Shown: in pieces, positions 1 through 64,000 of the stretch
Layout of the letters: every line of letters starts with the position of its first letter
How positions within the stretch are numbered: the first letter of the stretch is position 1
Source of the DNA: an uncultured Clostridia bacterium
Lineage (GTDB): Bacteria > Acidobacteriota > Aminicenantia > JBFLYD01 > JBBIMS01
NCBI GenBank assembly: GCA_964649495.1
Contig: CAZYPR010000003.1
Location: 17,879 to 81,878 of the forward strand
Direction of reading: 5' to 3'
DNA: 64,000 nucleotides
Notes under the pieces: generated by a model
Database searches by the model: none
What the model was told of the DNA's origin: nothing
The model's input: the letters and a program-made list of their open reading frames with translations, nothing else
Position numbers and translations under genes: made by a program

Positions 1-629
1 ATGAGGTATATGGAAGTATTGAGGATGGTTCCTTCCATGAAAATTCCCCTCTGAATCCCTCCTCTCCATATTCAGCTTCCAAGGCAGGTGCAGATCGCCT
101 TGCCTATTCTTATTTCAAGACTTTTTCTGTTCCTGTAATAATTGTAAGACCTTGCAACAACTATGGTCCCTTTCAGTTCCCTGAAAAATTAATCCCCCTT
201 TTTATTACCAATGCTCTTGAAAACAAGGAACTCCCCCTTTACGGAGATGGGCAGAATGTGAGGGACTGGCTTTTTGTAAGGGATTGCTGTAGAGCAATAG
301 ATTTTGTTTTGAAAAATGGAAAAATTGGAGAAGTTTACAATATTGGTGCAGGACAAGAAGTTAAAAATATTGAAATTGCAAAAAAGATTCTTGAGCTAAC
401 AGGAAAATCTGAAAACCTCATAAAATTTGTCAAAGACAGACCTGGCCATGATAGAAGATACTCCCTTGACTGGTCGAAAATAAGGAGTTTAGGATGGCAT
501 CCTGAAGTTGGTATTGAAGAAGGACTGGAAATAACAGTTAAATGGTATAAGGAGAACCTTTCCTGGTGGAAAGAAATAAAGGAAGAGTCAGAGGAATTCA
601 AAAAGTTTTATAAATCTTATTACGGATAG
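1..629 (+). CDS. rfbB: dTDP-glucose 4,6-dehydratase, C-terminal part (5' end lies outside the window)
   Basis: The frame is open from position 3. The translation ...SPYSASKAGADRLAYSYFKTF...PCNNYGPFQFPEKLIPLFI...GDGQNVRDWLFVRDCCRAIDFVL carries the SDR extended-family YxxxK active-site context and the RmlB C-terminal motifs. The stop codon is at 627-629. Confidence 0.85.
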   Translation, partial: EVYGSIEDGSFHENSPLNPSSPYSASKAGADRLAYSYFKTFSVPVIIVRPCNNYGPFQFPEKLIPLFITNALENKELPLYGDGQNVRDWLFVRDCCRAIDFVLKNGKIGEVYNIGAGQEVKNIEIAKKILELTGKSENLIKFVKDRPGHDRRYSLDWSKIRSLGWHPEVGIEEGLEITVKWYKENLSWWKEIKEESEEFKKFYKSYYG

Positions 630-659
630 CATAAGTATAATCTTATATGGAGGATAGAT

Positions 660-1619
660 ATGAGAGTTCTTATAACAGGAATAACAGGATTTGCGGGGAG
701 TCATCTTGCAGAATATATTTTAAAGGAGTTCCATGATGTGGAGGTGTGGGGGCTTATCCGCTGGAGAAGTCCTCTCAACAACATAATTCAAATAAAAGAA
801 AAATTACACTTAGTAGAAGGAGATTTAAAAGATTATTTCTCTTTAAGGGAAGCACTGAAAATTTCAAAGCCTGACAGAATATTCCATCTTGCTGCTCAAA
901 GCTTTGTTCCCACCTCATGGAAACTTCCCGCAGAGACCTTCTCAATAAATGCAATTGGAGAGATAAATCTTTTTGAGGCAATAAGGGAGTTAAAACTTGA
1001 TCCATTAATACATATAGCGTGTTCATCAGAGGAGTATGGTCTTGTTTACGAAAATGAGGTTCCAATAAAAGAGACAAATCCCTTGAGACCCCTCAGTCCC
1101 TATGCGGTTTCAAAAGTTGCTCAGGATATGCTTGCCTTCCAATATTTTCAGAGTTACAAACTTAAAACTGTAAGGACAAGGGCTTTTAACCATTCGGGTC
1201 CAAGAAGGGGGCATGTTTTTGTCACTTCTAATTTTGCTATGCAAATTGCAATGATTGAAAAAGGAAAACAGCCTCCTGAGATTCATGTTGGGGATCTTAC
1301 AGCTAAAAGGGATTTTTCTGATGTCAGAGATGTTGTAAGAGGCTACTGGCTTTCCCTTGAAAAGGGTGAACCAGGAGAAGTCTACAATATAAGCTCAGGG
1401 AAGGCATACCAGATAAAAGAAATCCTCGATATTCTCCTCTCCTACAGCAAAGTAAATGTAAAAGTTGTTCAGGATCCTGAAAGGATGAGACCTTCAGATG
1501 TTCTTCTCCTTATAGGAGACAGCACAAAATTTCAATCCAAAACTGGATGGAAACCATCTATTCCGTTTGAGCAAACTCTAAAGGATCTCCTTGAATGGTG
1601 GAGAGAGAGAATACAATGA
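660..1619 (+). CDS. NAD-dependent epimerase/dehydratase of the GDP-mannose 4,6-dehydratase / GDP-4-keto-6-deoxymannose reductase (Gmd/Rmd) family
   Basis: The N-terminal Rossmann motif is MRVLITGITGFAGSHLAEYIL. The protein is a 319-aa extended SDR that sits directly after rfbB, with an RBS-like ggagg upstream. Confidence 0.7.
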   Translation: MRVLITGITGFAGSHLAEYILKEFHDVEVWGLIRWRSPLNNIIQIKEKLHLVEGDLKDYFSLREALKISKPDRIFHLAAQSFVPTSWKLPAETFSINAIGEINLFEAIRELKLDPLIHIACSSEEYGLVYENEVPIKETNPLRPLSPYAVSKVAQDMLAFQYFQSYKLKTVRTRAFNHSGPRRGHVFVTSNFAMQIAMIEKGKQPPEIHVGDLTAKRDFSDVRDVVRGYWLSLEKGEPGEVYNISSGKAYQIKEILDILLSYSKVNVKVVQDPERMRPSDVLLLIGDSTKFQSKTGWKPSIPFEQTLKDLLEWWRERIQ

Positions 1620-1645
1620 AAAAGTTAAAAAGCAAAAATTAAAGA

Positions 1646-2572
1646 GTGAAAGTAAAAGTTTTCATAACTGGATTGACAGGTTTTGCGGGAGTTCATTTAT
1701 CTCAATATCTTGAAGGAGAAGGTTTTGATGTTTACGGAACTTCATGGCCTGAGAAAATAGAAAACAAAAAAATTTTCTGGCTTGATTTAAGAAATGGAAG
1801 AAAACTGAGCAAGATTTTAAAGAGTATTAATCCTGACTGGATATTTCATCTTGCTGCTCTATCCCATGTTGGTGAGTCCTGGAAAATGGTGAAAAAAACA
1901 GTTTCTACAAATTTCCTTTCAACTTTAAATTTATTTGAAAGCGCCTTTAATCTTTCCAGGAAACCAAAAATTCTTTTTATAAGCTCTGCTGAAGTTTATG
2001 GCTCGGTAAAATATAATGAACTCCCCATAAAAGAGATTCAACCCGTAAATCCTTCGAATCCCTATGCATTCTCAAAACTTTTGGGTGAAATCCTTTCCTC
2101 CCTTTACAACTCTCTTGGAATGGAAATTCTTGTTGTCAGACCCTTTAATTACACTGGACCGGGACAGAGTCCAAAATTTGTATGTTCAGATTTTGCCTAT
2201 CAGATTGTTATGATTGAGAAAGGTAAATTAAAACCAGAGATAAGGGTTGGGAATCTCTCTGTTAGAAGGGATTTCACTGATGTTAGGGATGTTGTTAGAG
2301 CATTCAGAATCATAATGGAAAAAGGAGAGAAGGGAGCTCCTTACAATGTTTGTAGTGGAAAGAGCTATTCCATTGAGGAAATCCTTCAAACCCTTCTCCA
2401 ATTCTCAAAAAAAAAGATAGAAATAATAAAAGATGAGAGGAGGTTTAGGAAAGTTGATGTTCCTGATATTTACGGCGATTATTCAAAAGTAGAAGAACTC
2501 GGATGGAAGCCAACCATCCCCATTGAAAAGACCTTACAAGACATAATAAAATGGTGGAGGGAAAAGTTATGA
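1646..2572 (+). CDS. NAD-dependent epimerase/dehydratase, a paralog of the upstream gene (Gmd/Rmd-like)
   Basis: It has a GTG start and the Rossmann motif VFITGLTGFAGVHLSQYL. It is 308 aa and clearly paralogous to 660-1619 (shared DFxDVRDVVRA and YN[IV]xSG motifs). Confidence 0.7.
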   Translation: MKVKVFITGLTGFAGVHLSQYLEGEGFDVYGTSWPEKIENKKIFWLDLRNGRKLSKILKSINPDWIFHLAALSHVGESWKMVKKTVSTNFLSTLNLFESAFNLSRKPKILFISSAEVYGSVKYNELPIKEIQPVNPSNPYAFSKLLGEILSSLYNSLGMEILVVRPFNYTGPGQSPKFVCSDFAYQIVMIEKGKLKPEIRVGNLSVRRDFTDVRDVVRAFRIIMEKGEKGAPYNVCSGKSYSIEEILQTLLQFSKKKIEIIKDERRFRKVDVPDIYGDYSKVEELGWKPTIPIEKTLQDIIKWWREKL

Positions 2573-3570
2573 AAGTCCTTTTAACAGGAGGAACTGGTTT
2601 CTTAGGTAAAAATCTTCTTAAATCACTCCTTGAAAAAGGTTTTTCTATTAAAGCTCTTGTAAGAGATGAAAATAAAAAGGAAGAATTGGGAGAGGATATT
2701 GAGGTAGTAATCGGAGACATAAGAGATAGAGAAAAACTTTTCAAAGAATCAAAGAATATTGAAGGAATATTTCATCTCTCAGCCCTTGTAAAAAGCTGGG
2801 TTAGAAGGGTTCCCGATTATTATGAGATAAATGTTGAAGGAACAAGAAACATAATGGAAATATCCCGAAAAAGAGACATTAAAACCATTTATGTATCATC
2901 ATTTATAGTATCAGGCCCTACAGGGAACAGCATCTTTGAGGAAAAGGACTTTAAAGAAAGAAAGAAATTCTACAATCACTACGAGAGGTCAAAATATTTT
3001 GCATTTATGCTTGCAAAGGAATATATAAAATGGGGAGCCCCTGTCATAATTGTTTTTCCGGGAGTAATTTACGGAGAGGGAGAACTGAGGGATTCAAACA
3101 TAATAGTAAAGAATATAGTTGACCATTTAAACGGTTCTCTTCCAGGAATCTTAGGAAAAGGTAAATCTATCTGGAATTTTGTCTATGTAAAGGATTGTGT
3201 CAACGGTATTCTTCTTGCATGGGAAAAGGGGAAAATTGGAGAATCATACATAATTGGTGGAGAAAATGCGGAAAATAGAAGAGTTTTCGAAATCGCCCGT
3301 TCCTATACAGGAGCTAAAACTCCCATGCTAAATATTCCCTATTGGATTGGTTATGGATTTGGATTAATCCAGTATTTTATTGCTGAAATCTCTAACAAAC
3401 CTCCAAAATTTGTCCACAATGATGTTCTTATCTTTAAGAGAAACTGGGCATATAGCTCAAAAAAAGCTGAGAGGGAATTGGGTTATAAATGGAAGAATCT
3501 TGAGGAAGGGATGAAAATGACCCTCGACTGGCTAAAGGAGAAGGGATATGCAAAAATTTTCAGAGGATAA
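2569..3570 (+). CDS. NAD(P)-dependent oxidoreductase of the SDR family (HpnA/cinnamoyl-CoA-reductase-like sugar epimerase/reductase)
   Basis: It starts MKVLLTGGTGFLGKNLLKSLLEKG. The ATG at 2569 has a ggaggg RBS and overlaps the previous stop as ATGA. The ORF track instead begins at 2551. Confidence 0.6.
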   Translation: MKVLLTGGTGFLGKNLLKSLLEKGFSIKALVRDENKKEELGEDIEVVIGDIRDREKLFKESKNIEGIFHLSALVKSWVRRVPDYYEINVEGTRNIMEISRKRDIKTIYVSSFIVSGPTGNSIFEEKDFKERKKFYNHYERSKYFAFMLAKEYIKWGAPVIIVFPGVIYGEGELRDSNIIVKNIVDHLNGSLPGILGKGKSIWNFVYVKDCVNGILLAWEKGKIGESYIIGGENAENRRVFEIARSYTGAKTPMLNIPYWIGYGFGLIQYFIAEISNKPPKFVHNDVLIFKRNWAYSSKKAERELGYKWKNLEEGMKMTLDWLKEKGYAKIFRG

Positions 3571-4888
3571 AAGGAAGATTCTCCATATTTTGATGGGGTT
3601 TTTCGCATTACTTCTGAGATGGCTTCCCTGGCAGATTGCTCTCCTTTGTGCTCTGGCAGCATTAATCAACAATCTCACCCTTTTAAGGTGGATAGGAGAA
3701 AAAACTTTGTTCAGAGAAAAGGAGAGAAAAGGAGTAGGTGGAATAATATTTTATCCTATATCAGTTTTCCTTTTAATACTGATTTTCAGAAATTCCCTTC
3801 ACATTGCATCAGCAGGATGGGGGATGATGGCATTTGGTGATGGAATTGCCACATTAACGGGAATTCATTTTGGAAAGAAAAAACTTCCTTGGAACAAAGA
3901 AAAGAGCTGGGTTGGGCTTTTTTCATCTCTAATTTTTGGCTATATCTCAATGGTTTTTCTCATCTGGTGGGTAGGAACAAGGTATGGCTCTCTCAACAGC
4001 TATCTTCTATTCATTGCTCCCGCAATAGTTGCGATATTTGCATCCTTAATTGAAACAATGAAAATTGGAGTAGATGACAACCTCACAATCCCCCTCTTCT
4101 CTGGGATTTTTCTTTACTATCTCTATTTAATAGAACCTGAGATTTCAAAGGCAAATCTTCCAATCATAATTAACCGTCTTCCTTTAGCTCTCTTGTTCAC
4201 TGTGCTCTTTGCAATTGCTGGATATCTGATAAAGGGGGTCAATATTTCAGGTTTCTTCTCAGGAATTATAATTGGATTGGGGGTATGGGTATTCTCAGAC
4301 TATAAAGGATTTATATCTTTACTTCTATTTTTCCTTCTTGGGACCCTCTCAACAAAAATTGGATATTCAAGGAAAAAATCCTTGGGAATAGAAGAAAAAG
4401 GTGGAGGTGCAAGGTCTTATGAAAATGTTCTTGGAAAAGGTCTATCTCCGCTTCTATTCTCAATTCTTTCCCTTCTTTCAAAAAATCCAGTTGCATTTTC
4501 CATTGCCTTTTACTCATCCCTCTGTGCGGGAACCTTTGACACGGTTTCATCTGAGCTGGGAAAAGCTTTTGGAAAGAGAACAATCTCACCATTGAATTTT
4601 AAAGAGGTGAAGAAAGGAGAACCAGGAGGAATATCTTTTGAAGGATTAATCTCTGGCTTTCTCTCATCAATTATTTTTATTTTCATTTCATTCCTCTTTA
4701 ACCAAACATTTCCATTCAAATTCTTCCTTATAGCATTAGCTCTTTCATCGATAATTTCAAACATCGCAGAATCTTACATCTCAATTTTTCTTGAGGGAAA
4801 AGGGCTAATATCCAACGAAATAACAAATTTCCTAAATACTCTGATTGCGGGAGTTTCTGGATATTTTATTTATTCTTTGATGAGCTGA
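3548..4888 (+). CDS. Polytopic membrane protein fusing an N-terminal CTP-dependent polyprenol kinase-like domain (dolichol/phytol kinase, CDS family) to a C-terminal DUF92/COG1836-like domain
   Basis: The N-terminal half contains AFGDGIATLTGIHFGKKKLPWNKEKSWVG, matching the polyprenol-kinase/CDS signature (GDGxAxxxGxxxGxxKLPWNxxKSxxG). The C-terminal half is multi-TM with GGGARSYENVLGKG, reminiscent of the DUF92 (TMEM19/VTE6-like) family. The whole protein is about 12 TM segments. Confidence 0.5.
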   Translation: MQKFSEDKRKILHILMGFFALLLRWLPWQIALLCALAALINNLTLLRWIGEKTLFREKERKGVGGIIFYPISVFLLILIFRNSLHIASAGWGMMAFGDGIATLTGIHFGKKKLPWNKEKSWVGLFSSLIFGYISMVFLIWWVGTRYGSLNSYLLFIAPAIVAIFASLIETMKIGVDDNLTIPLFSGIFLYYLYLIEPEISKANLPIIINRLPLALLFTVLFAIAGYLIKGVNISGFFSGIIIGLGVWVFSDYKGFISLLLFFLLGTLSTKIGYSRKKSLGIEEKGGGARSYENVLGKGLSPLLFSILSLLSKNPVAFSIAFYSSLCAGTFDTVSSELGKAFGKRTISPLNFKEVKKGEPGGISFEGLISGFLSSIIFIFISFLFNQTFPFKFFLIALALSSIISNIAESYISIFLEGKGLISNEITNFLNTLIAGVSGYFIYSLMS

Positions 4889-5030
4889 AAAAACAAAACT
4901 GGTAATAGTCTTAGTAACTGGCTAAATTTCATAGCTGAGATGACATTAAAATCATTTATCGCATGCTAAAGCCTTTGGATACAAAGTTCCTTAAATTCCT
5001 CTTACTAAGTGGAATAAAGGTAACTCAGAA

Positions 5031-6272
5031 TTATCTCAATCTTTTTGCTTCTACAACTCCTTTTTTCCCATCGTAAAAGGCGTAACCTATCTTGTTTCCA
5101 TTCCTATCGAAAAACTCATAATTTATAGCAACAATTTCTCCTTCTTTGTAAGTATACTCGACTTTAATATTTCCTTGAGCTGACAAAATAGTTTTTGACC
5201 ATGTGAGAGTTTTTTCAGTGCCACGCTGTTCAATCCTCCCTGTCCAATCACGATTTGCAGGATCAGTAATTCTTCCAGGATCAAAACCCATAGATTCAGC
5301 TTGTTCAGGAGTAGGTAGATTTCTACCGCAGAAATCAATACCTCTACTTCCCCTCCCTGATGCAGACTCTGAGGGATTTATAATTGTTCTTCCCTTTTCT
5401 GTTTTTGAACTCTTTTCCCTTTCATAACCCGATTTTGTGGATTGGTCAGGATAGTTTTGAGCTGGTTGTATCCCTCTGTCTAAGGACTTCCCCCCTCTCT
5501 TTTCCTGTATGCTGATTTTCTCTTCTTTCCTTTTTTTGATAGAAACTCCAAATTTTTCATTTAATTCGTCAGCCTTTTTGCATACTGGGCTGTCACAGGA
5601 GACAATTTCAGGATTAGGTGTGTAGATAGTCTTTTTTATCCATTCCTTTCTGTCTGATGGATATTCGGTGGATCTTACCGCTCCCTTTGCAAACTCTTGC
5701 CATGCCTGACGGTCTAAGTTATCATCATTACGACCAATTACCCAGCCCGTATGGATGTCTTCCGCCAATCTGTCAAGTTGCTCTTTTGTAGGATTCTCCG
5801 ATTTTTTCACCTCCTCCATATCTCTTCTTGTTCTTTGGTCGTTTATTTCTCTTGCATTATTCAGATGATGCTCAGCCGATTGTGTATCATTATTAAGAAA
5901 ATCATTCATGGCTGAATCCATTTCTTCTATAACTTTTTTATTCTCTTCAGTTCTATCAACCTCACCTTCCATTACTTGTCCTTGTTTCCCTATAGAAATG
6001 GATGGCTTAGTAGGTAAACCTGTAAATTCAACTTCTCCTTTAAGGCTGTATGTTTTCAATCCTCCCATTGTCTTTTCAACTCCCTGACAGGGGTCATTTC
6101 CAACTGCAGGTGCAGAGAAGCCAATTGAAAAAATTGCTCTTCCAACCTCATTTTGCGCTTCTTCCTTCTTAACCCCTATTTTTTTGAAAATGGGATGTTT
6201 GGTCTGGGATGATAAAGAAGATGTAAAGAGCAATGAACCAATTAAAAACAGTACTAAATTTCTTTTTTTCAT
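5031..6272 (-). CDS. Secreted hypothetical protein, charged and low-complexity
   Basis: It has the signal peptide MKKRNLVLFLIGSLLFTSSLSSQ and a long K/E/R-rich body, with no recognisable catalytic motif. A ggagg RBS lies upstream. Confidence 0.45.
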   Translation of the reverse strand: MKKRNLVLFLIGSLLFTSSLSSQTKHPIFKKIGVKKEEAQNEVGRAIFSIGFSAPAVGNDPCQGVEKTMGGLKTYSLKGEVEFTGLPTKPSISIGKQGQVMEGEVDRTEENKKVIEEMDSAMNDFLNNDTQSAEHHLNNAREINDQRTRRDMEEVKKSENPTKEQLDRLAEDIHTGWVIGRNDDNLDRQAWQEFAKGAVRSTEYPSDRKEWIKKTIYTPNPEIVSCDSPVCKKADELNEKFGVSIKKRKEEKISIQEKRGGKSLDRGIQPAQNYPDQSTKSGYEREKSSKTEKGRTIINPSESASGRGSRGIDFCGRNLPTPEQAESMGFDPGRITDPANRDWTGRIEQRGTEKTLTWSKTILSAQGNIKVEYTYKEGEIVAINYEFFDRNGNKIGYAFYDGKKGVVEAKRLR

Positions 6273-6308
6273 ATGTAAACCTCCATTATTTTCTTTAAAG
6301 TGTATTTT

Positions 6309-7160
6309 TTAAAAAACAAAGTTTAAATTAGCGGATGAAGTTGATACGCCCTTTGTTCTGAAAGCAAGATTCAAATGGACAGGACCAAAAATATTTATAT
6401 TCACTCCTCCAATAAGGTAGACATTTTCTTTCATTTTTGAATTAAGTTCTATATCATATTTTACATTACCAATATCCGCAGGGGTCCCTTCCATAAACCA
6501 GCTTGTTTTTGGCTTCATATCTATGTATCCGCCACCGAGATAGGGTGTTAATTTCCCGAATTTTTTACTTAAAATTATTCCTGCGATGATTTCATTCACT
6601 GCTGTATCCACTCTGTATTTTACCTCTCCTCCTCCATGCTGGATTCTGAATTGCTCCTCCTCAAATTCTTTGAACTCAATCCCATTTATATACATTTTTC
6701 CGTCAGGTTTATATGTTATATAATCAGCATTTATTTCCGCTTTAAAGCCAGCAATTTCAAAAACTTTAACCTTTGCTCCCACTCCCCATATAAAAGATAT
6801 ATTCCCTTTAAATTTTAATTCCTGTGGTGGTGTTCCAGGTTCACCTGGTGGGTTCTCAAGCGAAACATTCCAATCGAGACTTGTGAAGCCTACTTTACCG
6901 TAAATTGAGAAGAAATTCAAAGGAGAAATAGAACATCTAAGGAAGGCTCTACTTGATTTTGAAGGGATTCCCTCCTTTGATGTTTCGAGAGTGTGAAAGT
7001 CAACTTTTCCGGGAAGTGTGATAACTGCCTTACCACCATTGTTTATAAGATTTCTATCACTTACACTCTCAAACTCCAAACCAAAGCTCAAAAACTTCTC
7101 CTGAGCTACTAAAGAAAAAATAAATAACATACTAAAAAGTATCCTTAGTGTGGATTTCAT
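6309..7160 (-). CDS. Outer-membrane beta-barrel protein
   Basis: It has a signal peptide (MKSTLRILFSMLFIFSLVAQE) and alternating hydrophobic beta-strand patterning. The C-terminal ...NLNFVF ends in Phe, as is typical for OMPs. A strong RBS (aggaggtaaaaaatg) precedes it. Confidence 0.55.
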   Translation of the reverse strand: MKSTLRILFSMLFIFSLVAQEKFLSFGLEFESVSDRNLINNGGKAVITLPGKVDFHTLETSKEGIPSKSSRAFLRCSISPLNFFSIYGKVGFTSLDWNVSLENPPGEPGTPPQELKFKGNISFIWGVGAKVKVFEIAGFKAEINADYITYKPDGKMYINGIEFKEFEEEQFRIQHGGGEVKYRVDTAVNEIIAGIILSKKFGKLTPYLGGGYIDMKPKTSWFMEGTPADIGNVKYDIELNSKMKENVYLIGGVNINIFGPVHLNLAFRTKGVSTSSANLNFVF

Positions 7161-7236
7161 TTTTTACCTCCTCATAAATTCTAAAATTCAAAGATGAAAA
7201 AGTCAAAGAATTTTAAATTTGAATTTAAGGTTTTTG

Positions 7237-7265
7237 TTGACAGCAGGAAAGAATTGTTTTATATT
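7237..7265 (+). promoter_or_regulatory. Sigma70-type promoter (TTGACA-17-TATATT) upstream of thiC
   Basis: TTGACA sits at 7237-7242, followed by a 17-nt spacer and TATATT at 7260-7265. The thiC ATG at 7286 lies 20 nt downstream. Confidence 0.4.
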
Positions 7266-7285
7266 TTGAACTAAGAGTCAATTCT

Positions 7286-8599
7286 ATGGAGAAATCAATG
7301 AGCTTAATAGATGAGCTAAAAAAGGGAAATATTCCTCCTTCAGTCAAGATTGTTGCTGAGGAGGAAGGGATTTCGAAAGAAGAACTTGCTGAAAATATAA
7401 TAAAGGGTCATGCTGTAATTGTTGCCAATAAACTTCACAGAAACATTAAACCTGTTGGAGTAGGTAAAAAGCTCAGAACAAAGGTGAATACAAATCTTGG
7501 AACTTCCATGGATTTTCCCCATATTAAGTATGAAATTGAGAAGCTGAAGCTTGCAATAAAATATAAAACAGACACAGTAATGGATTTGAGCACAGGGGGT
7601 AACATCGACCTTAATAGAAAGGAAATAATAAAAAATTCAACAGTTCCTGTTGGCTCTGTTCCAATTTATCAGGCGGCTATTTATGGTCTCTCAAAGTGGG
7701 GGAATATGGTAAATCTTACGGTTGATGATATTTTTCATGTCATTGAGCTTCATGCAAAGGATGGAATTGATTTTATAACTGTTCATGCGGGTTTGACTCT
7801 TAAGGGTGTTGAAAGGCTGAAAAAGCAGGGAAGGCTTACGAGCATTGTTTCAAGGGGTGGAGCTTTTATGGTTGGTTGGATGATTCATAACGAAAAGGAG
7901 AATCCTCTTTACGAGCACTTTGATAGACTCTTGGAAATTGCAAAAAAATATGAGCTCACACTGAGTCTTGGAGATGGGCTAAGACCTGGTTCAATTGCTG
8001 ACTCAACTGACTGGGCTCAGATAGATGAGCTCCTTGTTCTCGGAGAGCTTGTAAAGAGGGCGAGGTCAGCAGGGGTTCAGGCTATTGTCGAAGGACCCGG
8101 TCATATTCCAATAAATGAGATTTCAATGAATATAAAACTTCAGAAGAAGATTTGCGATGATGCTCCCTTTTATGTTCTTGGTCCTCTTGTCACAGATATC
8201 GGTGCGGGATACGACCATATAACTGCAGCGATTGGCGGAGCTGTAGCTAGTGCTGAAGGAGCTGATTTCCTCTGCTATGTTACACCAACCGAGCATATTG
8301 GACTACCTGATTTAGAAGATGTGAAACAAGGTTTGATAGCCTTTAGAATAGCTGCCCACGCAGGAGATATTGCAAAGGGAATAAAGGGGGCAAAGGAGAT
8401 GGACAGAAAGATGTCAGAGGCGAGATATAAGCTTGATTGGGCTGAGCAGGAGAGATTGAGCCTTGATCCTGAAAAGTTCAGGGAAGTTAGAATGAAGAGA
8501 GGGAGTAAATCGAAGGCATGCTCCATGTGTTCTGATCTTTGCGCAATGAAAGTAATTTCAGAATTCCTTGAGGAAGGAAATGTCCAGTATCTCTTATGA
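7286..8599 (+). CDS. thiC: Phosphomethylpyrimidine synthase (HMP-P synthase), the short archaeal/thermophile-type ThiC
   Basis: It contains ...VEGPGHIPINEI...PFYVLGPLVTDIGAGYDHITAAIGGA...FLCYVTPTEHIGLP...CSMCSDLCAMK, with the C-terminal Cx2Cx4C radical-SAM cluster motif characteristic of ThiC. Confidence 0.9.
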   Translation: MEKSMSLIDELKKGNIPPSVKIVAEEEGISKEELAENIIKGHAVIVANKLHRNIKPVGVGKKLRTKVNTNLGTSMDFPHIKYEIEKLKLAIKYKTDTVMDLSTGGNIDLNRKEIIKNSTVPVGSVPIYQAAIYGLSKWGNMVNLTVDDIFHVIELHAKDGIDFITVHAGLTLKGVERLKKQGRLTSIVSRGGAFMVGWMIHNEKENPLYEHFDRLLEIAKKYELTLSLGDGLRPGSIADSTDWAQIDELLVLGELVKRARSAGVQAIVEGPGHIPINEISMNIKLQKKICDDAPFYVLGPLVTDIGAGYDHITAAIGGAVASAEGADFLCYVTPTEHIGLPDLEDVKQGLIAFRIAAHAGDIAKGIKGAKEMDRKMSEARYKLDWAEQERLSLDPEKFREVRMKRGSKSKACSMCSDLCAMKVISEFLEEGNVQYLL

Positions 8600-9431
8600 A
8601 GGAATTTTATTCGGAACTGGTGGAGTCCCTCTTAGCACAAAGGGAAGTTCCACTGAAGATGGGATAAGAAGAATAAGGGAGCTTGACCTTGATTGCATGG
8701 AGATAGAGTGGGTCAGGGGAGTCCATTTGAGGGAGGAAGGAGCTCGCTCAATAAAAAAAGTTGCGGAAGAGGAGAGAGTTGCCCTTTCAGTTCATGCTCC
8801 CTATTTTATTAATTTAAATTCTGAAGATAAAGAGAAGAGAATTGCCAGTATGGAAAGAATAATTGTATCCTGCAGAATGGGAGAACTTGCGGGAGCAAGG
8901 TCTGTTGTCTTTCATCCTGGATATTATGGGAATTCAAAGGATGCTTACTCTGTAATAAGAGATTCGATAAAGGAGATCTCCGATGAGCTTAAAAGGGAAA
9001 GGAAGAAAATTACTTTAAGACCTGAAACAACAGGTAAGCCAACCCAGTTTGGTAGTCTTGATGAGATTTTGAAAATTTGCGAAGAGGTCGAGGGGGTTCT
9101 TCCATGCGTTGATTTCGCCCATATTCATTCAAGAGAGAGCGGAAAATACAACAGTTATGAGGAATTTGCAAAAATTTTAAAGAGAATTGAAAGAGCTCTG
9201 GGTAAAGAATCCCTGAAAAATATGCACATACATATTTCAGGGATTGATTATTCTTCTAAGGGAGAGAAGAAACATCTTAATTTACAGGAATCGGATTTTA
9301 AATTTGATGAATGGATTCAGGTTTTGAAAGATTTTAGCGTTCAGGGATTGGTAATTATTGAAAGTCCTAACCTTGAAACAGACGCAATTTTACTTAAAAG
9401 GCTTTATCATGGCAAGGGAATTAAAAGTTAA
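8568..9431 (+). CDS. Xylose-isomerase-like TIM-barrel protein of AP endonuclease family 2 (endonuclease IV-like)
   Basis: It carries VHAPYFINLNS, VVFHPGYY, LRPETTGK, CVDFAHIHS and MHIHISG, a pattern of His/Glu/Asp metal ligands resembling Nfo. It overlaps the thiC 3' end by 32 nt. Confidence 0.5.
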   Translation: MRKEMSSISYEGILFGTGGVPLSTKGSSTEDGIRRIRELDLDCMEIEWVRGVHLREEGARSIKKVAEEERVALSVHAPYFINLNSEDKEKRIASMERIIVSCRMGELAGARSVVFHPGYYGNSKDAYSVIRDSIKEISDELKRERKKITLRPETTGKPTQFGSLDEILKICEEVEGVLPCVDFAHIHSRESGKYNSYEEFAKILKRIERALGKESLKNMHIHISGIDYSSKGEKKHLNLQESDFKFDEWIQVLKDFSVQGLVIIESPNLETDAILLKRLYHGKGIKS

Positions 9432-10290
9432 ATTCTTAGGAGTAAGGGGAAGTTATCCCGTTTCTTCCAATGGATTTTTAAAGTTTGGGGGAAACACAGC
9501 ATCAGTTCTTGTTGAGACCCCTCATGTATTTGTTATTTTCGATGCTGGGACTGGAATTGTTAATGTTCCTTCCATAATTAAAAATAGTCCTCTTCCTATA
9601 ATCCTTCTCTTTTCCCATCTCCATCTCGACCATATAATCGGATACCCATTTTTCACAAGTCAGATAAACCCATCAATAGATCTTTATGTCGCTGGTCCAA
9701 ATTTTCCTTCCGATTTCTTTAAATTCATGGTTGACACTTTTAAATCTCCCATCTATCCTGTTTCATGGGGGCAGATCAAATCTCCCAAAATGATTTTCGC
9801 CCTTGATGGAGGTGAATCCCTTATAATTTATAAGGGAAGAGTCAGTCTTGCAGAAAAAGGAGATTTTGAGCATTCTGATAGAAAAGTAATAATTTCATCA
9901 TTAAAATCTAATGCTCATCCAGAGGACGGGGTTCTCATCTATTCCCTTCGATTCAATGGAAAGAAAATTGTTTATGCCACTGATGTGGAATGGAAAGGAA
10001 AACTGGACAGGAAAACAAAGATTTTTATGAAGGATTGTGATGTATTAATTCACGATGCTCAGTATACTCCTGAGGAATACAATTCAAAAAGTAATTCTAC
10101 TAAAGGTTTCGGGCATAGCACCTATATAATGTCCTGTGAAGCAGCAAAGGAGGTTTCAGCAAAAAACTTAATCCTGTTTCATCATGACCCTGGACATAAT
10201 GATTCTATGATAGAGGAAATTGAGAAAAGAGCAAGGAGTATTTATGTTAATACAAGATCCGCTTATGAGGGAATGGAAATAAGGGTTTGA
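9409..10290 (+). CDS. MBL-fold metallo-hydrolase
   Basis: The HLHLDHIIG motif (HxHxDH) is followed by downstream D/H ligands. The internal ATG at 9409 is the likely start, since the ORF track start at 9358 would lie deep inside the previous gene. Confidence 0.65.
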   Translation: MARELKVKFLGVRGSYPVSSNGFLKFGGNTASVLVETPHVFVIFDAGTGIVNVPSIIKNSPLPIILLFSHLHLDHIIGYPFFTSQINPSIDLYVAGPNFPSDFFKFMVDTFKSPIYPVSWGQIKSPKMIFALDGGESLIIYKGRVSLAEKGDFEHSDRKVIISSLKSNAHPEDGVLIYSLRFNGKKIVYATDVEWKGKLDRKTKIFMKDCDVLIHDAQYTPEEYNSKSNSTKGFGHSTYIMSCEAAKEVSAKNLILFHHDPGHNDSMIEEIEKRARSIYVNTRSAYEGMEIRV

Positions 10291-11711
10291 AGATGGAATT
10301 CCCTTTTATAATTGGTGGTAAAAAGAGGAAATCTGAAGCATTTAAAGATATAAAGAGCCCATGGAATGGAGAAGTTTGCTCAAGAGTATATCTCTCCGAA
10401 AAGGAGGACATAGAGGAGGGGGTAAAACTTGCAGATAGATCATTTGAGGGAACGAGGAAACTTCCTTCCCATGAGAGAGCTTTGATACTTGAGAAAATAT
10501 CTTCCCAGCTCGAGAAAAGAAAGGAGGAGATTGCCAGATGGATAGTTCTTCAGGCTGGGAAACCAATAAGAGACTCAAGAGCAGAGGTTGATAGGGCAAT
10601 ATTTACATTTAAGATTGCGAGTGAGGAAGCAAAAAGAATTGGTGGAGAGATAATAGACCTTGATTGGAGAAAAGGACTTGATAAAAGGGTTGGTTTGATC
10701 AGAAGATTTCCAGTAGGAACTATTCTTGCAATTACACCCTTCAATTTCCCTTTGAATCTTGTAGCCCATAAGGTTGCTCCCGCTATAGCTTCTGGGAATC
10801 CAATAATTTTGAGACCAGCAACCCAAACCCCTTCACCTTCATTAATTCTTGGAGAAATTGTTGTAGAATCAGGTTATCCTGAGAATGCAATATCTGTTGT
10901 TCCCAGCTCTCACGAATCTATAGAGTATCTTTTCACTGATGATAGAATAAAAAAAGTTACCTTTACAGGAAGTGCAGAGGTAGGATGGGAGATAAAGAAG
11001 AAGGCTTGGAAGAAAAAGGTGACATTGGAGCTTGGCGGGAATGCGGGTGTGATTGTTGATAGAGATGCAGATTTAGATTGGGCAGTTGAAAGGATTACAT
11101 TTGGTTCCTTTTCATATGCAGGGCAGATATGCATATCTGTTCAGAGAGTATGGATACATGAGGAAATATGGGATAATTTTATAAACAAATTCTTAGAAAG
11201 AACAAGAAAACTGAAAGTTGGAGACCCGAGGGATGAAGGTACTGATATTGGTCCCTTGATTGATGATGAATCAGCAAAGAGAGTAAGAGATTGGCTTGAT
11301 GAAGCAAAGGAAGGAGGTGCTATATTTTTAGAAGGAGGGAGAATAGAAGGAAGATTAATGGAGCCAACTATAATAACCAACACAAAACCAGAAATGAAAA
11401 TTTTCTGTGCAGAAGCTTTTGCTCCCCTTGTAATTGTTGAGAAATTCAGGGATTTTGAATCTGCAGTAGAAGGGGTGAATAATTCAGTTTACGGGCTTCA
11501 GGCTGGAGTGTTTACAAAGGATATAAAGAAAATATTCAGTGCTTTTGATAATCTTAATGTTGGAGGAGTTGTGGTTAATGATGTTCCCACTTTCCGTGTC
11601 GATCATATGCCTTACGGAGGAGTTAAAGAATCAGGTTTTGGAAGAGAGGGAATAAGATGGGCTATGGAGGAAATGACAGAGGTAAAACTCCTCGTCCTTA
11701 ATTTAGCGTAA
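10287..11711 (+). CDS. NAD(P)+-dependent aldehyde dehydrogenase (non-phosphorylating GAPDH, GapN-like, or lactaldehyde dehydrogenase family)
   Basis: It has the ALDH catalytic region ELGGNAGVIVDRDADLDWAVE...FGSFSYAGQICISVQRVWIHEEI with the Cys nucleophile context. It is 474 aa. Confidence 0.8.
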   Translation: MKMEFPFIIGGKKRKSEAFKDIKSPWNGEVCSRVYLSEKEDIEEGVKLADRSFEGTRKLPSHERALILEKISSQLEKRKEEIARWIVLQAGKPIRDSRAEVDRAIFTFKIASEEAKRIGGEIIDLDWRKGLDKRVGLIRRFPVGTILAITPFNFPLNLVAHKVAPAIASGNPIILRPATQTPSPSLILGEIVVESGYPENAISVVPSSHESIEYLFTDDRIKKVTFTGSAEVGWEIKKKAWKKKVTLELGGNAGVIVDRDADLDWAVERITFGSFSYAGQICISVQRVWIHEEIWDNFINKFLERTRKLKVGDPRDEGTDIGPLIDDESAKRVRDWLDEAKEGGAIFLEGGRIEGRLMEPTIITNTKPEMKIFCAEAFAPLVIVEKFRDFESAVEGVNNSVYGLQAGVFTKDIKKIFSAFDNLNVGGVVVNDVPTFRVDHMPYGGVKESGFGREGIRWAMEEMTEVKLLVLNLA

Positions 11712-11774
11712 AAGAATATGAAAACAATTAAGCTACGAGCTTTTTATTTTAACTTTTCAAAGGAGGATTTATAA

Positions 11775-12629
11775 ATGAGAGAGATTAGTTTGAAGTATGT
11801 AAAGGAAGAGATCAAAAGGAGCGTCCAGGAAGCAAATTTTATTCTCAGGGAGGATGTCCTTAAAATCATTGAGGAGGCTTCAAAAAAAGAAGAGTCAGAG
11901 GTAGGAAAGGAAGTATTCGACCAGATTTTGAAAAATGCCCAGATTGCCAGAGAGGAACTTCTCGCATTATGCCAGGACACAGGAGTTGCAGTATTTTTTG
12001 TTGAACTTGGTGAAGAAGTTAGATTTAAATATGACGGATTCAAAGGTCTTAGAGACGCCATTGAACAGGGAATGATTGAGGGATACAAAGAAGGTTATCT
12101 TAGAAACTCTATTGTTGAGGATCCCCTCAGAAGGAAGAACACAGGTAACAATGCTCCTGCATTTATCCACTGGGAACTTGTTCCTGGAGATAAGCTGAAA
12201 ATTTATTTCCTTGCAAAGGGTGGAGGAGCTGAGAACATGAGTGCAATTAGAATGTTCCCTCCTGCGGCTGGTGCAGAAGGTATTGAAAATTTTGTTGTTG
12301 AAACAGTGGAGAAAGCAAGTTCAAATCCATGTCCTCCAATTATAGTTGGAGTTGGTATTGGAGGGAATTTTGAAATTGCTCCTCTACTTGCTAAAAAAGC
12401 TCTTCTTAGAAATCCTGTTGGTTCCCATCATCCTGATCCATTTTATGCTGATATGGAAGAAAGACTCTTGAAAAGAATTAATAATCTCGGGATAGGTCCT
12501 CAGGGGCTCGGGGGTAGAATAACTGCTCTTGCTGTTCATATTGAGGTTCATCCATGCCATATTGCTTCAATGCCTACTGCTGTAAATATTGAATGCCACT
12601 CCCACAGAATAAGAGAAATGGAGTTTTAG
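11775..12629 (+). CDS. Fe-S hydro-lyase alpha subunit of the tartrate/fumarate subfamily (class I fumarate hydratase alpha)
   Basis: It contains the [18 protein letters not shown] signature (CQDTG), is 284 aa, and has a strong aggagga RBS. Confidence 0.7.
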
Positions 12630-12638
12630 GAGGTAAAA

Positions 12639-13190
12639 TTGATAGAGATAAGGTTTCACGGAAGAGGAGGTCAAGGAGCAGTAATAGCCTCTGAGATTCT
12701 TGCTTCAGCACTTTTTTCTGAAGGAAAATATGTTCAGACATTCCCCCAGTTTGGAGTTGAAAGGAGGGGTGCTCCTGTTTCCGCTTTTTTGAGAATAGAT
12801 GATAAACCGATAAATCTAAGATGCAGAGTTTACACTCCTGACCATATAATTGTTCTTGATCCAATTCTTATAGAATCAGTTAATGTTACAGATGGTTTAA
12901 AGAAAGGAGGTTGGATTGTTCTGAACACATCAAAAAGTCCGAAGGATTTCCCTAATTTTTCCGATTTTAAAGTTGCAGTAGTGGATGCCTCAGGCATTGC
13001 AATTAAATACAGACTTGGTCCAAAAACTGCCCCAATAGTTAACACTGCTATACTTGGTGCTTTTGTGAGAGCAACAGGTATTGTTAGTCTTGAATCTATT
13101 TTAAAAGCTATGGAAGAATATGTTCCTATTAAACTTGAGGAAAATAAAAAAGCTGCTAAGGATGCTTATGAGGAGGTAAAATGGGAATAA
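12639..13190 (+). CDS. porG: 2-oxoacid (pyruvate/ketoisovalerate):ferredoxin oxidoreductase gamma subunit
   Basis: It starts [50 protein letters not shown], the canonical PorG N-terminus. It has a TTG start with an aggagg RBS. Confidence 0.8.
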
Positions 13191-14830
13191 TTAAATTTGA
13201 AAAGCTATCCGATTTCCCTTATATGCCTGCTTCCCTCTCAGACACCCTTTATAACAGGACAGGTTCATGGAGAACTTTCAGACCCATTCACAGGAATAAA
13301 ATCCCTCCCTGCAACCACGCATGCCCAACCAATGAGAATATTCAGAAATATATTTATTTAATTCTTAAAGGAAATTATGATGAGGCATACAGAGTTATAA
13401 AAGAGGACAATCCAATCCCTTCCATAACAGGGAGGGTCTGCTACCATCCTTGCGAGACAGCTTGCAATAGAGATAAATTTGACAGAGCTATTTCAATTCA
13501 TCACATCGAAAGATTTCTTGGAGATTACGGACTCAATATAAAGGATAGATGGAATATTGTTGATAGAAAAGAAAAAATAGGGATAATTGGTTCAGGACCA
13601 GCAGGGCTTGCCTGTGCATATCATCTAAGAAGAAAAGGTTATAAAGTAAAAATATTTGAAGCAGAACCCCAGTTCGGAGGACTTCTAAGATATGGTATTC
13701 CTTCATATAGATTGCCAAAGGATATACTTGATGCAGAGATAAGAAAACTTGAGGAAATGGGGATTGAATTTGTTGCTAATCATAAAGTAAAAAGTCCCTA
13801 TGACCTTCTTGGAGAATTTGATGCTGTATTTGTAGGTATTGGTGCAACCCTTTCCACAAGTTTGGGAGTAGAGGGAGAAGATATAGAAGGAGTTATAAAA
13901 GGTATTGAATTTTTGAAAAGAGTGAATAAAGGAGAAAGGGTTGAGTTGGGTAAGAGAGTGGCAGTTATTGGAGGCGGTAACACAGCAATTGACTCCGCTC
14001 GAACTGCATTAAGGTTAGGAGCAGAAGTGAAGATTTTGTATAGGAGATCAAGGGCTGAGATGCCCGCTATACCATCTGAAGTTGAAGATGCAGAAGCAGA
14101 GGGTATTGAAATTGAATTCCTTGTAGCTCCTTCAAAAATTATCAGTGATAATGGAAGGTTATCTGGAATTGAATGCATAAGAATGGAGTTGGGAGAGCCT
14201 GATGAATCAGGAAGGCGAAAACCTGTTCCAGTTAAAGGCTCAGAATTTTTAATCCCATTGGACAATGTAATTTCAGCTATTGGAGAAAAGGTTGATCTTG
14301 GATTTTTTAATGGGCTTGAAACCACAAAATGGGGAGTTAAGGGAGATTATTTCGGAAGAACATCCTCAGAAAGAATATTTGTTGGTGGAGACTGTCTGAC
14401 AGGACCGGCAACAGTTGTAGAAGCTCTCGGTGCTGGGAAAAAATCTGCTATGGCAATAGACCATTTCTTAAGAAGTGAATCTTTTCCTGCAGTTGAAGAG
14501 GTAAAGCCTTTAGAGTTTGAGAAAATTAATCTTAATTATTTTAAGAAAAAGGAAAGAATTGAGCCTAAAAGACTTGAGCCATACGAGAGAATAAGCAACT
14601 TCAAAGAGGTATGGAAAAGATTTGAAGAACCTGCTTTAATTTCAGAATGCGAGAGATGCTTCTCCTGCGGGGTATGCAATGGATGCGATAATTGCTGGGT
14701 ATTCTGCCCCGATGTTTCGATAATCAGAAAGGGGGAAGATTATTCAGTGAATTATGATTATTGTAAAGGATGCGGAGTATGTGCAAAGGAGTGTCCGAGA
14801 AGTGTAATTGATATGGAGGAAGAAAGATGA
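13181..14830 (+). CDS. Fusion of a GltD-like FAD/NAD(P)H-binding oxidoreductase with a C-terminal PorD-type 2x[4Fe-4S] ferredoxin (delta subunit)
   Basis: It has an N-terminal Cys cluster (CNHACP...CYHPCETAC) and the dinucleotide fold IGIIGSGPAGLACAYHLRRKGYKV plus VAVIGGGNTAIDSA, as in the glutamate synthase small subunit/NfnB/SudA. The C-terminus CERCFSCGVCNGCDNCWVFCPD...CKGCGVCAKECP is the PorD delta signature. It sits between porG and porA. Confidence 0.7.
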   Translation: MGIIKFEKLSDFPYMPASLSDTLYNRTGSWRTFRPIHRNKIPPCNHACPTNENIQKYIYLILKGNYDEAYRVIKEDNPIPSITGRVCYHPCETACNRDKFDRAISIHHIERFLGDYGLNIKDRWNIVDRKEKIGIIGSGPAGLACAYHLRRKGYKVKIFEAEPQFGGLLRYGIPSYRLPKDILDAEIRKLEEMGIEFVANHKVKSPYDLLGEFDAVFVGIGATLSTSLGVEGEDIEGVIKGIEFLKRVNKGERVELGKRVAVIGGGNTAIDSARTALRLGAEVKILYRRSRAEMPAIPSEVEDAEAEGIEIEFLVAPSKIISDNGRLSGIECIRMELGEPDESGRRKPVPVKGSEFLIPLDNVISAIGEKVDLGFFNGLETTKWGVKGDYFGRTSSERIFVGGDCLTGPATVVEALGAGKKSAMAIDHFLRSESFPAVEEVKPLEFEKINLNYFKKKERIEPKRLEPYERISNFKEVWKRFEEPALISECERCFSCGVCNGCDNCWVFCPDVSIIRKGEDYSVNYDYCKGCGVCAKECPRSVIDMEEER

Positions 14831-15981
14831 AAAAAGTTATTACAGGAAATCATGCGGTATCATATGGTGTAAAGGTTTCGAGGGTTGAAGTAATCGCAGC
14901 ATATCCAATAACTCCCCAGACTCAAGTTGTAGAACTTCTCTCTGAGTTTTGTGCGTCTGGTGAACTGAATGCCAAATTTATAAAAGTAGAATCAGAACAT
15001 TCCGCAATGGCTGCATGTATAGGAGCATCAATTGCGGGAGCAAGAGCTTTCACTGCCACATCAGCTCAGGGGCTTGCTCTCATGCACGAACTCCTCCACT
15101 GGGCAGCGGGAGGAAGATTACCCATTGTAATGGCTGATATAAATCGTGCAATGGCGCCAGGGTGGTCTGTATGGACAGACCAGAATGATACTCTTTCCCA
15201 GAGGGATACTGGATGGATGCAGATATACTGTGAATCAAATCAGGAGGTTTTCGATTCTGTAATCCAAGGTTATAAGATTGCAGAGAAAGTTTCAATACCT
15301 TTAATGCTTGTTCTTGATGCATTTGTTCTATCCCATACCTCTGAGCCTGTTGATATCCCAGAGCAATCAAAGGTAGATGCTTATTTGCCACCCTATTCTC
15401 CAGAAATAAAGATTGATATAAATAATCCGAGGGCTTTTGGAGGTCTACTCTCTCCCGACCACTATTTTGAGTTGAGATATTTACTCCAGAAGGATATGGA
15501 AAGGGCAGTTAAGGTTGCTAAGGAAGTTGATGAGGAATTCTATGAAATTTTTGGAAGAAAATATGGTGTTGTTGAGCCTTACAAATGTGATGATGCAAAA
15601 ACAATAATTGTTGTTTCCTCAACTTTAACAGGAACTGCAAGGACTGTAATTGATGAGCTAAGGAAAAGAGGAAAGAAGGTGGGACTACTTAAAATAAGAT
15701 TCTTCAGACCTTTCCCCTTTGATGATGTAAAATCTATTCTTTTAAGCGCAAAGAAGGTTGCAGTAATTGATAGAAACATATCTTATGGAGCGGGAGGAAT
15801 ATTCTTCCAAGAAATAAAATCAGCCCTTTACAATGAAAAGAATAGACCACCTATTTTTGGATACATAACAGGGCTTGGAGGAAGGGATGTTACTCCTGAA
15901 ATTATAAGTGAAATAATAGAATACACTGAAAAAAATGAAATGCCTGAGGAGAATATCCTTTGGAGAGGAGTAATGCAATGA
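14827..15981 (+). CDS. porA: 2-oxoacid:ferredoxin oxidoreductase alpha subunit
   Basis: It starts MKKVITGNHAVSYGVKVSRVEVIAAYPITPQTQVVELLSEF, the canonical PorA N-terminus, and is translationally coupled to its neighbours. Confidence 0.85.
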   Translation: MKKVITGNHAVSYGVKVSRVEVIAAYPITPQTQVVELLSEFCASGELNAKFIKVESEHSAMAACIGASIAGARAFTATSAQGLALMHELLHWAAGGRLPIVMADINRAMAPGWSVWTDQNDTLSQRDTGWMQIYCESNQEVFDSVIQGYKIAEKVSIPLMLVLDAFVLSHTSEPVDIPEQSKVDAYLPPYSPEIKIDINNPRAFGGLLSPDHYFELRYLLQKDMERAVKVAKEVDEEFYEIFGRKYGVVEPYKCDDAKTIIVVSSTLTGTARTVIDELRKRGKKVGLLKIRFFRPFPFDDVKSILLSAKKVAVIDRNISYGAGGIFFQEIKSALYNEKNRPPIFGYITGLGGRDVTPEIISEIIEYTEKNEMPEENILWRGVMQ

Positions 15982-16856
15982 AAAACTTTGTTTTACCTGA
16001 AGAAGAGTATATGAGTTCAGGGCATCTTGCATGCCCAGGTTGCGGTGGAGCTCTTGCCATGAGATTTGCTCTTAAAGTTCTTGGAAGGAAGACAGTAATT
16101 TCTCTTCCCGCATGCTGCTGGTCTGTTATAGATGGTCCTTTTCCCTATTCCTCTTTAAGAATTCCTCTCTTCCACTGTGCCTTTGAAACCGCCGCATCCA
16201 CTGCTTCTGGAATAAGAGCTGCTCTTGATATTAAAGGGGTGGAAGATGTAAATGTTGTTGCATGGGCTGGAGATGGAGGAACTTTTGACATAGGGCTTCA
16301 GGCTCTTTCGGGAGCTGCTGAAAGGAATGAGAATATAATTTACATTTGTTATGACAATGAAGCTTATATGAATACTGGAATTCAGAGATCATCAGCAACT
16401 CCAAAGGGTGCATGGACAACAACAACTCCTGTTGAACATCCCAAGAGTGAGCCAAAAAAGAATATGGTTGAGATAATGGCAGCTCACAGAATCCCTTACA
16501 CAGCAACCCTTTCTATAGCATATCCTGATGATTTTGTTAGAAAGCTTGAAAAGGCAAAGAATATAAAAGGGACAAGATTCCTCCACATATTCTCTCCATG
16601 CCCTCCGGGATGGAAAATGGCACCAGAGCTGACAATTGAAATTGCAAGAATTGCGGTAAGGACAGGACTTTTCCCTCTTTATGAAGTTGAAGGTGGAATC
16701 AAATACACAATAAATGTTGAACCTGACTGGATTCCAATAATTGAATATTTTAGACTCCAGGGAAGATTTTCCCATTTAACAGAAGATGACCTGAAGGAAA
16801 TTGAAAATAATGTTAAAAGGGAATGGGAAATACTGAAAGGGAAATTAAGAAGTTAA
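15978..16856 (+). CDS. porB: 2-oxoacid:ferredoxin oxidoreductase beta subunit (TPP-binding)
   Basis: It contains GHLACPGCGGALAMRFALKVLG and the TPP motif GDGGTFDIGLQALSGAAERNENIIYICYDNEAYMNTG. The likely start is the ATG at 15978, overlapping the porA stop as ATGA. The ORF track begins at 15960. Confidence 0.85.
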   Translation: MKNFVLPEEEYMSSGHLACPGCGGALAMRFALKVLGRKTVISLPACCWSVIDGPFPYSSLRIPLFHCAFETAASTASGIRAALDIKGVEDVNVVAWAGDGGTFDIGLQALSGAAERNENIIYICYDNEAYMNTGIQRSSATPKGAWTTTTPVEHPKSEPKKNMVEIMAAHRIPYTATLSIAYPDDFVRKLEKAKNIKGTRFLHIFSPCPPGWKMAPELTIEIARIAVRTGLFPLYEVEGGIKYTINVEPDWIPIIEYFRLQGRFSHLTEDDLKEIENNVKREWEILKGKLRS

Positions 16857-16980
16857 AAGTAAAGGCATGGAAGAAACGAAAAATGAAAAGATAAAAAAGG
16901 AATCAAGATTAATTCCTTATTATTCAAAACTTACTTGCTCTTTTACTTTTTAATTTTAAATTTCTTCAGGAGGTTTTGAG

Positions 16981-17454
16981 ATGAAAAAAATAATTATTTC
17001 AATTCTTTTTCTACTCCTTCTATTTTCACTTGTCTCTGCACAGGAAAAAGCTTACAATTTCCTTCTTCAGGATATTTCAGGAAAAACTTACAGACTTTCA
17101 GATTATAAAGGCAAGGTTGTAATAGTAAATTTTTTCGCAACCTGGTGCAGATTCTGCAGAATGGAAATACCCCATCTTGTATCCCTTGCGGGAGAATACA
17201 AGGACAAGGTTCAGATTTTTTCAATCTCAGTGGATGAAAATCCGCATGATGTTCTTCCCAAATTTATAAGGGATTTCAATATAAATTATCCGGTTTTAAT
17301 TGCCAATGAGGATGTTATCTCCGCATACGGAGGTCTAACCGAAGGAATACCTTACACTGTTTTCATTGATAAAAACGGGATCATAAGGAATACCTATCTT
17401 GGAGCAAGGGATAAGAAAGTTTTTGAGGAAGAGATATCTAAATTGTTGAAGTAG
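16981..17454 (+). CDS. Periplasmic thiol-disulfide oxidoreductase, TlpA/ResA-like thioredoxin
   Basis: It has a signal peptide, then NFFATWCRFCRMEIPHL with the CxxC active site, in the TlpA family fold. It is 157 aa. Confidence 0.75.
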   Translation: MKKIIISILFLLLLFSLVSAQEKAYNFLLQDISGKTYRLSDYKGKVVIVNFFATWCRFCRMEIPHLVSLAGEYKDKVQIFSISVDENPHDVLPKFIRDFNINYPVLIANEDVISAYGGLTEGIPYTVFIDKNGIIRNTYLGARDKKVFEEEISKLLK

Positions 17455-17508
17455 GTCTCTCATTTTTTAGAAATTGATTGTTTTTGCTTTTGATTATATA
17501 ATTTCTTT

Positions 17509-17895
17509 GTGAAAAAAAGCATAAAAAACAAATTTAAAAAAATAAGTATATCAGTTGTTTATCTATTTGGTTCTCACGCAACCGGGTTGGAACATGGCAA
17601 AAGTGACATTGACATAGGAGTTGTTTTTGAAAAGGACCATAGTAGAGATCATCTCAAAATATACACTCAACTCTATGAGCTATTCTCAGAAATTTTTCCT
17701 GATAAGGAAATAGACATAGTTTTTCTCGAGGAAGCACCTCTTTCACTTCAGTTTGAAGCTATAAAATATGGGAAAGTTTTATATGAAAAAAATGTCAAAA
17801 TAAGACTTGATTATGAAGAGAAAACAATGCTGAAATATGCTGATTTTTTGCCCTTAGAAGAGGAAATGAACAGGGTAATTATCGAAAGAATATGA
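17509..17895 (+). CDS. Minimal nucleotidyltransferase (MNT/MntA-like antitoxin of a type VII HepT-MNT toxin-antitoxin system)
   Basis: It contains LFGSHATGLEHGKSDIDIGVVF, the GSx9-13DxD nucleotidyltransferase motif. It has a GTG start and is translationally coupled to the downstream HepT (4-nt ATGA overlap). Confidence 0.7.
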   Translation: MKKSIKNKFKKISISVVYLFGSHATGLEHGKSDIDIGVVFEKDHSRDHLKIYTQLYELFSEIFPDKEIDIVFLEEAPLSLQFEAIKYGKVLYEKNVKIRLDYEEKTMLKYADFLPLEEEMNRVIIERI

Positions 17896-18350
17896 AAAGT
17901 TTGCCAGTAAATAAAAATACTATAATTAAGAGACTTGATGAGATCCAGCGTTGTGTGGAAAAGCTGAAAAAATTTGAAAAGATGTCCTTTGATGAGTTTA
18001 ATAGTGGAGAAAATTTTGCGGTATCTGAACATTATCTGAGAAGAGCCCTCGAAGCAGTCTTCGAAATTGGTGCTCATATTTTAGCAAGACTTCCTGGAGG
18101 GATAACATCCAGCTATAAAGAAATCGCAAAAAAACTGGGCGAATATAAAATTATTCCATCTCAATTTGCAAGGGATAGCCTTATTAAAATGGCTGGTTAT
18201 AGGAATAGGCTTGTTCATTTTTATTTTGAGGTATCAATAGAAGAGCTTTATGAGATAATAAGAAAAGATCTTAAAGATTTCGATGTATTTACTGAATTAA
18301 TAAAAAAATTTTTGCTTGAACCCGAGAAGTTTGGATTAAAAGTAGAGTAG
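17892..18350 (+). CDS. HepT-like toxin (DUF86, HEPN domain) of a type VII toxin-antitoxin pair
   Basis: It has the HEPN Rx4HxY motif RNRLVHFY near the C-terminus, is 152 aa, and follows MNT directly. Confidence 0.7.
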   Translation: MKSLPVNKNTIIKRLDEIQRCVEKLKKFEKMSFDEFNSGENFAVSEHYLRRALEAVFEIGAHILARLPGGITSSYKEIAKKLGEYKIIPSQFARDSLIKMAGYRNRLVHFYFEVSIEELYEIIRKDLKDFDVFTELIKKFLLEPEKFGLKVE

Positions 18351-18389
18351 TAAATTCTCATTTAATCAGGGCTATTTAAACTTAAGTTT

Positions 18390-18646
18390 GAGGAAGCGGA
18401 AGAAGTGCCAGAGTCTGTAAGGGTGGATGACAGTGACATTGCAAGGAAAGAGAGGAGATTAAGGTGGTAATCATGGAAAGGAGCTCCATGGATGGATTAG
18501 AGGGTGTCTCTCTCCCTCTCAACCTCCTGGTTAAGGTTTGCCCTGAAGGCAACTTATATGAGACCGGGAGAGAAGAGAGGATACTCCTTAGTGAGCCTAA
18601 AAGCTCAGCTCAGGTGGTGTTTCACCCTCTTCCGGTCTCTTTTTTA
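18390..18646 (+). ncRNA. Candidate structured small RNA or long structured 3' UTR of unknown family, ending in an intrinsic terminator
   Basis: A segment of about 250 nt is clearly more GC-rich than its AT-rich flanks. It contains several local hairpins (GAGGG-N9-CCCTC; TTGCC-CTGAA-GGCAA). A long-range stem pairs GAGACCGG (18560-18567) with CCGGTCTC (18632-18639), immediately followed by TTTTTTT at 18640-18646. The only ORF inside it is compositionally atypical. Confidence 0.25.
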
Positions 18647-19056
18647 GAGAAATTCGCAAGAAAATTTAAATAACATATTTTTTTTATCTTATCTATGAGT
18701 GGATGGAATGGCATATGGCTACTTGGGACGATAGAATGATTAGAAGTGGTGCTATTGATCATGATTATTTGAAACCTCATTTTCAAGATCCATTACAGGG
18801 AAGCACCTTTTTAGAGAATTCAACATACTGAGATAATTTCTTAAAAGGAGTCATGCCAATTCCTGAATGAAATCTTATTGTATTATACCGTATCTTTTAA
18901 GGACATATCTAACAGTTGATGACTTTTTTTTGTCTTCAGGAATGATGGGTTTAATATATCTCCTACTCCATGGCTTATTCTTACCCTGATTACTATGTCC
19001 TAACCAGAAAGAGGGAAATATTTGACTCTTTTTTATCTTTATTCCATTATAATTAT

Positions 19057-20382
19057 ATGCTTGAGATTGTTTCTTCAGGGATTGAAAAGGCTCTAAGATT
19101 CATAAAAGGTGAGGGTAAACTCACTGAGTCAAATCTCAATCAAGCTCTCCGAGATGTAAGGCTTTCCCTTCTCCAGGCTGATGTGAATCTCAATGTTGTC
19201 AAGGATTTTATTGAGAGGGTCAAGACAAAAGCCCTTGGAAAAGAAGTCATGGAAAGCTTTACCCCATACACTCTTCTTGTAAAGATTGTAAGAGATGAAC
19301 TGTTAGAACTCTTTGGAAAAGAGAGCAAGCCCCTTCAATTTTCAAGCAAAATTCCCACAATTTTTATGCTTGCTGGTCTTCAGGGCACAGGAAAGACAAC
19401 AACCGCAGGAAAACTCGCTCTCTATCTCAAAGGGAATGGATATTCTCCAATCCTTGCATCCATTGATATGAAAAGACCCGCAGCCAAGAGCCAGCTTAAA
19501 ACAATTGCCCAATCAATAGGAATACCTTTTTATGATGTTAAGGAAGGGAATTTGATAGAAATAGTTAGTGAGCTCCTCAAGTTTGTTAAAGATAGAGGTT
19601 TCAATCCATTGATTGTTGATACTGCAGGGAGACTCCATGTTGACGATGAATTGATGAAAGAGTTAAAAGAGTTAAAAAGTTTGCTTCAACCTTCAGAGAC
19701 AATTTACATAGCAGATTCCATGACAGGACAGGATGCAGTAAGATCAGCCAAGATATTTGACGAGAAAATCGGTATAACCTCAATTATTCTTACAAAACTT
19801 GATGGAGACCAGAGAGGAGGAGCAGCTCTTTCAATTGTTTCTGTCACAGGAAAGCCAATAAAATTTATTGGCATAGGAGAAAAACATACAGATTTTCAAC
19901 CTTTCTATCCTGATCGTCTTGTCTCCAGAATCCTGGGGATGGGAGATATCCTCACCCTTGTTGAGAAAGCAGAAAAAGAAATTGACATAAAAAAAGCTGA
20001 AGAGATGGAAAAGAAGCTCAGAAAGGAGGAATTTACCCTTGAAGATTTAAGAGAACAATTGAAAATGATTAGGAAGATGGGTTCTTTCAAAGATATTCTT
20101 GAGCATCTTCCCGCAATCGGACCATTGAAAGCTCTTTCAGGAATTGATATTGACGACAGGAGAATTATCCACATGATTGCAATAATAGATTCAATGACTC
20201 CAAAGGAGAGACTACATCCCGAGAAGATAGATGGAAGAAGAAAGCTTAGAATTGCAAGAGGTTCAGGAAGGCCTGTCCAAGAAGTAAATCAGCTGATTCG
20301 TAATTTCCTTGAAATGAAAAAGTTGATGAAAAAATCAAGCTTTAAAAGACTCTTCAGTCTTGGAAATTTTCTGAAGGGTTAA
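19057..20382 (+). CDS. ffh: Signal recognition particle protein Ffh
   Basis: It has the N-domain ALRFIKGEGKLTESNLNQALRDVRLSLLQADVNLNVVKDF and the G-domain GLQGTGKTTTAGKLA...DTAGR...TKLDGD, plus a Met-rich M-domain. The ORF track start at 18970 is an in-frame upstream extension that is not homologous to Ffh. Confidence 0.9.
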   Translation: MLEIVSSGIEKALRFIKGEGKLTESNLNQALRDVRLSLLQADVNLNVVKDFIERVKTKALGKEVMESFTPYTLLVKIVRDELLELFGKESKPLQFSSKIPTIFMLAGLQGTGKTTTAGKLALYLKGNGYSPILASIDMKRPAAKSQLKTIAQSIGIPFYDVKEGNLIEIVSELLKFVKDRGFNPLIVDTAGRLHVDDELMKELKELKSLLQPSETIYIADSMTGQDAVRSAKIFDEKIGITSIILTKLDGDQRGGAALSIVSVTGKPIKFIGIGEKHTDFQPFYPDRLVSRILGMGDILTLVEKAEKEIDIKKAEEMEKKLRKEEFTLEDLREQLKMIRKMGSFKDILEHLPAIGPLKALSGIDIDDRRIIHMIAIIDSMTPKERLHPEKIDGRRKLRIARGSGRPVQEVNQLIRNFLEMKKLMKKSSFKRLFSLGNFLKG

Positions 20383-20383
20383 A

Positions 20384-20749
20384 TTGAAAAAAGAAGAATT
20401 TGAAATAATCGTTGAAGAGGTTATAGACTCACTTCCTGAGATTTTTAAAGAGAAACTGGATAATGTAGTAATAATGGTTGAGGATTGGCCATCAAATTCT
20501 GACCTCAAGTCCCTTGATCTTAAATCGAAAGATTTTCTATTTGGGCTTTACAGAGGAATCCCTCTGACTAAAAGGGGAGCATTTTACGGGAATTTCCCAC
20601 CCGATTGCATTGTTATATTCCAAAAACCTCTTGAGAATGCTTTCAAAGATATAAATGAAATGAAAAGAGAAATTGCAAAGACAGTTATGCACGAAATCGC
20701 CCACCACTTTGGATTCAATGAAGAAATGTTGAGAAAATTGGGCTATTAA
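20384..20749 (+). CDS. Small zinc metallopeptidase-family protein (minimal zincin/MMP-like, HExxH)
   Basis: It has the C-terminal HEIAHHFGFNEE (HExxH...E) zincin motif. It is 121 aa with a TTG start 2 nt after the ffh stop. Confidence 0.5.
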   Translation: MKKEEFEIIVEEVIDSLPEIFKEKLDNVVIMVEDWPSNSDLKSLDLKSKDFLFGLYRGIPLTKRGAFYGNFPPDCIVIFQKPLENAFKDINEMKREIAKTVMHEIAHHFGFNEEMLRKLGY

Positions 20750-20763
20750 AAAACAGGCATAAG

Positions 20764-20991
20764 CTATGAACAACTGTCGCAACTGGTTAATGAACATGTT
20801 GAACATGAAGATTTTGAGCTTACAGAGCTTTTAAATTTACTGCCGGAAGAAAACCCAAAGGTTGAAAAGAGCTTTTCCAGTTCCTCTGAACCACACTTTT
20901 CGCAAACAATTTTTTCAGATTTGCCGATTACAAGTTTTTCAAATTTCTCTCCGCATTTTTTACATTTATACTCAAATACAGGCATTTTCAA
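20764..20991 (-). CDS. FmdB-family zinc-ribbon protein
   Basis: It starts MPVFEYKCKKCGEKFEKLV...CEKCGSEELEKL, the classic FmdB N-terminal CxxC...CxxC ribbon, with a Ser/Cys-rich tail. Confidence 0.7.
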   Translation of the reverse strand: MKMPVFEYKCKKCGEKFEKLVIGKSEKIVCEKCGSEELEKLFSTFGFSSGSKFKSSVSSKSSCSTCSLTSCDSCS

Positions 20992-21131
20992 TCTCCTCTC
21001 AAAGATTATATTTTAACTTTAAAGAAAAAATTTGTAAAATTTCCAATGAAAAGTTAAGAGGGATATTCGATAACTCATACAATTTCTTGACAATGTTGGA
21101 GCTATTGTTTATAAAAGAGAGAGGAGGAAAG

Positions 21132-21662
21132 ATGAGAACCTGTTTTATTTTCAGTGGTGTGTTCTGGGGAGCTATTCTTATTCTCCTTGGAATATCAATA
21201 ATTCTAAGAAGCTTGCTCAATATTAATATTCCTTTTTTTCAGCTACTTATTTCTTTCTTTTTCATTTATATTGGTATAAGTATTCTTGCAGGAGGAGTGT
21301 GCTGGAAAAGATCACCGAGAACAATAGTTTTTGAAGAAAGGGAGGTCGAGGGGAGAGCTCACGATAAATACGATGTTGTATTTGGAAGGGCGGAAATTGA
21401 CCTTACAAAGGTATCCCTTGAGAAGGGAGATGTTAAAGTCTCTGTTAATACAGTTTTTGGCTCAGGGATTATAAAACTTAGCTCTCAGATTCCCGCTGAA
21501 GTAAGGGTTAACTCTGTTTTTGCTGAGGCGAAATTTCCCGATGGAAATTCAATACTTATGGGGAAATACATTTATAGAACAAAGGAGATCAAGGAAGGGG
21601 AGAACCGTCTAATAGTTGATGGGGATGTTGTCTTCGGCTCAATGGAAATAGTAACGAAATAG
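21132..21662 (+). CDS. Membrane protein with a C-terminal LiaF-like/DUF4097-like beta domain
   Basis: The ATG at 21132 follows the gagaggaggaaag RBS. Two TM helices are followed by repeated [VI]xFG[RS] units (VVFGRAEIDL...NTVFGSGIIKL...NSVFAEAKF...DVVFGSMEI), as in the LiaF C-terminal domain. The ORF track start at 20862 overlaps the FmdB gene and is unlikely. Confidence 0.45.
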   Translation: MRTCFIFSGVFWGAILILLGISIILRSLLNINIPFFQLLISFFFIYIGISILAGGVCWKRSPRTIVFEEREVEGRAHDKYDVVFGRAEIDLTKVSLEKGDVKVSVNTVFGSGIIKLSSQIPAEVRVNSVFAEAKFPDGNSILMGKYIYRTKEIKEGENRLIVDGDVVFGSMEIVTK

Positions 21663-21758
21663 GTAGATAAAGATTAATCTCAAAACCCGAATATTTTAAA
21701 AATAATGGTTCAGGTCAAAATGGAGAAAAAAGTTCTGGAGCTGATAAGTCTCATCCCT

Positions 21759-22175
21759 TCATTCGAGAATTAGGGTGTTACCCCTTACTTCTTTTATTCG
21801 GAGCACATCACCTTTTGATGGTTTTTTATCAGCAATTTTCCCTACCCACTCAGAACCATTTACTTTAACAAGGTATTTCCCTTCGTAAGAATCTATCTCT
21901 TCAATGACAACCGCTTCCTTCTCCAAAAGGCTCTCAGGTCCAACATCCTCCTTAAAAGTTTTAGCCACTTTATCTGCAAACCTTCTCGTGGAAAAAATTA
22001 GAATGAGAGAGAGAATGATAAATGCTAACCACTGGAAAACTGACTTTAATCCAATTAAGGCAAAAATTGAAACAATTAATGCAGATACGCCAAACCACAA
22101 TATTACAAACCCTGGAACGAATATCTCTGCTGAGCAAAGGAGAATTCCAACTATTAACCAGTAATACCAAGGCAT
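21759..22175 (-). CDS. NfeD-family membrane protein (short form with an OB-fold C-terminus)
   Basis: It starts MPWYYWLIVGILLCSAEIFVPGFVILWFGVSALIV with 3 TM segments, and ends in the beta-rich GDVLRIKEVRGNTLILE. It is the immediate downstream partner of the SPFH gene. Confidence 0.7.
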   Translation of the reverse strand: MPWYYWLIVGILLCSAEIFVPGFVILWFGVSALIVSIFALIGLKSVFQWLAFIILSLILIFSTRRFADKVAKTFKEDVGPESLLEKEAVVIEEIDSYEGKYLVKVNGSEWVGKIADKKPSKGDVLRIKEVRGNTLILE

Positions 22176-22178
22176 ATT

Positions 22179-23099
22179 TTATCCCTCCTTTTTGGGCTTT
22201 TCTTCTGAGAATATCTCTTTTATTCCTGCAAGACCGCTGAGAATTCCTGTTGCCTCTATGGGAAGGAAAATTTTAGTTGCCTGTCCTTGAGCTATTGCAG
22301 ATAAAGCTTCAAGATATTTCAAAGTTATTAAATCCATGGTAGGTTTCCCCTGATGAATGGAATTGAAAACCTTTATTATTGCCTCACCTTCACCTTCCGC
22401 AATTGCTATCTTCTCGTACTTTTTTGCATCAGCGACCTTTCTTATTGCTTCAGCCTGACCCTCTGCTTTCTTGATAGCTGCTTCCCTCTGTCCTTCGGCT
22501 TCAAGAATTGCAGACTGCTTCTTACCTTCAGCCTCGAGAATCATTGCTCTTTTGTCCCTCTCAGCCTTCATCTGTCTATGCATTGCCTGCATTACATCAG
22601 AAGGAGGATCAATCCTCTTAATCTCCACTCTTGTCACTTTAACACCCCATTTTTCAGTCGCATCATCAAGAGTCTGGCGAAGTTTTTTGTTAATTATCTC
22701 CCTGGATACAAGGGTCTGATCAAGGTCCATCTCTCCAATCATATTTCTGAGACTTGTCTGAGCCAATCTTGTAACCGCCAATCTGAAGTTTGCGATACTG
22801 TAGTAAAGCTTGAAGGGATCAGTGACCTCATAATAAACAATGGCATCAACAGTAACAACAACATTGTCTTTTGTAATAACTTCCTGAGGTTCAATATCTA
22901 CAACCTGTTCCCTTATATCTACTTTTTGAATGGTCTCTAAGAATGGAATTAAAAAAGTTATACCTGAACCAACTGTCCTCTTGTACTTTCCTAATCTTAC
23001 AACAATTCCTCTTTCATTGGGCTGTAGCATTCTTATTGAAGTCAACCCGAAAAGGATAACAAAAAAGATCAGAAAAAACAGGATTACAAAATTTGACAC
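22179..23099 (-). CDS. SPFH/Band 7 domain protein (stomatin/prohibitin-like)
   Basis: An N-terminal TM segment is followed by the SPFH core (IVYYEVTDPFKLYYSIANFRLAVTRLAQTSLRNMIGEMDLD) and a coiled-coil A/E/K-rich tail. Confidence 0.85.
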   Translation of the reverse strand: MSNFVILFFLIFFVILFGLTSIRMLQPNERGIVVRLGKYKRTVGSGITFLIPFLETIQKVDIREQVVDIEPQEVITKDNVVVTVDAIVYYEVTDPFKLYYSIANFRLAVTRLAQTSLRNMIGEMDLDQTLVSREIINKKLRQTLDDATEKWGVKVTRVEIKRIDPPSDVMQAMHRQMKAERDKRAMILEAEGKKQSAILEAEGQREAAIKKAEGQAEAIRKVADAKKYEKIAIAEGEGEAIIKVFNSIHQGKPTMDLITLKYLEALSAIAQGQATKIFLPIEATGILSGLAGIKEIFSEEKPKKEG

Positions 23100-23157
23100 T
23101 TAACCCTCCTAAAAGAATAAATTCTTAAGTAATTAAGATAATCCAATCTTTGTAATT

Positions 23158-23649
23158 TTGTCAATTTTTCAGACCTTAGGTTTTTATTTTACATCTTTTA
23201 TTTTTTCTGCTAAAATCTTTTTAATGAAAAATTTTTATTACTGGCTTTTCTTTATAGGAACTGTAGTATTGCTTTCTGCAATTGTAGGATATCCCTTTCT
23301 TGTGAAAATTCATAGCCCTTTTGCGCCCTTTGTTCATCTTTCCTTTTCCTTTGTCTGCCACCAAAAAGAGGAAAGATGCTTCCATATAAACGGGACTCCA
23401 CTACCAGTCTGTTCAAGATGCACGGGTATTTATACAGGTTTTCTTTTCGGGGTTTTGCTTTTCCCTTTATTAAGAAGATCCCTTTCTTTCAAATGGTTTT
23501 ACCTTCCTTTAAGCGCCTTCCCTATTGGTTTTGAAATATTAATTGAAAAAATGGGAATTTTAAATGAAAACATGGTGAGATTCTCATCCTCAATAGTTTT
23601 TGGGTTCTTCCTTTCATATACAGCAATCTGGAGTTTGAAGGAAAATTAA
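23158..23649 (+). CDS. DUF2085-family membrane protein
   Basis: It contains VCHQKEERCFHINGTPLPVCSRCTGIYTGFLFG, which matches the DUF2085 CHQxxER...CxRCxGIY signature. The start could be at the internal MKNFYYW. Confidence 0.55.
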   Translation: MSIFQTLGFYFTSFIFSAKIFLMKNFYYWLFFIGTVVLLSAIVGYPFLVKIHSPFAPFVHLSFSFVCHQKEERCFHINGTPLPVCSRCTGIYTGFLFGVLLFPLLRRSLSFKWFYLPLSAFPIGFEILIEKMGILNENMVRFSSSIVFGFFLSYTAIWSLKEN

Positions 23650-23730
23650 TGAAAAGAATCGAAAATGCAAAGATTCGAATAAAATTAATTTTTAACTTTT
23701 TAATTTTAAATTTTATTTCTGGAGGGTAAA

Positions 23731-24225
23731 ATGGAAGAAAGACCAAATATTTTAAAAGCCTCTCTAATAGCAGGAGTTGTTGCGGGATTTCTTTCAGGCT
23801 TGCCTTTGATTGGCTTTGTGAATCTATGCTTTTGTCTCTGGATAATTCTTGGGGGAATTCTATCCTCATACATTTTAACTTCGGGTTTCCCTCAACCTGT
23901 AAAAAGTGGAGATCATATGATTTCAGGTCTTCTCACTGGAGTTTTTGCTGCTATCATCTCTTTCATTGTCAGTATTCCATTTATGGCTGTTTCAGCAAAA
24001 TTTATGGAAAGGATACTCGATACAATTTTAAGAGCGTATGGAGAAGGTATCCCCCCAGATTTTGAATCGGCATTAAGGAGTAGAGAATTCTCAATTGCTT
24101 TCATCCCCCTTTATGTTGCAGGTCTTATTATAAACATGGTGATTTACGGAATATTTGGATTGATAGGTGGTCTTATTGGTGGAGCAATTTTTAAAAAGGA
24201 GATCCCTCCTCAGGAGATTAAATAA
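23731..24225 (+). CDS. Hypothetical polytopic membrane protein
   Basis: It has four predicted TM helices and a strong RBS (ggagggtaaaatg), with no recognisable motif. Confidence 0.4.
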   Translation: MEERPNILKASLIAGVVAGFLSGLPLIGFVNLCFCLWIILGGILSSYILTSGFPQPVKSGDHMISGLLTGVFAAIISFIVSIPFMAVSAKFMERILDTILRAYGEGIPPDFESALRSREFSIAFIPLYVAGLIINMVIYGIFGLIGGLIGGAIFKKEIPPQEIK

Positions 24226-24231
24226 AAGCTT

Positions 24232-25185
24232 ATGTTAATAAAGAAAAACTCCACCTTCCCGAAAACAAGAGTTATTGTTAATCCTGAATCCTCAAAGGGT
24301 GAAACAAGGAAGAAATGGTCACAAATAAAGGATGCCCTCAAATCTTTCATAAGAGAATTCAGATTTGAATTTACAGAAAAACCCCTTCAAGCCACAGAGA
24401 TTACAAGAGATTCGATTAAGGAAGGGTATGAATTTATAGTGGGAGTTGGTGGAGATGGAACTGTAAATGAGATAGCCAATGGATTTTTCGAAAATGAGAA
24501 GATTATGAATCCTGATGCTACAATGGGTATTATTCCCTCTGGAACTGGAAACGATTTTTCTAAATCCCTTAGGATTCCAAAGAAGATTAAGGAAGCCATA
24601 AAGTATTTAAAGGAAGGGCATGTTTTCAAGATTGATGTGGGAAAAGTTAAATTCATCGACCATAATGGTTTTGAGACCACAAGGTTCTTTCTAAATGTTG
24701 CTGATTTTGGAATTGGAGGAGAGGTTGTAAAAAGGGTTAACAAAAAAGATATTACAAAAAGAGGGAAATGGACATACTGGAGAGCTCTTTTTGAATCTGC
24801 AATTAAATTTAAAGGTTGTAAAGTAAAAGTTTCCATTGGAGATAAAGAGATTACAAAAAATTTCTTTATAGGTGCTGTTGCCAATGGAAAAATATTTGGA
24901 GGTAATATGCTAATTGCTCCCTCAGCATCCCTTGAAGACGGTCTTTTCGATATTGTCCTTGTGGAAAATATATCTCTATTAGAACTTTTAAAGAACGGGG
25001 TGAGGTTGATAAAAGGAACCCATTTAATCCACCCAAAGGTTCAGTTTTTCAGAGAAAAGAGAATAAGGGCTGTTCCTGAGGAGGGTAATGTTCTTATTGA
25101 GATGGATGGTGAACAGCCTGGCTATCTTCCCGCAGTATTCGAAATTGTTCCTGCAACAATAAGAGTTAAAGGTGCTTTGAGATGA
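24232..25185 (+). CDS. Lipid kinase of the diacylglycerol-kinase catalytic-domain family (YegS/BmrU-like)
   Basis: It has the GVGGDGTVNEIANG (GGDG) motif and GIIPSGTGNDF, the DAGK_cat fold. It is 317 aa. Confidence 0.75.
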   Translation: MLIKKNSTFPKTRVIVNPESSKGETRKKWSQIKDALKSFIREFRFEFTEKPLQATEITRDSIKEGYEFIVGVGGDGTVNEIANGFFENEKIMNPDATMGIIPSGTGNDFSKSLRIPKKIKEAIKYLKEGHVFKIDVGKVKFIDHNGFETTRFFLNVADFGIGGEVVKRVNKKDITKRGKWTYWRALFESAIKFKGCKVKVSIGDKEITKNFFIGAVANGKIFGGNMLIAPSASLEDGLFDIVLVENISLLELLKNGVRLIKGTHLIHPKVQFFREKRIRAVPEEGNVLIEMDGEQPGYLPAVFEIVPATIRVKGALR

Positions 25186-25670
25186 GAAATTAGTTCATAT
25201 CTTACAGCAGTTTTATAAAAAGTTCTTTCAAAGAGATATGTCAAGCCCTCCGTAAATTCTTTTCCAGTTGAAAGATTGGTTTTTATGACCCTGTAATCTA
25301 TCCTTATTGCAATTATTCCAAGGAAAATTTTTATTCCTCCACCGTAATTTTTGAAACTTTCATATGTAGAGATGTCTGATTTTTCTCCTGATAATCCGTA
25401 GCCTATGGTAATATAAGGAGCGAAACTTGCAAGGTCTAATGATAAAAGGGGATTTGCAGAGATAAAGTTCATGGAATTTGAAGTAAGACGAAATCCTTCG
25501 AGCTCCAACTGGATGAATGGAAACATATCCCATGCGAGAGCCACTCCATAAAGCTTTTTCCAGTCGTCGGTTTTAATTCCTCCAAAACCTGTAAGATCAA
25601 TGGAAAAAAGATTTCCCATGAAAAATAAAATACCCAAAAGAAAAATAATCTTTTTCATTTTTCCTCCCAT
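25122..25670 (-). CDS. Hypothetical small outer-membrane beta-barrel protein
   Basis: It has a signal peptide (MKKIIFLLGILFFMGNLFS, with an internal start likely) and alternating beta-strand patterning. It converges on and overlaps the lipid kinase 3' end by about 60 nt, so the end or validity is uncertain. Confidence 0.35.
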   Translation of the reverse strand: MGGKMKKIIFLLGILFFMGNLFSIDLTGFGGIKTDDWKKLYGVALAWDMFPFIQLELEGFRLTSNSMNFISANPLLSLDLASFAPYITIGYGLSGEKSDISTYESFKNYGGGIKIFLGIIAIRIDYRVIKTNLSTGKEFTEGLTYLFERTFYKTAVRYELISHLKAPLTLIVAGTISNTAGR

Positions 25671-25706
25671 ATCGTAAAATCTAACCCTTCAGACAAGCAA
25701 TAAAGA

Positions 25707-26147
25707 TTATCTATTTGTCAATTCCTCTCTCAAGTAATTTTTTACCCTTTCCAAAAAACTTTTATACAAAGGTTCTGTTTCCTGAACGAATCTCTTTATA
25801 GAAGCCCATCTTATATCAAGATATTCGTGAGCAATAATATTTCTAAGAGACACCCATCGAGATATTTTCTCCATCTCTTCTTTATCGAATCCCTTTACAA
25901 GAGATAAAAATGAAATTATTTCTCTATAGGTTTCTGGAAGCTTTATATCTTCAGCGGTAAGTATTAGTTTAGATATATCAATGGAAGAATTCACTATATT
26001 TTCTATCCATCTTTCAACATCTCTTCTTTTACTTCTATTAATGTTGTATTCCTCCCAGCTGAGATCTCTAAAAAAAGAATAATCTTCTATCTCCTTTTCA
26101 ATAAAGTTTACATGTTTGATAATTCTTTCTCTCAGTTCTTCTTTCAT
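25707..26147 (-). CDS. HepT-like HEPN toxin (DUF86), second type VII toxin-antitoxin pair
   Basis: It has the Rx4HxY motif RNIIAHEY. It is 146 aa and overlaps the upstream MNT gene by 4 nt. Confidence 0.65.
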   Translation of the reverse strand: MKEELRERIIKHVNFIEKEIEDYSFFRDLSWEEYNINRSKRRDVERWIENIVNSSIDISKLILTAEDIKLPETYREIISFLSLVKGFDKEEMEKISRWVSLRNIIAHEYLDIRWASIKRFVQETEPLYKSFLERVKNYLREELTNR

Positions 26148-26560
26148 TTCTTTCCTCTTTCAAGAAAATTTTTAAAGAGCATTTCTCTGAAATCTATTGC
26201 TTCCGAGGTGATTACTTCCATAAATTTAATGTAAAGCCCCCTGTCATTTATCGCAAGTGGTGTACCTCTGATTGCACTCGCAGAAATACTCGCAGATGCT
26301 CTATTCATAACAATAAGTTCTACCTCCTTTTTTAATATTTTCTCAATATCAGACCATATTTTATCCTCAGCTTCGTAAAATATATCCTTTTCATACTCTA
26401 TCGGATGTCTTTCTTCAGGATAAAAGTATACTGCAATATCAACATCTGATAGATTATGGGTAGTCCCTTTAGCTTGTGAGCCAAACAAAAAGGCAAAGGC
26501 AATGTCCTTACGATTTCTAAAATACTCTCTCAACAATTCTAAATTTTTCTCTTCTATCAT
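26144..26560 (-). CDS. Minimal nucleotidyltransferase (MNT antitoxin)
   Basis: It contains FLFGSQAKGTTHNLSDVDIAVYF, the GSx10DxD motif, and is 138 aa. Confidence 0.7.
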   Translation of the reverse strand: MIEEKNLELLREYFRNRKDIAFAFLFGSQAKGTTHNLSDVDIAVYFYPEERHPIEYEKDIFYEAEDKIWSDIEKILKKEVELIVMNRASASISASAIRGTPLAINDRGLYIKFMEVITSEAIDFREMLFKNFLERGKK

Positions 26561-26634
26561 CTTCTTTACAATTATAAATTAGGAAATTCCTAAAACAAAT
26601 TTAAACCTTAATTTTTAAAAAATGGGATTTAGAA

Positions 26635-26727
26635 TGGCGGAGAGGGTGGGATTCGAACCCACGCTCCGACTCATCGTCGGAGAATCGCTTAGCAGGCGAC
26701 CCTGTTCAACCACTCCAGCACCTCTCC
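26635..26727 (-). tRNA. tRNA-Ser (anticodon GCU), class II with a long variable arm
   Basis: The minus-strand sequence is GGAGAGG-TG-...-GTCGC-CTGCTAA-GCGAT-(21-nt variable arm)-GTGGG-TTCGAAT-CCCAC-CCTCTCC-GCCA. The acceptor stem is 7 bp, the T-loop is TTCGAAT, the anticodon loop CTGCTAA carries GCT, and the CCA is encoded. Confidence 0.85.
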
Positions 26728-26900
26728 TTTAGTTTTTAAAATACCACAGAGTTAAGATTTCTTCAACAATTGCAAGAGTCAAAATTTTTAATGGCTTTTG
26801 TGATATAATAGTTGAGCAGTCTAAAGAGAGATGCTTCAAGGATTTTTCTTGTCTTGAGACATAGTTGTTATACTCATTCCCTTCAGGTTAAAATATTTTT

Positions 26901-27347
26901 ATGCGAAGGAATTGGATTGTATTGATTCTTCTGACAATCTCATTTTTTCATACACCCCCCCTTAAAGGAGAAGAGGAAAAAAAAATGAGCTCCCTTGAAA
27001 AATCTCTTGTCCTTCCTGGATGGGGGCAAATTTCTGAAAAAAGATATTTAGAAGGAATAATTTTTGCAAGCGCAGAACTTTTCTGTATTGGAGGAATTAT
27101 TAAAAATCAAAGAGAGGGGAACAAATACTATAAACTATATAAAAATGCGGATAACACACAGGATGCTATCAAATTCAGGGAGTTGACTATTAAGTTTGAC
27201 AAGAGGAGAAACAGATTTATTGCAGGAGCAATAGCTGTTTGGGGATTGAATCTCATTGATATGTCTCTAAAAACTAAAAAAAAGAAAAATATAATTTTAA
27301 AATTTGGAGGAGAATCCATTGAGGTCTCATTCAAAAGGGAGTTTTAG
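26901..27347 (+). CDS. Hypothetical exported/membrane protein
   Basis: An N-terminal hydrophobic segment is followed by an LPGWGQ motif and a second hydrophobic segment (FIAGAIAVWGLNLI). It is 148 aa. An extended -10 (TGATATAAT) lies about 60 nt upstream. Confidence 0.35.
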   Translation: MRRNWIVLILLTISFFHTPPLKGEEEKKMSSLEKSLVLPGWGQISEKRYLEGIIFASAELFCIGGIIKNQREGNKYYKLYKNADNTQDAIKFRELTIKFDKRRNRFIAGAIAVWGLNLIDMSLKTKKKKNIILKFGGESIEVSFKREF

Positions 27348-28071
27348 GAAAAGATTTTTCTATCTTTTAAAAATTGAATTTATTTTTTTTATAAATCTTC
27401 TTTTTCTTTCAGGATGCAGTGAGAGGGTTTTTGACAATCCCTTTGACCCTTTTGTTTCAAAGGGAGAGTTTTTCATTGTAAATTATATAAGTCTTCCATC
27501 CTCTGACATAGGGGATATAACATGGGATGGCTCAACTTTGCTCTGCATAAGTAAAAGTGGGACAATATACAGCATAAACAGAGTGAACGGCTCTACTGTT
27601 AGAACCATTCCCTCACCACTCCCATCACCCACAGGTCTTGTTTACGATGGGACAGGATTATGGATTTCCAGTCCTGAGCAGCCTGAGATTTTAAAAATTA
27701 ATATTTTGAGTGGAGAGATAATAAAAAGGACAGGGGTTCAGAGACTTCAAATATCATCCCTTGCATGGGATGGTGAGAATCTTTTAGGATATGACCGTAT
27801 CACAAAAATAATTTACAAAATTAATAAGGAAACTGGGGAGATAATCTCATCAATAAAAATCCCCGGCTTTTCCGCTGGAGGGATTCTTTTTTTCGATGGT
27901 AATATATGGGTTTCAGATCCTCTTTCAGCCTTAATTTACAAACTGAATCCTGAAGGGAAAATACTCTCAACCTACTCATCTCCAGGGCAAAAACCTCAGG
28001 GGCTTACCTATGATGGAGCTTACCTTTGGAATTCCGATGCAAGCGGAAAAGCTTTTCAGCTAAGGTTTTAA
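27304..28071 (+). CDS. Beta-propeller lipoprotein, glutamine-cyclotransferase-like
   Basis: It has a lipobox (LFLSGCSE) and repeated [YW]DG..[LI]W.S blades (ITWDGSTLL, VYDGTGLWISS, LAWDGENLL, LFFDGNIWVSD, LTYDGAYLWNSD), as in the bacterial/plant glutaminyl cyclase propeller. Confidence 0.45.
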   Translation: MEENPLRSHSKGSFRKRFFYLLKIEFIFFINLLFLSGCSERVFDNPFDPFVSKGEFFIVNYISLPSSDIGDITWDGSTLLCISKSGTIYSINRVNGSTVRTIPSPLPSPTGLVYDGTGLWISSPEQPEILKINILSGEIIKRTGVQRLQISSLAWDGENLLGYDRITKIIYKINKETGEIISSIKIPGFSAGGILFFDGNIWVSDPLSALIYKLNPEGKILSTYSSPGQKPQGLTYDGAYLWNSDASGKAFQLRF

Positions 28072-29912
28072 TGAGGAACCTCAGGGAGATTCTATTCCTT
28101 ATTTTGATTCTTATCCTTTTTTCCAATGCTTATTCAAAATTAAAAGTTATAGGAACTGCAATGGGAGATTTTCTTTCATACAGTTACGATAAAAATATTT
28201 TCTATGGAGAAAGGGTTGAATTGAAGCTATGGGAATGGATTTTTAAAGGAGAAAGAATAATTATAGATTTTGACACAAATGTCCTGAACATTATGGGTGG
28301 TGTTGTAGTTGAAAGGGGTGATAAAAAAATCTCTTGTGATGAAGTGAGATTCACCTTTCTTTTTAAAAAATTTATTACCTTTAATTATGGAGAAAAGATT
28401 GAAATAAAATATTTTGATGAAAACTTGGAAGAAGAGGAGAAATCAACTGCAATTTTTGATATGAAGGAGATAGATGCGGAAATTGTTATAAATTCTTTCC
28501 TTTACTATACATTCAGGAAAATGGAGATTCTTGAGAATCTCAGAATAATTGGATACGATGTTATAAGTCATCTCGAGGGGATTCGTTCAATTCCTCTCGG
28601 TAAGTTTGTTGTTAAAAAAGGAACAATAAACATTGGTTCAGGAGTAAGAGTTGGAAAAGTATGGTATTCCAACTCCCAGGGAGTGGTTATGGATGCAACA
28701 GGCGTTGTAAAAAAGAAGGAGAATGATATAAGTAAAACATTACTGACATATGAGGAGAAGTCATTTTTAAAAGAATCTCCAGTTAGAAGAATTGTGAGAA
28801 TAAGAAATGAAAATAGATTATCCCTTGGGAAGAACTGGGAAGGCTCCCTTTCTGCCAATTTCGATTCCATCTCTGCCTGGAACACAAATCTTTCCTTTTC
28901 AAAAAAAACTCCATCTTTCAGCACCAATTTTTCCCTTTATCATTTTAAATCTTTTGTCAACATGCCATCGGAAACATGGTTAAGGCTGGATTCAAATATA
29001 AACAGTGAGAAAATTGCAAACACGATTTTCTCCCTCAGCTATGAAAAGAAAGGGCAACTTTTATCTTCCATTTCCATTTCAAAGGGGATTTTTAAAAATG
29101 TCTTTCTTTCAGCCTCCTCTTCCTATAATTTGATTAAGAAAAGGGGAGGATTTGAGGGGAGTAAAATTTTTTCAGGAACTCTATCTTTAAGATTTTCTCC
29201 AAGATTCTTCTCCCTCTCAAGCAATTACTCCCTTAATAATGATTTGGTAAGAGGAAACAGGCTTACAACACCTTCTTTGAATTTTGAACTCTCCCCTCTT
29301 TATTTTTATTCAAGACTAATTCAGATAAATTTTTCCAACACATTTTTCTATAACATCTGGGATGAACCTGAAGGGAAAAGAACTGACTACACAGACAACT
29401 TTGTATTGAATCTCTCAACTTCTATAAATACAATCCCTCTTTTGAAAAATCTCTCTTTTAATTATAGAATTGAGCATCTCTGGAGGGGTAAAGGAGAGGA
29501 GTTTTTAACTTCTGGAGCATCCTTCAACCTCAGGAAGGAATTTTTTAAAAAAAATTTAAATATTTCTTTTCTCTATAATTTCAACACGAGAAGAAGGACA
29601 AAGGGCTGGTTTATTGAAGGGAATAATTTTGAAAATCTTTCTTTACATCTCAATTTCAAGCCCTACAAACCTTTAACTCTGGACATTTCCATGAATGGAG
29701 AACCAAGGAGAGGACTTGTGAACTCCTTTGGCTCATTAAATTATTCCCTTGGAAGAAGCTGGCTTGCAGAGCTTGATTTCAATTACGACTTTCTAATTAA
29801 AAAAATCGCCAATCTTGAGACATATTTAATAAGAGAGACCGAAAAATTTAGTATAAGAATTGGATGGAGGATGCTTGGAAAACAAATATTTGTGGATTTT
29901 CTTCCAAAATGA
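28071..29912 (+). CDS. Large hypothetical secreted/outer-membrane beta-rich protein
   Basis: The start at 28071 overlaps the previous stop (TAATG). It has the signal peptide MRNLREILFLILILILFSNAYS. It is 613 aa, rich in N/S/F/Y with beta-strand alternation, and has no catalytic motif. Confidence 0.45.
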   Translation: MRNLREILFLILILILFSNAYSKLKVIGTAMGDFLSYSYDKNIFYGERVELKLWEWIFKGERIIIDFDTNVLNIMGGVVVERGDKKISCDEVRFTFLFKKFITFNYGEKIEIKYFDENLEEEEKSTAIFDMKEIDAEIVINSFLYYTFRKMEILENLRIIGYDVISHLEGIRSIPLGKFVVKKGTINIGSGVRVGKVWYSNSQGVVMDATGVVKKKENDISKTLLTYEEKSFLKESPVRRIVRIRNENRLSLGKNWEGSLSANFDSISAWNTNLSFSKKTPSFSTNFSLYHFKSFVNMPSETWLRLDSNINSEKIANTIFSLSYEKKGQLLSSISISKGIFKNVFLSASSSYNLIKKRGGFEGSKIFSGTLSLRFSPRFFSLSSNYSLNNDLVRGNRLTTPSLNFELSPLYFYSRLIQINFSNTFFYNIWDEPEGKRTDYTDNFVLNLSTSINTIPLLKNLSFNYRIEHLWRGKGEEFLTSGASFNLRKEFFKKNLNISFLYNFNTRRRTKGWFIEGNNFENLSLHLNFKPYKPLTLDISMNGEPRRGLVNSFGSLNYSLGRSWLAELDFNYDFLIKKIANLETYLIRETEKFSIRIGWRMLGKQIFVDFLPK

Positions 29913-29913
29913 T

Positions 29914-31536
29914 TTAGTCTTTACCCCAGGAGAACATAAAAGGTTTCAATTTTCTTGCTCTTGATTTATGTCTTAATTTTCTCAATGCCTTTGCTTCAAT
30001 CTGCCTTATTCTTTCCCTTGTTACCTTAAAGTGCTGACCAACTTCCTCAAGGGTATGCTCATTACCATCAAAGAGTCCGAATCTCATCCTTAGAACTGTT
30101 GCCTCTCTCGGAGTTAAAGTTTTTAAAACATCTTCTATTTGCTCCCTTAGGCTTTTCCTTATTACTGTCTCAGCGGGAGAAGGTATTCTCTGATCCTCTA
30201 TAAAATCACCAAGATGGCTGTCCTCTTCCTCTCCTATAGGAGTCTCAAGAGAAACTGGTTCCTGTGCGATCTTAAGAATTTTTCTCACTTTGCTCACAGG
30301 CATTTCCATCTTCTGGGCTATCTCCTCAGTAGTAGGGTCTCTCTTCAATTCATGGTGGAGCTGGCGGGATACCTTTATAAGCTTGTTTATTGTCTCAATC
30401 ATGTGAACAGGAATTCTAATTGTTCTTGCTTGGTCAGCTATAGCTCTTGTTATTGCCTGCCTTATCCACCATGTAGCATATGTTGAAAATTTAAATCCTC
30501 TTTTATATTCAAACTTCTCTACAGCCTTCATTAATCCAAGATTCCCTTCCTGAAGAAGGTCAAGAAAATGAAGACCTCTGTTGGTGTATTTCTTTGCTAT
30601 TGATACAACAAGCCTTAAATTCGCTTCTATAAGCTGTTTCTTTGCTTCATCCATTTCCTCACGAGCTTTTTCAATATCTCTAATTATCTTCCTTAACTCC
30701 TCCGCCTTTACCCCATACTCCTTTTCCTTCTCAAGAAGAACCTTTTTGAGCCTATTTATCTCCTCAGTAAGTTTTTCTTTTGATTCTTTTTTCTTGCTGT
30801 TCGCCATCTTCTCAGTCAATTTATTTATTTTCTTCTCTATTTTTGAAAGCTCCCTCTCTTTATCTTTAATACTGTCTATAAAAGATTTTCTGTATTCGGG
30901 ATTGAAATCAATATCCCTTATAATCTCACTTATTTTTACAAGTATTCTCCCCCTTGTAATAGCGCTCTTTTTCCTTGCTTTTTCCAACTCCTTTTTAAGA
31001 TTTTCAAGGGTTGAGAGTTTCTTCTTTAAATCATCTTTTATCTCCTGAATTTTCACCTCATTGTGCTCCTCCTCAAGGTCAAGAACCTTCTCCATCTCTA
31101 TCTCGCCTGAAATTAGTTTTCTGAAGATTGTGAGGATCTCGTCGAGAACAATTGGAGTTCTGGAAAGAGCTTTTATTATGTCCCTTGCTCCCTTCTCTAT
31201 CCTCATGGCAATCTCAATCTCCCCTTCCCTTGAAAGGAGAGGGATACCTCCCATTTCCTTAAGATAAAGCCTTACAGGATCCCCTATCCTTTCTGCTTCT
31301 TCCTCCCTTCTTCTCTCTTCCATCCCCTCTTCAAGTAGCTCATTTTCAAGAGTCTCTTCTTCTGTAGGTTCATAAACTCTCAACCCATAAGTATCGACTG
31401 CTGATATCATGTCAAGCTCATCAGTGGGTTCAAAATCCGAAGAAAAGGGAGCGGGCAATTCATCCTGCACATCAAAATCTTTTGTCATAGAACTTCTAAT
31501 ATCTATTGAATCCTTCTTTTTCATTTTCCTCCTCAT
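29914..31536 (-). CDS. rpoD: RNA polymerase primary sigma factor (sigma-70)
   Basis: It has region 2 ([67 protein letters not shown]) and region 4 ([15 protein letters not shown]...[28 protein letters not shown]). The N-terminus is acidic and the spacer is long. Confidence 0.9.
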
Positions 31537-33240
31537 TTATATTAAAGTTATTATATCCTTAGTTATTTTTTGCTTTAGAAGGAGGAGTTCCTTTAATCTT
31601 TCCCTGTTTCCTGCTTTCTCTTCCTTTGTGATTTCCTCCTGCAATTTCTTGTGCTTTCTTTCAAGTATCAATCTCTTTATTGCCTTTAAATACTCTCTCA
31701 TCTCATCAACTGTAATTTCTCCTCCTTCATCAAGAAGTATCTTATATATTATACGCTGTTTCTCCCGAGAAAATTTCTCCTGAATATGAGCGGGACTAAT
31801 CTCGCCTTTCTCTTCAATAATCTGAATCAGACTTTCAATCAGATCCTTCTGCCCAAGCTCAGATAAATCGAGGGTTCGAAGGACTGAAACAATCTCATTG
31901 GAAAACTCTTTTCCCTTTATAATAGCAAATATTAATTTCTTCTCCGCAGGTGTTATTAATTCTGTTTGTGATGATGATTGCGGAACATCTTTTCTCCTTA
32001 GCATGCGAAGAATCAGTTCCTCTTCTATTCCTGCCAGAGAAGAAAGCTCTCTAACATATGTTCTCTTAAGAATTGGCTCCCTTATTCCATTTAAAACTTC
32101 TATTATACTCCTTATTCTTTTTGCCTTCTCCTCAGGAGAGATATTTTCATTAATTTTGTAATTTCTAATAAGAAATTCAACGGGAGAAAGAGCTCTGGAC
32201 AAAGCTTCCTCAACTCCTTCCTTCCCCCTCTCCCTTACAAAAGTGTCGGGATCAAGCCCTTGAGGAATGGATACGATTTTAAGAGAGATGTCCTGGGAGA
32301 GGATTATGGGTATAGCTCTTATTGTGGATGCAATTCCTGAGCTATCAGGATCATAGAAAATATAAATTTTATCTGTAAATTTTCTTAAAAGGGAGACCTG
32401 ATCCTCTGTAAGACTTGTTCCGAGAGATGCAACAGTATTTTTAAAACCATTAATGAATAGAGAGATCTGATCCATGTACCCCTCAACAAGTATCGCAAAT
32501 CCTTTATCCTTTATCTCCTCCTTTGCGAGGTCAAGACCAAAAAGTTCCATTCTTTTTTTGTAAACAGGGGTTTCAGGAGAGTTCAGGTATTTTGGATTTT
32601 CCTCAAATATTGTTCTTCCACCAAAAGCTATTATCCTTCCTGAGATATTTCTGATGGGAAACATAACCCTTCCACGGAAGCGGTCTATGAGACCTCTTTC
32701 AGTTCTTATCCCGAGTCCTGAAAGGGAGATAATATTTTCATTATAACCTTTGTTTCTCAAATACTTAACAAGGGAGTCCCACTGGTTGGGGGAAAAACCA
32801 AGTCCAAGAGTTTCAATCCAGTTTCCACTAATGCCTCTCCCCTCAATATATTTCCTTGCCATCTCTCCTTCTCTTCCTTTAAGACAATTCTGGAAAAATA
32901 GCTGGGCAGATTGATTTATTTCAAGGATATCATCCTCAATTTTCTTTGTAGGGGATGTCCTCTTTGGAATTGCTATGTTGTATTTCTTTGCAAGAAATTC
33001 AAGAGCTGAAGGGAAATCAAGCCCTTCCTTTTCCATCACAAGAGTGAATATGTCTCCACCCGCACCACATCCAAAGCAATGATACAAACCTTTTTCAGGA
33101 TCAACAGTAAATGAAGGGGTCTTCTCTGTGTGAAAAGGGCACAATCCTATAAATCTTTTCCCACTTTTCTTAAGTTTTGTATAGTTAGAAGCTATCTCTA
33201 TTATATCTGCCCTCTCTTTTATTTTTTCGATTATGTCCAT
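31537..33240 (-). CDS. dnaG: DNA primase
   Basis: It has the zinc ribbon CPFHTEKTPSFTV...YHCFGCGAGGD and the TOPRIM region (EGYMDQISL...). It sits immediately upstream of rpoD in the classic dnaG-rpoD operon. Confidence 0.9.
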   Translation of the reverse strand: MDIIEKIKERADIIEIASNYTKLKKSGKRFIGLCPFHTEKTPSFTVDPEKGLYHCFGCGAGGDIFTLVMEKEGLDFPSALEFLAKKYNIAIPKRTSPTKKIEDDILEINQSAQLFFQNCLKGREGEMARKYIEGRGISGNWIETLGLGFSPNQWDSLVKYLRNKGYNENIISLSGLGIRTERGLIDRFRGRVMFPIRNISGRIIAFGGRTIFEENPKYLNSPETPVYKKRMELFGLDLAKEEIKDKGFAILVEGYMDQISLFINGFKNTVASLGTSLTEDQVSLLRKFTDKIYIFYDPDSSGIASTIRAIPIILSQDISLKIVSIPQGLDPDTFVRERGKEGVEEALSRALSPVEFLIRNYKINENISPEEKAKRIRSIIEVLNGIREPILKRTYVRELSSLAGIEEELILRMLRRKDVPQSSSQTELITPAEKKLIFAIIKGKEFSNEIVSVLRTLDLSELGQKDLIESLIQIIEEKGEISPAHIQEKFSREKQRIIYKILLDEGGEITVDEMREYLKAIKRLILERKHKKLQEEITKEEKAGNRERLKELLLLKQKITKDIITLI

Positions 33241-33349
33241 TTAATAAAGCTACATTCAATTTAAATATAGGAATTTTTCTGAAATTTGTCAAGATGAGTT
33301 GACTTTTAAAATGATTACCTTTGGATAATCCAAAAATAAAATGTAAATT

Positions 33350-34723
33350 TTACTTCCCAATGCAGAATCTACTAAAAATATTTTCAAGGATATCCTCAGT
33401 TTTTATCTCTCCTGTTAACTCTGAAAGATAGAGTGAACCTTCTTTTATTTTTTCCACGATAATCTCCTCTCCCTTCCCATCTTCAACCATTTCAAGAGCC
33501 TCGGATAGTTTCTCGCAAGCCTTTTCAAGGAGTTCTTTCTGCCTTAGATTCATTATTACTTCACTTTCTTCTGTTGAGGGAATAAATTTTTCCTTTATCA
33601 ATTCCATTAATTTATCAATGTTTTCCCCCATTTTGGCTGAAATTGAAATAGAAGGTGATGATGGAAAATTTTCAAGAACTTTTTCCTTTTCCAGTCGAGA
33701 TGAGAGATCCATTTTATTAAATGCAACAATAACTTTTTGCCCCTTTGTTTTCTCAATTATCTTCATATCCTCTTCGTTCAATCTTTCTGAGAGGTCAAAC
33801 ATAACAATTACACCATCAGACCTTTCTATAATGCTTTTTGTCCTTTTTATTCCTTCTTTTTCAACCTCATTCATTGCTTCAGCAATTCCCGCTGTATCCA
33901 CAATGTTTAAAGGGACTCCATCTAAATTTATTCTTTCTCTTATATAATCCCTTGTTGTTCCTGGAAATGGACTAACTATTGCTCTTTCCTCCTTGAGAAG
34001 GGCATTGAAGAGAGTTGATTTCCCTACATTGGGTTTCCCCACAATGGAAATTGTTAACCCTTCGGATAAAATTCTTCCATAATTGAATGTGGAAAGCAAG
34101 TTTTCTATCTCTTCAATTGTTCCCATTAAAAGCTTCAAGATTTCTTCTTTCTGAAGCTCTATCTCATCCTCGGGAAATTCAATCAGAGCTTCCAAATTTG
34201 AAATTAGAAGGAGGATATTCTCTTTTAAATTATTAATTTTTTTTGACAACCTCCCTTCAATCTGAGTATAGGAAAGAAGAGCCTGTCTCAAGGTTAATGA
34301 ATTTATAAGCTCGTTGATTGCTTCAGCCTGGAGTAGATCTATCTTACCATTAAGATAGGCTCTCTTAGTGAATTCTCCAGGTTTTGCAATCCTTGCTCCA
34401 CTTTTTGAGAATAGTTCAACAATTCTTAAAAGGATTGGAATGCTACTGTGGCAACTAATCTCAACAACATCCTCACCTGTGTAAGAGTTTGGTCCTTTGA
34501 AATATGTGAGAAGACAATTTTCTATTTTCATATTTATTTCATCATCAAAGATGTATCCCAGATAAACCCTTCTCGGCTCAATCTCTTTAACCTCCTTACT
34601 CTTAAAAAATTTAAAAGCTATTGAAAGAGAATCTTTTCCACTCAATCTAACAATTCCTATCCCACCTTTTCCCATGGGTGTTGATATTGCGACAATTGTT
34701 TCTCTTACGAAACTATTTTGCAT
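33350..34723 (-). CDS. mnmE: tRNA uridine-5-carboxymethylaminomethyl modification GTPase
   Basis: It has the G-domain GKPNVGKSTLFNALL...DTAGI...NKMD and a C-terminal ...CIGK tetrapeptide. It is 457 aa. Confidence 0.9.
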   Translation of the reverse strand: MQNSFVRETIVAISTPMGKGGIGIVRLSGKDSLSIAFKFFKSKEVKEIEPRRVYLGYIFDDEINMKIENCLLTYFKGPNSYTGEDVVEISCHSSIPILLRIVELFSKSGARIAKPGEFTKRAYLNGKIDLLQAEAINELINSLTLRQALLSYTQIEGRLSKKINNLKENILLLISNLEALIEFPEDEIELQKEEILKLLMGTIEEIENLLSTFNYGRILSEGLTISIVGKPNVGKSTLFNALLKEERAIVSPFPGTTRDYIRERINLDGVPLNIVDTAGIAEAMNEVEKEGIKRTKSIIERSDGVIVMFDLSERLNEEDMKIIEKTKGQKVIVAFNKMDLSSRLEKEKVLENFPSSPSISISAKMGENIDKLMELIKEKFIPSTEESEVIMNLRQKELLEKACEKLSEALEMVEDGKGEEIIVEKIKEGSLYLSELTGEIKTEDILENIFSRFCIGK

Positions 34724-34736
34724 CTTTGAATTCGCT

Positions 34737-35342
34737 CTACTCTTTTACTGGGTATATTCTAACTCTTTTAAAAAATCCATCTCCAAGGCTTTCGCTCTTC
34801 AATTTCTCCGTATTTGAAACAATTATGTGGACAATTCTCCTTTCCCATGGAGCCATGGGCTCAAGAACTCTTTCAATCCCACTCCTGAGGACATAATTTA
34901 CTGCATCCTTAGCAATTTTCTCAACTTTATGTTCCCTTCTTTTTCTGAATCCTTCACATTCAAGGAGAATTCTTTTCTCAAATCTTGAAAATATTTTGTT
35001 ATATAAGTACTGAAGAGCAAGGATTGCCTCACCATTGTTGGCAAGAAAGATATCTTTGTCAGGTCCCCAGAAGTTTATTTCAATAAAATCTCCTTTGGCT
35101 GTCACAGAAAAATTCACATCAAGTTTGCTCACCTCAAGAAGCTGACGACTGAATTCTGCAATTTTCTTTTCATCTTCATTATGTTTCACCCATGCCTTAA
35201 CAACTATCTCCCTATCTTTCCCTGTCATTTTTGTTTTCTCTGGAACTACCCTGTACTCTATTCTTTCTTCATTTTCTCCAAAAAACTTTTTAATTTCCTT
35301 TAAAACCTCTTCAAGGTTTCTTCCTTTGAACTCTCTTTCCAT
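34737..35342 (-). CDS. jag: Jag/R3H-KH domain RNA-binding protein (SpoIIIJ-associated protein)
   Basis: It has a KH-like domain and a C-terminal R3H motif region (ERRIVHIIV). It lies between yidC and mnmE, as in the conserved yidC-jag cluster. Confidence 0.75.
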   Translation of the reverse strand: MEREFKGRNLEEVLKEIKKFFGENEERIEYRVVPEKTKMTGKDREIVVKAWVKHNEDEKKIAEFSRQLLEVSKLDVNFSVTAKGDFIEINFWGPDKDIFLANNGEAILALQYLYNKIFSRFEKRILLECEGFRKRREHKVEKIAKDAVNYVLRSGIERVLEPMAPWERRIVHIIVSNTEKLKSESLGDGFFKRVRIYPVKE

Positions 35343-36933
35343 GCTCCTTTCCTGTTTTGTAAATATATTTATTCATCAAATACTGTTGTCCAATTTGAAG
35401 GATATTCTGGACAAGCCAGTATAAAACAAGACCACTGGGAAAATTCATAAAGAATATTGTAAGAAATACTGGCATTAGAAGCATGATTTTCTTTTGGGAT
35501 GGGTCTCCTCCAGTTGGAGTCATTTTCTGAATGATAAACTGGGTTATCCCCATTAAAATTGGTATTACATAGTAAGGATCTTTAAGGGATAGATCCTTAA
35601 TCCATAAGACAAAGGGTTTGTGCCTTATCTCCACTGCTCTTGAGAGAAGGTTGAAAAATCCCCAAAGGATTGGTAACTGAAGGAGCATTGGAAGGCATCC
35701 GCTTGCTGGATTTATTCCCTCTTCCTTGTAAATATTCATAAGCTCCATATTGAATTTTTTCCTCTGTTCTGGATCTGTCTTCATCTTCTTGTATTTTTCC
35801 CTCAAAGCTTTTATCCTTGGCTGGACTTTCTGCATTTTTGCCATTGAAACCATTGAAGTCCATGTGAGGGGGAAGAGAAAGACTTTTAAAATTATTGTGA
35901 GGATAATTATTGCAACACCATAATTGGGAATCATTTTGTAAAGCCAGTTAAGGATGATAAGGAGAAACTGAGCAATGAATCCGAACCAACCGAAGTTTAC
36001 AACCTTTTCCAGCTCTATTTTCTCCTTCCCTAAAAAAGTCTTTTTCAAAGTTCCAAATTCCTTTGGACCTAAATAGATGGCAGATGGATTTGAAACAACA
36101 ATATAATTTAAAGGCTCACCTTTCGGGACATCAATTTTTTCAAACAATATCCTTGATGTTTGGGCAGAGATGGCAATAATTGTAAAGTAATTTGTCTCGT
36201 AAGCAGACCATTTAAGAAGTCCTCTAAATATTTCTCCTGGATTAAATTTTTTGTCCTCTTTCCTAACAAGATTCTTCCCATCCCAGTAAACAATGTTGAA
36301 CTTGTCCATTCTCTTCTTCATCTCCTCCGGAGAGAATCTTCCAATCCTTGGACCAATATAAATGGAGGGAGAGATTGGCTCCCCCTCTTTTATTATTGAA
36401 ACCTCATGCTCAAAGAGGTATGAATTTCCGTAAAAGACAAACTTTTTCAAAACAGTTAGGTTCTCCCAAGAATATTTAAGAATCAATTCTTTTTTCTCGT
36501 TTTCTCTTAAATTAATCTCTGTCACAGAGGGAAGGAAAAAGGAATTGTTTAAAAATAAGATGGAGTCATCGAGTTTCAGATTTAAAGGGAAGGGAGCATT
36601 GGGAGGAATTTCAGGAATTAACTCCAGATCAGATCTCTTTTCATCTTTATATTTTTTCAGGACAAAGCTCTTCAAAACCCCTCCCCTGTTGGAAATGAGA
36701 GCCCTGAAAAGAGGCGTTTCAACTCTTACAATTTTTTCTTCTATATCCTTTGTCCAAGGAGGTATTTCTACTTCTATTTTTTTCAGAGGGACTTCTGAAT
36801 CAACAACTTTTTTTTCAACCGAGATTTTTTCAGGCTGAATCTTTTGAGGAGAAGGAGGTGGAGAAATGAACTGGTAATATATCAGTATTATGATAAATGA
36901 AATTGCAAGGGCTAAAATTATTCTCTTTTCCAT
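35311..36933 (-). CDS. yidC: Membrane protein insertase YidC
   Basis: An N-terminal TM segment is followed by a large periplasmic domain and the conserved C-terminal 5-TM core (FGWFGFIAQFLLIILNWLYK...NPASGCLPMLLQLPILWGFF...). It is 540 aa. Confidence 0.85.
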   Translation of the reverse strand: MEKRIILALAISFIIILIYYQFISPPPSPQKIQPEKISVEKKVVDSEVPLKKIEVEIPPWTKDIEEKIVRVETPLFRALISNRGGVLKSFVLKKYKDEKRSDLELIPEIPPNAPFPLNLKLDDSILFLNNSFFLPSVTEINLRENEKKELILKYSWENLTVLKKFVFYGNSYLFEHEVSIIKEGEPISPSIYIGPRIGRFSPEEMKKRMDKFNIVYWDGKNLVRKEDKKFNPGEIFRGLLKWSAYETNYFTIIAISAQTSRILFEKIDVPKGEPLNYIVVSNPSAIYLGPKEFGTLKKTFLGKEKIELEKVVNFGWFGFIAQFLLIILNWLYKMIPNYGVAIIILTIILKVFLFPLTWTSMVSMAKMQKVQPRIKALREKYKKMKTDPEQRKKFNMELMNIYKEEGINPASGCLPMLLQLPILWGFFNLLSRAVEIRHKPFVLWIKDLSLKDPYYVIPILMGITQFIIQKMTPTGGDPSQKKIMLLMPVFLTIFFMNFPSGLVLYWLVQNILQIGQQYLMNKYIYKTGKEHGKRVQRKKP

Positions 36934-37149
36934 TTATTCTGGAACCTCATCAATCCCACCAGGATGGAAGGGATTACACTTTAAAATTCTTTTGACTCCA
37001 AGAAAAACTCCCTTTAAAACTCCATGTCTTTCAATTGCCTGATATGTGTAAGTGGAGCATGGGGGATAAAATCTACAGTTTGTGCCAAGAATGGGAGAGA
37101 TAAAAAACTTATAAAATCTCAAAAAAAATAAAGCGAGTTTCTTTACCAT
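36934..37149 (-). CDS. yidD: Membrane protein insertion efficiency factor YidD
   Basis: It contains [17 protein letters not shown]...NPFHPGGID, the YidD signature, and is 71 aa. Confidence 0.8.
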
Positions 37150-37153
37150 AAAT

Positions 37154-37447
37154 TCAGAAATTACCTTCCTTTTTCAATCTTGAAAAGTTGCTCAACAGCT
37201 CCTCAATCAAAACATTCTCAGGAAAAAAGCTAACATCTCTCAATGGAAATATTATTATATCATAACTTTCAGGAAAAATTTCTTTGTTTTTTCTAAAAAT
37301 CTCCTTATAAATTCTTTTAATCCTGTTCCTTACAACTGCTTTTCCAACCTTAGAAGAAACATTAATAACGATTCTTTTTAATCCTTTTTTATTTGGAAAA
37401 GCAAATATTTTCATGTTTTCACTTTTCACTTTTTTCCCTTTTGTCAA
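37154..37447 (-). CDS. rnpA: Ribonuclease P protein component
   Basis: It is basic, with [14 protein letters not shown] (RNRxKR RnpA motif). It is positioned between rpmH and yidD. Confidence 0.75.
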
Positions 37448-37502
37448 AATTTCAACAATCTCTTTTTTTTTAAAGTCCTTTCTTCTTTTCTAAGAGTTTC
37501 TT

Positions 37503-37640
37503 TCATGAAGGTGTGAGAACCTTTCTTCCCTTTTTTCTCCTCCTTTTAAGAACCTCTCTCCCCCCTTTTGTTTTCATTCTTGCTCTGAAACCGTGGGTTT
37601 TTCTCCTCCTTCTTTTGTTGGGCTGAAATGTTCTCTTCAT
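37503..37640 (-). CDS. rpmH: 50S ribosomal protein L34
   Basis: The minus strand translates to [45 protein letters not shown] (45 aa), the canonical L34. It is not in the ORF track because it is under 60 aa. Confidence 0.85.
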
Positions 37641-37852
37641 TCCTTAACCTCTCTATTTAAGGGAAATTAAATAAAATTAAATCATAAAATCGAAAGAATT
37701 TCAATTCATTCAAAGCTCTTTTTAGTGCACATTTTCATTTTTTAAGGTCTCTTCCCAAATCATGGCTTTCAAAGCTAATTCACGAACAATTAAAACATGT
37801 TGACAAATACTGAAATTTCTGAAAGAATATTATTCTTTGAAAGGAGGCAATT

Positions 37853-38269
37853 ATGGCTATTGATGTTGGAAAGGGAGCAAAAAGCCTTAAATCAGATCCA
37901 AATGTTGTCCCTCTTTGTGATGTTCTCCTTGTCCTTTTAATAATATTCTTTGTCATCACCCCAGCTATCCAAAAAGGGATTGATGTAAAACTCCCCGAGC
38001 CAGGAGGAAGCAAGAGCGGAATGGATATCTCATCCGTTGTTGTCCTCACTATAAAAAATGACCTCTCAATTCTAATCAACAAGGAGCCCGTTGATAGAAA
38101 TCTTGTCCTCCAGAGGCTAAGAGAGATTTACGCCACTAGAACTGATAAAACAATATTTGTAAGAGCTGCATTGAGAGTTCCGTATAAAGAGGTTGTAAAA
38201 GTAATAGATATTGCTAAAGGAGCGGGTGTAGAAGTTGTAGGTATTATGCCAGAAGAGTATAACGAATAA
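37853..38269 (+). CDS. exbD: Biopolymer transport protein of the ExbD/TolR family
   Basis: A single TM segment (VLLVLLIIFFVITPAI) is followed by the periplasmic domain (...VVLTIKNDLSILINKEPV...IFVRAALRVPYKEVVKVIDIAKGAG). No exbB/tolQ partner lies adjacent. Confidence 0.7.
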   Translation: MAIDVGKGAKSLKSDPNVVPLCDVLLVLLIIFFVITPAIQKGIDVKLPEPGGSKSGMDISSVVVLTIKNDLSILINKEPVDRNLVLQRLREIYATRTDKTIFVRAALRVPYKEVVKVIDIAKGAGVEVVGIMPEEYNE

Positions 38270-38341
38270 GAGTTGGAAGAAGAGGGAATAGGGGTAAATT
38301 TTAGGCTTTGAAAATTCTTTTCTTTTGATATATTATGTAAT

Positions 38342-39457
38342 GTGAAAAAATATTTAATTTATTTTCTTCCTGTTATATTTGTTGTATTTCTAATATTTTA
38401 TTTTCTCTCCTTTCCCGAGATTAAAATAAGTATAAAAAACCCAGTAAATTTTACAATTTTAGAGATTTTCGGTGAGGTGAGTTTAGCAAGAAATGGACAG
38501 GAAATTAATATAAAGGAAATCCCGTTTGTTCTCCATTTAAAAGATGAAATCAACATTAAACCATTCTCAGGTTTAACTATATTGTGCAAAAACTCATCTA
38601 TTGTAATCTGCCATCCCACTACAGTCATTTCCATTGGTGACAATTTTATTAACTTAAAGAGTGGTCTCATTGAGTGGAAGAATGGAAGGGATGGTATAGA
38701 AATCCATTTTGAAGACGGATCAATACTTTATCCATCAGGAAGAGGATTAATTGAGATAGATTCAAAATTAACTATTATTTCTTTAAAAAATGAATCAAGG
38801 TACAAAATTGGAAGTAGAGAGGGGAAGGTTGAGGAGCTCCAGAAATTAATAGTAGATGCGGGGAAATTAATGACAGAGAAGGTAGAAAAGCCTCCAGTTC
38901 TTTTATCTCCCAAAAGTGGTGAAGTTTACGGAGATTGGAAAAAAGATTTTGGAACCATGAATGTTTCCATAGCGGATCCAACTGGATATGATCAGTACCT
39001 ATTTGAAGTCTCTTCCGACCCATATTTTTTGAGCACTATGTTTTCCATATTTTTAAAGGATAAGGATGCTCGCATTTCCCTTGAAAGAATTGGGACAGGG
39101 AAAAGATACGCAAGGGTAATTCCATATAAAGGAAGAATATCTGGTCTTCCCAGTGAGTCTGTTGAATTTTTTGTCAAAGCTTTTCCTCTCTCCAAACCTT
39201 TAGAAGAAGGAACTCCTCCAAGAATAGATATTCATTCGGTAATTCTGAGCGGAAATATTGTAATTGTTAAGGGAAAGGTAGATAGGGAGTGCAGATTGTT
39301 TGTTAACAAAGAAGAAGTAAGTCCTGAACCCAACGGTGATTTCAATGTTCCAATAATTTTTAAAGATATTGGAGAAAAATGGATTGAGATTGAAGCAATC
39401 TCCCCTAATGGCTTACGCTCTTCAAAGAGACAGAGGGTTTTTCTGGTAGGATACTGA
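38342..39457 (+). CDS. Hypothetical single-pass membrane protein with a beta-rich extracytoplasmic domain (possibly FecR-like sensor)
   Basis: An N-terminal TM segment (YFLPVIFVVFLIFYFL) is followed by beta-strand-rich sequence with no catalytic motifs. It is 371 aa. Confidence 0.35.
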   Translation: MKKYLIYFLPVIFVVFLIFYFLSFPEIKISIKNPVNFTILEIFGEVSLARNGQEINIKEIPFVLHLKDEINIKPFSGLTILCKNSSIVICHPTTVISIGDNFINLKSGLIEWKNGRDGIEIHFEDGSILYPSGRGLIEIDSKLTIISLKNESRYKIGSREGKVEELQKLIVDAGKLMTEKVEKPPVLLSPKSGEVYGDWKKDFGTMNVSIADPTGYDQYLFEVSSDPYFLSTMFSIFLKDKDARISLERIGTGKRYARVIPYKGRISGLPSESVEFFVKAFPLSKPLEEGTPPRIDIHSVILSGNIVIVKGKVDRECRLFVNKEEVSPEPNGDFNVPIIFKDIGEKWIEIEAISPNGLRSSKRQRVFLVGY

Positions 39458-39486
39458 ATATGCAAAAAAACTTTATGGAGGCATAA

Positions 39487-40515
39487 ATGGGATTGTTTTC
39501 CTGGCTGACTGACCGAATCTCTTCAGATATTGCTATAGATCTTGGAACATCAAACACTTTGATCTATTTAAAAGGGAAAGGGATTGTTCTTAATGAACCT
39601 TCAATTGTGGCGTTAAATCCAAACACCGGAAAGATCCAAGCTGTTGGGAATGTTGCAAAAGAGATGCTTGGAAAAACTCCTTCCAATATTGTGGCTGTGA
39701 AACCAATGAGGGATGGAGTGATTGCAGATTTTGAGTGTGCTGAGAAGATGCTTGAATATTTTATCATGAAGGGAGGGGGAAGAAACTCAATACTCAGACC
39801 GAGGATTGTAATTGCAATTCCTACAGAGATTACACAGGTTGAGAGCAAAGCGGTAAAAGAGGCAGCAATGAGGACAAAGGCTTCTGAAGTTCATCTTATA
39901 TATCAGCCAATGGCTGCCGCTGTAGGAGCAGATTTACCCATCGATGAGCCTGCGGGAAATATAATTGTGGATATCGGAGGAGGAACAACTGATGTAGCGG
40001 TAATATCCCTTTATGGAATTGTAATTTCCCAGTCGATAAGAGTAGCGGGAAATGAAATGGATGAGGCAATTATTCAATATATAAAAAAGAAATACAATCT
40101 TCTCATTGGAGAGAAAACTGCTGAGATGATAAAGATTGAGATTGGTTCAGCTTACCCCCTCGATGAGCCAAAATCAATGGAGATAAAAGGGAGAGATTTA
40201 AAGGATGGGATTCCCAAGACAATTGTTGTTACTGATTCCGAGATAAGGGAGGCGTTAAGGGATGTTGTCGACACAATAGTAGAATGCATAAGGAGCGTTC
40301 TTGAGAAAACACCTCCTGAACTAGCCGCTGATATTGTTGACAGGGGGATTGTCCTCACTGGTGGAGGTGCTCTTTTGAAAAATCTCGATAAGAAGATAAG
40401 GGAGGAAACCTCTCTTCCAGTTTTTCTAACTGAAGACCCCTTGAAAACTGTTGTTCTTGGGACAGGAAAGGTTCTTGAAAATAAAGAGCTTTTGGAAAAG
40501 ATTGCAATTGGTTAA
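39487..40515 (+). CDS. mreB: Rod shape-determining actin homolog MreB
   Basis: It has the actin-fold motifs IAIDLGTSNTLIY and IIVDIGGGTTDVAVIS...VLTGGGALLKNLD. It is 342 aa. Confidence 0.9.
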   Translation: MGLFSWLTDRISSDIAIDLGTSNTLIYLKGKGIVLNEPSIVALNPNTGKIQAVGNVAKEMLGKTPSNIVAVKPMRDGVIADFECAEKMLEYFIMKGGGRNSILRPRIVIAIPTEITQVESKAVKEAAMRTKASEVHLIYQPMAAAVGADLPIDEPAGNIIVDIGGGTTDVAVISLYGIVISQSIRVAGNEMDEAIIQYIKKKYNLLIGEKTAEMIKIEIGSAYPLDEPKSMEIKGRDLKDGIPKTIVVTDSEIREALRDVVDTIVECIRSVLEKTPPELAADIVDRGIVLTGGGALLKNLDKKIREETSLPVFLTEDPLKTVVLGTGKVLENKELLEKIAIG

Positions 40516-40523
40516 TCCATTTT

Positions 40524-41312
40524 ATGGAAGTAAATGGTAGATTTTCCAATTTTACTTTTATCATTCTTTCTATCATCTTCTTTATTCTAATTTTTTTTCA
40601 AACCCATAAAGGTTCATCTTTTATAAAATCTTCCCTTTCATCTATAAACTCATTTTTTTTAAATTTTTCCCATTCTGTCAAAGAAAATGTAAAGGGTCTT
40701 ACTGAAAATTTTCAGGAATTAAAAAAACTTAAAAAAGAAAAGGAAGAGCTTGAGAAAATAAATCTCTCCTTAAAAATTAAAATATTCAATCTCGAGAATG
40801 AGCTTCAGAAATACAGAAAAATTGGAAATTTATTTGAGGGTTCAGAATTTAATTTTTTAATTGCAGAGACAATCGGATGGGACATAACCAATCCATATGT
40901 TGGAATTGTTATAAACAAAGGGACAAAGGACGGAGTAAAGAATTACTCTCCTGTTCTTGATAGATGGTTCAATTTAGTCGGGAGGGTTTTGAAAGCTTCT
41001 TACAGTTTCAGCGAAGTAATTCTCCTTACAAACTTTGAATTCTCAGCAAGTGTTAAAATAAAGGAAAATGTTTTTGCTATCCTTTCAGGAGAGAATTCTT
41101 CCCTTTGCACTTTAAATTATATTACAGCTGAGTCTGAAATCAGTGAAGGAATGGAGGTTTATACATCAGGATTTGATAGAATTTTCCCTCCTGGAATAAG
41201 GGTTGGAAAGATTGAAAAGATTGGAAAATATGACGGTGGTATTAGAATTGTAAATGTAAAGCCTTATGCAAACTTAAAATCTCTTGGTATTGTCCTGGTT
41301 TTGAAAAAATGA
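40524..41312 (+). CDS. mreC: Rod shape-determining protein MreC
   Basis: It has an N-terminal TM segment, a coiled-coil (LKKLKKEKEELEKINLSLKIKIFNLENELQKYRK) and beta domains. It lies between mreB and mreD. Confidence 0.75.
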   Translation: MEVNGRFSNFTFIILSIIFFILIFFQTHKGSSFIKSSLSSINSFFLNFSHSVKENVKGLTENFQELKKLKKEKEELEKINLSLKIKIFNLENELQKYRKIGNLFEGSEFNFLIAETIGWDITNPYVGIVINKGTKDGVKNYSPVLDRWFNLVGRVLKASYSFSEVILLTNFEFSASVKIKENVFAILSGENSSLCTLNYITAESEISEGMEVYTSGFDRIFPPGIRVGKIEKIGKYDGGIRIVNVKPYANLKSLGIVLVLKK

Positions 41313-41797
41313 GCTTGAACTATCTTGGAATTTTAGGAATTTTATTAGCTTTTATTATAAATCATTTAATTTCCCAGATAAATCCATTTATTCTACAGTT
41401 TGTAAATCTTTATTCAATTACGGTTATTTTTATTGCACTAAAAAAATTCAAGCCATCTTCTATATTGATTTCTGCATTTGCAGGTATATTGGAAGATATA
41501 ACCTCTTTCCTTCCCATCGGAGTAAACGCATTAAAAAAATTAATTCTTATCTTTATAGTTAGCAGGATTTCCAATTACATTTCAATATCATCATTTTTTG
41601 GTTATTTTATTCTGCTCTTCTTCTCGGTTCTTTTTGAAATTGCTCTTCTTATCTTAATAACTGGATTCTTTGGTCTAAAAAATCCCATCGGTGCTTTTTA
41701 TGAACTTCTCCTATTTCAGCCCTTAATAACATCAATCATTGGAGCTCCATTATTCATTATTTTTTCAAAAAGGACTGAAAATGGAAAGAATTATTAG
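41309..41797 (+). CDS. mreD: Rod shape-determining protein MreD
   Basis: It is a small polytopic membrane protein at the conserved position after mreC. Confidence 0.6.
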   Translation: MSLNYLGILGILLAFIINHLISQINPFILQFVNLYSITVIFIALKKFKPSSILISAFAGILEDITSFLPIGVNALKKLILIFIVSRISNYISISSFFGYFILLFFSVLFEIALLILITGFFGLKNPIGAFYELLLFQPLITSIIGAPLFIIFSKRTENGKNY

Positions 41798-43577
41798 AAG
41801 AATCAAACTCGTTGAGAAATTTGTCATTGTTGTCTTCTTTTTATTTTTCTTTGTTTTTTTCAGAGTTCAAATTTTGCATCACTCCTATTACAAAGATTTA
41901 TCTTTAAAAAATATTACAAAAAGAGTTGAAACATTTGCACCCAGGGGAATTATCCTCGACAGAAACGAAAGAATAATAGTTGATAACCGTAATATTCTTA
42001 GCCTCTCTTTAAAAAGAGAGTTTATTGGAAAAAAAGATGAAATTTTTGAAAGGACATCACGGATTATTAACCTTGAAAGGAGCTATTTTAATAATGAAAT
42101 TGAGAGAAAAAGGGCACTCCCCCATTTTGTTCCTGTTCTCCTTAAAAAGAATATCAGCTTTGAAGAAATTTCTCTAATAGAAGCAAGAAAGACAGATTTT
42201 CCTGAACTTTCAATAATTGCAGAACCTGTCAGATATTATCCCTATGAAGGGATTGCATCCCATGTTCTCGGGTATGTTGGTTCACTTTCGAGGGATGAGG
42301 CTTTCATTTATAGCGATTTAAATCCTGCTTCCCCAATAGGAAAAGCTGGAATAGAAAGATTCTACGACACTCTTTTGAGGGGTGAGAATGGATGGATTGA
42401 ATATTTCGTTGACAGTAAAGGAAAAATAATTATGAAAAGGGATTCTAAACCCTTCAAAACAGGTAATTCTTTAAAATTAACCCTTGACATTCCCCTTCAG
42501 AAGTTTGTGGAGGAACAGTTAAAAGGAGAAAAAGGTGCGGTTGTTGTTATGGATCCAGAAGATGGAGGAATACTTGCAATGGCTTCATCACCCACTTTCA
42601 GTCTCAATTTATTCACCCCCTCTATTTCATTTGAGAACTGGAGTATGGTTTCACAGGATCCCGCTAAACCTCTTGTAAATAGAGCTATTCAGGGTTTATA
42701 TTCTCCTGGTTCTGTTTTCAAAATTGTTCTTGCCCTTGCAGGAATGCAGGAGGGAATCATAAAACCAGAGGACACGATTTTTTGTCCAGGATACATAAAT
42801 GTGGGCACTGAGGTTTACCGATGCTGGAAAGGTGGTGGACACGGTCATACAAATCTTTACAAAGCTATTGTGGAATCTTGCAATGTTTATTTTTACACTC
42901 TCGGTAAAAAATTGGGTCCTGAAAAAATAAAAAAATATGCAAATCTATTAGGTCTTGGAGCTTTGACAGGGATAGACCTTTCCGAAGAAATACAGGGAAT
43001 TGTTCCTGACCCTGAATGGAAAAAAGAAGTTAGGAAGGAACCTTGGTATCAGGGAGATACAGTAATTCTTTCCATAGGGCAAGGCTATGTTCTCTTAACG
43101 CCCCTTCAAGTTGCAAGTTTAATTACTACAGTTGTAAATAATGGAGTAAGGAAGGTTCCCCATCTTCTGAAGGGATTTTATGACCCCAATGGCAATTTTC
43201 ATAATATTGAATGGAATTTAAAAGATAAAGAGAGTGGGATTAAAAAAGAATTTTTTGAGATCTTGAAAAAATGTATGTGGGGGGTTGTTAACGATGGCGG
43301 AACAGGAAGGGCAACCCTTATTCCAGACCTTGATGTTTGTGGAAAAACAGGAACTGTAGAAGTTGTTTCAAGAGGTAAAAAACCATCTCTTAAACCCCAT
43401 GCCTGGTTTGCGGGTTTTGCTCCATTGAAAAATCCTGAGATAGTTGTTGTTGTCTTACTTGAGAATGCAGGGAAAGGTGGTGAAAAAGCTGCTCCCATTG
43501 CAAGAAACATCTTTCTTTATTATTTCGGAAAACCAGTCCCTTTAACAAAGGAAACAGAGATAAAAACGGTGGAATAA
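41781..43577 (+). CDS. mrdA: Penicillin-binding protein 2 (elongasome transpeptidase)
   Basis: It has the transpeptidase motifs SPGSVFK (SxxK), the SCN triad context (...ESCNVYFY) and KTGT (CGKTGTVEV). The likely start is the ATG at 41781 (MERIIRRIKL). Confidence 0.85.
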   Translation: MERIIRRIKLVEKFVIVVFFLFFFVFFRVQILHHSYYKDLSLKNITKRVETFAPRGIILDRNERIIVDNRNILSLSLKREFIGKKDEIFERTSRIINLERSYFNNEIERKRALPHFVPVLLKKNISFEEISLIEARKTDFPELSIIAEPVRYYPYEGIASHVLGYVGSLSRDEAFIYSDLNPASPIGKAGIERFYDTLLRGENGWIEYFVDSKGKIIMKRDSKPFKTGNSLKLTLDIPLQKFVEEQLKGEKGAVVVMDPEDGGILAMASSPTFSLNLFTPSISFENWSMVSQDPAKPLVNRAIQGLYSPGSVFKIVLALAGMQEGIIKPEDTIFCPGYINVGTEVYRCWKGGGHGHTNLYKAIVESCNVYFYTLGKKLGPEKIKKYANLLGLGALTGIDLSEEIQGIVPDPEWKKEVRKEPWYQGDTVILSIGQGYVLLTPLQVASLITTVVNNGVRKVPHLLKGFYDPNGNFHNIEWNLKDKESGIKKEFFEILKKCMWGVVNDGGTGRATLIPDLDVCGKTGTVEVVSRGKKPSLKPHAWFAGFAPLKNPEIVVVVLLENAGKGGEKAAPIARNIFLYYFGKPVPLTKETEIKTVE

Positions 43578-44659
43578 TGAAAAAACTAAAGGATATTGAT
43601 TTTATTATTATTTTCACAGTAATAATAATTACTATTATCGGGATTCTTCTCATTTACAGCTCTTCTCAAGGGAAAGAAGCTCTCTGGAAGAAACAGCTTA
43701 TATGGGCGATTTCTTCAACAGGAGTCTTGTTTTCTGTGATATTTATAAACATAAAATCTCTGATATTTTATTCACCAATTTTTTATTTTCTATCAATTCT
43801 CCCTCTCTTCTATTTATTACTATTCGGAAAGAGAATAGCAGGGGCAAAAAGCTGGATAGACTTCGGTTATTTCGCTGTTCAGCCTTCTGAATTTGTAAAA
43901 ATAACAACAGCTCTCTTTCTCGCAAAGATAATATCAAGTTTTGAAGGAGACTCTTTAAAGTTCAAGAATGTTTCAAAAATATCCTTTGTTATTCTTTTCC
44001 CTTTTTCCCTCATATTTCTTCAACCCGACTACGGAACTGCATTCACTTTCATCTCTCTACTTGCATTTTCCATTTTTATCGGTGGTATACGAACCTCAAC
44101 TCTTATCATTCTCATAATTTTAATCTTTATAGGTGGGCTTTTTAGCTGGGAATATATTCTTAAGGATTATCATAAAGCAAGAATAATTTCTATCTTTTTC
44201 CCTGAGTTTGACCCAGAAGGTAGCAGTTATCAACTGATTCAATCGAAAATAGCCATTGGCTCAGGAGGTTTATCAGGAAAAGGTTTTCTAAAAGGGGACC
44301 AAACAAAGGCGGGATTTCTTCCAACTCCATCCACAGACTTTATCCTCTCCTCAGCAGGCGAAGAGTTTGGATTTATTGGCATTTTTGTAATTCTTTCCCT
44401 TTATATAATTTTATTTTTAAGAATTTTTAAAATAATGAAAAAAATAGAGGATAGGGGAGTTTTAGTTTTTGTTTTTCTCATTTTTTCCATAATTTTTTTC
44501 CAGTTTTTGCTCAATGTTTCCATGGTTCTGGGCTTTTTCCCTGTTATAGGAATCCCACTACCCTTTCTTAGCTATGGTGGCTCCTCACTACTTTCCCTTT
44601 ATCTAAGTATAGGTCTTATTTTAAATGGAAAAATAAGGGGTAAGATAGAGGAAAAATGA
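43577..44659 (+). CDS. rodA: Peptidoglycan glycosyltransferase RodA (SEDS family)
   Basis: It is a 10-TM SEDS protein with ...QPSEFVKITTALFLAK... and the C-terminal GIPLPFLSYGGSSLL motif. Confidence 0.85.
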   Translation: MKKLKDIDFIIIFTVIIITIIGILLIYSSSQGKEALWKKQLIWAISSTGVLFSVIFINIKSLIFYSPIFYFLSILPLFYLLLFGKRIAGAKSWIDFGYFAVQPSEFVKITTALFLAKIISSFEGDSLKFKNVSKISFVILFPFSLIFLQPDYGTAFTFISLLAFSIFIGGIRTSTLIILIILIFIGGLFSWEYILKDYHKARIISIFFPEFDPEGSSYQLIQSKIAIGSGGLSGKGFLKGDQTKAGFLPTPSTDFILSSAGEEFGFIGIFVILSLYIILFLRIFKIMKKIEDRGVLVFVFLIFSIIFFQFLLNVSMVLGFFPVIGIPLPFLSYGGSSLLSLYLSIGLILNGKIRGKIEEK

Positions 44660-44820
44660 AAGTTCTTTTTTTATCAGAAAATTTTTTGACCCTTTTATTA
44701 TTTTTTGTTATAAGTAAACCTTAAAATTAGAAAATGTATGGAGGAAAATCCATAGTGAGAAGAAATAAAACACATCCTTTCCTTTTTACTTTTAAATTTT
44801 AACTTTTATTAGGAGGGTTT

Positions 44821-45861
44821 ATGATAGGAATTTGTGGCTATGGTTCGTATCTTCCGAGATTGAGGATTAAATCTGAAACCATTGCTAAGCAATGGGGTAT
44901 GGATCCTGAATCTATTAAAAAAGGTTTGCTTCTCTACGAAAAGACTGTTCCAAATCATGACGAGGACACAATAACAATCTCTATTGAAGCAGCAAAGAAT
45001 GCTTTGAAGAGAGCGGGAATTTCTCCATCGGAAATTGGTGCAGTTTATGTAGGTTCAGAATCTCACCCTTATGTTGTAAAACCAACAGGAACTGTTGTTG
45101 CAGAAGCTCTCGGTATAACCCCTGATGTCCATATAGCGGATTTTGAATTTGCCTGTAAAGCTGGAACAGAAGCAATGTTTGTGGCATACTCTCAGGTTAA
45201 AGCTGGTGTTGTCAAATATGCCCTTGCTATTGGAGCTGACACATCTCAGGGAGCACCTGGAGATCCCCTTGAATATTCAGCCTCAGCGGGTGGAAGCGCT
45301 TTTATTTTTGGATCTGAAAGAATTGTTGCAGAAGTTATCGAAACTTATTCCTTCACAACAGATACTCCCGATTTCTGGAGAAGAGAGTATGAGTTCTATC
45401 CAAGACATGGAGGAAGATTCACCGGAGAGCAGGCGTATTTCAGGCACATAATATCTGCAGGAAAAGAAATAATGAAAAGAGCAGGACTAACTGCAAGGGA
45501 TATTGACTATGCGGTCTTCCATATGCCAAACGGAAAATTCCCTCAACAAGTAGCAAAAGCATTGGGTTTTGATCTAAAACAAATTGAACCAGGATGGATA
45601 GTTCCATGGATGGGTAACACCTATTCAGGCTCATCTCCAACAGGTCTTTCAGCAACTCTTGATATTGCAAAACCAGGGGATAAGATTATTATTGTATCTT
45701 TTGGTTCTGGAGCTGGTTCAGATGCTTTCATCTTCAAAGTTACGGAGAGAATAGAAGAGGTAAGGAATCTTGCTCCAAAAGTAAAGGATATGCTTGATGG
45801 AAAGAAGATATATGTGGATTATGGAAGTTATGCAAAAATAAGAGGAAAAATAATTGTTTAG
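44821..45861 (+). CDS. Hydroxymethylglutaryl-CoA synthase, archaeal/PksG-type
   Basis: It starts MIGICGYGSYLPRLRIKSETIAKQWGMDPESIKKGL, collinear with archaeal HMGCS. It has the active-site Cys context ADFEFACKAGTEAM and is 346 aa. Confidence 0.8.
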   Translation: MIGICGYGSYLPRLRIKSETIAKQWGMDPESIKKGLLLYEKTVPNHDEDTITISIEAAKNALKRAGISPSEIGAVYVGSESHPYVVKPTGTVVAEALGITPDVHIADFEFACKAGTEAMFVAYSQVKAGVVKYALAIGADTSQGAPGDPLEYSASAGGSAFIFGSERIVAEVIETYSFTTDTPDFWRREYEFYPRHGGRFTGEQAYFRHIISAGKEIMKRAGLTARDIDYAVFHMPNGKFPQQVAKALGFDLKQIEPGWIVPWMGNTYSGSSPTGLSATLDIAKPGDKIIIVSFGSGAGSDAFIFKVTERIEEVRNLAPKVKDMLDGKKIYVDYGSYAKIRGKIIV

Positions 45862-45870
45862 GAGGTAAAA

Positions 45871-47019
45871 ATGAGAGATGTTGCAATAATAGGGGCGGGA
45901 ATAACTAAATTTGGTGAGCACTGGAAAAAATCAATAAGGGACATTTTTGTTGAATCCGCTCTAATGGCAATTAAGGACGCTGGAGTGGATCACATTGATT
46001 CCATGTATGTCGGATGTATGTCAGGAGGCCTATTCGTTGCTCAGGAACATCTCGGAGCTTATCTTGCTGACTATCTTGGTCAAAGCTCAATTCCAGCTGT
46101 AAGGATTGAGTCTGCATGTGCATCAGGAGGCACTGCTTTGAGAATGGGTTTCATTGAAGTTGCATCAGGTTTATCAGATATAGTTCTTGTGGGAGGAGTA
46201 GAAAAGATGACAGATACGGATGATGTGACATTTGCACTTGCAACTGCAGCTGAACAGGAATATGAAGTATTCCATGGAATCACATTCCCTGGTTTATATG
46301 CTCTTATAGCCAACGCATACATGAAAAGATATGGGCTAACAAGGGAGCAACTTGCAATGGTGGCAGTAAAGAATCACAAACACGGTTCATTAAACCCCAA
46401 TGCCCAATTTCAATCAGAAATAACCATTGAAGCGGTTCTGAGCTCCACTCTTGTTGCTGATCCATTAAGATTAATGGATTGCTCTCCTGTCTCTGATGGT
46501 TCCGCATGTGTGATTCTTTGTCCTCTTGAATTGGCAAAAAAATTCACCGACACCCCTGTCAAAATAATAGGCTCAGGAATGGCAACTGATACTATTGCTT
46601 TACATTCAAGGAAGGATATAACAAGTCTTAAAGCTGTCTCCCTTTCTGCAGAAAAAGCTTACAAGATGGCGGGGATCAAACCAGAGGATGTGAATGTTGC
46701 AGAGGTTCATGATTGTTTCACAATAGCTGAAATTATAATAACTGAGGAACTGGGTTTCGCGGAGAGAGGGAAGGGAGGAGAACTTGTAGAGAAAGGTGAG
46801 ACATTCATTGGAGGTAGGATACCTGTGAATACCAGTGGTGGATTAAAGGCAAAGGGTCATCCAGTGGGTGCTACTGGAGTTGCACAAGCAGTGGAAATCT
46901 TTTACCAGCTCCAGGGAAGAGCAGAAAAAAGGCAGGTTAAGAATGCAAGAATAGGTTTAACCCAGAATATGGGAGGCTCTGGAGCCTCCTCAGTTGTTCA
47001 TATAATGGAGGTGGTATAA
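45871..47019 (+). CDS. Acetyl-CoA C-acetyltransferase (archaeal-type thiolase/SCP-x-like)
   Basis: It has [18 protein letters not shown], the Cys nucleophile context [13 protein letters not shown], and C-terminal GHPVGATG with an active-site Cys/His region. It is 382 aa. Confidence 0.8.
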
Positions 47020-47411
47020 TGTCAGTCCCAAAATACTGGAGAGAAATCCCTCAAAGGTATAGATTGGAGGCGGGGAAGTGCAAAAATTGTGGCTATATTG
47101 CCTTCCCTCCAAGACAGATCTGTCCTGAATGTAAAAAGAATGATTTTGAGAATATAAGACTTTCAGATACTGGTAAAATAATCTCCTACACAATAATAAG
47201 AGTTCCTCCCAAAAATTTCTCCTTCCAATCTCCTTATCCAGTTGCAATTATAGAGCTTGATGGTGGAGGGAGAATCACTGCTCAGATAACTGATGCAAGC
47301 CCTGAAGAAATTGAAATTGGTGCAAAAGTTAGGATTGTCTTGAGGAAAATTCAAGAAGAAGGGAAAGATGGAATCATATGCTATGGGTATAAAGCTACCC
47401 TTGAGAAATAG
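47019..47411 (+). CDS. DUF35 OB-fold/zinc-ribbon scaffold protein of the thiolase-HMGCS complex
   Basis: It has the [20 protein letters not shown] rubredoxin-like ribbon followed by an OB fold. It is 130 aa and translationally coupled to the thiolase (ATAATG overlap). Confidence 0.8.
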
Positions 47412-47413
47412 GA

Positions 47414-49021
47414 ATGTTTAGAATAGAAAGCAAGATAAATACATCCTCTTCTGAGTTCAAAGAGAACTTTGAGCACATGAAGAGGAGTGTGGAGGAGCTT
47501 AAAGAAAGACTTGAAGAGGTCAAGAAAGGGGGACCATCTGAAGCAGTGAAAAAACATAAAGAGAGGGGTAAGCTCACAGTAAGGGAAAGGCTTGCGCTGC
47601 TATTTGATCCAGGAACCCCATTCCTTGAACTTTCACCCCTTGCTGCCTATGGAATGTATAACAATGAAGCTCCCTGCGCTGGAATTGTGACTGGGATAGG
47701 TGTTGTCCACGGAAGAGAGGTTCTTGTTGTTGCTAATGATGCAACAGTTAAGGGAGGGACATATTTCCCTGAAACAATAAAGAAGCATGTCAGAGCTCAA
47801 GAAATAGCCATGGAGAATCGTCTCCCTTGCATATATCTTGTTGACTCGGGAGGAATCTTTCTTCCCCTTCAATCAGGAACATTCCCCGACAAGGAACATT
47901 TTGGAAGAATATTTTACAATCAAGCAAGAATGTCGGCAATGGGAATACCACAGATTTCAGTTGTGATGGGTTCATGCACTGCGGGAGGAGCATATGTTCC
48001 CGCAATGAGTGATGAGACGGTAATTGTGAGGCGTCAGGGAACAATATTCATTGGTGGACCTCCTCTTGTAAAGGCGGCCACAGGTGAGGAGGTGACTGCA
48101 GAAGAGTTGGGAGGGGCTGATGTGCATTGTAGAATTTCGGGTGTCTCGGATCATTATGCCCTAAATGATGAGCATGCCATAGAGATTACAAGGAACATCG
48201 TTGCAAATCTTCCAAAGAACAAGAAGTTTGAGCTTGATGTGGAAGATCCAAAAGAGCCTTATTACGATCCACAGGAAATTTATGGGATAGTTCCTAAAGA
48301 TCTGAGAAAACCCTTTGACATGAAGGAGATAATTGCAAGAATTGTAGATGGTAGCGAATTCCATGAGTTCAAAGAACTCTATGGTCCAACTCTTGTATGC
48401 GGTTTTGCCAGGATAATGGGTTATCCTGTGGGGATTGTTGCCAACAACGGGGTCCTTTTCTCAGAAAGTTCCCTTAAAGGTGCTCACTTTGTATCCATGT
48501 GCGCTGTCAGAAAAATTCCTCTTATATTCCTCCAAAATATTACTGGATTTATTGTTGGGAAACAGTATGAACATGGTGGAATCGCAAAGGATGGGGCAAA
48601 AATGGTTCATGCTGTTGCCAACGCAGATGTTCCCAAATTCACTGTAATAATCGGAGGCTCTTATGGAGCGGGTAATTATGCGATGGCGGGAAGAGCTTAC
48701 GATCCAAGGCTTCTCTGGATGTGGCCCACAGCAAGAATATGTGTAATGGGAGGGGAGCAGGCTGCGAACACCCTTCTTACTGTGAAACTTGAAGCCCTTG
48801 CAAGGGAAGGAAAAACCATGACAGAGGAGGAACAGGAGAAATTCAAAGAGCCAATCCTTAAAAAGTATGAAGAGGAATCTTCAGCCTATTATTCAACTGC
48901 ACGACTCTGGGACGATGGAATTTTAGATCCCCTTGATACAAGGGAAGCTCTCGCCTTGGGAATTGCTATGAGTTTAAACGCTCCAATCCCCGATCACAGA
49001 TTTGGTGTTTTCAGGATGTAG
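47414..49021 (+). CDS. Acyl-CoA carboxyltransferase beta subunit, methylcrotonyl-CoA carboxylase beta (MccB/LiuB)-like
   Basis: The N-terminal [28 protein letters not shown] and tandem carboxyltransferase N/C domains are collinear with MCCase beta. It is 535 aa. Confidence 0.8.
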
Positions 49022-49027
49022 AATTAA

Positions 49028-49813
49028 ATGAGCTACTCAACAATACTATTTTTAAAAGAAAAATTTATAGGGAAAATAATTCTCAATCGACCTGAGATCC
49101 ACAATGCCTTTAACGATTTAATGATTTCAGAATTGAACTTTGCTCTTGACCAAATTGAAAGGGATTCAGAAATAAGAGTAGTTGTTATAACAGGAGCGGG
49201 TGAGTCCTTTTGTGCAGGAGCAGATCTAAACTGGATGAAAAGAGTGAAAGATTGGAGTTATGAGAGAAATTATGAGGATGCTTTGATGGTTGCTGAACTT
49301 ATGGAGAGGATATACACATTTCCAAAACCTTTAATAACAAGAGTTAATGGAACAACAATTGGTGGAGGGACAGGGATTGTTGCAGCATCAGATATTTCAA
49401 TTGCATCAGAAAATGCTATTTTTGGCCTTGCTGAAGTTAAAATAGGACTCGTTCCCTCAGTAATTTCTCCATATCTCATAAAGAGATGCGGTGAAAGAGT
49501 TTGTAGAGAAATTTTTTTAACAGGGGAAAGGATCTCTGCAAGAAAAGCTCTTGAATTTGGGCTTGTCAACTATGTGGTTCCGAAAGAAGAACTGGACAAA
49601 AAAGTGGAGGAAATCGTGAAGATGCTTCTAAGTAGTGGTCCCAATGCAATGAAGATGTGCAAGGAGCTTATTAAGAGAGTTTCGGAAACTCCAATTTCTG
49701 AAGTTAAATCTTACACTGCTGATATAATTGCTAAGATCAGGATAAGTGAAGAAGGGCAAGAAGGAATCTCTTCATTCCTTGAAAAAAGGAAACCCAAGTG
49801 GGTGAAGGAATAA
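49028..49813 (+). CDS. Enoyl-CoA hydratase/isomerase (crotonase), methylglutaconyl-CoA hydratase-like
   Basis: It has the crotonase oxyanion-hole region VVVITGAGESFCAGADLNWM and catalytic Glu positions (GGGTGIVAASDISIASENAIFGLAEV). It is 261 aa. Confidence 0.8.
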   Translation: MSYSTILFLKEKFIGKIILNRPEIHNAFNDLMISELNFALDQIERDSEIRVVVITGAGESFCAGADLNWMKRVKDWSYERNYEDALMVAELMERIYTFPKPLITRVNGTTIGGGTGIVAASDISIASENAIFGLAEVKIGLVPSVISPYLIKRCGERVCREIFLTGERISARKALEFGLVNYVVPKEELDKKVEEIVKMLLSSGPNAMKMCKELIKRVSETPISEVKSYTADIIAKIRISEEGQEGISSFLEKRKPKWVKE

Positions 49814-49816
49814 GCT

Positions 49817-50761
49817 TTAGAAGTCCTGTTCCTCTCCGCAATAGGGGCATTTTTTAACAACATTAGATATCAATCTTTTACAGTTCCAGCACTTTTTTTC
49901 TCTTTTTATTTCTCTCATCTTTATCCTTTCTTTTATATCTCTGATAGAATCTGAATGGACATCCTTCCCAAGAAATCTTTCTATCTCTTCAATAATTTCT
50001 GAAGCACTCTGGTATCTTTCTTGAGGATTTGCCTTTAATGCTTTCATACATATGTTTGAAATTTCCCTTGGAACAGAAGGATTAGCCTTGTGGAGTGGAG
50101 TTATCTTTCCTTCCCTTGCAAGCTTTTCAATAACAAAGGGATTTGCATCAAGGATTGGTGGTGCTCCTGTCAGCATTTCGTATAGAATACATCCCAAAGA
50201 ATAAATGTCTGAGACAAAGGAGGATTTTCCCGCAAACTGTTCTGGTGCCATATAAGGGGGTGAACCAATCCTTGTTGTTGCATAAGGAACCCCTTCTATC
50301 CATGTAGATGTTCCGAAATCACCTATTTTTGCAATACCATCTTTAGTTATTAAAATATTTGAAGGACGAAGATCTCTGTGAATAATTTTATGTTCATGGG
50401 CATGCTTAACACCAAGACATATCTGTCTGAAATAATTTAAAGCGGTAGAAAGAGAAAGTTTACCTTCCCTTTCTATTATTCTATGAAGAGACTCGCCATC
50501 AACATACTCCATAACAATAAAAAAGTAAGGGTCTATTTTCTCTGCAGTGATAACCTGAACAATATTTGGATGGGTGAGGGCTGCTTGAACCTGTGGTTCC
50601 TTTAAAAGGTTCATCAAATCTGTAGATTGTCTATGAGGAACTTTTAAAGCAACTTTTTTCTTTAACCAGAGATCCTGGGCAAGATAAACAGTTCCAAATC
50701 CACCTGTTCCGAGGACCTCAAGGATTACATATTTTCCTAATCTTTGTCCCTTTAAAAACAA
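49817..50761 (-). CDS. Hanks-type Ser/Thr protein kinase with a C-terminal zinc ribbon
   Basis: It has GTGGFGTVYLA...ALK (VAIK-like), HRDLRPSNILI, DFGTS and SPPYMAPE motifs. The tail CWNCKRLISNVVKKCPYCGEEQDF is a CxxC...CxxC ribbon. Confidence 0.8.
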   Translation of the reverse strand: MFLKGQRLGKYVILEVLGTGGFGTVYLAQDLWLKKKVALKVPHRQSTDLMNLLKEPQVQAALTHPNIVQVITAEKIDPYFFIVMEYVDGESLHRIIEREGKLSLSTALNYFRQICLGVKHAHEHKIIHRDLRPSNILITKDGIAKIGDFGTSTWIEGVPYATTRIGSPPYMAPEQFAGKSSFVSDIYSLGCILYEMLTGAPPILDANPFVIEKLAREGKITPLHKANPSVPREISNICMKALKANPQERYQSASEIIEEIERFLGKDVHSDSIRDIKERIKMREIKREKKCWNCKRLISNVVKKCPYCGEEQDF

Positions 50762-50762
50762 T

Positions 50763-51485
50763 CTAATTCCTCCAAAAAATATTAAAGAGGGTGAGAGCAG
50801 AGATTACAGCGGTTTCGCTTCTGAGGATATACTTCCCAAGGGAAACTGATTTGAAGCCATTATTCAGTATAACAATTTCTTCTTCCTTCTCCCATCCTCC
50901 CTCCGGTCCAAAGAGTAATACAGCGGATTTTGGTTTTTTAGCTAAAATTTCTTTTATAATTATATCTCCATTTTCGCTAAAGAGTAATTTTTCTCCTTCA
51001 AAAGAAATTCTTAAAAATTTTTCAAGCTCTAACGGAGGTTCTATTTTCGGAAGGTATAATCTTTTTGATTGTTTGAGTGCGTTTATTGCAACGGATCTCC
51101 AGTGCCTTAGCTTTGGTTCAATCCCTTCTTTTCTTATTATTTTTGACCTCTTTGAATGAATTAGGAATATTTGGTCCGTTCCAAGCTCAGTTCCTTTCTG
51201 GATAATAAAATCCATGGTTTCATTTTTTAAAATGGCTTGTGCAAGAATAACTGGGGGATTCTCCCTCTCTTCCCTTTTCCTTTCCAGTATTTTAACCTTT
51301 GTGCTTTTCCTTCCTATTGAAATCACCTCCCCAGTATATAAATTCCCCTCTCCATCGGTAAGGGAAATTTTCTCACCAATTCTTCCTCTCAAAACTTTAG
51401 AAAAATGTATGTGCTCTTCCTCTGAAAGGAAACAGACATCATTTTCTATTTTTTCAGGATAGATAAAGAATCTATTTGCAGTCAA
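50763..51485 (-). CDS. rsmE: 16S rRNA (uracil1498-N3)-methyltransferase
   Basis: It has a PUA-like N-terminus and the SPOUT C-terminus (LLFGPEGGWEKEE...LGKYILRSETAVISALTL). It is 240 aa and directly downstream of dnaJ. Confidence 0.7.
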   Translation of the reverse strand: MTANRFFIYPEKIENDVCFLSEEEHIHFSKVLRGRIGEKISLTDGEGNLYTGEVISIGRKSTKVKILERKREERENPPVILAQAILKNETMDFIIQKGTELGTDQIFLIHSKRSKIIRKEGIEPKLRHWRSVAINALKQSKRLYLPKIEPPLELEKFLRISFEGEKLLFSENGDIIIKEILAKKPKSAVLLFGPEGGWEKEEEIVILNNGFKSVSLGKYILRSETAVISALTLFNIFWRN

Positions 51486-51488
51486 TTT

Positions 51489-52607
51489 TTAATGGTATAT
51501 ATTTTTAATTTTTGATTTTATTTCTTCATAGTGCCGGGAACTTTCGTCTCCTCTTAATAATGCAAGCTGTTGAAGGAGTTTCTTCTCTTCCTTTGTAAGA
51601 TTTGTTGGAGTCACAACCTTTACTTTGACAAATAGATCCCCCCTTCTTGCACTTCCGAGGATTCTCATCCCCTTACCTTTTAACCTGAAAACAGTTCCTG
51701 TTTGAGTTTCCTCAGGAATTTTCAAATGTTCATCACCATCAAGAGTTGGTATTTTCAGCTCTGCTCCCAAGGCAGCCTGGGTAAATGTTATAGGTATTTC
51801 CATATACAAATTATCCCCCCTTCTTTCAAAAATAGGATGAGGAGCTATTCTTACAACAACATAAAGATCTCCTCTCCTTTCTCCAAATTCTCCCATTTCA
51901 CCTTCTCCCTGAATTCTCAGTTTAGCACCAGAGTCAATTCCAGCAGGAATCTTGATTTTTAGTGTTCTCTTCTCCTTTTTCTTCCCTGTTCCCCTGCATG
52001 CTTTGCATGGATTCTTTGCAATTTCTCCAGTGCCATTGCACTGGGGACATGTTCTCGATATGGAGAAAAAGCCCTGCTGATACCTTACATGACCCGAGCC
52101 ACCACATGTTGGGCATACTTCTCTCCTTGTCCCTTTCTCAACCCCTTCACCACCACAGACTGAACAGACTTCATCCCTCAAGACATCTATTTCCTTTTCC
52201 ACTCCCATGAACGCATCCTCAAGGAGAATTTCTATTTCAAGCCATATATCAGCTCCTGGCTTTGGTCTCCTTTTACCTCTCCTTGGTGAAAAGAAATCGA
52301 ATCCAAAAAAATTACCAAGTATATCTTCAAATTCTTGAAAAATTGAAGATGAGAATATATCAAAATCTGTAAATTGCTCACCCCTTAAACCAGAATGTCC
52401 GTAAGTGTCATAAATTCTTCTTTTTTCGGGATCGCCAAGAACAGAGTATGCTTCTGCTGCTTCTTTGAATTTTTCCTCTGCCTCTTTATTTCCAGGGTTT
52501 CTGTCAGGGTGATACTTTAATGCAAGATTTCTGTATGCCTTTTTTATCTCTTCTTGAGTTGCATTCCTTGGAACTCCTAAAATCTCGTAATAATCCTTCT
52601 TTTTCAT
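51489..52607 (-). CDS. dnaJ: Molecular chaperone DnaJ
   Basis: It has the J-domain ([33 protein letters not shown]), a G/F region and four CxxCxGxG zinc-finger repeats. Confidence 0.9.
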
Positions 52608-52609
52608 AA

Positions 52610-54415
52610 TTAGAGCTTATTGGAAATAATTTTTGTTAGTTTTTCCTTAACCTCATTCAAGTCTGCCTGAAATTTCCTCATCTCATTGATATCATTTGTA
52701 TTTATTGCATTTTCAGCTCTTGAAATTAAAAGCCAGAGTTCTTCAATGTTAATATCCCTGAGCATATACGATGCTTTATTTAAAGACTCTTTTATTCCCC
52801 ATATTATTGCATCCAGTTCATCCCTGAGATGTTTCATTTCCATTTTTCTTCTGTCCTCTTCCCTGTATTTTTCCGCTTCTTCGATCATTCTCTCTATTTC
52901 CTGAGGTGTGAGTCCAGATGATGGTTCCACTACTATCTGTTGGGCTTGTCCAGTTCCCTTGTCAACTGCAGATACCTTGACTATTCCATTCGAGTCAATC
53001 TCAAAGGTCACATCTATCTGGGGAATCCCCTTTGGAGCGGGGAAAATATCTGTTAAATAGAAATAGCCGAGAGAACGGTTGGCAGACGCTATCTCCCTTT
53101 CTCCCTGTAGGACATGAATTTTAACAGTAGTCTGATTATCCTCCACTGTTGTGAATGTCATTGTTTTTCTAACGGGTATAGTTGTATTTCTTTCAATAAT
53201 TTTTACAAACTGGTCTCCCTTGGTTTCAACTCCAAGAGAGAGGGGGGTGACATCCAGAAGGACTATGTCATAAATTTCTCCACTCAAGATACTTCCTTGA
53301 ACCGAAGCCCCAATAGATACAACTTCATCGGGATTGATTGAAATATTGGGCTCCTTTCCGAAATATTCTCCCACAAGTTTTATTATCTTAGGCATCCTTG
53401 TTTGTCCACCAACGAGAATTACATCATCAATATCCAGTTTGGAAATTTTTGCATCTTTGATTGCTTTATCCAGTAAAGGAGGAATCCTTTCAAGGAGAGC
53501 CGAGACAGCATTCTCGAGTTCATCTCTTGTTATAACCCTTGTAAGATGCAATGGTTTTGAGTCAAGCTCTGCAATAAAAGGAAGGTTTATCTCTGCAGAA
53601 GCACTGTAGGATAGCTCTATTTTTGCCTTTTCACAGGCTTCTTTCAATCTCTGAAGCGATTCTCTCCTTTCTCTCAAATCAATATTGTAATTATTCTTGA
53701 ATTCATTGCAGATTAAATCTATTAAAATTTCGTCTATATCGTCACCTCCAAGAAATGAATCTCCAGCAGTGGAGAGGACATGGAAAACTCCCTTTCTTAT
53801 CTCAAGAATTGAAATATCAAATGTTCCACCACCGAGATCAAAAACCGCTATGAGCCCTTCCTTTTTCTTATGGAAACCGTAGGCGAGAGCAGCTGCAGTA
53901 GGCTCATTTATGATTCTAACAACCTCGAGACCCGCTATTGTTCCCGCATCCTTTGTTGCCTGCCTCTGGGCATCATCAAAATTTGCTGGAACAGTAATAA
54001 CAGCTTTTTTCACTTTCTCTCCAATGTAAGCTTCAGCACAATCTTTTAAATAGGAGAGAATCATAGCGGAGATTTCCTGTGGAGAGAACACCTTTTCTCC
54101 AACAAGTATTCTTACATCACCACTGGAAGACTCGGTTAATTTATAGCTAATTCTTCTCTGTAATTCTTGAACCTCAGAAGAATTGAATTTTCTTCCCATC
54201 AATCTCTTCACTGAGAAAACTGTATTTTCAGCATTTATAATTGCCTGCCTTTTTGCAGAGATTCCGATTAGCCTTTCCCCAGAAGGAGTAAAAGCAATTA
54301 TAGAAGGTGTTGTTCTTGAGCCTTCAAAATTTGGAATAACATTTACCTTTCCACTTTCAATAAACGATATGCAGGAATTTGTTGTTCCTAAATCAATCCC
54401 CACTATCTTTTCCAT
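52610..54415 (-). CDS. dnaK: Molecular chaperone DnaK (Hsp70)
   Basis: It has [26 protein letters not shown] and [13 protein letters not shown]. The likely start is the ATG at 54415 ([10 protein letters not shown]). The ORF track start at 54463 is a TTG that extends into grpE. Confidence 0.9.
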
Positions 54416-54998
54416 TCCCTCTCTCCCTTGATAAATTCTGGCTCTTCTCCACAGGGACTGCAACCCTTACTAAGGAAGGTCTCAAAAGCTTCTCATTTAG
54501 AAGATAACCTTTCTGAAATTCCTCAATTACTATGGGTCTATCCACTTCCTCTGAATCAACCTTGAAAATAGCCTCATGATAAAAAGGATTGAACTCTGCA
54601 CCTACTGCCTCTATAGGCTTCAAGCCAAACCTAAAAAGGATTTCTTTAAAATTCTTATATATTAGTTCTATCCCCTTTCTGAATGCTTCATTTTGTTCTG
54701 TCGGATTGGAAATAGCCCTCTCAAAGTCATCAATAATAGGAAGAAGTGCAAGGATAACCTCTGATAGAACTACATTGTAGAACTCTCTCTTTTCTTTTTC
54801 GGTTCTTTTGCGTAGATTATCTATATCAGCGATAGCCCTTAAATATCTTTTGTAAATTTCATCTTTTTCTTTTTTCAGTTCTTCAATACTATTTTTTAAT
54901 AGTTCTATACTTTCCTCCTCAAATAATTCCTTCTTTTCTTTCGTTTCAATTTGTTCGTTTTTTATCTCTTCTGACTTATCTTCTCTTTCTTCATCCAT
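54393..54998 (-). CDS. grpE: Nucleotide exchange factor GrpE
   Basis: It has a long coiled-coil N-terminus and the C-terminal GrpE core (...YKRYLRAIADIDNLRKR...VLPVIDDF...). It is 201 aa. Confidence 0.85.
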   Translation of the reverse strand: MDEEREDKSEEIKNEQIETKEKKELFEEESIELLKNSIEELKKEKDEIYKRYLRAIADIDNLRKRTEKEKREFYNVVLSEVILALLPIIDDFERAISNPTEQNEAFRKGIELIYKNFKEILFRFGLKPIEAVGAEFNPFYHEAIFKVDSEEVDRPIVIEEFQKGYLLNEKLLRPSLVRVAVPVEKSQNLSRERGNGKDSGD

Positions 54999-55013
54999 TT
55001 AAAACCTCCATAA

Positions 55014-56024
55014 TTAAGAGAAAACCTGAGAAAGAAATTTTGCAGTTCCATCTACAAGGGGTATGGTCAGTTTGTAAAACATTCTCCTTGAGCCTATTAT
55101 TCCCACTGACCCTGCAATGTTCTCTCCTGTTTTCAACCCTGAGATAACGAAGGAGCATGTTGGTAAAGGGAAAGCATCTATTTCAGAACCAAATATAACC
55201 TTTGTTCCTTCACTGCATACCTGCTGTAGAAGCTTTAATAAAGCAGTTTTTTCTTCAAGGCTTTTCAATAGATTTTTCAAAGCATCTATATCAGGAAATT
55301 CAGGTTTTCCTAAAAGGTTTTCATGTCCTTGCATATGAACATCTATTTTTTCTTCCCTTTCCTCCTCAATTTTATGGAAGAAATTAATGAATTTTTCCAG
55401 CAATCTTGCAAAATTTTTCCTTTCAGTGTTAATCTCTCTCAGCAAGGTCATTTTTACTGTATTGAGGGTTTGACCCGCAAATTTTTCCTGAATATAAGAG
55501 GAGAGTTTTAAGAGCTCCTCTTGAGTGAACCCCTCAGTATTTTTGAAAACTTTTGTTACTACCAGGTTTGAGGAACTCAGAAGAGTGAGAAGAATGGCGG
55601 AATTAGATATTTTTTCAAAATTTATATAATTGAATGTAATGAACTCAATTGGAGGAACCACAATAAAGCTCATGCAATCAGAAGTATCAGATAAGAATTT
55701 TGAGGTTCTCTCAAGTAAAGCATCAATCTCAAAAGGTGTATTGCCAATAAGCATTTCTCCAATTTCGTGGGGTTCCCTCATCTCCTCAAGGATTGATTCT
55801 GCATAAAATTTCAATCCTTTATCCGTAGGGATTCTTCCTGAAGCTACATGAGGCTGGAAGAGAAAATCTTCCTTTTCAAGCTTTGCCATTATATTTCTAA
55901 TTGTTGCTGGGCTTAGAGTGTAGCCAAGCTCACGGGCTATAAATTGAGATGAGACAGGAGCCCCTTCCTTTAAATAGGACTCAACTATCAATCTCAAAAT
56001 TGTCTCTACTCTTCTTTCCATCAT
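55014..56024 (-). CDS. hrcA: Heat-inducible transcription repressor HrcA
   Basis: It has an N-terminal winged-HTH (SSQFIARELGYTLSPATIRNIMAKLE) and a C-terminal HrcA domain. It is the first gene of the hrcA-grpE-dnaK-dnaJ operon. Confidence 0.85.
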   Translation of the reverse strand: MMERRVETILRLIVESYLKEGAPVSSQFIARELGYTLSPATIRNIMAKLEKEDFLFQPHVASGRIPTDKGLKFYAESILEEMREPHEIGEMLIGNTPFEIDALLERTSKFLSDTSDCMSFIVVPPIEFITFNYINFEKISNSAILLTLLSSSNLVVTKVFKNTEGFTQEELLKLSSYIQEKFAGQTLNTVKMTLLREINTERKNFARLLEKFINFFHKIEEEREEKIDVHMQGHENLLGKPEFPDIDALKNLLKSLEEKTALLKLLQQVCSEGTKVIFGSEIDAFPLPTCSFVISGLKTGENIAGSVGIIGSRRMFYKLTIPLVDGTAKFLSQVFS

Positions 56025-56032
56025 TTAATTAT

Positions 56033-56061
56033 TTTATACCAATAAAAAGTTTATTAGTCAA
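56033..56061 (-). promoter_or_regulatory. Sigma70-type promoter for hrcA (TTGACT-17-TATAAA); near-leaderless transcript
   Basis: On the minus strand, TTGACT (56061-56056), a 17-nt spacer, TATAAA (56038-56033), and then only 8 nt to the ATG at 56024. Confidence 0.35.
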
Positions 56062-56098
56062 GAAAAGACTGTAGAATAAAATCATTTTTATGATCCTG

Positions 56099-56127
56099 TT
56101 GACACCAGAATTTTTCAGAGGTATATT
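56099..56127 (+). promoter_or_regulatory. Sigma70-type promoter (TTGACA-17-TATATT) for the nuoE-like operon
   Basis: TTGACA sits at 56099-56104, followed by a 17-nt spacer and TATATT at 56122-56127. It is about 150 nt upstream of the ATG at 56282 and divergent from hrcA. Confidence 0.35.
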
Positions 56128-56281
56128 TAAGAATGACTAATATAATTTTTTCTGGAGGACTAATAAATGAAATATTTTCGGAATTATTCTATTATATCTT
56201 TACACTTAAAAGCCCTCTTTAGAAGAAATCCTTTAAGAAAAATTCTATAAAAATTAAAAATCATTTTTGAGGTGGTGTATT

Positions 56282-56830
56282 ATGGATAAAACAAAATCTC
56301 AAAAAGGAACAAAAAAATTATCCAAAAAAAGGACTGATAAGGATTCTGTTCCTGAATTTGTGGATGAATGTATTAAAAGGCAGGGAGGTCTCCTCATTCC
56401 TGTGCTTCAGGAGATCCAGGCACATTACCGCTATCTTCCAGAACAGGCTCTTAGGGAGGTTTCAAAGAAACTTGGGATTCCTTTGAGGGATGTTTACGGA
56501 GTAGCAACATTCTATAGAGCATTTGCTCTTACTCCCAGGGGTGAGCACGAGGTTACAATCTGTCTTGGAACTGCTTGCCATGTCAGAGGCGGAGCCAATA
56601 TAGTTAATACCCTCTCAACAGACCTTGGAATCTCTCCCGGACAGACAACCCCTGATGGAAAATTCACCCTTGAAACAGTTAACTGTCTTGGTTGCTGTGC
56701 AATCGGACCAATTGTAGTTGTTGACGGCGAATATCATGGGGAGATGAACTCCCAGAAAGCAAGAAAGTTGATTGAGAAATTAAAAAAGGAGGAGAAAAAT
56801 GCCAAAGCTAAAGTCTCCAAAAGAGCTTGA
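56282..56830 (+). CDS. NuoE/HoxE/HydC-like [2Fe-2S] thioredoxin-fold subunit of an NADH-dependent flavin oxidoreductase module
   Basis: It has the Cys ligands ...ICLGTACHVRGG...VNCLGCCAIGPIVVVDGEYHG. The likely start is the ATG at 56282 with a gaggtggtg RBS. Confidence 0.8.
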   Translation: MDKTKSQKGTKKLSKKRTDKDSVPEFVDECIKRQGGLLIPVLQEIQAHYRYLPEQALREVSKKLGIPLRDVYGVATFYRAFALTPRGEHEVTICLGTACHVRGGANIVNTLSTDLGISPGQTTPDGKFTLETVNCLGCCAIGPIVVVDGEYHGEMNSQKARKLIEKLKKEEKNAKAKVSKRA

Positions 56831-58676
56831 AAATTTAAGGAAGAAAATTCACGAGAAGAAGGATAGCACAAAAAAGATAATTTCAATTTCATCTGGGACA
56901 TGCGGAAGAGCAAGTGGCTCCCTTAAGATTGTTGATGCTTTTAAATCAGCTGTAAAAGGTCACGAGGAAAAGATTCAGCTCAAGGAGACAGGTTGCCATG
57001 GATTCTGCAGTGCAGAACCAAATGTTATAATCTTCCCTGAAGAGCTCTTTTACAGGAATCTTAAGCCTGAAGATGCTGAAAAAATTGTTTCCTCCATTCT
57101 AAAGGGGGAGATACTATATGAACTTACATATCAGGATAACGGGACAAGATTTCCCTATTTAAAGGAGATCCCTTTTTACAAAGACCAGAAAAGAGTTCTC
57201 CTCAACGACAATCCCCTTGTGGATCCAACAAGTATTGAAGATTACATTTCCCTTGGAGGTTATTCCTCTCTTTCCAAAGCTCTTTCTATGGAGCCAGATA
57301 AAATTATAGAAGAGATCAAAAAGTCGGGTCTCAGAGGCAGAGGTGGAGCAGGATTCCCAACAGGAAGGAAATGGGAAATTGTAAGGGAACAGAATAGCGA
57401 TGTTAAGTTCATAATCTGTAACGCTGACGAAGGAGATCCTGGCGCTTACATGGACAGAAGCCTTCTTGAAGGTAATCCTCACCTTGTAATTGAGGGAATG
57501 ATAATTGGTGGATATGCCATTGGTGCCACCCAGGGATGGATTTATGTAAGGGATGAGTATCCATTGGCGGTTCAGAATGTGACAAAGGCATTAGAGGATG
57601 CAAGAAAGTTAGGGTTTCTTGGAAAGAATATTCTTGGTTCATCCTTTAGTTTCGATATAAAGATTGCAAGAGGTGCGGGAGCCTTTGTTTGTGGTGAAGA
57701 AACAGCTCTGATTGCATCCATTGAAGGAAAGAGAGGAATTCCTCGACAGCGTCCTCCTTATCCCGCTCATAAGGGACTTTTTGGAAAACCTACCAACATT
57801 AACAATGTTGAGACATGGGGAAATGTAACAAGGATAATTGATAAGGGAGCTGATTGGTACTCAAGTATTGGGACTCAAGGCTCAAAAGGAACAAAGATAT
57901 TCTCTCTTGTTGGAAAAGTCAAAAACACAGGTCTTGTGGAAGTTCCCATGGGTATGAGCATTAATGAACTTGTTTTTAAAGTTGGAGGAGGTGCTCAGAA
58001 TGGTAAGAAAATAAAGGCTGTTCAGATTGGTGGACCTTCGGGAGGATGTATACCCTCAGAGCTCTTCCATTTACCTATTGATTACGAATCTCTTACCTCT
58101 GCAGGAGCAATAATGGGTTCAGGCGGAATGATTGTAATGGATGAGGACACCTGTATGGTAGATGTTGCAAGATACTTCACAAACTTCCTCCAGGATGAAT
58201 CCTGCGGAAAGTGTGTCTCCTGCAGGGAGGGAACCCAGAGAATGTATGAGATTTTAAAAGAGATTACAGAAGGAAGAGGAACTGAAGAACATCTTACTCT
58301 TCTTGAAGAGCTTGGAACAATTGTTAAGGATGCTTCCATGTGCGGACTTGGGCAGACCGCTCCTAATCCAGTTCTTTCTACCCTTAGGTATTTCAGGCAT
58401 GAGTATGAAGCTCACATTAAAGAAAAAAGATGTCCCGCCTTAGTATGCAAGGAACTAGTTCATTATTATATCCTTCCTGACAAATGTGTTGGTTGTCTTC
58501 TCTGTCTAAAATCCTGCCCTTCAGGAGCTATCTCTGGCGAGTTGAAGAAGGTTCATGTAATTGATGATTATAAATGTATTAAATGTGGGATCTGTATGGA
58601 GGTGTGCCCTGAGAAAGTAAGGGCTGTGATTAAGTACTCAGGTGAAAGACCTGAAAAGGAGGAGAGAAATGGCTAA
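56799..58676 (+). CDS. NuoF/HydB-like NADH-binding flavoprotein subunit (FMN, N-terminal [2Fe-2S] thioredoxin-like domain, C-terminal 2x[4Fe-4S])
   Basis: It has GRGGAGFPTGRKWE (NADH/FMN site), the SLBB and 4Fe-4S region ...ESCGKCVSCREGT..., and the C-terminal ferredoxin CVGCLLCLKSCP...CIKCGICMEVCP. The N-terminal extension carries SSGTCGRASGS...GCHGFCS. This is the architecture of HydB/HndC-type subunits. Confidence 0.85.
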   Translation: MPKLKSPKELENLRKKIHEKKDSTKKIISISSGTCGRASGSLKIVDAFKSAVKGHEEKIQLKETGCHGFCSAEPNVIIFPEELFYRNLKPEDAEKIVSSILKGEILYELTYQDNGTRFPYLKEIPFYKDQKRVLLNDNPLVDPTSIEDYISLGGYSSLSKALSMEPDKIIEEIKKSGLRGRGGAGFPTGRKWEIVREQNSDVKFIICNADEGDPGAYMDRSLLEGNPHLVIEGMIIGGYAIGATQGWIYVRDEYPLAVQNVTKALEDARKLGFLGKNILGSSFSFDIKIARGAGAFVCGEETALIASIEGKRGIPRQRPPYPAHKGLFGKPTNINNVETWGNVTRIIDKGADWYSSIGTQGSKGTKIFSLVGKVKNTGLVEVPMGMSINELVFKVGGGAQNGKKIKAVQIGGPSGGCIPSELFHLPIDYESLTSAGAIMGSGGMIVMDEDTCMVDVARYFTNFLQDESCGKCVSCREGTQRMYEILKEITEGRGTEEHLTLLEELGTIVKDASMCGLGQTAPNPVLSTLRYFRHEYEAHIKEKRCPALVCKELVHYYILPDKCVGCLLCLKSCPSGAISGELKKVHVIDDYKCIKCGICMEVCPEKVRAVIKYSGERPEKEERNG

Positions 58677-59358
58677 GATAAGGATTGATGGTATTGAGTT
58701 TGATGCTCCTGAGAACTGGACAATCCTTGAAACAGCAAAATTTCTCGGGCTTGAAATACCGACCCTCTGCTATTATGAGGGTTTAACTCCATGGGGTGGA
58801 TGCAGAATCTGTCTTGTTGAGATTGGCAAAGATAATAATACAAAGCTTGTTACATCCTGCACATATCCTGTGGAAGAAGGATTAAATGTAAAAACTTCCA
58901 CTCCAAGGGTATTGAAGGCAAGAAAAATGATGTTAGAACTAATGATTGCCCAGTGCCCGACATCAAAGGTTCTTCAGGATATGGCAGCAAAGATAGGAGT
59001 GGATAAAGTTAGATTCAAGCCAAAATGGGAAACATGCATTTACTGTGGGCTATGTGTAAGAATGTGTGAAGAGCAGATGATGGCTTCAGCTATTGGATTT
59101 GTCAACAGAGGGAATAAACTCAAAATTACAACTCCCTTTGATATTTCCTCTGAAGATTGTAGAAGATGCGGAGGATGTATTTACATTTGCCCTGCCTGCA
59201 CTCTCAGATGCGAAGGTGGAAAGCCCCAATCTGTGATCTGCGCAAGATGCGAGAACTCTCTTCAACCAACCTGTGTTGAAGTATACGGCAATTTCACATG
59301 CTGGATGGGTTTAAAAGGAGAATGTGGAACTTGCGTCCCAATAGAAAAGACCAAATGA
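58669..59358 (+). CDS. NuoG/HydA N-terminal-like Fe-S protein (2Fe-2S plus multiple 4Fe-4S) that lacks any H-cluster or molybdopterin catalytic domain
   Basis: It has the 2Fe-2S ferredoxin start MAKIRIDGIEFDAPENWTILETAKFLGLEIPTLCYYEG...CRICLVEI, followed by CPTSKV, CIYCGLCVRMCEE, CRRCGGCIYICPAC and a Cys-rich tail. It is only 229 aa. The ATG at 58669 overlaps the previous stop. Confidence 0.7.
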   Translation: MAKIRIDGIEFDAPENWTILETAKFLGLEIPTLCYYEGLTPWGGCRICLVEIGKDNNTKLVTSCTYPVEEGLNVKTSTPRVLKARKMMLELMIAQCPTSKVLQDMAAKIGVDKVRFKPKWETCIYCGLCVRMCEEQMMASAIGFVNRGNKLKITTPFDISSEDCRRCGGCIYICPACTLRCEGGKPQSVICARCENSLQPTCVEVYGNFTCWMGLKGECGTCVPIEKTK

Positions 59359-59415
59359 AAGCAATTCAATTTTTGAGAATTCTTTTAAATTTTCCATGAA
59401 AGGAGGTTTTATAAA

Positions 59416-60993
59416 ATGAGCTTTACAAAAATAAACGCAACAGCGGCAACATTAACAAAGAACAGGACCGAGGGTTCTGTAGTCCCAATAAGTGGAATGT
59501 GTGTAACATGTGTGGATGGGTGTATAGGAATGTGTGAAATAGGAAAATCAGCCTACCGTGGAGCAGAGGCAATCTATCCTCAGCCCTTCGGTATTATTAC
59601 CTCTGCGGGAGAGAAAGATTATCCCATTGACCTTTCCCATTTTTCCATAATGGGCTCTGCTACAGGTGCGTATGGAATTGAGGCTGATTCAGACAAGGCA
59701 ATCTTCCCAAATGTAAATTTGGAGAGAAGGATTGGAAGAGACAAGGGGATTAAGTTGAGACTTCCAATTGTTCTTGGAGGACTTGGCTCCACAGCCATTG
59801 CAAAGAATAACTGGGAAGGAATAGCGGGTGGAGCAGCAATAACAGGGATAATATGCACAGTGGGTGAGAATATCTGCGGAATGGATCCCCAGTCGGAAAT
59901 TGTTAATGGTAAAGTTAAACGCTCCCCTGAAATGGAAAGAAGAATAAGGCTTTACAGGGAGTGGCAGCAGGACGGTTATGGAACAATTGCAGTTCAGGCT
60001 AATGTGGAGGATACAAGACTTGGTGTTCATGAGTATGTTATTGAAAAACTTGGTGTTGAGGCAGTTGAGCTAAAATGGGGACAAGGAGCAAAGGATATTG
60101 GTGGAGAGGTAAAGATTAAAGATCTGAAGATGGCACAAATGTTGAAGGATAGAGGATATGTTGTGCTTCCTGATCCCTATGACCCAGAGGTTATAAAATC
60201 CTTTGAGAGAAAGGTTTTCCACGAGTTTGAAAGACATTCAAGGGTTGGAATGGTTGATCTTGAATCTTTCTGCAAGAGAGTGGAGGAGCTCAGAAAGTTC
60301 GGAGCAAAATATGTATTTTTGAAGACAGGGGCTTACAGACCTCAGGATCTTGCAAGAGCTGTAAAATATGCTTCAGAAGCCCAAATTGATCTTTTAACAG
60401 TTGACGGAGCGGGAGGCGGAACTGGAATGAGCCCATGGAGAATGATGAATGAGTGGGGGGTTCCACCTATAGAGCTCTGGTCCCTTCTCTATCAGTATCT
60501 TGACAAACTTGCTAAAAAAGGAAAATATATACCAGATGTGGCTGTAGCCAGTGGAATAATTCTTGAAGACCAGATTTTTAAAGCCCTTGCAATTGGTGCT
60601 CCTTACTTCAAATTGGTTTGCATGGCAAGAGGTCCTGTTGCAGCTGCAATGGTTGGAAAGAATATAATTAGAATGATGGAGGAAGGTCAGACTCCTGTTT
60701 ATGTAACTCGATTTGGAGTTTCAAAGGAAGAGATTTTTGTTACCGCTCCTGAACTTAAGAGAAGATATGGTGATAGATTCGAGCAGATACCAGCTGGAGC
60801 AATGGGACTTTACACCTACATGAAAAGAATTGAACAGGGGCTTAAACAACTAATGGCAGGAAGCAGAAAATTCTCCCTTGATTATATAACAAGAGATGAT
60901 ATTGCAGCAATAACAAAGGAAGCAGCTGGGATTAGCGGAATTAAATATGTAATGGAACTGGACAAAGAAGAAGCAGAAAAGATTCTTGAATAG
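59416..60993 (+). CDS. FMN-dependent glutamate-synthase-domain-2-like oxidoreductase (GltB central-domain family) with an N-terminal Cys cluster
   Basis: It has LLTVDGAGGGTGMSPWRMMNEWGVP, the GltS FMN-domain DGxxGGTG signature, and an N-terminal CVTCVDGCIGMCEIGK (Cx2Cx3Cx3C). It is 525 aa with a strong aaaggagg RBS. Confidence 0.7.
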   Translation: MSFTKINATAATLTKNRTEGSVVPISGMCVTCVDGCIGMCEIGKSAYRGAEAIYPQPFGIITSAGEKDYPIDLSHFSIMGSATGAYGIEADSDKAIFPNVNLERRIGRDKGIKLRLPIVLGGLGSTAIAKNNWEGIAGGAAITGIICTVGENICGMDPQSEIVNGKVKRSPEMERRIRLYREWQQDGYGTIAVQANVEDTRLGVHEYVIEKLGVEAVELKWGQGAKDIGGEVKIKDLKMAQMLKDRGYVVLPDPYDPEVIKSFERKVFHEFERHSRVGMVDLESFCKRVEELRKFGAKYVFLKTGAYRPQDLARAVKYASEAQIDLLTVDGAGGGTGMSPWRMMNEWGVPPIELWSLLYQYLDKLAKKGKYIPDVAVASGIILEDQIFKALAIGAPYFKLVCMARGPVAAAMVGKNIIRMMEEGQTPVYVTRFGVSKEEIFVTAPELKRRYGDRFEQIPAGAMGLYTYMKRIEQGLKQLMAGSRKFSLDYITRDDIAAITKEAAGISGIKYVMELDKEEAEKILE

Positions 60994-61010
60994 TTTTAAT
61001 TAGATATTAA

Positions 61011-61076
61011 GAGAGGGGAAATAGCTAATAGCTGTGAGTTTTTAGCTGTTAGTAAATTCCCCTCTCATTTTTATCC
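61011..61076. terminator. Bidirectional intrinsic terminator between convergent genes
   Basis: A perfect 10-bp inverted repeat, GAGAGGGGAA (61011-61020) with TTCCCCTCTC (61067-61076), encloses a nested 9-bp hairpin (CTAATAGCT...AGCTGTTAG). T-runs follow on both strands. Confidence 0.5.
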
Positions 61077-61120
61077 CTACCCCAAAGGGAGTTAAATCTT
61101 TCCTCCCGAGAGCTAACTGC

Positions 61121-61807
61121 TCATTGCTGAGAAAATGAGCTTTTTGCCTTTGCAATCAATTCCCTCAATTCCCTTGCAGATTCTTCTGGGTCAGGAGAGC
61201 TAACAATTGCAGAGACCACTGCAACGCCATCAGCACCACTTTTTATAACATCAATAACATTTTCCCTGTTTATTCCTCCAATTCCAATAACAGGAACTCT
61301 TACAGATTCTTTTATTCTCCTTATTCCATCAAGCCCAAGGGGTGATCCTGCATCAGGTTTGGTTGGAGTTGAAAAGACAGGACTCACAGCAATGTAATCC
61401 GCTCCCTTTTCAGATTTCTCAACTGCCTCAAGGACAGATCCTGCAGATGCTCCAATTATAAATTTCTTCCCCAATATTCTTCTTGCAATCTCCACAGGCA
61501 TGTCTTCATTTCCAAGATGAACTCCATCAGCATTAACAGCAAGTGCAACATCAACCCTGTCGTTAATTATAAGGGGTATATTCTTTCCCTCAATAATTTT
61601 CTTTACCTCTAATGCCTCTTCAATAAACTCTTTTGTCGATAAACTCTTCTCCCTCAACTGAATAATGGTAACCCCCCCTTCCACAGCCTTTTTTATCATT
61701 TGGAAAAATGGTAGATTTGAAAGCCTTCTATCTGTTACAAGATAAAGATCCCAAATTATTTTCCTTCTCATTCTAAAATTAAATCTACTTTTTCTCCAGA
61801 GATTCAA
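61121..61807 (-). CDS. thiE: Thiamine-phosphate synthase
   Basis: It has ...LYLVTDRRL..., the TMP-TENI fold, and VIGIGGINRENVIDVIKSGADGVAVVSAI at the C-terminus. The true start is likely at an internal Met, because the N-terminal extension overlaps the upstream TPR gene. Confidence 0.8.
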   Translation of the reverse strand: MNLWRKSRFNFRMRRKIIWDLYLVTDRRLSNLPFFQMIKKAVEGGVTIIQLREKSLSTKEFIEEALEVKKIIEGKNIPLIINDRVDVALAVNADGVHLGNEDMPVEIARRILGKKFIIGASAGSVLEAVEKSEKGADYIAVSPVFSTPTKPDAGSPLGLDGIRRIKESVRVPVIGIGGINRENVIDVIKSGADGVAVVSAIVSSPDPEESARELRELIAKAKSSFSQQ

Positions 61808-62741
61808 TTAGTTTTTTAATCTCTTCAGAATTGGGTGCATTGGGCGAAAGTTCGAGATATTTCTTTAGATTTTCCTTTGCTTTTATGAATTCTCCTTTAT
61901 TAAAATAAGCATATCCAAGTTTTAGATATGGTTCTGACCACTCAGGCTTTATCTGGGATGAAAGAGTAAAAAATTGAATTGCTTCATCAACTTTTCCATT
62001 TGAAAAGTAAATCTCTCCTACATTGTAAGCAAGCACCTCATCCTTGGGATTAATTTCAAGGGATTTTTTGAAACTTTCCTGAGCTGATATATAATCACCC
62101 TTTTTCACAAAAGCTTCTCCCAGTCCTGCTAAAGCCTTCGCTGCAAGCTCATTTCCACTTAAATCCTGTTTTTTCTCTTTTAAATTTGAAATGACAGTAT
62201 TGTATTCTTCTATTGCTTTTTCATACTGACCAAGTTCTTTGTAACAATTTCCTAAATTGTAATGAACCTGAAAAGCTGATGGGTTTTTCTCCAAGAATTT
62301 AATGTATGAGGAGATTGCTTCTTCATACTTTCCTTCATTAAAAAGTTTGTTTCCTTCGTCCAAGAGCTCAATCCCTTCTTCATATTCTGGCTCTGCGGGT
62401 TTAGTTTTTTTAAGGACAATATCAATGGAAGGATTTCTTTCGAGCTGACTTACAAAAATAGCTTGCTCAAAAGGTTCATATCCTTCAGCGGAAACCCTTA
62501 ACATCCATATTCCAGTTCCAAGCCCCATAATAGACCATTTTCCTTTCTTGTCTGTCTTTACATCTCTTACAGCGCCCTTTTCTTCCTGGTGCTCAAGAAT
62601 AATTTTCGCTCCTACAACTGGTTTCCCCTCTTCATCTTTAACAGTCCCCCCAATTCGAGCTGTTCCCCTTCCAGCTTGGGCAAAAATGAGAGAAAATGAA
62701 AGAATCAATATTGTTGCAAAAATTGAGATTCTAACAAACAT
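61785..62741 (-). CDS. Secreted tetratricopeptide-repeat protein with an N-terminal carboxypeptidase-regulatory-like beta domain
   Basis: It has a signal peptide (MFVRISIFATILILSFSLIFAQA), then GTVKDEEGKPVVGAKIIL, followed by multiple TPR units (YNLGNCYKELGQYEKAIEEY...). Confidence 0.7.
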   Translation of the reverse strand: MFVRISIFATILILSFSLIFAQAGRGTARIGGTVKDEEGKPVVGAKIILEHQEEKGAVRDVKTDKKGKWSIMGLGTGIWMLRVSAEGYEPFEQAIFVSQLERNPSIDIVLKKTKPAEPEYEEGIELLDEGNKLFNEGKYEEAISSYIKFLEKNPSAFQVHYNLGNCYKELGQYEKAIEEYNTVISNLKEKKQDLSGNELAAKALAGLGEAFVKKGDYISAQESFKKSLEINPKDEVLAYNVGEIYFSNGKVDEAIQFFTLSSQIKPEWSEPYLKLGYAYFNKGEFIKAKENLKKYLELSPNAPNSEEIKKLIESLEKK

Positions 62742-62758
62742 TTTTAATCCTCCATGAT

Positions 62759-63625
62759 TTATTTAATTTCAATTTTTTTAACCTTTTTCTTAGAACTGTT
62801 ATTTGCATTATTCTTAATTTCAACTTCTATTTCATATCTCCCTTTTTCAAGGTTTACCTCAAAAATTAATGTATGAAATGGTGTTTTTAAATTATTTATA
62901 TCGTCAAGAGTAAATTTTAACATAATTTCTTCACTTTTGCTGAAAACAACTCTCTTTTTTTCATCCTTTACATTAACTGAAAGAATCAAGTTTGTGTAAA
63001 AATCAGAGTCTTTCTTCTCAAGAGCAATTGATTTATATGGAATTTCAATCTTGACAAGATCCCTCTCAAAATTTATCTCAAAATCGATTGAAATCTTAGA
63101 AACTTTTACCTCTGGTCCAATGGTTGCCTGAGAGATATTGATCTGAGCAATCTGATAAGCAGAAAGAGGTGTTAGCTGATATGTTCCAGACCAGTAATAA
63201 TCAACAAAAATTATTGGGAAAAATCCATAATACCAGATTTCAGTAGGAAGATCGCCGTGATATCTTCCCATTGGGTAAGTGTATCTCTCTGTTGGCGGTC
63301 CAAGGAGTATATAAACCATTCCCCTGTCCTGAAGCCATCCATCTTTCCCAAAAAGTTTGTTTGCCTCTTCAATTCTTTTAAAATATTCCTCTCTAAATTC
63401 ATTTTCTTCAGTCTCTGGAACAGGGTCTCTCCTTTTCCAGAATTCCTCAATGAAAGCCTTTCTTTCAGAAGAAGGAAGTGAAAGAAAATTCTTTTTCTCT
63501 TCCTTTGTTATTATGTATCTAACTTTTGAAAGAAATTCTTTCTCTTCAAAGGTTAAATTGTTTTTGATTGATGGTCCGCAGGAAATAATAATTAAAAGAG
63601 AAATAATGACAAAAATATTTTTCAT
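62759..63625 (-). CDS. GWxTD-domain lipoprotein
   Basis: It has a lipobox (LIIISCGPS). It contains ...FWKRRDP...DGWLQDRGMVYILLGPP, matching the GWxTD motif (G-W-x-x-D-R-G). It is 288 aa. Confidence 0.5.
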   Translation of the reverse strand: MKNIFVIISLLIIISCGPSIKNNLTFEEKEFLSKVRYIITKEEKKNFLSLPSSERKAFIEEFWKRRDPVPETEENEFREEYFKRIEEANKLFGKDGWLQDRGMVYILLGPPTERYTYPMGRYHGDLPTEIWYYGFFPIIFVDYYWSGTYQLTPLSAYQIAQINISQATIGPEVKVSKISIDFEINFERDLVKIEIPYKSIALEKKDSDFYTNLILSVNVKDEKKRVVFSKSEEIMLKFTLDDINNLKTPFHTLIFEVNLEKGRYEIEVEIKNNANNSSKKKVKKIEIK

Positions 63626-64000
63626 TTCCCTTTTAGAACTGAAACTATCTTTTTTATTTCTTCTTGAGTGGGATTTATCTCCAAGGACTTCTCAAAAGCA
63701 GAAAGAGCATTCTCTTTATCATTAATTTTTAAATAACACTCACCAATAGAATTAAGAACAGACAATTTCAATCCAAAATTAGAAAGAAATTCCTTGTAAA
63801 GCCTTATAGCTTCGTTATATTCTCCTAATGCCTGGTGAGTCATTGCAAGTATTTCCAATGTTTCTCCTTCTTTTTTATCTGAGGTTGTGAATGGAGAAAG
63901 GATTTCTTTTATATGATCGAACTTTTTCATCAAAAATAGAGCTTTTGAATAGCCAATTGCAAATTTCTGATTCAGGGGATTCATGTGGTAAGCCTCTTTG
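63622..64000 (-). CDS. Tetratricopeptide-repeat protein, partial (5' end probably outside the window)
   Basis: It has TPR units (ALGEYNEAIRLYKEFL...GECYLKINDKENALSAFEKSLEINP). The ORF is open to the window edge. Confidence 0.55.
   Translation of the reverse strand, partial: KEAYHMNPLNQKFAIGYSKALFLMKKFDHIKEILSPFTTSDKKEGETLEILAMTHQALGEYNEAIRLYKEFLSNFGLKLSVLNSIGECYLKINDKENALSAFEKSLEINPTQEEIKKIVSVLKGK

Follow-up and report, generated by a model that had tools for sequence, protein, structure and literature searches.

A candidate two-step prenol kinase: a VTE5-like and a VTE6-like (DUF92) domain fused in one polypeptide of Acidobacteriota

Introduction

The closest described counterparts of the protein studied here are the phytol kinase VTE5 and the phytyl-phosphate kinase VTE6, the only characterised prenyl-phosphate kinase, both of which also accept geranylgeraniol derivatives (PMC13415981, PMC9782597, PMC10849223). 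In a related plant route the reductase FLDH acts on farnesal ahead of the prenol kinase FOLK (PMC13415981, PMC9782597, PMC10849223). Reviews up to 2026 name VTE6 as the sole prenyl-phosphate kinase with a known gene and list the farnesyl- and geranylgeranyl-phosphate kinases of the plant cytosol, of animals and of parasites as still unidentified (PMC9782597, PMC10849223, PMC13022625, PMC13415981).

Here we analysed a 64,000-nt stretch of DNA (the window) from an uncultured Acidobacteriota (Aminicenantia-like) bacterium, in which a kinase-like domain and a DUF92 domain are encoded by one gene. This fusion is not mentioned in a fusion survey (PMC4921024), in the Lipocone preprint or in the reviews of prenol salvage; vom Dorp 2015 and Seaver 2014 could precede us on COG0170-COG1836 fusions.

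Results

An earlier note on this DNA had pointed to a single reading frame with a kinase-family motif, and the ORF list contains it as described. The encoded protein is a polytopic membrane protein with the following features:

3548..4888, + strand: fusion gene, kinase-like N-terminal half plus DUF92 C-terminal half (446 aa; ORF list)
3548..4171, + strand: N-terminal half, residues 1-208, predicted divergent CTP-dependent lipid-alcohol kinase domain of the SEC59/DGK1/VTE5 type (hhalign, HMM, invariants)
3830..3910, + strand: motif AFGDGIATLTGIHFGKKKLPWNKEKSW, residues 95-121, the GDGxAxxxG...K-S-x-G core of the kinase family (read from the sequence)
4196..4849, + strand: C-terminal half, residues 217-434, DUF92 domain (PF01940; VTE6/TMEM19 family, COG1836; Pfam)
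4538..4561, + strand: DUF92 core motif D331-T-V-S-S-E336-L-G338, followed by a K/R-rich loop (alignment, loop charges)

The start codon is preceded by a Shine-Dalgarno sequence (AAAGGAGAAGGGAT-ATG), and the alignment shows the N-terminus to be kept among orthologs. Most of the 95 homologs of the protein are 430-475 aa long with an identical two-half layout.

For the C-terminal half the family assignment was direct. PF01940 matched with 134.5 bits (E 5.5e-39; gathering threshold 27.5 bits) over profile positions 2-250 of 251, i.e. as a full-length domain, which upholds its earlier placement in the family of VTE6. Within the core motif D331, T332, E336 and G338 were invariant in 57 sequences. 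The NCBIfam model TIGR00297, a hypothetical equivalog of DUF92 proteins, gave 152.7 bits, which is under its curated cutoff of 205.85. By these scores the C-terminal half is a member of the superfamily, outside the equivalog group.

The N-terminal half had been expected to score against PF01148 (CTP_transf_1, comprising CdsA, dolichol kinase and phytol kinase; gathering threshold 24 bits). This expectation failed: no match was obtained with the half alone at E<=10 or with the whole protein at E<=0.01, and a search of the half against all Pfam and NCBIfam models up to E<=10 returned nothing relevant. Relatives of the fusion protein reached sub-threshold scores of 11-12 bits at profile positions ~120-222. 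For a comparison with the kinases themselves an alignment (A3) of 22 standalone SEC59/DGK1/VTE5-type proteins was used. The family alignment of the N-terminal half (A2) matched A3 in hhalign with 99.5% probability and E 2.1e-23 over 185 of ~210 columns, and an HMM built from A3 alone found the window ORF at 65.7 bits. The motif of the N-terminal half aligned to GDGlAAviGk...KSlEGS of the standalone kinases; its columns (residues 95-121) were invariant or nearly so in the family alignments A1 and A2, and it is followed by a K-rich loop that is predicted to be cytoplasmic from the loop charge count. Compared with the A3 columns that are at least 90% conserved, the half keeps R9, K10, H13, N42, G65, P70, G97, D98, G99, A101, G105, K119, G123, E169, D177, N178 and P182, such that every polar invariant of the SEC59/DGK1/VTE5-type kinases is present.

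A CdsA-type enzyme was looked for by its C-terminal signature, the PROSITE pattern S-x-[LIVMF]-K-R-x4-K-D-x-[GSA]-x2-[LIF]-[PGS]-x-H-G-G-[LIVMF]-x-D-R-[LIVMFT]-D. This regular expression did not match the fusion protein, HGG occurs nowhere in it, and the NCBIfam CdsA models gave no match to it either. On profile and residue evidence the N-terminal half thus belongs to the kinase type (SEC59/DGK1/VTE5-like) within the CTP-transferase superfamily and is no CdsA. The dolichol/phytol-kinase character proposed by the earlier note is in agreement with these data, and neither of the outcomes it had named as speaking against its domain assignments, a C-terminal half that scores against neither DUF92 nor COG1836 profiles or an N-terminal motif closer to CdsA with a complete CdsA signature, was found. 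Searches at E<=1e-3 recruited 7,928 cluster representatives for the N-terminal domain family. Its invisibility to Pfam and NCBIfam constitutes an annotation gap, in which members are named merely "DUF92 domain-containing protein".

The two halves also resemble each other. The C-terminal half matched the kinase family in hhalign with 84% and E 7e-6, the N-terminal half matched the C-terminal half with E 1e-3 in the same register, and the alignment placed the DUF92 core motif opposite GDGxAxxxG of the kinases. Judged by these profile alignments the halves are distant paralogs within one superfamily. Both acidic motifs adjoin K/R-rich loops according to the loop charge count, and strongly conserved columns occur in both halves to a similar degree (57-sequence alignment). 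An AF2 model of the protein had a pLDDT of 93.9 and a pTM of 0.91; this confident single-unit prediction suggests that the halves form one fixed assembly. Among PDB sequences neither phmmer nor family-profile searches found a relative. When the full model was compared with the PDB in Foldseek, nothing significant came up, CdsA (4Q2E) being the only entry with appreciable probability (0.84, E 0.56).

The two-domain architecture was kept in 60 of 80 surveyed species loci, nearly all from Acidobacteriota. Two apparent other architectures, P0140 with the N-terminal half at its C-terminus and P0182 with an SDR fused to this half, turned out to be artefacts of gene calling, which in these high-GC genomes had run in the wrong frame through the SDR gene upstream. 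A second fusion lineage is represented by the metagenomic protein P0094 (493 aa), in which a canonical PF01148 half (28.2 bits against the threshold of 24) is joined to DUF92 in one chain. Between the N-terminal half of this type and standalone "phytol kinase" proteins of the Acholeplasma and Spirochaete type, identity is 42-51%; with the query the type shares only ~25% overall. Domain order and the presence of both families in one chain are common to the two lineages. They differ in their neighbours: the P0094-type gene lies 53 nt downstream of a squalene/phytoene-synthase (SQS_PSY) gene (157 bits), whereas the query family is accompanied by SDR and UbiA genes.

Upstream of the fusion gene the window contains four genes of the SDR family:

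3 to 629, + strand: dTDP-glucose-dehydratase-like SDR gene, cut by the window start (Pfam/NCBIfam; frame 3 open from base 3)
660-1619, + strand: GMD-like SDR gene (Pfam/NCBIfam)
1646-2572, + strand: epimerase/reductase-like SDR gene (Pfam/NCBIfam)
2551..3570, + strand: HpnA-like extended SDR gene, conserved partner of the fusion gene (339 aa; TIGR03466 HpnA, orthologs upstream)

The first ORF as called (258..629) might be mistaken for a pseudogene. This was refuted, since the reading frame stays open back to base 3: the window edge simply cuts the gene. The three genes at 3..2572 are lineage-specific neighbours and not conserved partners. The last 23 nt of the fourth gene are shared with the beginning of the fusion gene, and in 41 of the 60 species loci the gene immediately upstream of the fusion is an ortholog of it (33-55% identity). 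It matched TIGR03466 HpnA with 220.7 bits over the full length, under the cutoff of 367.65. Its best PDB match was the "putative oxidoreductase" 3WJ7 (E 3.8e-36), which may be Gox2253, an aliphatic aldehyde reductase; this identity plays no part in our argument. The earlier description of all four as sugar-nucleotide dehydratase/epimerase genes holds for the family but not for this fourth gene, which is no recognisable sugar-nucleotide enzyme.

A UbiA prenyltransferase ortholog was found within 6 kb of the fusion in 33 of the 60 loci (27 of the 44 well-flanked ones), and DUF92-only genes were directly followed by UbiA in 5 of 19 loci. At the orthologous locus L002 the UbiA ortholog occupies 9338-10246. 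In the 64,000-nt window tblastn detected no UbiA ortholog. The best matches of the neighbouring UbiA proteins were DGGGP synthase (6M31, E 1e-23), chlorophyll synthase (E 2e-17) and, among the models, ChlG, DGGGPS and HPT; DGGGP synthase, chlorophyll synthase and HPT-type enzymes all use C20 diphosphates. An assignment of this neighbour as decaprenyl-phosphate phosphoribosyltransferase-like, with a DprE2-like SDR, was rejected (26 bits vs 106-132 bits for the ChlG-/DGGGPS-type models).

Discussion

What the sequences show is the homology of both domains, the kept polar residues, a conserved fusion and its neighbouring genes; the two kinase activities, the nucleotide, the chain length, the part played by the SDR and the final product are inferred. 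Since a kinase-type domain is joined to a VTE6-type DUF92 domain, the protein would probably take an alcohol to the diphosphate in two steps; with both domain assignments holding, a two-step prenol to prenyl-diphosphate kinase appears as the most economical reading. We lean cautiously towards a bifunctional enzyme, first prenol and then prenyl-phosphate kinase, as a source of C15-C20 prenyl diphosphate. Such a membrane enzyme of the CTP-transferase fold would phosphorylate a free isoprenoid alcohol twice: the N-terminal half (SEC59/DGK1/VTE5-type) would form the prenyl monophosphate, which the VTE6-type DUF92 half would turn into the diphosphate, with both nucleotide sites predicted to face the cytoplasm. 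The likeliest substrate would be a short or medium prenol of the farnesol, geranylgeraniol or phytol class (C15-C20). The diphosphate would feed a consuming enzyme, in most relatives the adjacent DGGGPS/ChlG-like UbiA prenyltransferase and in the P0094-type lineage an enzyme of the squalene/phytoene-synthase family. The translationally coupled HpnA-like SDR may reduce the aldehyde to the alcohol, as FLDH does ahead of FOLK in plants.

The earlier note had likewise proposed a double phosphorylation, with a polyprenol as substrate that serves as lipid carrier for the glycan of the neighbouring enzymes. The two-step chemistry is retained in our reading; the carrier role is not. Salvage of a long-chain polyprenol (undecaprenol- or dolichol-like) for such a glycan strikes us as improbable, even though several observations would fit it: in the window the fusion gene comes last on the + strand behind four SDR genes, the orthologous loci L002 and L003 have an additional NTP-transferase and RmlC-like gene upstream, LptD is found no more than 6 kb from the fusion in 21/60 loci, and a kinase of this family, SEC59/DOLK, produces the dolichyl-P used in glycosylation. 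Across the 60 loci sugar-nucleotide genes rarely adjoin the fusion (GMD-like in 11, NTP-transferase in 2, RmlC-like in 1), and the conserved partners are instead the SDR and the UbiA gene in the numbers given above. Glycan carriers such as undecaprenyl-P and dolichyl-P are moreover used as monophosphates, so a second phosphorylation would be no help to carrier supply and the DUF92 step would be counterproductive. The P0094-type fusion, too, pairs with squalene/phytoene synthase and not with glycan genes. The product is probably destined for a prenyltransferase rather than for glycan assembly.

Other readings keep the isoprenoid context or the fold and change the chemistry. The locus could be an isoprenoid-lipid activation module, in which a CarS/CdsA-like DUF92 half would move CMP from CTP onto a UbiA-made lipid phosphate (a prenyl-glyceryl-phosphate-type ether lipid) to give a CDP-lipid, a DGK1-like N-terminal half would provide or recycle the lipid phosphate, and the SDR would reduce a backbone keto intermediate; we regard this as rather unlikely. 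The CTP:lipid-phosphate cytidylyltransferases CdsA (4Q2E) and CarS (5GUF) have the superfamily fold in common with the fusion protein and are the best solved structural neighbours of its model. Sequence identity is 15-17%, and the CdsA signature is absent from the fusion protein; CMP and phosphate transfer are not distinguishable by sequence. There is a small chance that SDR, kinase-like half, a CDP-activating, CarS-like DUF92 half that is no kinase, and DGGGPS-like UbiA make up an archaeal-style module for isoprenoid ether lipids, or other prenylated membrane lipids, in Acidobacteriota. If true, this would reopen the general role of DUF92 proteins, including TMEM19 and the archaeal homologs. 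A single phosphorylation, with one half catalytic and the other a degenerate paralog of structural or substrate-channelling function, seems very improbable. It would fit the distant paralogy of the halves, the divergence that hides the N-terminal half from PF01148 and the frequency of pseudo-enzyme partners in duplicated membrane enzymes. Yet no polar invariant of the kinase family has been lost from the N-terminal half, D-T-x-S-S-E-x-G does not vary in the DUF92 half, and conservation is comparable in both halves.

If the two-step prenol kinase is real, the single chain would be independent "Rosetta-stone" evidence that DUF92 acts directly after VTE5-type kinases, a compact enzyme with which prenols could be fed into engineered isoprenoid pathways, and a sign that non-photosynthetic bacteria of sediments and soils salvage prenols. 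As a recurring set, the SDR, fusion and UbiA genes define a small, testable operon.

Compared with the CTP-dependent enzymes SEC59/DOLK and yeast DGK1, the N-terminal half has the core RK..H, (Y/F)P, GDGxAxxxG, K-S-x-G and E...DN...P in common. What sets it apart is a length far below that of the eukaryotic enzymes, the attached DUF92 domain, and a genomic context of prenyltransferase genes instead of glycosylation genes. The salvage of farnesol and geranylgeraniol in plants by FLDH and FOLK follows the order SDR, prenol kinase, prenyl-phosphate kinase (PMC13415981). This order is paralleled here by an SDR gene that is translationally coupled to a predicted kinase-kinase fusion; in the plant route the gene of the second kinase, the farnesyl-phosphate kinase, is unidentified. 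The nearest parallel is the plant and cyanobacterial pair of VTE5 and VTE6 (DUF92/COG1836), which belong to the two families found in the fusion. They are two separate genes in plants and cyanobacteria but one polypeptide here, in a non-photosynthetic Acidobacteriota lineage unlike the hosts of VTE5 and VTE6, with an N-terminal half too divergent for PF01148 and a C-terminal half under the TIGR00297 cutoff. VTE5 and VTE6 act sequentially on one isoprenoid alcohol, and their product goes to UbiA-family prenyltransferases (HPT/VTE2, ChlG, MenA), the family that is also the commonest neighbour of the fusion besides the SDR.

Gene setting and start site

The fusion gene closes a plus-strand run of SDR genes, and the genes beyond it are convergent:
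2551-3570, + strand: HpnA-like extended SDR, last of the four SDR genes
3548-4888, + strand: fusion gene, 446 aa (ORF listing of the window)
5031-6272, - strand: 413 aa protein with a hydrophobic N-terminus, no Pfam match
6309-7160, - strand: 283 aa protein with weak DUF6588 and OMP beta-barrel matches
7286-8599, + strand: ThiC (radical-SAM HMP-P synthase), 624 bits

The two minus-strand genes form a convergent pair 3' of the fusion gene. ThiC heads a plus-strand block unrelated to the fusion gene, in which AP-endonuclease-2-like, metallo-beta-lactamase-fold and aldehyde dehydrogenase genes follow.

The fusion gene, whose ATG follows AAAGGAGAAGGGAT, begins within the SDR gene, 23 nt before that gene's 3' end. 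Genes of the run overlap in succession (22 nt at 2551-2572, 23 nt at 3548-3570), and the SDR/fusion overlap recurs in the homologous loci L002 (14 nt) and L005 (4 nt). This pattern suggests that translation of the SDR and the fusion gene is coupled. In the homologue alignment the N-terminus MQKFSEDKRKILHI is kept in orthologues, and the start is therefore right.

Domain composition of the fusion protein

A Pfam scan assigned residues 217-434 to DUF92 (PF01940) with 134.5 bits (cutoff 27.5 bits, E 5.5e-39), covering the whole profile. Since the NCBIfam model TIGR00297 reached 152.7 bits on the fusion protein, short of its equivalog cutoff of 205.85, the C-terminal half is, judged by these profiles, a clear DUF92 superfamily member outside the TIGR00297 equivalog group.

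The N-terminal half (residues 1-208) includes the peptide quoted in the earlier note (residues 95-121). The note had proposed a PF01148 search as a check of this half, and that check fails: PF01148 gave no match, nor did the remaining Pfam and NCBIfam models, even at E <= 10. It is a conserved domain nonetheless: 57 full-length homologues show little or no variation at Y69, P70, W91, G97, D98, G99, A101, G105, W115, N116, G123, E169, D177, N178 and P182. P0094, a distant fused homologue, passes PF01148 in the equivalent region (28.2 bits, cutoff 24), and a search with its N-terminal half found standalone proteins of ~220 aa named 'SEC59/DGK1/VTE5 family protein', 'diacylglycerol/polyprenol kinase family protein' or 'phytol kinase'. 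We compared profiles of 24 N-terminal halves of the query clade, leaving out P0094, and of 22 standalone kinase-family proteins using hhalign, which aligned 185 columns with a probability of 99.5% (E 2.1e-23). An HMM built from the standalone proteins alone detected the fusion ORF at 65.7 bits and matched no other ORF in the 64 kb. In a joint alignment, every polar residue at least 90% conserved in the kinases is also found in most sequences of the query clade (R9-K10, H13, N42, G65, P70, G97-D98-G99, A101, G105, K119, G123, E169, D177-N178, P182). The CdsA signature (PROSITE pattern) was not found in the fusion protein, nor was an HGG. Within the membrane CTP-transferase superfamily the N-terminal half is a divergent, apparently intact member of the kinase type. 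With a full-profile DUF92 score in one half and kinase-type residues but no CdsA signature in the other, neither outcome that the earlier note named as refuting was seen, and both of its domain calls hold, albeit not by way of PF01148.

An exhaustive profile search with the N-terminal half returned 7,928 cluster representatives at E <= 1e-3, of which 422 remained at the stricter E <= 1e-30. No Pfam or NCBIfam model matches this family, and PF01148 seems to leave a gap in coverage here. Members of the family (window 3548-4171) bear only the name 'DUF92 domain-containing protein'.

The DUF92 and kinase profiles aligned over 107 columns (probability 84%, E 7e-6), placing D-T-V-S-S-E-x-G on G-D-G-x-A-A-x-x-G, V-S-x-E-G on K-S-x-E-G and E-S on E. 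The two halves of the fusion protein align weakly (E 1e-3) in the same register. By these alignments the protein looks like a tandem of two distantly paralogous domains. An AlphaFold2 model from the 57-sequence alignment (pLDDT 93.9, pTM 0.91) suggests a single rigid unit. By loop charge count, K/R-rich loops adjoin both acidic motifs; following the positive-inside rule these loops are presumably cytoplasmic.

Distribution of the fusion

A word-indexed search found 95 homologues, nearly all of which have both halves and a length of 430-475 aa. Where sources are named, they are Aminicenantia, Acidobacteriota, Terriglobia and Thermoanaerobaculia MAGs; the closest named relative is from 'Candidatus Aminicenantia bacterium' (73% identity), which makes this lineage the probable origin of the window. 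Among 80 loci, one genome per species, 60 were fused, one was split (L062) and 19 carried DUF92 only. The closest species-level locus, L010 (9262 nt; SDR 84% and N-terminal half 90% identical to the window), is titled 'uncultured Clostridia bacterium', whereas the labels of other near relatives read Aminicenantia or Acidobacteriota; this MAG is probably mislabelled or mis-binned. Two high-GC relatives, P0140 with apparently reversed domain order and P0182 with an apparent SDR-kinase fusion, were rejected as wrong-frame, arginine-rich gene calls that read across the upstream SDR gene and on into the fusion gene.

Gene neighbourhood

Neighbours were counted in the 60 fused species loci, of which 44 are well-flanked.

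Genes near the fusion
HpnA-like SDR orthologue ending directly upstream: 41/60 (31/44 well-flanked)
UbiA-family orthologue within 6 kb: 33/60 (27/44 well-flanked); directly downstream 14, upstream of the SDR 9, elsewhere within 6 kb 10
SDR and UbiA together: 30/60
LptD: 21/60
GMD-like: 11/60
NTP-transferase: 2/60
RmlC-like: 1/60

Pairwise identities are 33-55% for the SDR and 43-47% for the UbiA orthologues. The best models for the latter, all below cutoff, were chlorophyll synthase, PRK12884, DGGGP synthase and homogentisate phytyltransferase; among solved structures DGGGP synthase (6M31, E 1e-23) comes closest, followed by chlorophyll a synthase (E 2e-17). DGGGP synthase and chlorophyll synthase take C20 prenyl diphosphates. 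No UbiA orthologue was found in the 64-kb window. At the 21 loci with LptD (LPS transport), L003 and L005 included, this gene precedes the SDR-fusion pair by no more than 6 kb, which may be plain synteny or point to an outer-membrane lipid link.

In five of the 19 DUF92-only loci (L070, L071, L083, L085 and L089, ~6016-7590 each, from Vicinamibacteria-type MAGs) a UbiA orthologue follows directly downstream, with no N-terminal half within 6 kb of the DUF92 gene. The DUF92-UbiA link is therefore independent of the kinase-like half. P0094 (493 aa, canonical PF01148 half plus DUF92) represents a second, separate fusion lineage, where a squalene/phytoene-synthase-family gene (SQS_PSY, 157 bits) lies 53 nt upstream of the fusion (two-gene units at L090 4304-6659 and L091 7127-9482).

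Predicted function and relation to known pathways

The most economical reading is a predicted bifunctional kinase: the N-terminal half would phosphorylate a prenol and the C-terminal half the resulting prenyl phosphate, and the prenyl diphosphate made would supply the neighbouring enzymes. Such a role fits since the neighbours in two independent fusion lineages, UbiA and SQS_PSY, consume prenyl diphosphate. The earlier note had instead proposed that the fusion supplies the lipid carrier for a glycan built by adjacent sugar-nucleotide enzymes. This link is weakened, as such neighbours are rare (GMD-like genes at 11 loci, against 41 for the SDR and 33 for UbiA) and glycan lipid carriers function in monophosphate form. 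A CarS-like, CDP-forming DUF92 half, compatible with both sequence and fold, is kept as a rival to the second kinase step and would underlie the most novel interpretation; the SQS_PSY neighbour argues against DUF92 acting on its neighbour's product.

For the two-kinase reading the known counterparts are VTE5, a phytol kinase, and VTE6 (DUF92/COG1836), a phytyl-phosphate kinase and the sole prenyl-phosphate kinase with an assigned gene; in plants the SDR FLDH turns farnesal into farnesol, on which the VTE5 paralogue FOLK then acts (PMC9782597, PMC10849223, PMC13415981). Comparative genomics of prokaryotes in 2011 had predicted COG1836 as the 'missing' phytyl-phosphate kinase (PMC3223725). The fusion holds no conceptual surprise and is a useful, testable lead, the pathway's second kinase still being missing in most organisms. 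The two domain families were known before, as was the two-step pathway; new, as far as the literature surveyed shows, are the single-chain architecture and its occurrence in non-photosynthetic Acidobacteriota (earlier mention of such fusions being possible), the divergent N-terminal domain overlooked by domain databases, and the conserved gene set of SDR, fusion and UbiA.

Follow-up and report, generated by a model that had tools for sequence, protein, structure and literature searches.

The four co-directional genes at positions 12639-16856 (+) of the window, i.e. the whole stretch of 64,000 nt that was analyzed, most likely encode a non-bifurcating 2-oxoacid:NADP+ oxidoreductase of the POR/VOR clade, which would operate mainly in the oxidative direction, a reading that we favor with moderate confidence. 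The distinctive component is a 549-aa protein encoded between porG and porA. As judged from its sequence, this protein is a PorD in which a circularly permuted GltD/NfnB-type NADP(H)-FAD-2x[4Fe-4S] module is inserted between the N-terminal arm and the ferredoxin core. Besides ferredoxin, NADP+ itself is probably a direct electron acceptor of the enzyme. The fusion is already catalogued as a family (NF009410), is present in hundreds of bacterial species and represents an uncharacterized variant of known NAD(P)-linked 2-oxoacid:ferredoxin oxidoreductases (OFORs); a biochemical study of any family member or a paper describing the PorD/flavoprotein fusion was not found in the literature.

A previous interpretation of the same DNA, made from the letters alone (hereafter the sequence-only reading), had proposed a porGDAB-type OFOR operon, and family matches of all subunits bore this out. 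According to the ORF list, porG, the 549-aa gene, porA and porB overlap by 10, 4 and 22 nt, respectively. The gene porG (12639..13190, +), which starts with TTG behind AGGAGGT, encodes the OFOR gamma subunit of 183 aa and matched Pfam PF01558 (POR; E 2.2e-41), TIGR02175 (227 bits vs cutoff 81) and the PorC equivalog NF006321 (226.2 vs cutoff 225). The alpha subunit of 384 aa is encoded by porA (14827..15981, +), which overlaps the 549-aa gene in an ATGA, and contains the Pfam domains POR_N (E 1.1e-73) and PFOR_II (E 3.9e-31). The beta subunit, carrying TPP and a [4Fe-4S] cluster, is encoded by porB (15960..16856, +; ORF from TTG 15960). It matched TPP_enzyme_C (Pfam, E 1.5e-21) and NF008818 (420.9 vs cutoff 405) and displays the GDGG motif at residue 104 as well as Cys 25/28/52/53/214. 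The true start of porB is likely the ATG at 15978, behind GGAGAGGAG, rather than TTG 15960, and the overlap with porA would then be 4 nt. The best solved relatives of PorA and PorB are the alpha and beta chains of the Methanosarcina acetivorans PFOR (9bt4_B, 360 bits; 9bt4_C, 248 bits), and the operon resembles such PorABDG/VorABDG enzymes in its alpha, beta and gamma subunits as well as in the TPP motif and the cluster cysteines of beta. The substrate models conflict: the cutoff of the POR equivalog is passed by gamma and that of a VOR-named model by beta, whereas alpha reaches neither; the substrate may be pyruvate or branched-chain 2-oxoacids. A combined ORF and family-model scan detected no separate porD in the operon, and locus L065 of Magnetovibrio blakemorei likewise has all four OFOR parts in overlapping genes without a separate porD.

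The 549-aa protein (13181..14830, +) matched NCBIfam model NF009410 over its full length (587 bits vs cutoff 516), and the E-values of its family-model matches reach down to 1e-176, far beyond chance. Its AF2 model, a cofactor-free monomer, has a pLDDT of 88 and a pTM of 0.86. Pieces of PorD are found at both ends. Residues 21-38 (DTLYNRTGSWRTFRPIHR; 13241..13294, +) align to residues 12-30 of M. acetivorans PorD (9bt4_G) and constitute the PorD N-terminal arm; of the family models, NF007202 (VorD; positions 15-48, E 1.1e-5) and PorD_Arch (positions 13-31) matched the first 40 aa. Among 23 homologues of the 549-aa protein with 49-86% identity, which served as the sample for all invariance statements made here, T27, G28, W30, R31 and P35 of the arm are invariant. 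The C-terminal residues 499-549 (14675..14827, +) form the PorD 2x[4Fe-4S] ferredoxin core, with the pattern CxxCxxCxxxCP ... CxxCxxCxxxCP (Cys 499/502/505/509 and 528/531/534/538), in which all eight cysteines are invariant. The core scored 62.4-68.2 bits with TIGR02179 PorD_KorD (cutoff 60.05), still passing with 62.4 when scanned alone, and its best solved relative is again a 9bt4 chain (PorD, 9bt4_G; phmmer E 1.7e-13). Both the arm and the core are thus kept, but in contrast to PorABDG/VorABDG the delta subunit carries a flavoprotein insert of ~460 residues between them, and the predicted acceptor is NADP+ instead of ferredoxin only. Domain and family matches support a covalent link between the delta subunit and a GltD/NfnB-like FAD/NAD(P)H/[4Fe-4S] flavoprotein. 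However, this is not the simple N-terminal fusion that had been proposed: the permuted module sits within PorD, and the first ~38 residues of the presumed GltD-like unit are the PorD arm and lie outside of that unit.

The module begins with a helical Fe-S domain (residues 41-117; 13301..13531, +), which matched Pfam Fer4_20 (E 9e-20) from profile position 29. Its start corresponds to the third cysteine of the first cluster motif in canonical proteins, with C44 aligning with Cys47 of 4ylf_B, and C44, C48, C87, C91, E92 and C95 are invariant. The FAD and NADP(H) Rossmann domains follow (residues 130-432; 13568..14476, +; Pfam Pyr_redox_2, E 1.7e-32, residues 133-419) and could be aligned residue by residue to NfnB (4ylf_B, 5jca_L) and NfnABC (9bov_A). 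They contain GSGPAG (137-142) at the FAD site, GGGNTAID (264-271) and subsequently YRR (Y287-R288-R289) at the NADP(H) site, and further E160, R177 and GGD (402-404). R177, equivalent to Arg201 of PfNfnI-B, is invariant. Alignment to NfnB, suggested earlier as a check, revealed both nucleotide sites, and their motifs, the seven cysteines of the module clusters and Glu92 are invariant. YRR, with which the second strand of the NADP(H) fold ends, also occurs in the NADPH-binding homologues, and on the basis of this motif the module would prefer NADPH over NADH.

The first two cysteines of the first cluster motif, Cys493 and Cys496, are supplied by residues 448-498 (14522..14674, +; NF.EV...E..RCFSCG), i.e. 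by a GltD/NfnB N-terminal segment that has been relocated. A profile of this segment matched the extreme N-termini of canonical proteins (4ylf_B 2-42, E 8.7e-9; 5jca_L 6-47, E 7.8e-8; GltD 6s6s_G 9-53, E 2.6e-5), while in NfnABC/Stn it matched at positions behind the flavoprotein. Permutation therefore breaks the first motif between its second (C496) and third (C44) cysteine. Ligands of the GltD/NfnB type are present as expected, but C493 and C496 lie after the flavoprotein body and not at the N-terminus. As C499, the first cysteine of the PorD core, is two residues from C496, the module and PorD clusters are neighbors in sequence. The position of the first Cys in the second cluster motif is occupied by Thr83, but by Cys in some homologues, and one module cluster must consequently use Glu92 or another ligand. 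Cys3Glu ligation has a precedent in NfnB.

The closest solved homologues are the BfuA subunits of NfnABC/StnABC (9bov_A, 9n5u_A, 8oh5_C), which gave the top sequence scores (367-422 bits) and, in Foldseek searches with the whole chain, the best structural matches (TMq 0.80-0.81 across some 580-600 columns). In them, too, a circularly permuted GltD-like module precedes ferredoxin-type clusters, but the 549-aa protein lacks their N-terminal [2Fe-2S] domain and formate-dehydrogenase-like domain; moreover, pieces of PorD flank its module, which is encoded together with OFOR subunits, and BfuB/BfuC genes are absent from the operon. With NfnB (NfnSL), GltD and Cac_0764-type Fd:NADP+ oxidoreductases it has in common the fold, the FAD/NADPH motifs, the Arg201 equivalent and two [4Fe-4S] clusters. 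Unlike in these proteins, the N-terminal segment is moved behind the flavoprotein body and the module is inserted covalently in another protein; a GltB or NfnA partner is missing.

Mis-assembly or a frameshift joining separate gltD-like and porD genes, raised in the sequence-only reading as the finding that would speak against the fusion, has practically no chance of explaining the ORF and was rejected because the fusion is conserved across genomes. No observation in favor of such an artefact was made. The same full-length architecture recurs in independent assemblies at 40-88% identity and corresponds end to end to the curated model NF009410. Relatives were counted in at least 599 species genomes, and 804 clusters at 50% identity carry the module/PorD junction. 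In addition, PorD sequence flanks the insert on both sides, which a simple join could not yield. Linkage to OFOR genes is obligatory: these were adjacent in 72 of the 73 sampled loci keeping the PorD core, in two main gene orders and many phyla, and a separate porD was absent wherever this was checked in such loci. In three relatives PorG is also fused onto the same protein.

Since the cofactor motifs are invariant and the join is conserved and OFOR-adjacent, wiring of NADP(H) into the OFOR electron path, as claimed before, is the natural reading. The product would be a heteromeric, thiamine-diphosphate-dependent 2-oxoacid oxidoreductase, with the 549-aa protein in place of delta, retaining the PorD docking arm and two-cluster core with the module spliced between. 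2-Oxoacid and CoA would react at the TPP on alpha/beta with decarboxylation. Provided that the subunits form a complex and the clusters are suitably spaced, two electrons would pass one by one from the beta [4Fe-4S] cluster via the two PorD-core clusters and the two module clusters to FAD, which would gather both and reduce NADP+ by hydride transfer. The predicted net reaction is 2-oxoacid + CoA + NADP+ -> acyl-CoA + CO2 + NADPH, without flavin-based bifurcation, and free ferredoxin may remain an electron partner of the PorD-core clusters. In BfuA of NfnABC/Stn, NADPH reduces FAD and electrons pass down a [4Fe-4S] chain (PMC11829005), and NfnB-like proteins that stand alone, with no NfnA partner, act simply as ferredoxin:NADP+ oxidoreductases (PMC12221290).

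Opposite to this direction, the sequence-only reading had envisaged a 2-oxoacid (pyruvate) synthase, which fixes CO2 reductively with NAD(P)H via the fused flavoprotein. The electron wire is reversible in principle, OFORs of the POR/VOR clade are able to act as synthases, and a fumarate hydratase alpha-subunit gene is located 9 nt upstream of porG, as also in an 81%-identical relative. However, this linkage was absent from the wider set of loci (0/80), and among the window ORFs scanned, neither ATP-citrate lyase nor 2-oxoglutarate synthase was detected as an rTCA marker. The standard potentials of the acetyl-CoA+CO2/pyruvate and NADP+ couples are about -500 mV and -320 mV, respectively, favoring 2-oxoacid oxidation and placing carboxylation ~180 mV (~35 kJ/mol) uphill from NADPH; by a rough estimate, the two couples could approach each other if pyruvate is very low and both CO2 and the NADPH/NADP+ ratio are high. 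The fusion is also not confined to rTCA autotrophs: it is frequent in many typically heterotrophic taxa such as Streptomyces, Solirubrobacterales and Lysobacterales, and in Alphaproteobacteria as well. A reductive synthase is therefore improbable. Confurcation with ferredoxin had been suggested as well, and a bifurcating or confurcating OFOR, in which FAD obligatorily couples NAD(P)H, ferredoxin and the 2-oxoacid/acyl-CoA couple, could draw on the homology of the module to NfnB with its bifurcating FAD and on the PorD-core clusters as a second exit to ferredoxin. Bifurcating NfnB is told apart from plain Fnor by Arg333, an extended N-terminus and an nfnA gene located upstream (PMC12221290). 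The equivalent of PfNfnI-B Arg333 is replaced by Ile297 in the window protein and by Ile/Val/Thr across the family, ORF list and Pfam scan gave no NfnA-like [2Fe-2S]/FAD partner gene in the operon, and a high-potential third partner is not apparent. Absence of Arg333 and NfnA is likewise found in Cac_0764-type enzymes (PMC12221290), and in NfnABC/Stn the equivalent BfuA module is a plain NADPH entry site, bifurcation taking place elsewhere in the complexes (PMC11829005). We regard bifurcation as very improbable.

Less remote, though still unlikely, is a mainly ferredoxin-reducing OFOR in which the module serves as a tethered ferredoxin:NADP+ oxidoreductase and diverts a variable share of electrons to NADPH, or through which NADPH keeps the clusters reduced or protected under oxygen. 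The PorD core keeps every ligand, and many hosts of the family are aerobes or microaerophiles. We know of no precedent for a protective NADPH module in an OFOR. In Nitrospira marina, a POR cluster that has an unassigned '4Fe-4S protein' where delta would be was strongly induced at low O2 (PMC8115632); Nitrospira locus L030 has the fusion adjoining porB and may be the same cluster. At the sequence level, such a dual outlet cannot be separated from the favored NADP+-reducing enzyme, the difference being a matter of flux partition. For the NADP+-reducing enzyme, transfer of electrons of ~-500 mV onto NADP+ wastes energy, so that a coupled or regulated role is conceivable.

Other OFOR cores also pass electrons internally to a flavoprotein that reduces pyridine nucleotides. 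Euglena and Cryptosporidium pyruvate:NADP+ oxidoreductase (PNO) and the 2-oxoglutarate:NADP+ oxidoreductase of Azoarcus are NADP-linked. A further, NAD-linked precedent is Azoarcus phenylglyoxylate:NAD+ oxidoreductase PadEFGHI, cited as such in PMC5109826. Type and attachment of the flavoprotein differ from the present case: PNO has a C-terminal cytochrome-P450-reductase-type domain, whereas Pad possesses a separate flavoprotein subunit and a beta subunit with N-terminal extension, and the operon proteins scored far below the cutoffs of the Pad gamma, alpha and beta models. By description, the insertion resembles ANME-1 HdrA variants, in which an NfnB-like domain interrupts an inserted ferredoxin domain, albeit in a different host protein and pathway, that of heterodisulfide reductase (PMC9012536).

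An OFOR (2-oxoacid:ferredoxin oxidoreductase) operon, porG-fusion-porA-porB, occupies 12639-16856 of the window on the forward strand, and ORF, Pfam and NCBIfam evidence confirmed the coordinates and gene calls of the earlier sequence-only reading. The gamma subunit gene porG (12639-13190, +; 183 aa) matches PF01558 (E 2e-41), TIGR02175 (227 bits, cutoff 81) and NF006321 (226.2, cutoff 225). It is followed by the gene for a composite protein of 549 aa (13181-14830, +) and by porA (14827-15981, +; 384 aa), encoding the alpha subunit with matches to POR_N (E 1e-73) and PFOR_II (PF01855, 248 bits; PF17147, 108 bits) and to chain 9bt4_B (360 bits). The beta subunit gene porB (15960-16856, +; 298 aa) matches TPP_enzyme_C (PF02775) and NF008818 (420.9 bits, cutoff 405); PorB carries the TPP motif GDGG at residue 104 and Cys 25, 28, 52, 53 and 214, the cysteines for one [4Fe-4S] cluster. 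Overlaps between successive genes are 10, 4 and 22 nt long, and porB probably starts at the ATG at 15978, in an ATGA overlap downstream of GGAGAGGAG. A scan of 7000-17600 for promoters and terminators yielded counts not above those of shuffled sequences, and the limits of the operon are therefore set by the gene overlaps only. Rfam detected a single tRNA in the window and no riboswitch near the operon. There is no separate porD in the operon; all four PorABDG/VorABDG subunit features are present, with the arm and the core of the delta subunit both there, split by an insert.

Pfam resolved the 549-aa protein into Fer4_20 (41-117), Pyr_redox_2 (133-419) and a C-terminal 4Fe-4S dicluster. Residues 25-548 align with positions 31-565 of the 566 in NF009410 (PRK12771, 'NAD(P)-binding protein'; 587.4 bits, cutoff 516), and this end-to-end match means that the architecture is already a curated family. 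The source is probably a bacterium of the Aminicenantes lineage; the closest homologues that carry a name share 68-78% identity, and the only database names of relatives are 'NAD(P)-binding protein', 'FAD-dependent oxidoreductase' and 'OFOR delta subunit'. We aligned the protein with 22 homologues of 49-86% identity, whose source names are Aminicenantes, WOR-3, Latescibacteria, Planctomycetota and Acetothermia/Bipolaricaulia. Invariant in this alignment are GSGPAG 137-142 and E160 of the FAD site, GGGNTAID 264-271 followed by Y287-R288-R289 of the NADP(H) site, GGD 402-404, and R177, which aligns with Arg201 of PfNfnI-B. The YRR triplet is common to NADPH-binding NfnB and NfnABC, and the FAD and NADPH dinucleotide motifs align to both. 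Likewise invariant are the cluster ligands of the flavoprotein module (Cys 44, 48, 87, 91, 95, 493 and 496, with Glu92) and the eight cysteines of two CxxCxxCxxxCP motifs (499/502/505/509 and 528/531/534/538). The PorD core scores 62.4-68.2 bits with PorD_KorD TIGR02179 (cutoff 60.05), 62.4 being the value for the C-terminal 102 residues alone, which also match the solved PorD of Methanosarcina acetivorans PFOR (9bt4_G, E 1.7e-13). The canonical order of the two N-terminal cluster motifs (CxxCx4Cx3CP ... Cx3CxnCx3C) was not found in the 549-aa protein, which has Thr83 in place of the first Cys of that second motif. Thus, of the cofactor sites proposed earlier, those for FAD and NAD(P) are aligned and invariant, but the cluster ligands are not all N-terminal, as C493 and C496 lie after the flavoprotein body.

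The arrangement of the protein explains this distribution of ligands. Its first 40 residues match positions 15-48 of VorD NF007202 (E 1.1e-5) and positions 13-31 of PorD_Arch, residues 21-38 (DTLYNRTGSWRTFRPIHR) align with residues 12-30 of 9bt4_G, and T27, G28, W30, R31 and P35 are invariant in the alignment; by these comparisons the segment is the N-terminal arm of PorD. The flavoprotein body lacks the first two Cys of the canonical first motif and begins at the third, C44, which is aligned with Cys47 of Thermotoga maritima NfnB (4ylf_B); the Fer4_20 match starts at profile position 29. Canonical GltD/NfnB proteins are matched at their very N-termini by a profile of residues 448-498 (NF.EV...E..RCFSCG): residues 2-42 of NfnB 4ylf_B (E 8.7e-9), 6-47 of PfNfnI-L 5jca_L (E 7.8e-8), 6-47 of Xfn 5vj7_A and 9-53 of GltD 6s6s_G (E 2.6e-5). 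In the BfuA subunits, through which NADPH enters the NfnABC and StnABC transhydrogenases, the same profile matches positions past the flavoprotein body (9n5u_A, 552-594, E 5.7e-12; 9bov_A, 525-567; 8oh5_C, 525-566). Single-sequence comparisons support arm and relocated segment only marginally (E 0.014 and 0.16), and both were judged by profile and family-model tests instead. Arm, late body start and relocated N-terminal segment together show that the module is circularly permuted relative to GltD/NfnB. The module is opened in the four-residue loop that separates Cys2 from Cys3 in the first cluster motif; the PorD arm is joined ahead of Cys3 (C44), and the PorD ferredoxin core starts two residues past Cys2 (C496-G-V-C499). 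The N-terminal fusion proposed from sequence is therefore replaced by an insertion: the protein is PorD with a permuted NADPH module placed within it, the module being opened inside its own cluster-binding motif.

An AlphaFold2 model computed from the alignment is confident (pLDDT 88, pTM 0.86) and leaves only residues 1-24 disordered, as would be expected of a docking arm. The model superimposes on BfuA subunits with TMq 0.80-0.81 over ~580-600 columns, the C-terminal ferredoxin part included, and on NfnB, GltD and DPD with TMq of only ~0.66. Sequence scores follow the same order, with 367-422 bits for BfuA modules, 294-306 bits for NfnB and ~210 for GltD. The nearest solved homologues are thus the NADPH-entry modules of NfnABC from C. 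saccharolyticus and T. sibiricus and of StnABC from S. ovata, which share the permuted module order with our protein. However, BfuA is accompanied by NuoF-like BfuB and NuoE-like BfuC in these complexes, whereas the window operon has OFOR subunits instead.

To assess distribution, one genome per GTDB species was searched by a pattern scan, and the window's PorG, PorA and PorB were placed on 80 loci. At least 599 species genomes encode a relative of the 549-aa protein. OFOR genes adjoin 72 of the 73 loci whose match runs through the PorD core, while five of the seven matches lacking that core have no OFOR neighbour; genomic linkage of the fusion to OFOR genes is near-obligatory. The window's order, porG-fusion-porA-porB, was seen at 30 loci plus two truncated ones, and porG-porA-porB-fusion at 28 plus six truncated ones, from Proteobacteria, Solirubrobacterales, Streptomyces and Magnetovibrio; the operon of M. 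blakemorei has no separate porD. Five loci have fusion-porA(-porB) and one has porG-fusion only. At L026, L050, L063, L075 and L060 (Actinomycetota, Gaiellaceae, Methylococcales) the fusion precedes porA-porB, tblastn detected no PorG upstream of it, and alpha and beta are only 27-37% identical to those of the window; these loci possibly represent a distinct OFOR subtype with the same fused subunit. With the junction alone (residues 448-549) as query, phmmer retrieved 804 matches at E <= 1e-10 from 1.84 billion representatives of 50%-identity clusters, and nearly all of those listed are C-terminal in proteins of ~545-610 aa or are fragments. A mis-assembled join is excluded by this conservation (at least 599 genomes, 804 junction matches) together with the end-to-end match to NF009410. 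In three relatives of 744-776 aa (P0171, P0211, P0254) a PorG domain is fused ahead of the delta/flavoprotein protein, which provides independent evidence that the flavoprotein belongs physically to the OFOR complex. Another relative, of 900 aa (P0269), has in place of PorG a ~370-residue N-terminal extension without assignment.

The best-supported reading is that the enzyme would act as a 2-oxoacid:NADP+ oxidoreductase. Electrons would be released by TPP chemistry on alpha/beta and enter the beta-subunit [4Fe-4S] cluster, pass through the two PorD-core clusters to the two clusters of the module, and reach NADP+ via FAD. The proximity of C496 and C499 in the sequence and the whole-chain fold match of the model support such a predicted continuous path, and the NADPH-FAD-[4Fe-4S] wire has been solved in the structures matched by the whole chain (PMC11829005). 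The earlier proposal that NADP(H) is wired into the OFOR path is likewise favoured by the conserved motifs, the PorD arm and core and the OFOR linkage. An NfnB-like protein that stands alone without NfnA is a plain ferredoxin:NADP+ oxidoreductase; it differs from bifurcating NfnB in having a shorter N-terminus, no Arg333 (PfNfnI-B numbering) and no nfnA upstream (PMC12221290). In the window protein the Arg333 position is Ile297, and the family alignment has Ile, Val or Thr there. Directly upstream lies porG and not nfnA, and the operon contains no PyrK-like [2Fe-2S]/FAD gene; NfnSL-type bifurcation was accordingly rejected on its Arg333 and upstream-nfnA features. The homologous module in NfnABC is not the bifurcation site either (PMC11829005). 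Because Arg333 is lost, NfnA is missing and the NfnABC module does not bifurcate, flavin-based bifurcation appears unlikely in the window enzyme.

Energetics bear on the direction. The standard potentials are ~-500 mV for acetyl-CoA+CO2/pyruvate and -320 mV for NADP+/NADPH, so that oxidation is exergonic by ~35 kJ/mol and NADPH-driven carboxylation is uphill by as much; we estimate that the latter comes close to being feasible only when 2-oxoacid is very low, CO2 is high and the NADP pool is very reduced. The family is frequent in lineages that are typically heterotrophic, and no rTCA markers were present among the window ORFs scanned, both of which argue against a dedicated role in CO2 fixation. 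Reductive or confurcating operation, as envisaged in the sequence-only reading, thus finds no support in the potentials, the heterotrophic hosts or the absence of Arg333 and NfnA. That the class nevertheless couples 2-oxoacid/acyl-CoA+CO2 to NADPH in an energy-conserving or reversed manner seems to us improbable, with two possible forms sharing that low estimate: a new, non-NfnSL confurcation using a ferredoxin exit at the PorD core together with the flavin, or 2-oxoacid synthesis that NADPH drives without ferredoxin when CO2 is high. Were such coupling true, hundreds of bacterial lineages would gain an unrecognised route linking pyridine nucleotides to CO2-fixing or CO2-releasing C-C chemistry.

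For the substrate of the proposed 2-oxoacid:NADP+ oxidoreductase, the NCBIfam calls contradict each other within the POR/VOR (pyruvate/2-ketoisovalerate) clade: gamma scores above the POR equivalog, beta above a VOR-named subfamily model, and alpha below both equivalogs (PorA_Arch, 510.5 < 550; VorA, 471 < 646). The solved proteins nearest to alpha and beta are M. acetivorans PFOR chains.

NADP-linked OFORs include the eukaryotic PFOR-CPR fusion PNO and the Azoarcus 2-oxoglutarate:NADP+ enzyme. Azoarcus phenylglyoxylate:NAD+ oxidoreductase, PadEFGHI, is NAD-linked (Hirsch et al. 1998, cited in PMC5109826). Pad, PNO and the 2-oxoglutarate enzyme use other flavoproteins with other attachments than the window fusion. 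PNO is a single-chain PFOR with C-terminal P450-reductase-type FMN/FAD domains, whereas the window enzyme is multi-subunit and of the Pyr_redox_2 type, and Pfam found no flavodoxin or FAD_binding_1 domain in the operon's proteins. Membership in PadEFGHI was rejected, all scores falling far below the cutoffs (PadE, 179.6 against 300; PadG, 302 against 700; PadI, 253.5 against 700; Pad delta model, 42.9 against 150), as was the precedent of the five-subunit POR/OGOR of Aquificae, whose extra subunit is CODH/ACS-epsilon-like and not a flavoprotein (PMC10052474). Partial parallels are ANME-1 HdrA, in which an NfnB-like domain interrupts a ferredoxin domain (PMC9012536), and a Propionibacterium PFOR flanked by NfnA/NfnB-like genes (PMC7650540). 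A full-text literature search retrieved no description or assay of a PorD-GltD/NfnB fusion, an absence that is no proof. The window operon belongs, as an ordinary member, to a large class that is catalogued but apparently uncharacterised. This class is a variation on the known idea of pyridine-nucleotide-linked OFORs; the present analysis adds the exact anatomy, a permuted BfuA-type module in PorD, and the near-obligatory OFOR linkage.

In metabolic reconstructions, OFORs are normally taken to depend strictly on ferredoxin or flavodoxin. Should NADP+ be the direct acceptor in this class, models would give the wrong redox carrier for the oxidation of pyruvate or branched-chain 2-oxoacids in at least 599 species-level genomes, from lineages including Aminicenantes, WOR-3, Gemmatimonadota, Thermodesulfobacteriota and many Proteobacteria and Actinomycetota, and the enzyme would be a counterpart of eukaryotic pyruvate:NADP+ oxidoreductase that evolved independently in bacteria. 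The finding touches the metabolic annotation of many lineages and is conceptually not surprising. Its anatomy, with the insert at the start of the PorD cluster motif, illustrates how Fe-S flavoprotein modules are spliced into ferredoxin domains. Cultured carriers (Magnetovibrio blakemorei MV-1 and a Streptomyces strain) make the NADP+ hypothesis directly testable.

Upstream of the operon, a class-I Fe-S fumarate hydratase alpha gene (11775-12629, +) stands alone, 9 nt from porG; no beta partner (Fumerase_C) was present among the window ORFs of at least 100 aa that were scanned. The whole thiC-...-fumA-porG-fusion-porA-porB-ahpC arrangement recurs in a relative with 81% identity (L081, GCA_900174565.1), which thereby keeps the linkage to fumarase alpha and aldehyde dehydrogenase. 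A functional link of the OFOR to these two genes was rejected: the linkage is missing from all 80 wider loci, and they are therefore not part of the system. thiC (7286-8599, +) is the first gene of a co-directional run whose last members encode the TPP-dependent OFOR, a second thiamine biosynthesis gene, thiE, lies at 61121-61807 (-), and no TPP riboswitch reached the Rfam gathering score in the window.

A four-gene cluster at 56267-60993 (+), ~40 kb from the operon, looks like a Bfu/diaphorase-type module beside a GltB-like flavoprotein. It encodes a NuoE/HoxE-like [2Fe-2S] protein (187 aa) and a NuoF-like FMN/[4Fe-4S] protein with an extra C-terminal dicluster (625 aa), both within 56267-58676, a HoxU/NuoG-N-terminal-like protein (238 aa), and a protein of 525 aa with a weak match to the glutamate-synthase FMN domain (PF01645, 54 bits) and no NCBIfam match. 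At 44821-49813 (+), archaeal-type HMG-CoA synthase (TIGR00748, 536 bits), thiolase and a DUF35/ChsH2 OB-fold protein are encoded together, here in a bacterium; genes for a carboxyltransferase (535 aa) and an enoyl-CoA hydratase come next. The set could provide entry into the mevalonate pathway or break down leucine; leucine breakdown would, speculatively, agree with an OFOR that acts on branched-chain 2-oxoacids. Large ORFs (283-628 aa) at 5031-7160 (-), 28026-29912 (+) and 38342-39457 (+) had no Pfam match at E <= 1e-5. Two nucleotidyltransferase/HEPN (HepT, DUF86-like) gene pairs, at 17509-18350 (+) and 25707-26560 (-), look like MNT-HEPN toxin-antitoxin modules, the former judged by sequence only and the latter matching Polbeta and HepT-like in Pfam.

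What the first reader, a model, noticed from the sequence alone, without database searches (positions are those of the whole stretch)
18351..19056. Intergenic gap of about 700 bp upstream of ffh containing a roughly 250-nt GC-enriched structured element that ends in an intrinsic terminator
Intergenic spacers in this window are mostly under 150 bp; this one is 706 bp. Positions about 18390-18646 are visibly GC-richer than the flanks. They contain several stem-loops and a long-range helix, GAGACCGG (18560-18567) with CCGGTCTC (18632-18639), followed by seven T residues. This is the hallmark of a transcribed, terminated small RNA or a structured 3' UTR of the upstream HepT/MNT operon. The only ORF inside (18464-18673) reads through the terminator and has atypical composition. 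The proximity to ffh raises the possibility of an SRP-RNA-like or other housekeeping ncRNA, but no canonical SRP, RNase P or tmRNA motif could be confirmed by eye.
Basis: seen in the sequence. Interest (0 to 1): 0.6.

Follow-up and report, generated by a model that had tools for sequence, protein, structure and literature searches.

The report
Decayed IS110 transposon with bridge-RNA relic
The GC-rich "structured element" upstream of ffh is the broken remains of an IS110-family insertion sequence lying on the opposite strand: its guide ("bridge") RNA region plus a scrap of its transposase gene. It is an ordinary mobile-element relic, not a housekeeping RNA.

Summary
In detail: a 706-bp gap, a GC-rich stretch (0.49 against 0.37 for the window), a 13-bp helix and a T-run.

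An exhaustive protein search showed that the 69-aa ORF is the tail of 350-470-aa antisense ORFs. These span full-length IS110-family elements, which encode a DEDD_Tnp_IS110 + Transposase_20 transposase.

On the minus strand, window 18641-18483 is about 87% identical to the left non-coding end of those elements. That is where IS110-group elements encode their bridge RNA. A covariance model built without the window sequence hits it at 115 bits (E 3e-31).

Window 18469-18381 holds only transposase residues 62-70 and 76-95, in two frames. The rest of the gene and the right end are missing.

Across eight family members the structure is 92% paired and shows compensatory changes. The 3' side of the first loop (NAAGGAG) tracks each element's right flank.

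The window copy has changed at 10 positions that are invariant in all the others, including a deletion in the donor-guide motif. It is therefore probably dead. Seven close relatives of this genome lack the sequence upstream of ffh.

The parts
18376..18694 (-). Whole IS110-family remnant: complete left end (LE), then a transposase start fused to a short internal fragment. It is truncated about 30 nt from the HepT stop. There is no right end.
   Evidence: DNA alignment to full-length copies L163-L166; blastx
18483..18641 (-). Region homologous to the LE-encoded non-coding RNA (bridge-RNA type) of the family.
   Evidence: Covariance model R1, built from 7 non-window sequences, matches full length (1-165) at 114.8 bits, E 3.1e-31. 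It has no hit in 1.34 Mb of other loci. Identity to L163 is 86.7%.
18560..18639 (-). First stem-loop domain. It encloses a 10x10-nt internal loop and the apical stem UGAGCU/AGGCUCA (18592-18607).
   Evidence: RNAalifold and pair counts on 8 sequences. In the window copy P2 is broken at 18579-18580.
18582..18591 (-). 3' side of the first internal loop, CUAAGGAGUA: a right-target-guide-like segment, complementary to CTCCTTAG.
   Evidence: In relatives the bases 5' of AGGAG match the bases that follow CTCCT at the right junction.
18608..18617 (-). 5' side of the first internal loop, CCACCUGAGC: a left-target-guide-like segment.
   Evidence: Alignment A3. In relatives the last bases (NCCU) have the same sense as the left flank NCCT. 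This rests on inspection only.
18538..18552 (-). Second hairpin (UUGCC UUCAG GGCAA). Immediately 5' of it, at about 18550-18553, is the site of a window-specific 6-nt gap in alignment A3. The gap removes the five family-invariant bases GAUUG of the conserved (A/G)GUUGAUUG motif, which is left-donor-guide-like and has the same sense as the right-end sequence AGTTGACT.
   Evidence: helix 4: 2 pairs with compensatory changes; 5 family-invariant columns deleted.
18514..18530 (-). Family-invariant box CCAGGAGGUUGAGAGGG. AGGAG is complementary to the CTCCT shared by both junctions. It is a candidate right-donor guide.
   Evidence: Alignments A3/A4. The assignment is inferred.
18642..18694 (-). 5' part of the LE, with -35/-10-like boxes (TTTAAA, 18 nt, TAAAAA) just upstream of P1. 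The TATTTA box pairs with a TTGACT -35 in the right end of intact, circularised copies. The window copy carries a 6-nt insertion here.
   Evidence: Sequence comparison. The promoter assignment is inferred; the promoter scan found nothing at 9 of 12 matches or better on this strand here.
18468..18487 (-). Remnant of the transposase RBS (GGAGC 18487-18483; GGAGG in all other copies) and of the start ATGATTA (18474-18468). The start is fused by a deletion of about 177 nt to codon 62.
18381..18469 (-). Transposase fragments: residues 62-70 (YHLNLLSFL, 18469-18443) and residues 76-95 (NVTVIHPYRLWHFFRFLKLK, 18440-18381), in different frames.
   Evidence: blastx against the transposases of L163-L166. 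There is no other IS110 transposase fragment in the window (tblastn).
18464..18673 (+). The 69-aa ORF: C-terminal relic of the element-spanning antisense ('hed'-like) ORF of this IS family.
   Evidence: phmmer: residues 7-69 match the C-termini of P0001 (83%, E 7e-23) and P0002 (78%). In 6 of 7 family members the antisense frame is stop-free for 449-486 codons.
18695..18702 (+). Decayed Shine-Dalgarno-like insertion target, ATGAGTGG (family junction: AGGAGGTG). ATG codons follow at 18703 and 18708.
   Evidence: Comparison with the left junctions of 8 insertions
18703..18831 (+). Orphan 42-aa ORF. It may be the decayed start of the gene whose RBS the IS targeted.
   Evidence: The only match is itself (P0127, 100% identical, 83.7-kb contig). 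No Pfam match.
19022..19050 (+). ffh promoter-like site (TTGACT, 17 nt, CATTAT). This is the first sequence shared with relatives.
   Evidence: DNA similarity to L002-L004 and L083-L086 begins at 19014-19020.

Best explanation
An IS110-family (IS110-group) insertion sequence once inserted, in antisense orientation, at the Shine-Dalgarno sequence of a gene upstream of ffh. It later lost transposase codons 3-61, everything beyond codon 95, and its right end.

What remains at 18376-18694, on the minus strand, is the left non-coding end. In intact relatives this end encodes a bridge-type guide RNA of about 160 nt.

In intact elements that RNA has a first stem-loop with a large internal loop. The 3' side of the loop (NAAGGAG) pairs with the target (CTCCT + 2-3 nt). 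A second region carries GUUGAUU, which matches the element's own right end (GTTGACT). On the published IS621 model, the RNA holds target and donor together for the DEDD recombinase.

The window copy has no recombinase and no right end, so it cannot move. It has also mutated at positions that are invariant in the family, so its RNA is most likely a non-functional relic.

Shown here: homology, strand, truncation, family structure with covariation, guide-flank correspondence, and decay.

Inferred: the order of events, the promoter assignments, and loss of function.
For: (1) Protein hits. The 69-aa ORF matches the C-termini of 351-472-aa database ORFs. On the opposite strand of P0002's contig is a 395-aa ORF with PF01548 DEDD_Tnp_IS110 (E 2.5e-21) and PF02371 Transposase_20 (E 5.9e-22). 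That ORF matches the IS621 transposase in PDB entry 8WT6 (E 4e-13).

(2) DNA homology. The window's minus strand aligns with the region directly upstream of that transposase in L163-L166 and, more distantly, in L167-L178.

(3) Independent model. A covariance model built without the window sequence scores 114.8 bits, E 3e-31, on the minus strand at 18641-18483. It has no hit in 1.34 Mb of control loci.

(4) Transposase fragments. Residues 62-70 and 76-95 are present in two frames.

(5) Structure. 91.6% of cells are paired against 32-52% when partners are slid. Seven pairs show compensatory changes.

(6) Guide-flank correspondence. Cognate RNA and right flank match at 1.73 of 2 variable positions, against 0.78 for non-cognate pairs. 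Examples: L163 AUAGGAG with CTCCTAT; L177 UAAAGGAG with CTCCTTTA; L178 AAAAAGGAG with CTCCTTTT.

(7) Fit to the published description of IS110-group bridge RNAs: a long LE upstream of the recombinase, stem-loops with internal loops, a 3' loop side pairing 4-7 nt of the top strand, and a promoter rebuilt across the RE-LE junction (PMC11208160, read). Here the right end finishes in TTGACT, and a -10-like box lies 17 nt into the LE in three subfamilies.

(8) Decay. Ten columns invariant in the other 7 sequences are changed or deleted in the window copy.

(9) Locus history. Seven relatives with 87-90% identical Ffh share DNA only from 19014-19020 onward.
Against: No expression data exist, so a residual minus-strand transcript cannot be excluded or shown.

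Only 8 distinct RNA sequences were available, so covariation support is modest, and shuffle controls can be exceeded by related sequences without any structure.

The second (donor-binding) loop could not be drawn unambiguously. UUAACC can pair with either of two GGUUGA copies.

The exact core dinucleotide within the shared CTCCT is unresolved, because no empty site or circle junction was available.

Rfam 15 has no matching family even for intact copies. 'Bridge RNA' therefore rests on position, architecture and guide complementarity, not on a curated model.

About 320 bp of the gap (18700-19020) remain unexplained.
Confidence: 0.92

Rival explanations
1. A + strand small RNA, or a structured 3' UTR of the MNT-HepT operon that ends in an intrinsic terminator.
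For: The 92-nt hairpin with a 13-bp GC-rich closing stem is very stable (z -4.9). It is followed by six U and lies about 290 nt downstream of the HepT stop on the same strand. It could stop some read-through by accident.
Against: The whole stretch is homologous, in the opposite orientation, to the left end of IS110-family elements found in unrelated contexts without HepT. The covariance model scores 114.8 bits on the minus strand and 29.9 on the + strand. The full element on the + strand folds no better than shuffles (z -0.97). The 54-nt 'loop' is not terminator-like, and the scan did not call it. There is no Rfam hit for SRP, RNase P, tmRNA, 6S or anything else. The sequence is absent upstream of ffh in seven close relatives.
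Confidence: 0.05
2. An orphan but still functional bridge RNA. It would be transcribed from the minus strand and used in trans by recombinase from full-length copies elsewhere in the same genome.
For: The RNA region is full length relative to the model (1-165). Most helices are intact, and the second hairpin is kept by a compensating C-to-A change at 18538. Logan contigs of the same sample break at 18417, inside the transposase fragment, which suggests further copies in that sample. Solo copies of an IS110-associated small RNA are reported for ISPpu9/Ssr9 (PMC12288879 abstract).
Against: Ten family-invariant positions are lost. Among them are 5 nt of the GUUGAUUG donor-guide motif and two pairs of helix P2. 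The right end that supplies the -35 box is missing, and no promoter-like site is found upstream on the minus strand. The flanking target is also mutated (CTC-AT instead of CTC-CT).
Confidence: 0.08
3. A real small protein gene: the 69-aa ORF 18464-18673.
For: The ORF is open, and it has protein-level matches at 78-83% identity.
Against: Those matches are the last ~60 residues of element-spanning antisense ORFs of 351-472 aa, so the window keeps only the tail. There is no Pfam match. The frame upstream is broken: the +1 frame carries the preceding homologous segment FEEAEEVPESVRVDDSDIA. The gene caller of the source record did not call this ORF (no self-hit).
Confidence: 0.02

Closest known systems
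IS110-group bridge RNA / bridge recombinase, type example IS621 (Durrant et al. 2024, PMC11208160; Hiraizumi et al. 2024, PMC11208158; 'seekRNA', PMC11187229)
   Same: The RNA is encoded in a long left non-coding end directly upstream of a DEDD (PF01548 + PF02371) recombinase. It forms stem-loops with large internal loops. The 3' side of the first loop is complementary to the target top strand. A 5'-side motif has the same sense as the element's right end. A TTGACT at the very end of the right end would form a promoter with a -10-like box in the LE after circularisation. The family transposase matches the IS621 transposase in the PDB.
   Different: There is no sequence or Rfam-level similarity to a curated RNA family. 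No separate 5' stem-loop is evident. Target and donor share 5 nt (CTCCT), not an obvious 2-nt core. The donor-binding loop is not resolved here. The window copy is a truncated, mutated relic without recombinase or right end.
IS900 of Mycobacterium avium subsp. paratuberculosis (IS110 family) with its 'hed' ORF (PMC8141618; Doran et al. 1997, cited there)
   Same: The relatives of the window remnant keep an antisense ORF across the whole element. They insert at translation initiation signals: CTCCT, the complement of AGGAG, lies 7 nt from the start codon of a gene on the other strand. The window's 69-aa ORF is the tail of such an ORF.
   Different: The hosts are different phyla (Aminicenantes-like and other uncultured lineages). 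Direct sequence relatedness to IS900 was not tested. Here the host gene keeps an SD at the left junction.
Solo IS110-associated small-RNA copies (ssr9 of ISPpu9, Pseudomonas putida; PMC12288879)
   Same: An IS110-family non-coding RNA gene is present without an adjacent transposase gene.
   Different: ssr9 lies downstream of the transposase, and its solo copies are reported as intact. Here the RNA region is upstream, is attached to transposase debris, and is mutated at invariant positions.
Rho-independent terminator / 3'-UTR-derived sRNA
   Same: A GC-rich 13-bp stem is followed by a run of six U on the + strand.
   Different: The stem closes a 54-nt structured insert. The feature is inherited from the IS in antisense orientation and is conserved for reasons unrelated to HepT.

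Membership tests
IS110-family insertion sequence (as an intact element) | Encodes a DEDD transposase (PF01548 DEDD_Tnp_IS110 + PF02371 Transposase_20) | tested here: not met
   The window holds only residues 62-70 and 76-95 of about 395, in two frames. Full-length homologues L163-L166 have both domains.
IS110-family insertion sequence (as an intact element) | Both ends present (long LE, short RE ending ...TAGTTGACTCCT in this subfamily) | tested here: not met
   The LE is present and alignable. No RE is present: homology stops at about 18381, 30 nt from the HepT stop.
IS110-family insertion sequence (remnant) | DNA homology to the LE plus the 5' coding region of elements that encode the DEDD transposase | tested here: met
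   86.7% identity to L163 over the RNA region. Covariance model: 114.8 bits, E 3e-31.
Bridge RNA (IS110 group) | Encoded in the LE, upstream of and on the same strand as the recombinase gene | tested here: met
   Minus strand 18641-18483 ends 9 nt before the remnant ATG at 18474. The position is the same in all full-length relatives.
Bridge RNA (IS110 group) | [quoted passage not shown] | tested here: met
   P1, P2 and the apical stem enclose a 10x10 internal loop. 91.6% of cells are paired against 32-52% when partners are slid. Seven pairs carry double changes. Only 8 sequences were available. The fold of the second loop is ambiguous.
Bridge RNA (IS110 group) | Guides in the first loop are complementary to the insertion target and covary with it | tested here: met
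   In relatives: cognate 1.73 of 2 against non-cognate 0.78 of 2 at the variable positions, and 7-9 nt of contiguous complementarity. For the window copy itself the right flank is lost, so this cannot be tested there.
Bridge RNA (IS110 group) | Guides in the second loop match the element's own ends (donor) | tested here: inconclusive
   [quoted passage not shown] The donor is invariant in the family, so no covariation is possible. In the window this motif is partly deleted.
Bridge RNA (IS110 group) | The RNA is expressed and bound by the recombinase, and is required for recombination | not testable with these tools
   No transcriptome or biochemistry was available.
SRP RNA / RNase P RNA / tmRNA / 6S RNA or any Rfam family | Match to the curated covariance model | tested here: not met
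   No hit at gathering score in the region. Only chance-level hits (E 1.1-2.5) at a permissive threshold.
Intrinsic terminator of the MNT-HepT operon | Short GC-rich hairpin (loop 3-8 nt) directly followed by a U-run | tested here: inconclusive
   The 13-bp stem and U6 are present. The enclosed 54 nt exceed the scan's definition, and the site was not called.
IS900-type 'hed' antisense ORF | Stop-free ORF on the strand opposite the transposase, spanning the element | tested here: met
   In relatives: 449-486 codons in 6 of 7. There are zero TTA or CTA codons and 0-1 TCA codons, while host genes use these for 22% of Leu and 28% of Ser. The window keeps only the last 69 codons.

The most novel reading that the evidence does not exclude
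The relic may belong to an undescribed IS110 subfamily, found in Aminicenantes-like and other uncultured bacteria, with two linked properties. First, the bridge RNA's target loop reads the Shine-Dalgarno motif (RNA NAAGGAG against DNA CTCCTTA). Second, codon avoidance keeps a whole-element antisense ORF open. Together these would give an RNA-guided explanation for the long-known habit of IS900-type elements of inserting at translation initiation signals so that host signals drive 'hed'. For the window itself, the most novel reading not excluded is that the orphan RNA is still made and used in trans.
Probability: 0.4. Interest if true: 0.5.

Novelty: new member of a known kind. Interest (0 to 1): 0.3.

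Why it matters
For genome annotation, this shows that a conspicuous 'structured, GC-rich intergenic element with a terminator' can be a mobile-element relic read from the wrong strand. The gap upstream of ffh is a rearrangement scar, not a regulatory or housekeeping RNA locus.

It also exposes a database artefact. Gene callers record the antisense ORF of these IS elements as a 350-470-aa 'protein' and miss the transposase.

The IS family behind the relic is a possible source of bridge recombinases with a naturally SD-directed guide. That may interest people mining such systems. It is a side product of this work, not a property of the window's dead copy.

Tried and rejected
- Rfam at gathering and at permissive thresholds, on the window and on intact copies: nothing.
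Seven relatives with 87-90% identical Ffh share DNA only from about 19017 onward, and each has a different upstream neighbour.
- tblastx of the gap against all relatives' flanks: no shared coding remnant.
- BLAST against plasmid and phage collections, two viral DNA-pattern scans and one viral protein scan: nothing.
- Word-indexed protein search with the 69-aa ORF: nothing. Only the exhaustive phmmer search found the homologues.
- MITE hypothesis, from the 9-nt inverted repeat TAATCAGGG/CCCTGATTA at 18363 and 18984: rejected, because about one such pair is expected by chance in 800 nt.
- Partial duplication of the ffh promoter or 5' end inside the gap (repeats D3, D6, D7): matches too short to distinguish from chance, not pursued.
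- The second large apparent gap at 36933-37780: it holds short minus-strand ORFs on inspection (I read them as rpmH-rnpA-yidD-like, not tested) and is not an analogue.
- The 42-aa ORF 18703-18831: only a self hit.

Full report
**Observation**

The window is a 37%-GC genome. Its Ffh is 87-90% identical to Ffh of MAGs labelled Candidatus Aminicenantes.

MNT (17509-17895) and HepT (17892-18350) are confirmed by Pfam. ffh starts at 19057. The gap is therefore 706 bp, and it is the largest real spacer in the window.

Positions 18390-18646 are 48.6% GC. Only 0.3% of equally long windows reach this, and all the others are coding.

The helix is real and 13 bp long: 18560-18572 with 18627-18639. It is followed by six T. 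The 92-nt hairpin is far more stable than shuffles (z -4.9). The whole element on the + strand is not (z -0.97). The minus strand folds better (z -2.59).

- Rfam gives nothing at gathering score and only chance-level hits at a permissive threshold.
- The proposed covariation test on orthologous regions cannot be done. Three genomes and four metagenome contigs with 87-90% identical Ffh share DNA with the window only from 19014-19020 onward, that is, from the ffh promoter-like TTGACT...CATTAT.
- Upstream of that point every relative has a different neighbour.
- The gap is therefore lineage-specific and sits at a synteny breakpoint.
- Two Logan contigs that are 100% identical to the window end at 18417 and restart at 18976. 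This hints at repeated or polymorphic sequence between those points.

**The break in the case**

A word-indexed protein search with the 69-aa ORF found nothing. An exhaustive phmmer search of 1.84 billion representatives matched residues 7-69 to the C-termini of 'proteins' of 351-472 aa: P0001 at 83% identity (E 7e-23) and P0002 at 78%. These have odd composition and no Pfam domain.

P0002's contig is 1447 nt long. On its other strand it carries a 395-aa ORF with DEDD_Tnp_IS110 and Transposase_20 domains. That ORF matches the IS621 transposase of PDB 8WT6. Sources name its homologues 'IS110 family transposase'. The database 'proteins' are therefore antisense ORFs of an IS110-family element.

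**What lies in the window**

Read on the minus strand, window about 18690-18480 aligns with the non-coding region directly upstream of the transposase start in four full-length copies from different samples (L163-L166). It also aligns with more distant family members: L167-L176, where one transposase occurs in several different flanking contexts (five distinct left flanks and five distinct right flanks), L177 and L178.

A covariance model built from the seven non-window sequences hits the window once: minus strand 18641-18483, full length, 114.8 bits, E 3e-31. It finds nothing in 1.34 Mb of unrelated loci.

Downstream on that strand come, in order:
- a mutated RBS;
- the start ATGATTA (18474-18468);
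- a deletion of about 177 nt;
- transposase residues 62-70 and 76-95, in two frames.

Homology ends at about 18381, 30 nt from the HepT stop. There is no right end and no other transposase fragment in the window.

**Why this is a bridge-type RNA region**

Published work describes IS110-group elements as follows. They have a long left end upstream of the recombinase. That end encodes an RNA with stem-loops containing internal loops. The first loop pairs with the target and the second with the donor. The promoter is rebuilt across the RE-LE junction of the excised circle (PMC11208160; PMC11208158).

In the eight-sequence alignment the consensus fold has:
- a short stem P2;
- a 10x10-nt internal loop;
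- an apical stem;
- a second hairpin.

91.6% of cells pair, against 32-52% when partners are slid by 1-3 columns. Seven pairs show compensatory changes.

All insertions have the left junction ...C(C/A)CTCCT|AG... and the right junction ...TAGTTGACTCCT|T(A/T)....

The 3' side of the first loop is NAAGGAG. The bases 5' of AGGAG track the bases that follow CTCCT at each element's right junction: AUAGGAG with CTCCTAT, AAAGGAG with CTCCTTT, UAAAGGAG with CTCCTTTA, AAAAAGGAG with CTCCTTTT, and UUAAGGAG with CTCCTTA. Cognate pairs match at 1.73 of 2 variable positions, non-cognate pairs at 0.78.

The conserved (A/G)GUUGAUU before the second hairpin has the same sense as the right-end sequence AGTTGACT, as a left-donor guide should. 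The right end finishes in TTGACT, and a -10-like box lies 17 nt into the left end in three subfamilies.

The fold of the donor loop itself stayed ambiguous. The core within the shared CTCCT is unresolved.

**State of the window copy**

Ten columns that are invariant in the other seven sequences are changed in the window:
- 18614, in the 5' loop side;
- 18579-18580, which break two P2 pairs;
- five bases of GUUGAUUG, deleted;
- 18538;
- 18483, in the RBS.

In addition the left end has a 6-nt insertion, and the junction reads CTC-AT instead of CTC-CT. With no recombinase, no right end and no promoter-like site upstream, the element is immobile. Its RNA is most likely a relic.

**The 69-aa ORF and a side observation**

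Six of seven family members keep the codon-aligned antisense frame open for 449-486 codons. Their transposase genes contain no TTA or CTA codons and at most one TCA codon. Host genes in the window use these codons for 22% of Leu and 28% of Ser.

The family also inserts at CTCCT(TA), the complement of the Shine-Dalgarno motif, 7 nt from the start codon of a gene on the other strand.

Both traits recall IS900, an IS110-family element with an element-spanning 'hed' ORF that 'targets translation initiation signals' (PMC8141618). No paper in the searchable library links IS900 to bridge RNAs.

The window's ORF 18464-18673 is the last 69 codons of such an antisense ORF. The preceding homologous segment sits in another frame.

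**Rest of the gap**

- 18695-18702 (ATGAGTGG) looks like the decayed SD target. It is followed by ATGs at 18703 and 18708.
- The 42-aa ORF 18703-18831 has no homologue except itself.
- About 320 bp up to the ffh promoter remain unexplained, as does the contig break at 18976.

**Verdict**

It is wrong about strand, identity and function. The feature is a decayed IS110-family element with its bridge-RNA region: a new member of a known kind, of low to moderate interest.

Noticed in passing
L163 1-1447; L164 184-1600; L165 3975-5401; L166 1-1380; L167 2736-4215; L178 1-1400: The IS110-family relatives keep a stop-free antisense frame of 449-486 codons across the whole element. Their transposase genes have zero TTA or CTA codons and 0-1 TCA codons, although the host uses these often. 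L177 has lost the open frame (8 stops). This resembles the 'hed' ORF of IS900. Gene callers record this antisense ORF as the protein and miss the transposase (P0001-P0004, P0006).
   Followed up: partly
L167 2721-2736, L168, L169, L171, L173, L177 left junctions; right junctions after ...TTGACTCCT: This IS subfamily inserts at CTCCT(TA), the complement of the Shine-Dalgarno motif TAAGGAG, 7 nt from the start codon of a gene on the opposite strand. The RNA loop segment NAAGGAG is complementary to that site. The library holds no paper linking IS900-type targeting of translation signals to bridge RNAs.
   Followed up: partly
L169, L173, L174, L175, L176: The same left flank occurs with different right flanks and vice versa: the L169, L174 and L175 right flanks differ while the left flank is shared, and L169 and L173 share a right flank with different left flanks. 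This means either recombination between IS copies or assembly chimeras across the repeat.
   Followed up: no
window 18417 and 18976: Two Logan contigs of SRR6344962 that are identical to the window end at 18417 (inside the transposase fragment) and restart at 18976. The first break fits further IS copies in the sample. The second, about 40 nt before similarity to relatives begins, is unexplained.
   Followed up: partly
window 19014-19056 and L002-L004, L083-L086: The point just upstream of the ffh promoter is a synteny breakpoint in every close relative examined, and each has a different upstream neighbour. Those read were a minus-strand gene with no identified domain (L002), another minus-strand ORF (L003) and a + strand ORF that reads like an ABC-transporter C-terminal fragment (L004). 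None of these was checked against a domain library.
   Followed up: partly
window 18378-18389: A perfect 12-nt palindrome AAACTTAAGTTT sits exactly where homology to the transposase gene ends.
   Followed up: no
window 25707-26560 and L082 6732-7585: A second MNT/HepT-type pair (NTP_transf_2 + HepT-like) lies on the minus strand about 6 kb downstream of ffh, next to a tRNA gene at 26638-26727.
   Followed up: no
L167 about 2840-2870 (RNA apical loop): The L167-type elements carry a 27-nt insertion with two small hairpins (CCGCCTAAGCGG, TCCACACCGTGGA) in the apical loop of the first stem-loop. This shows that the apical loop tolerates insertions.
   Followed up: no
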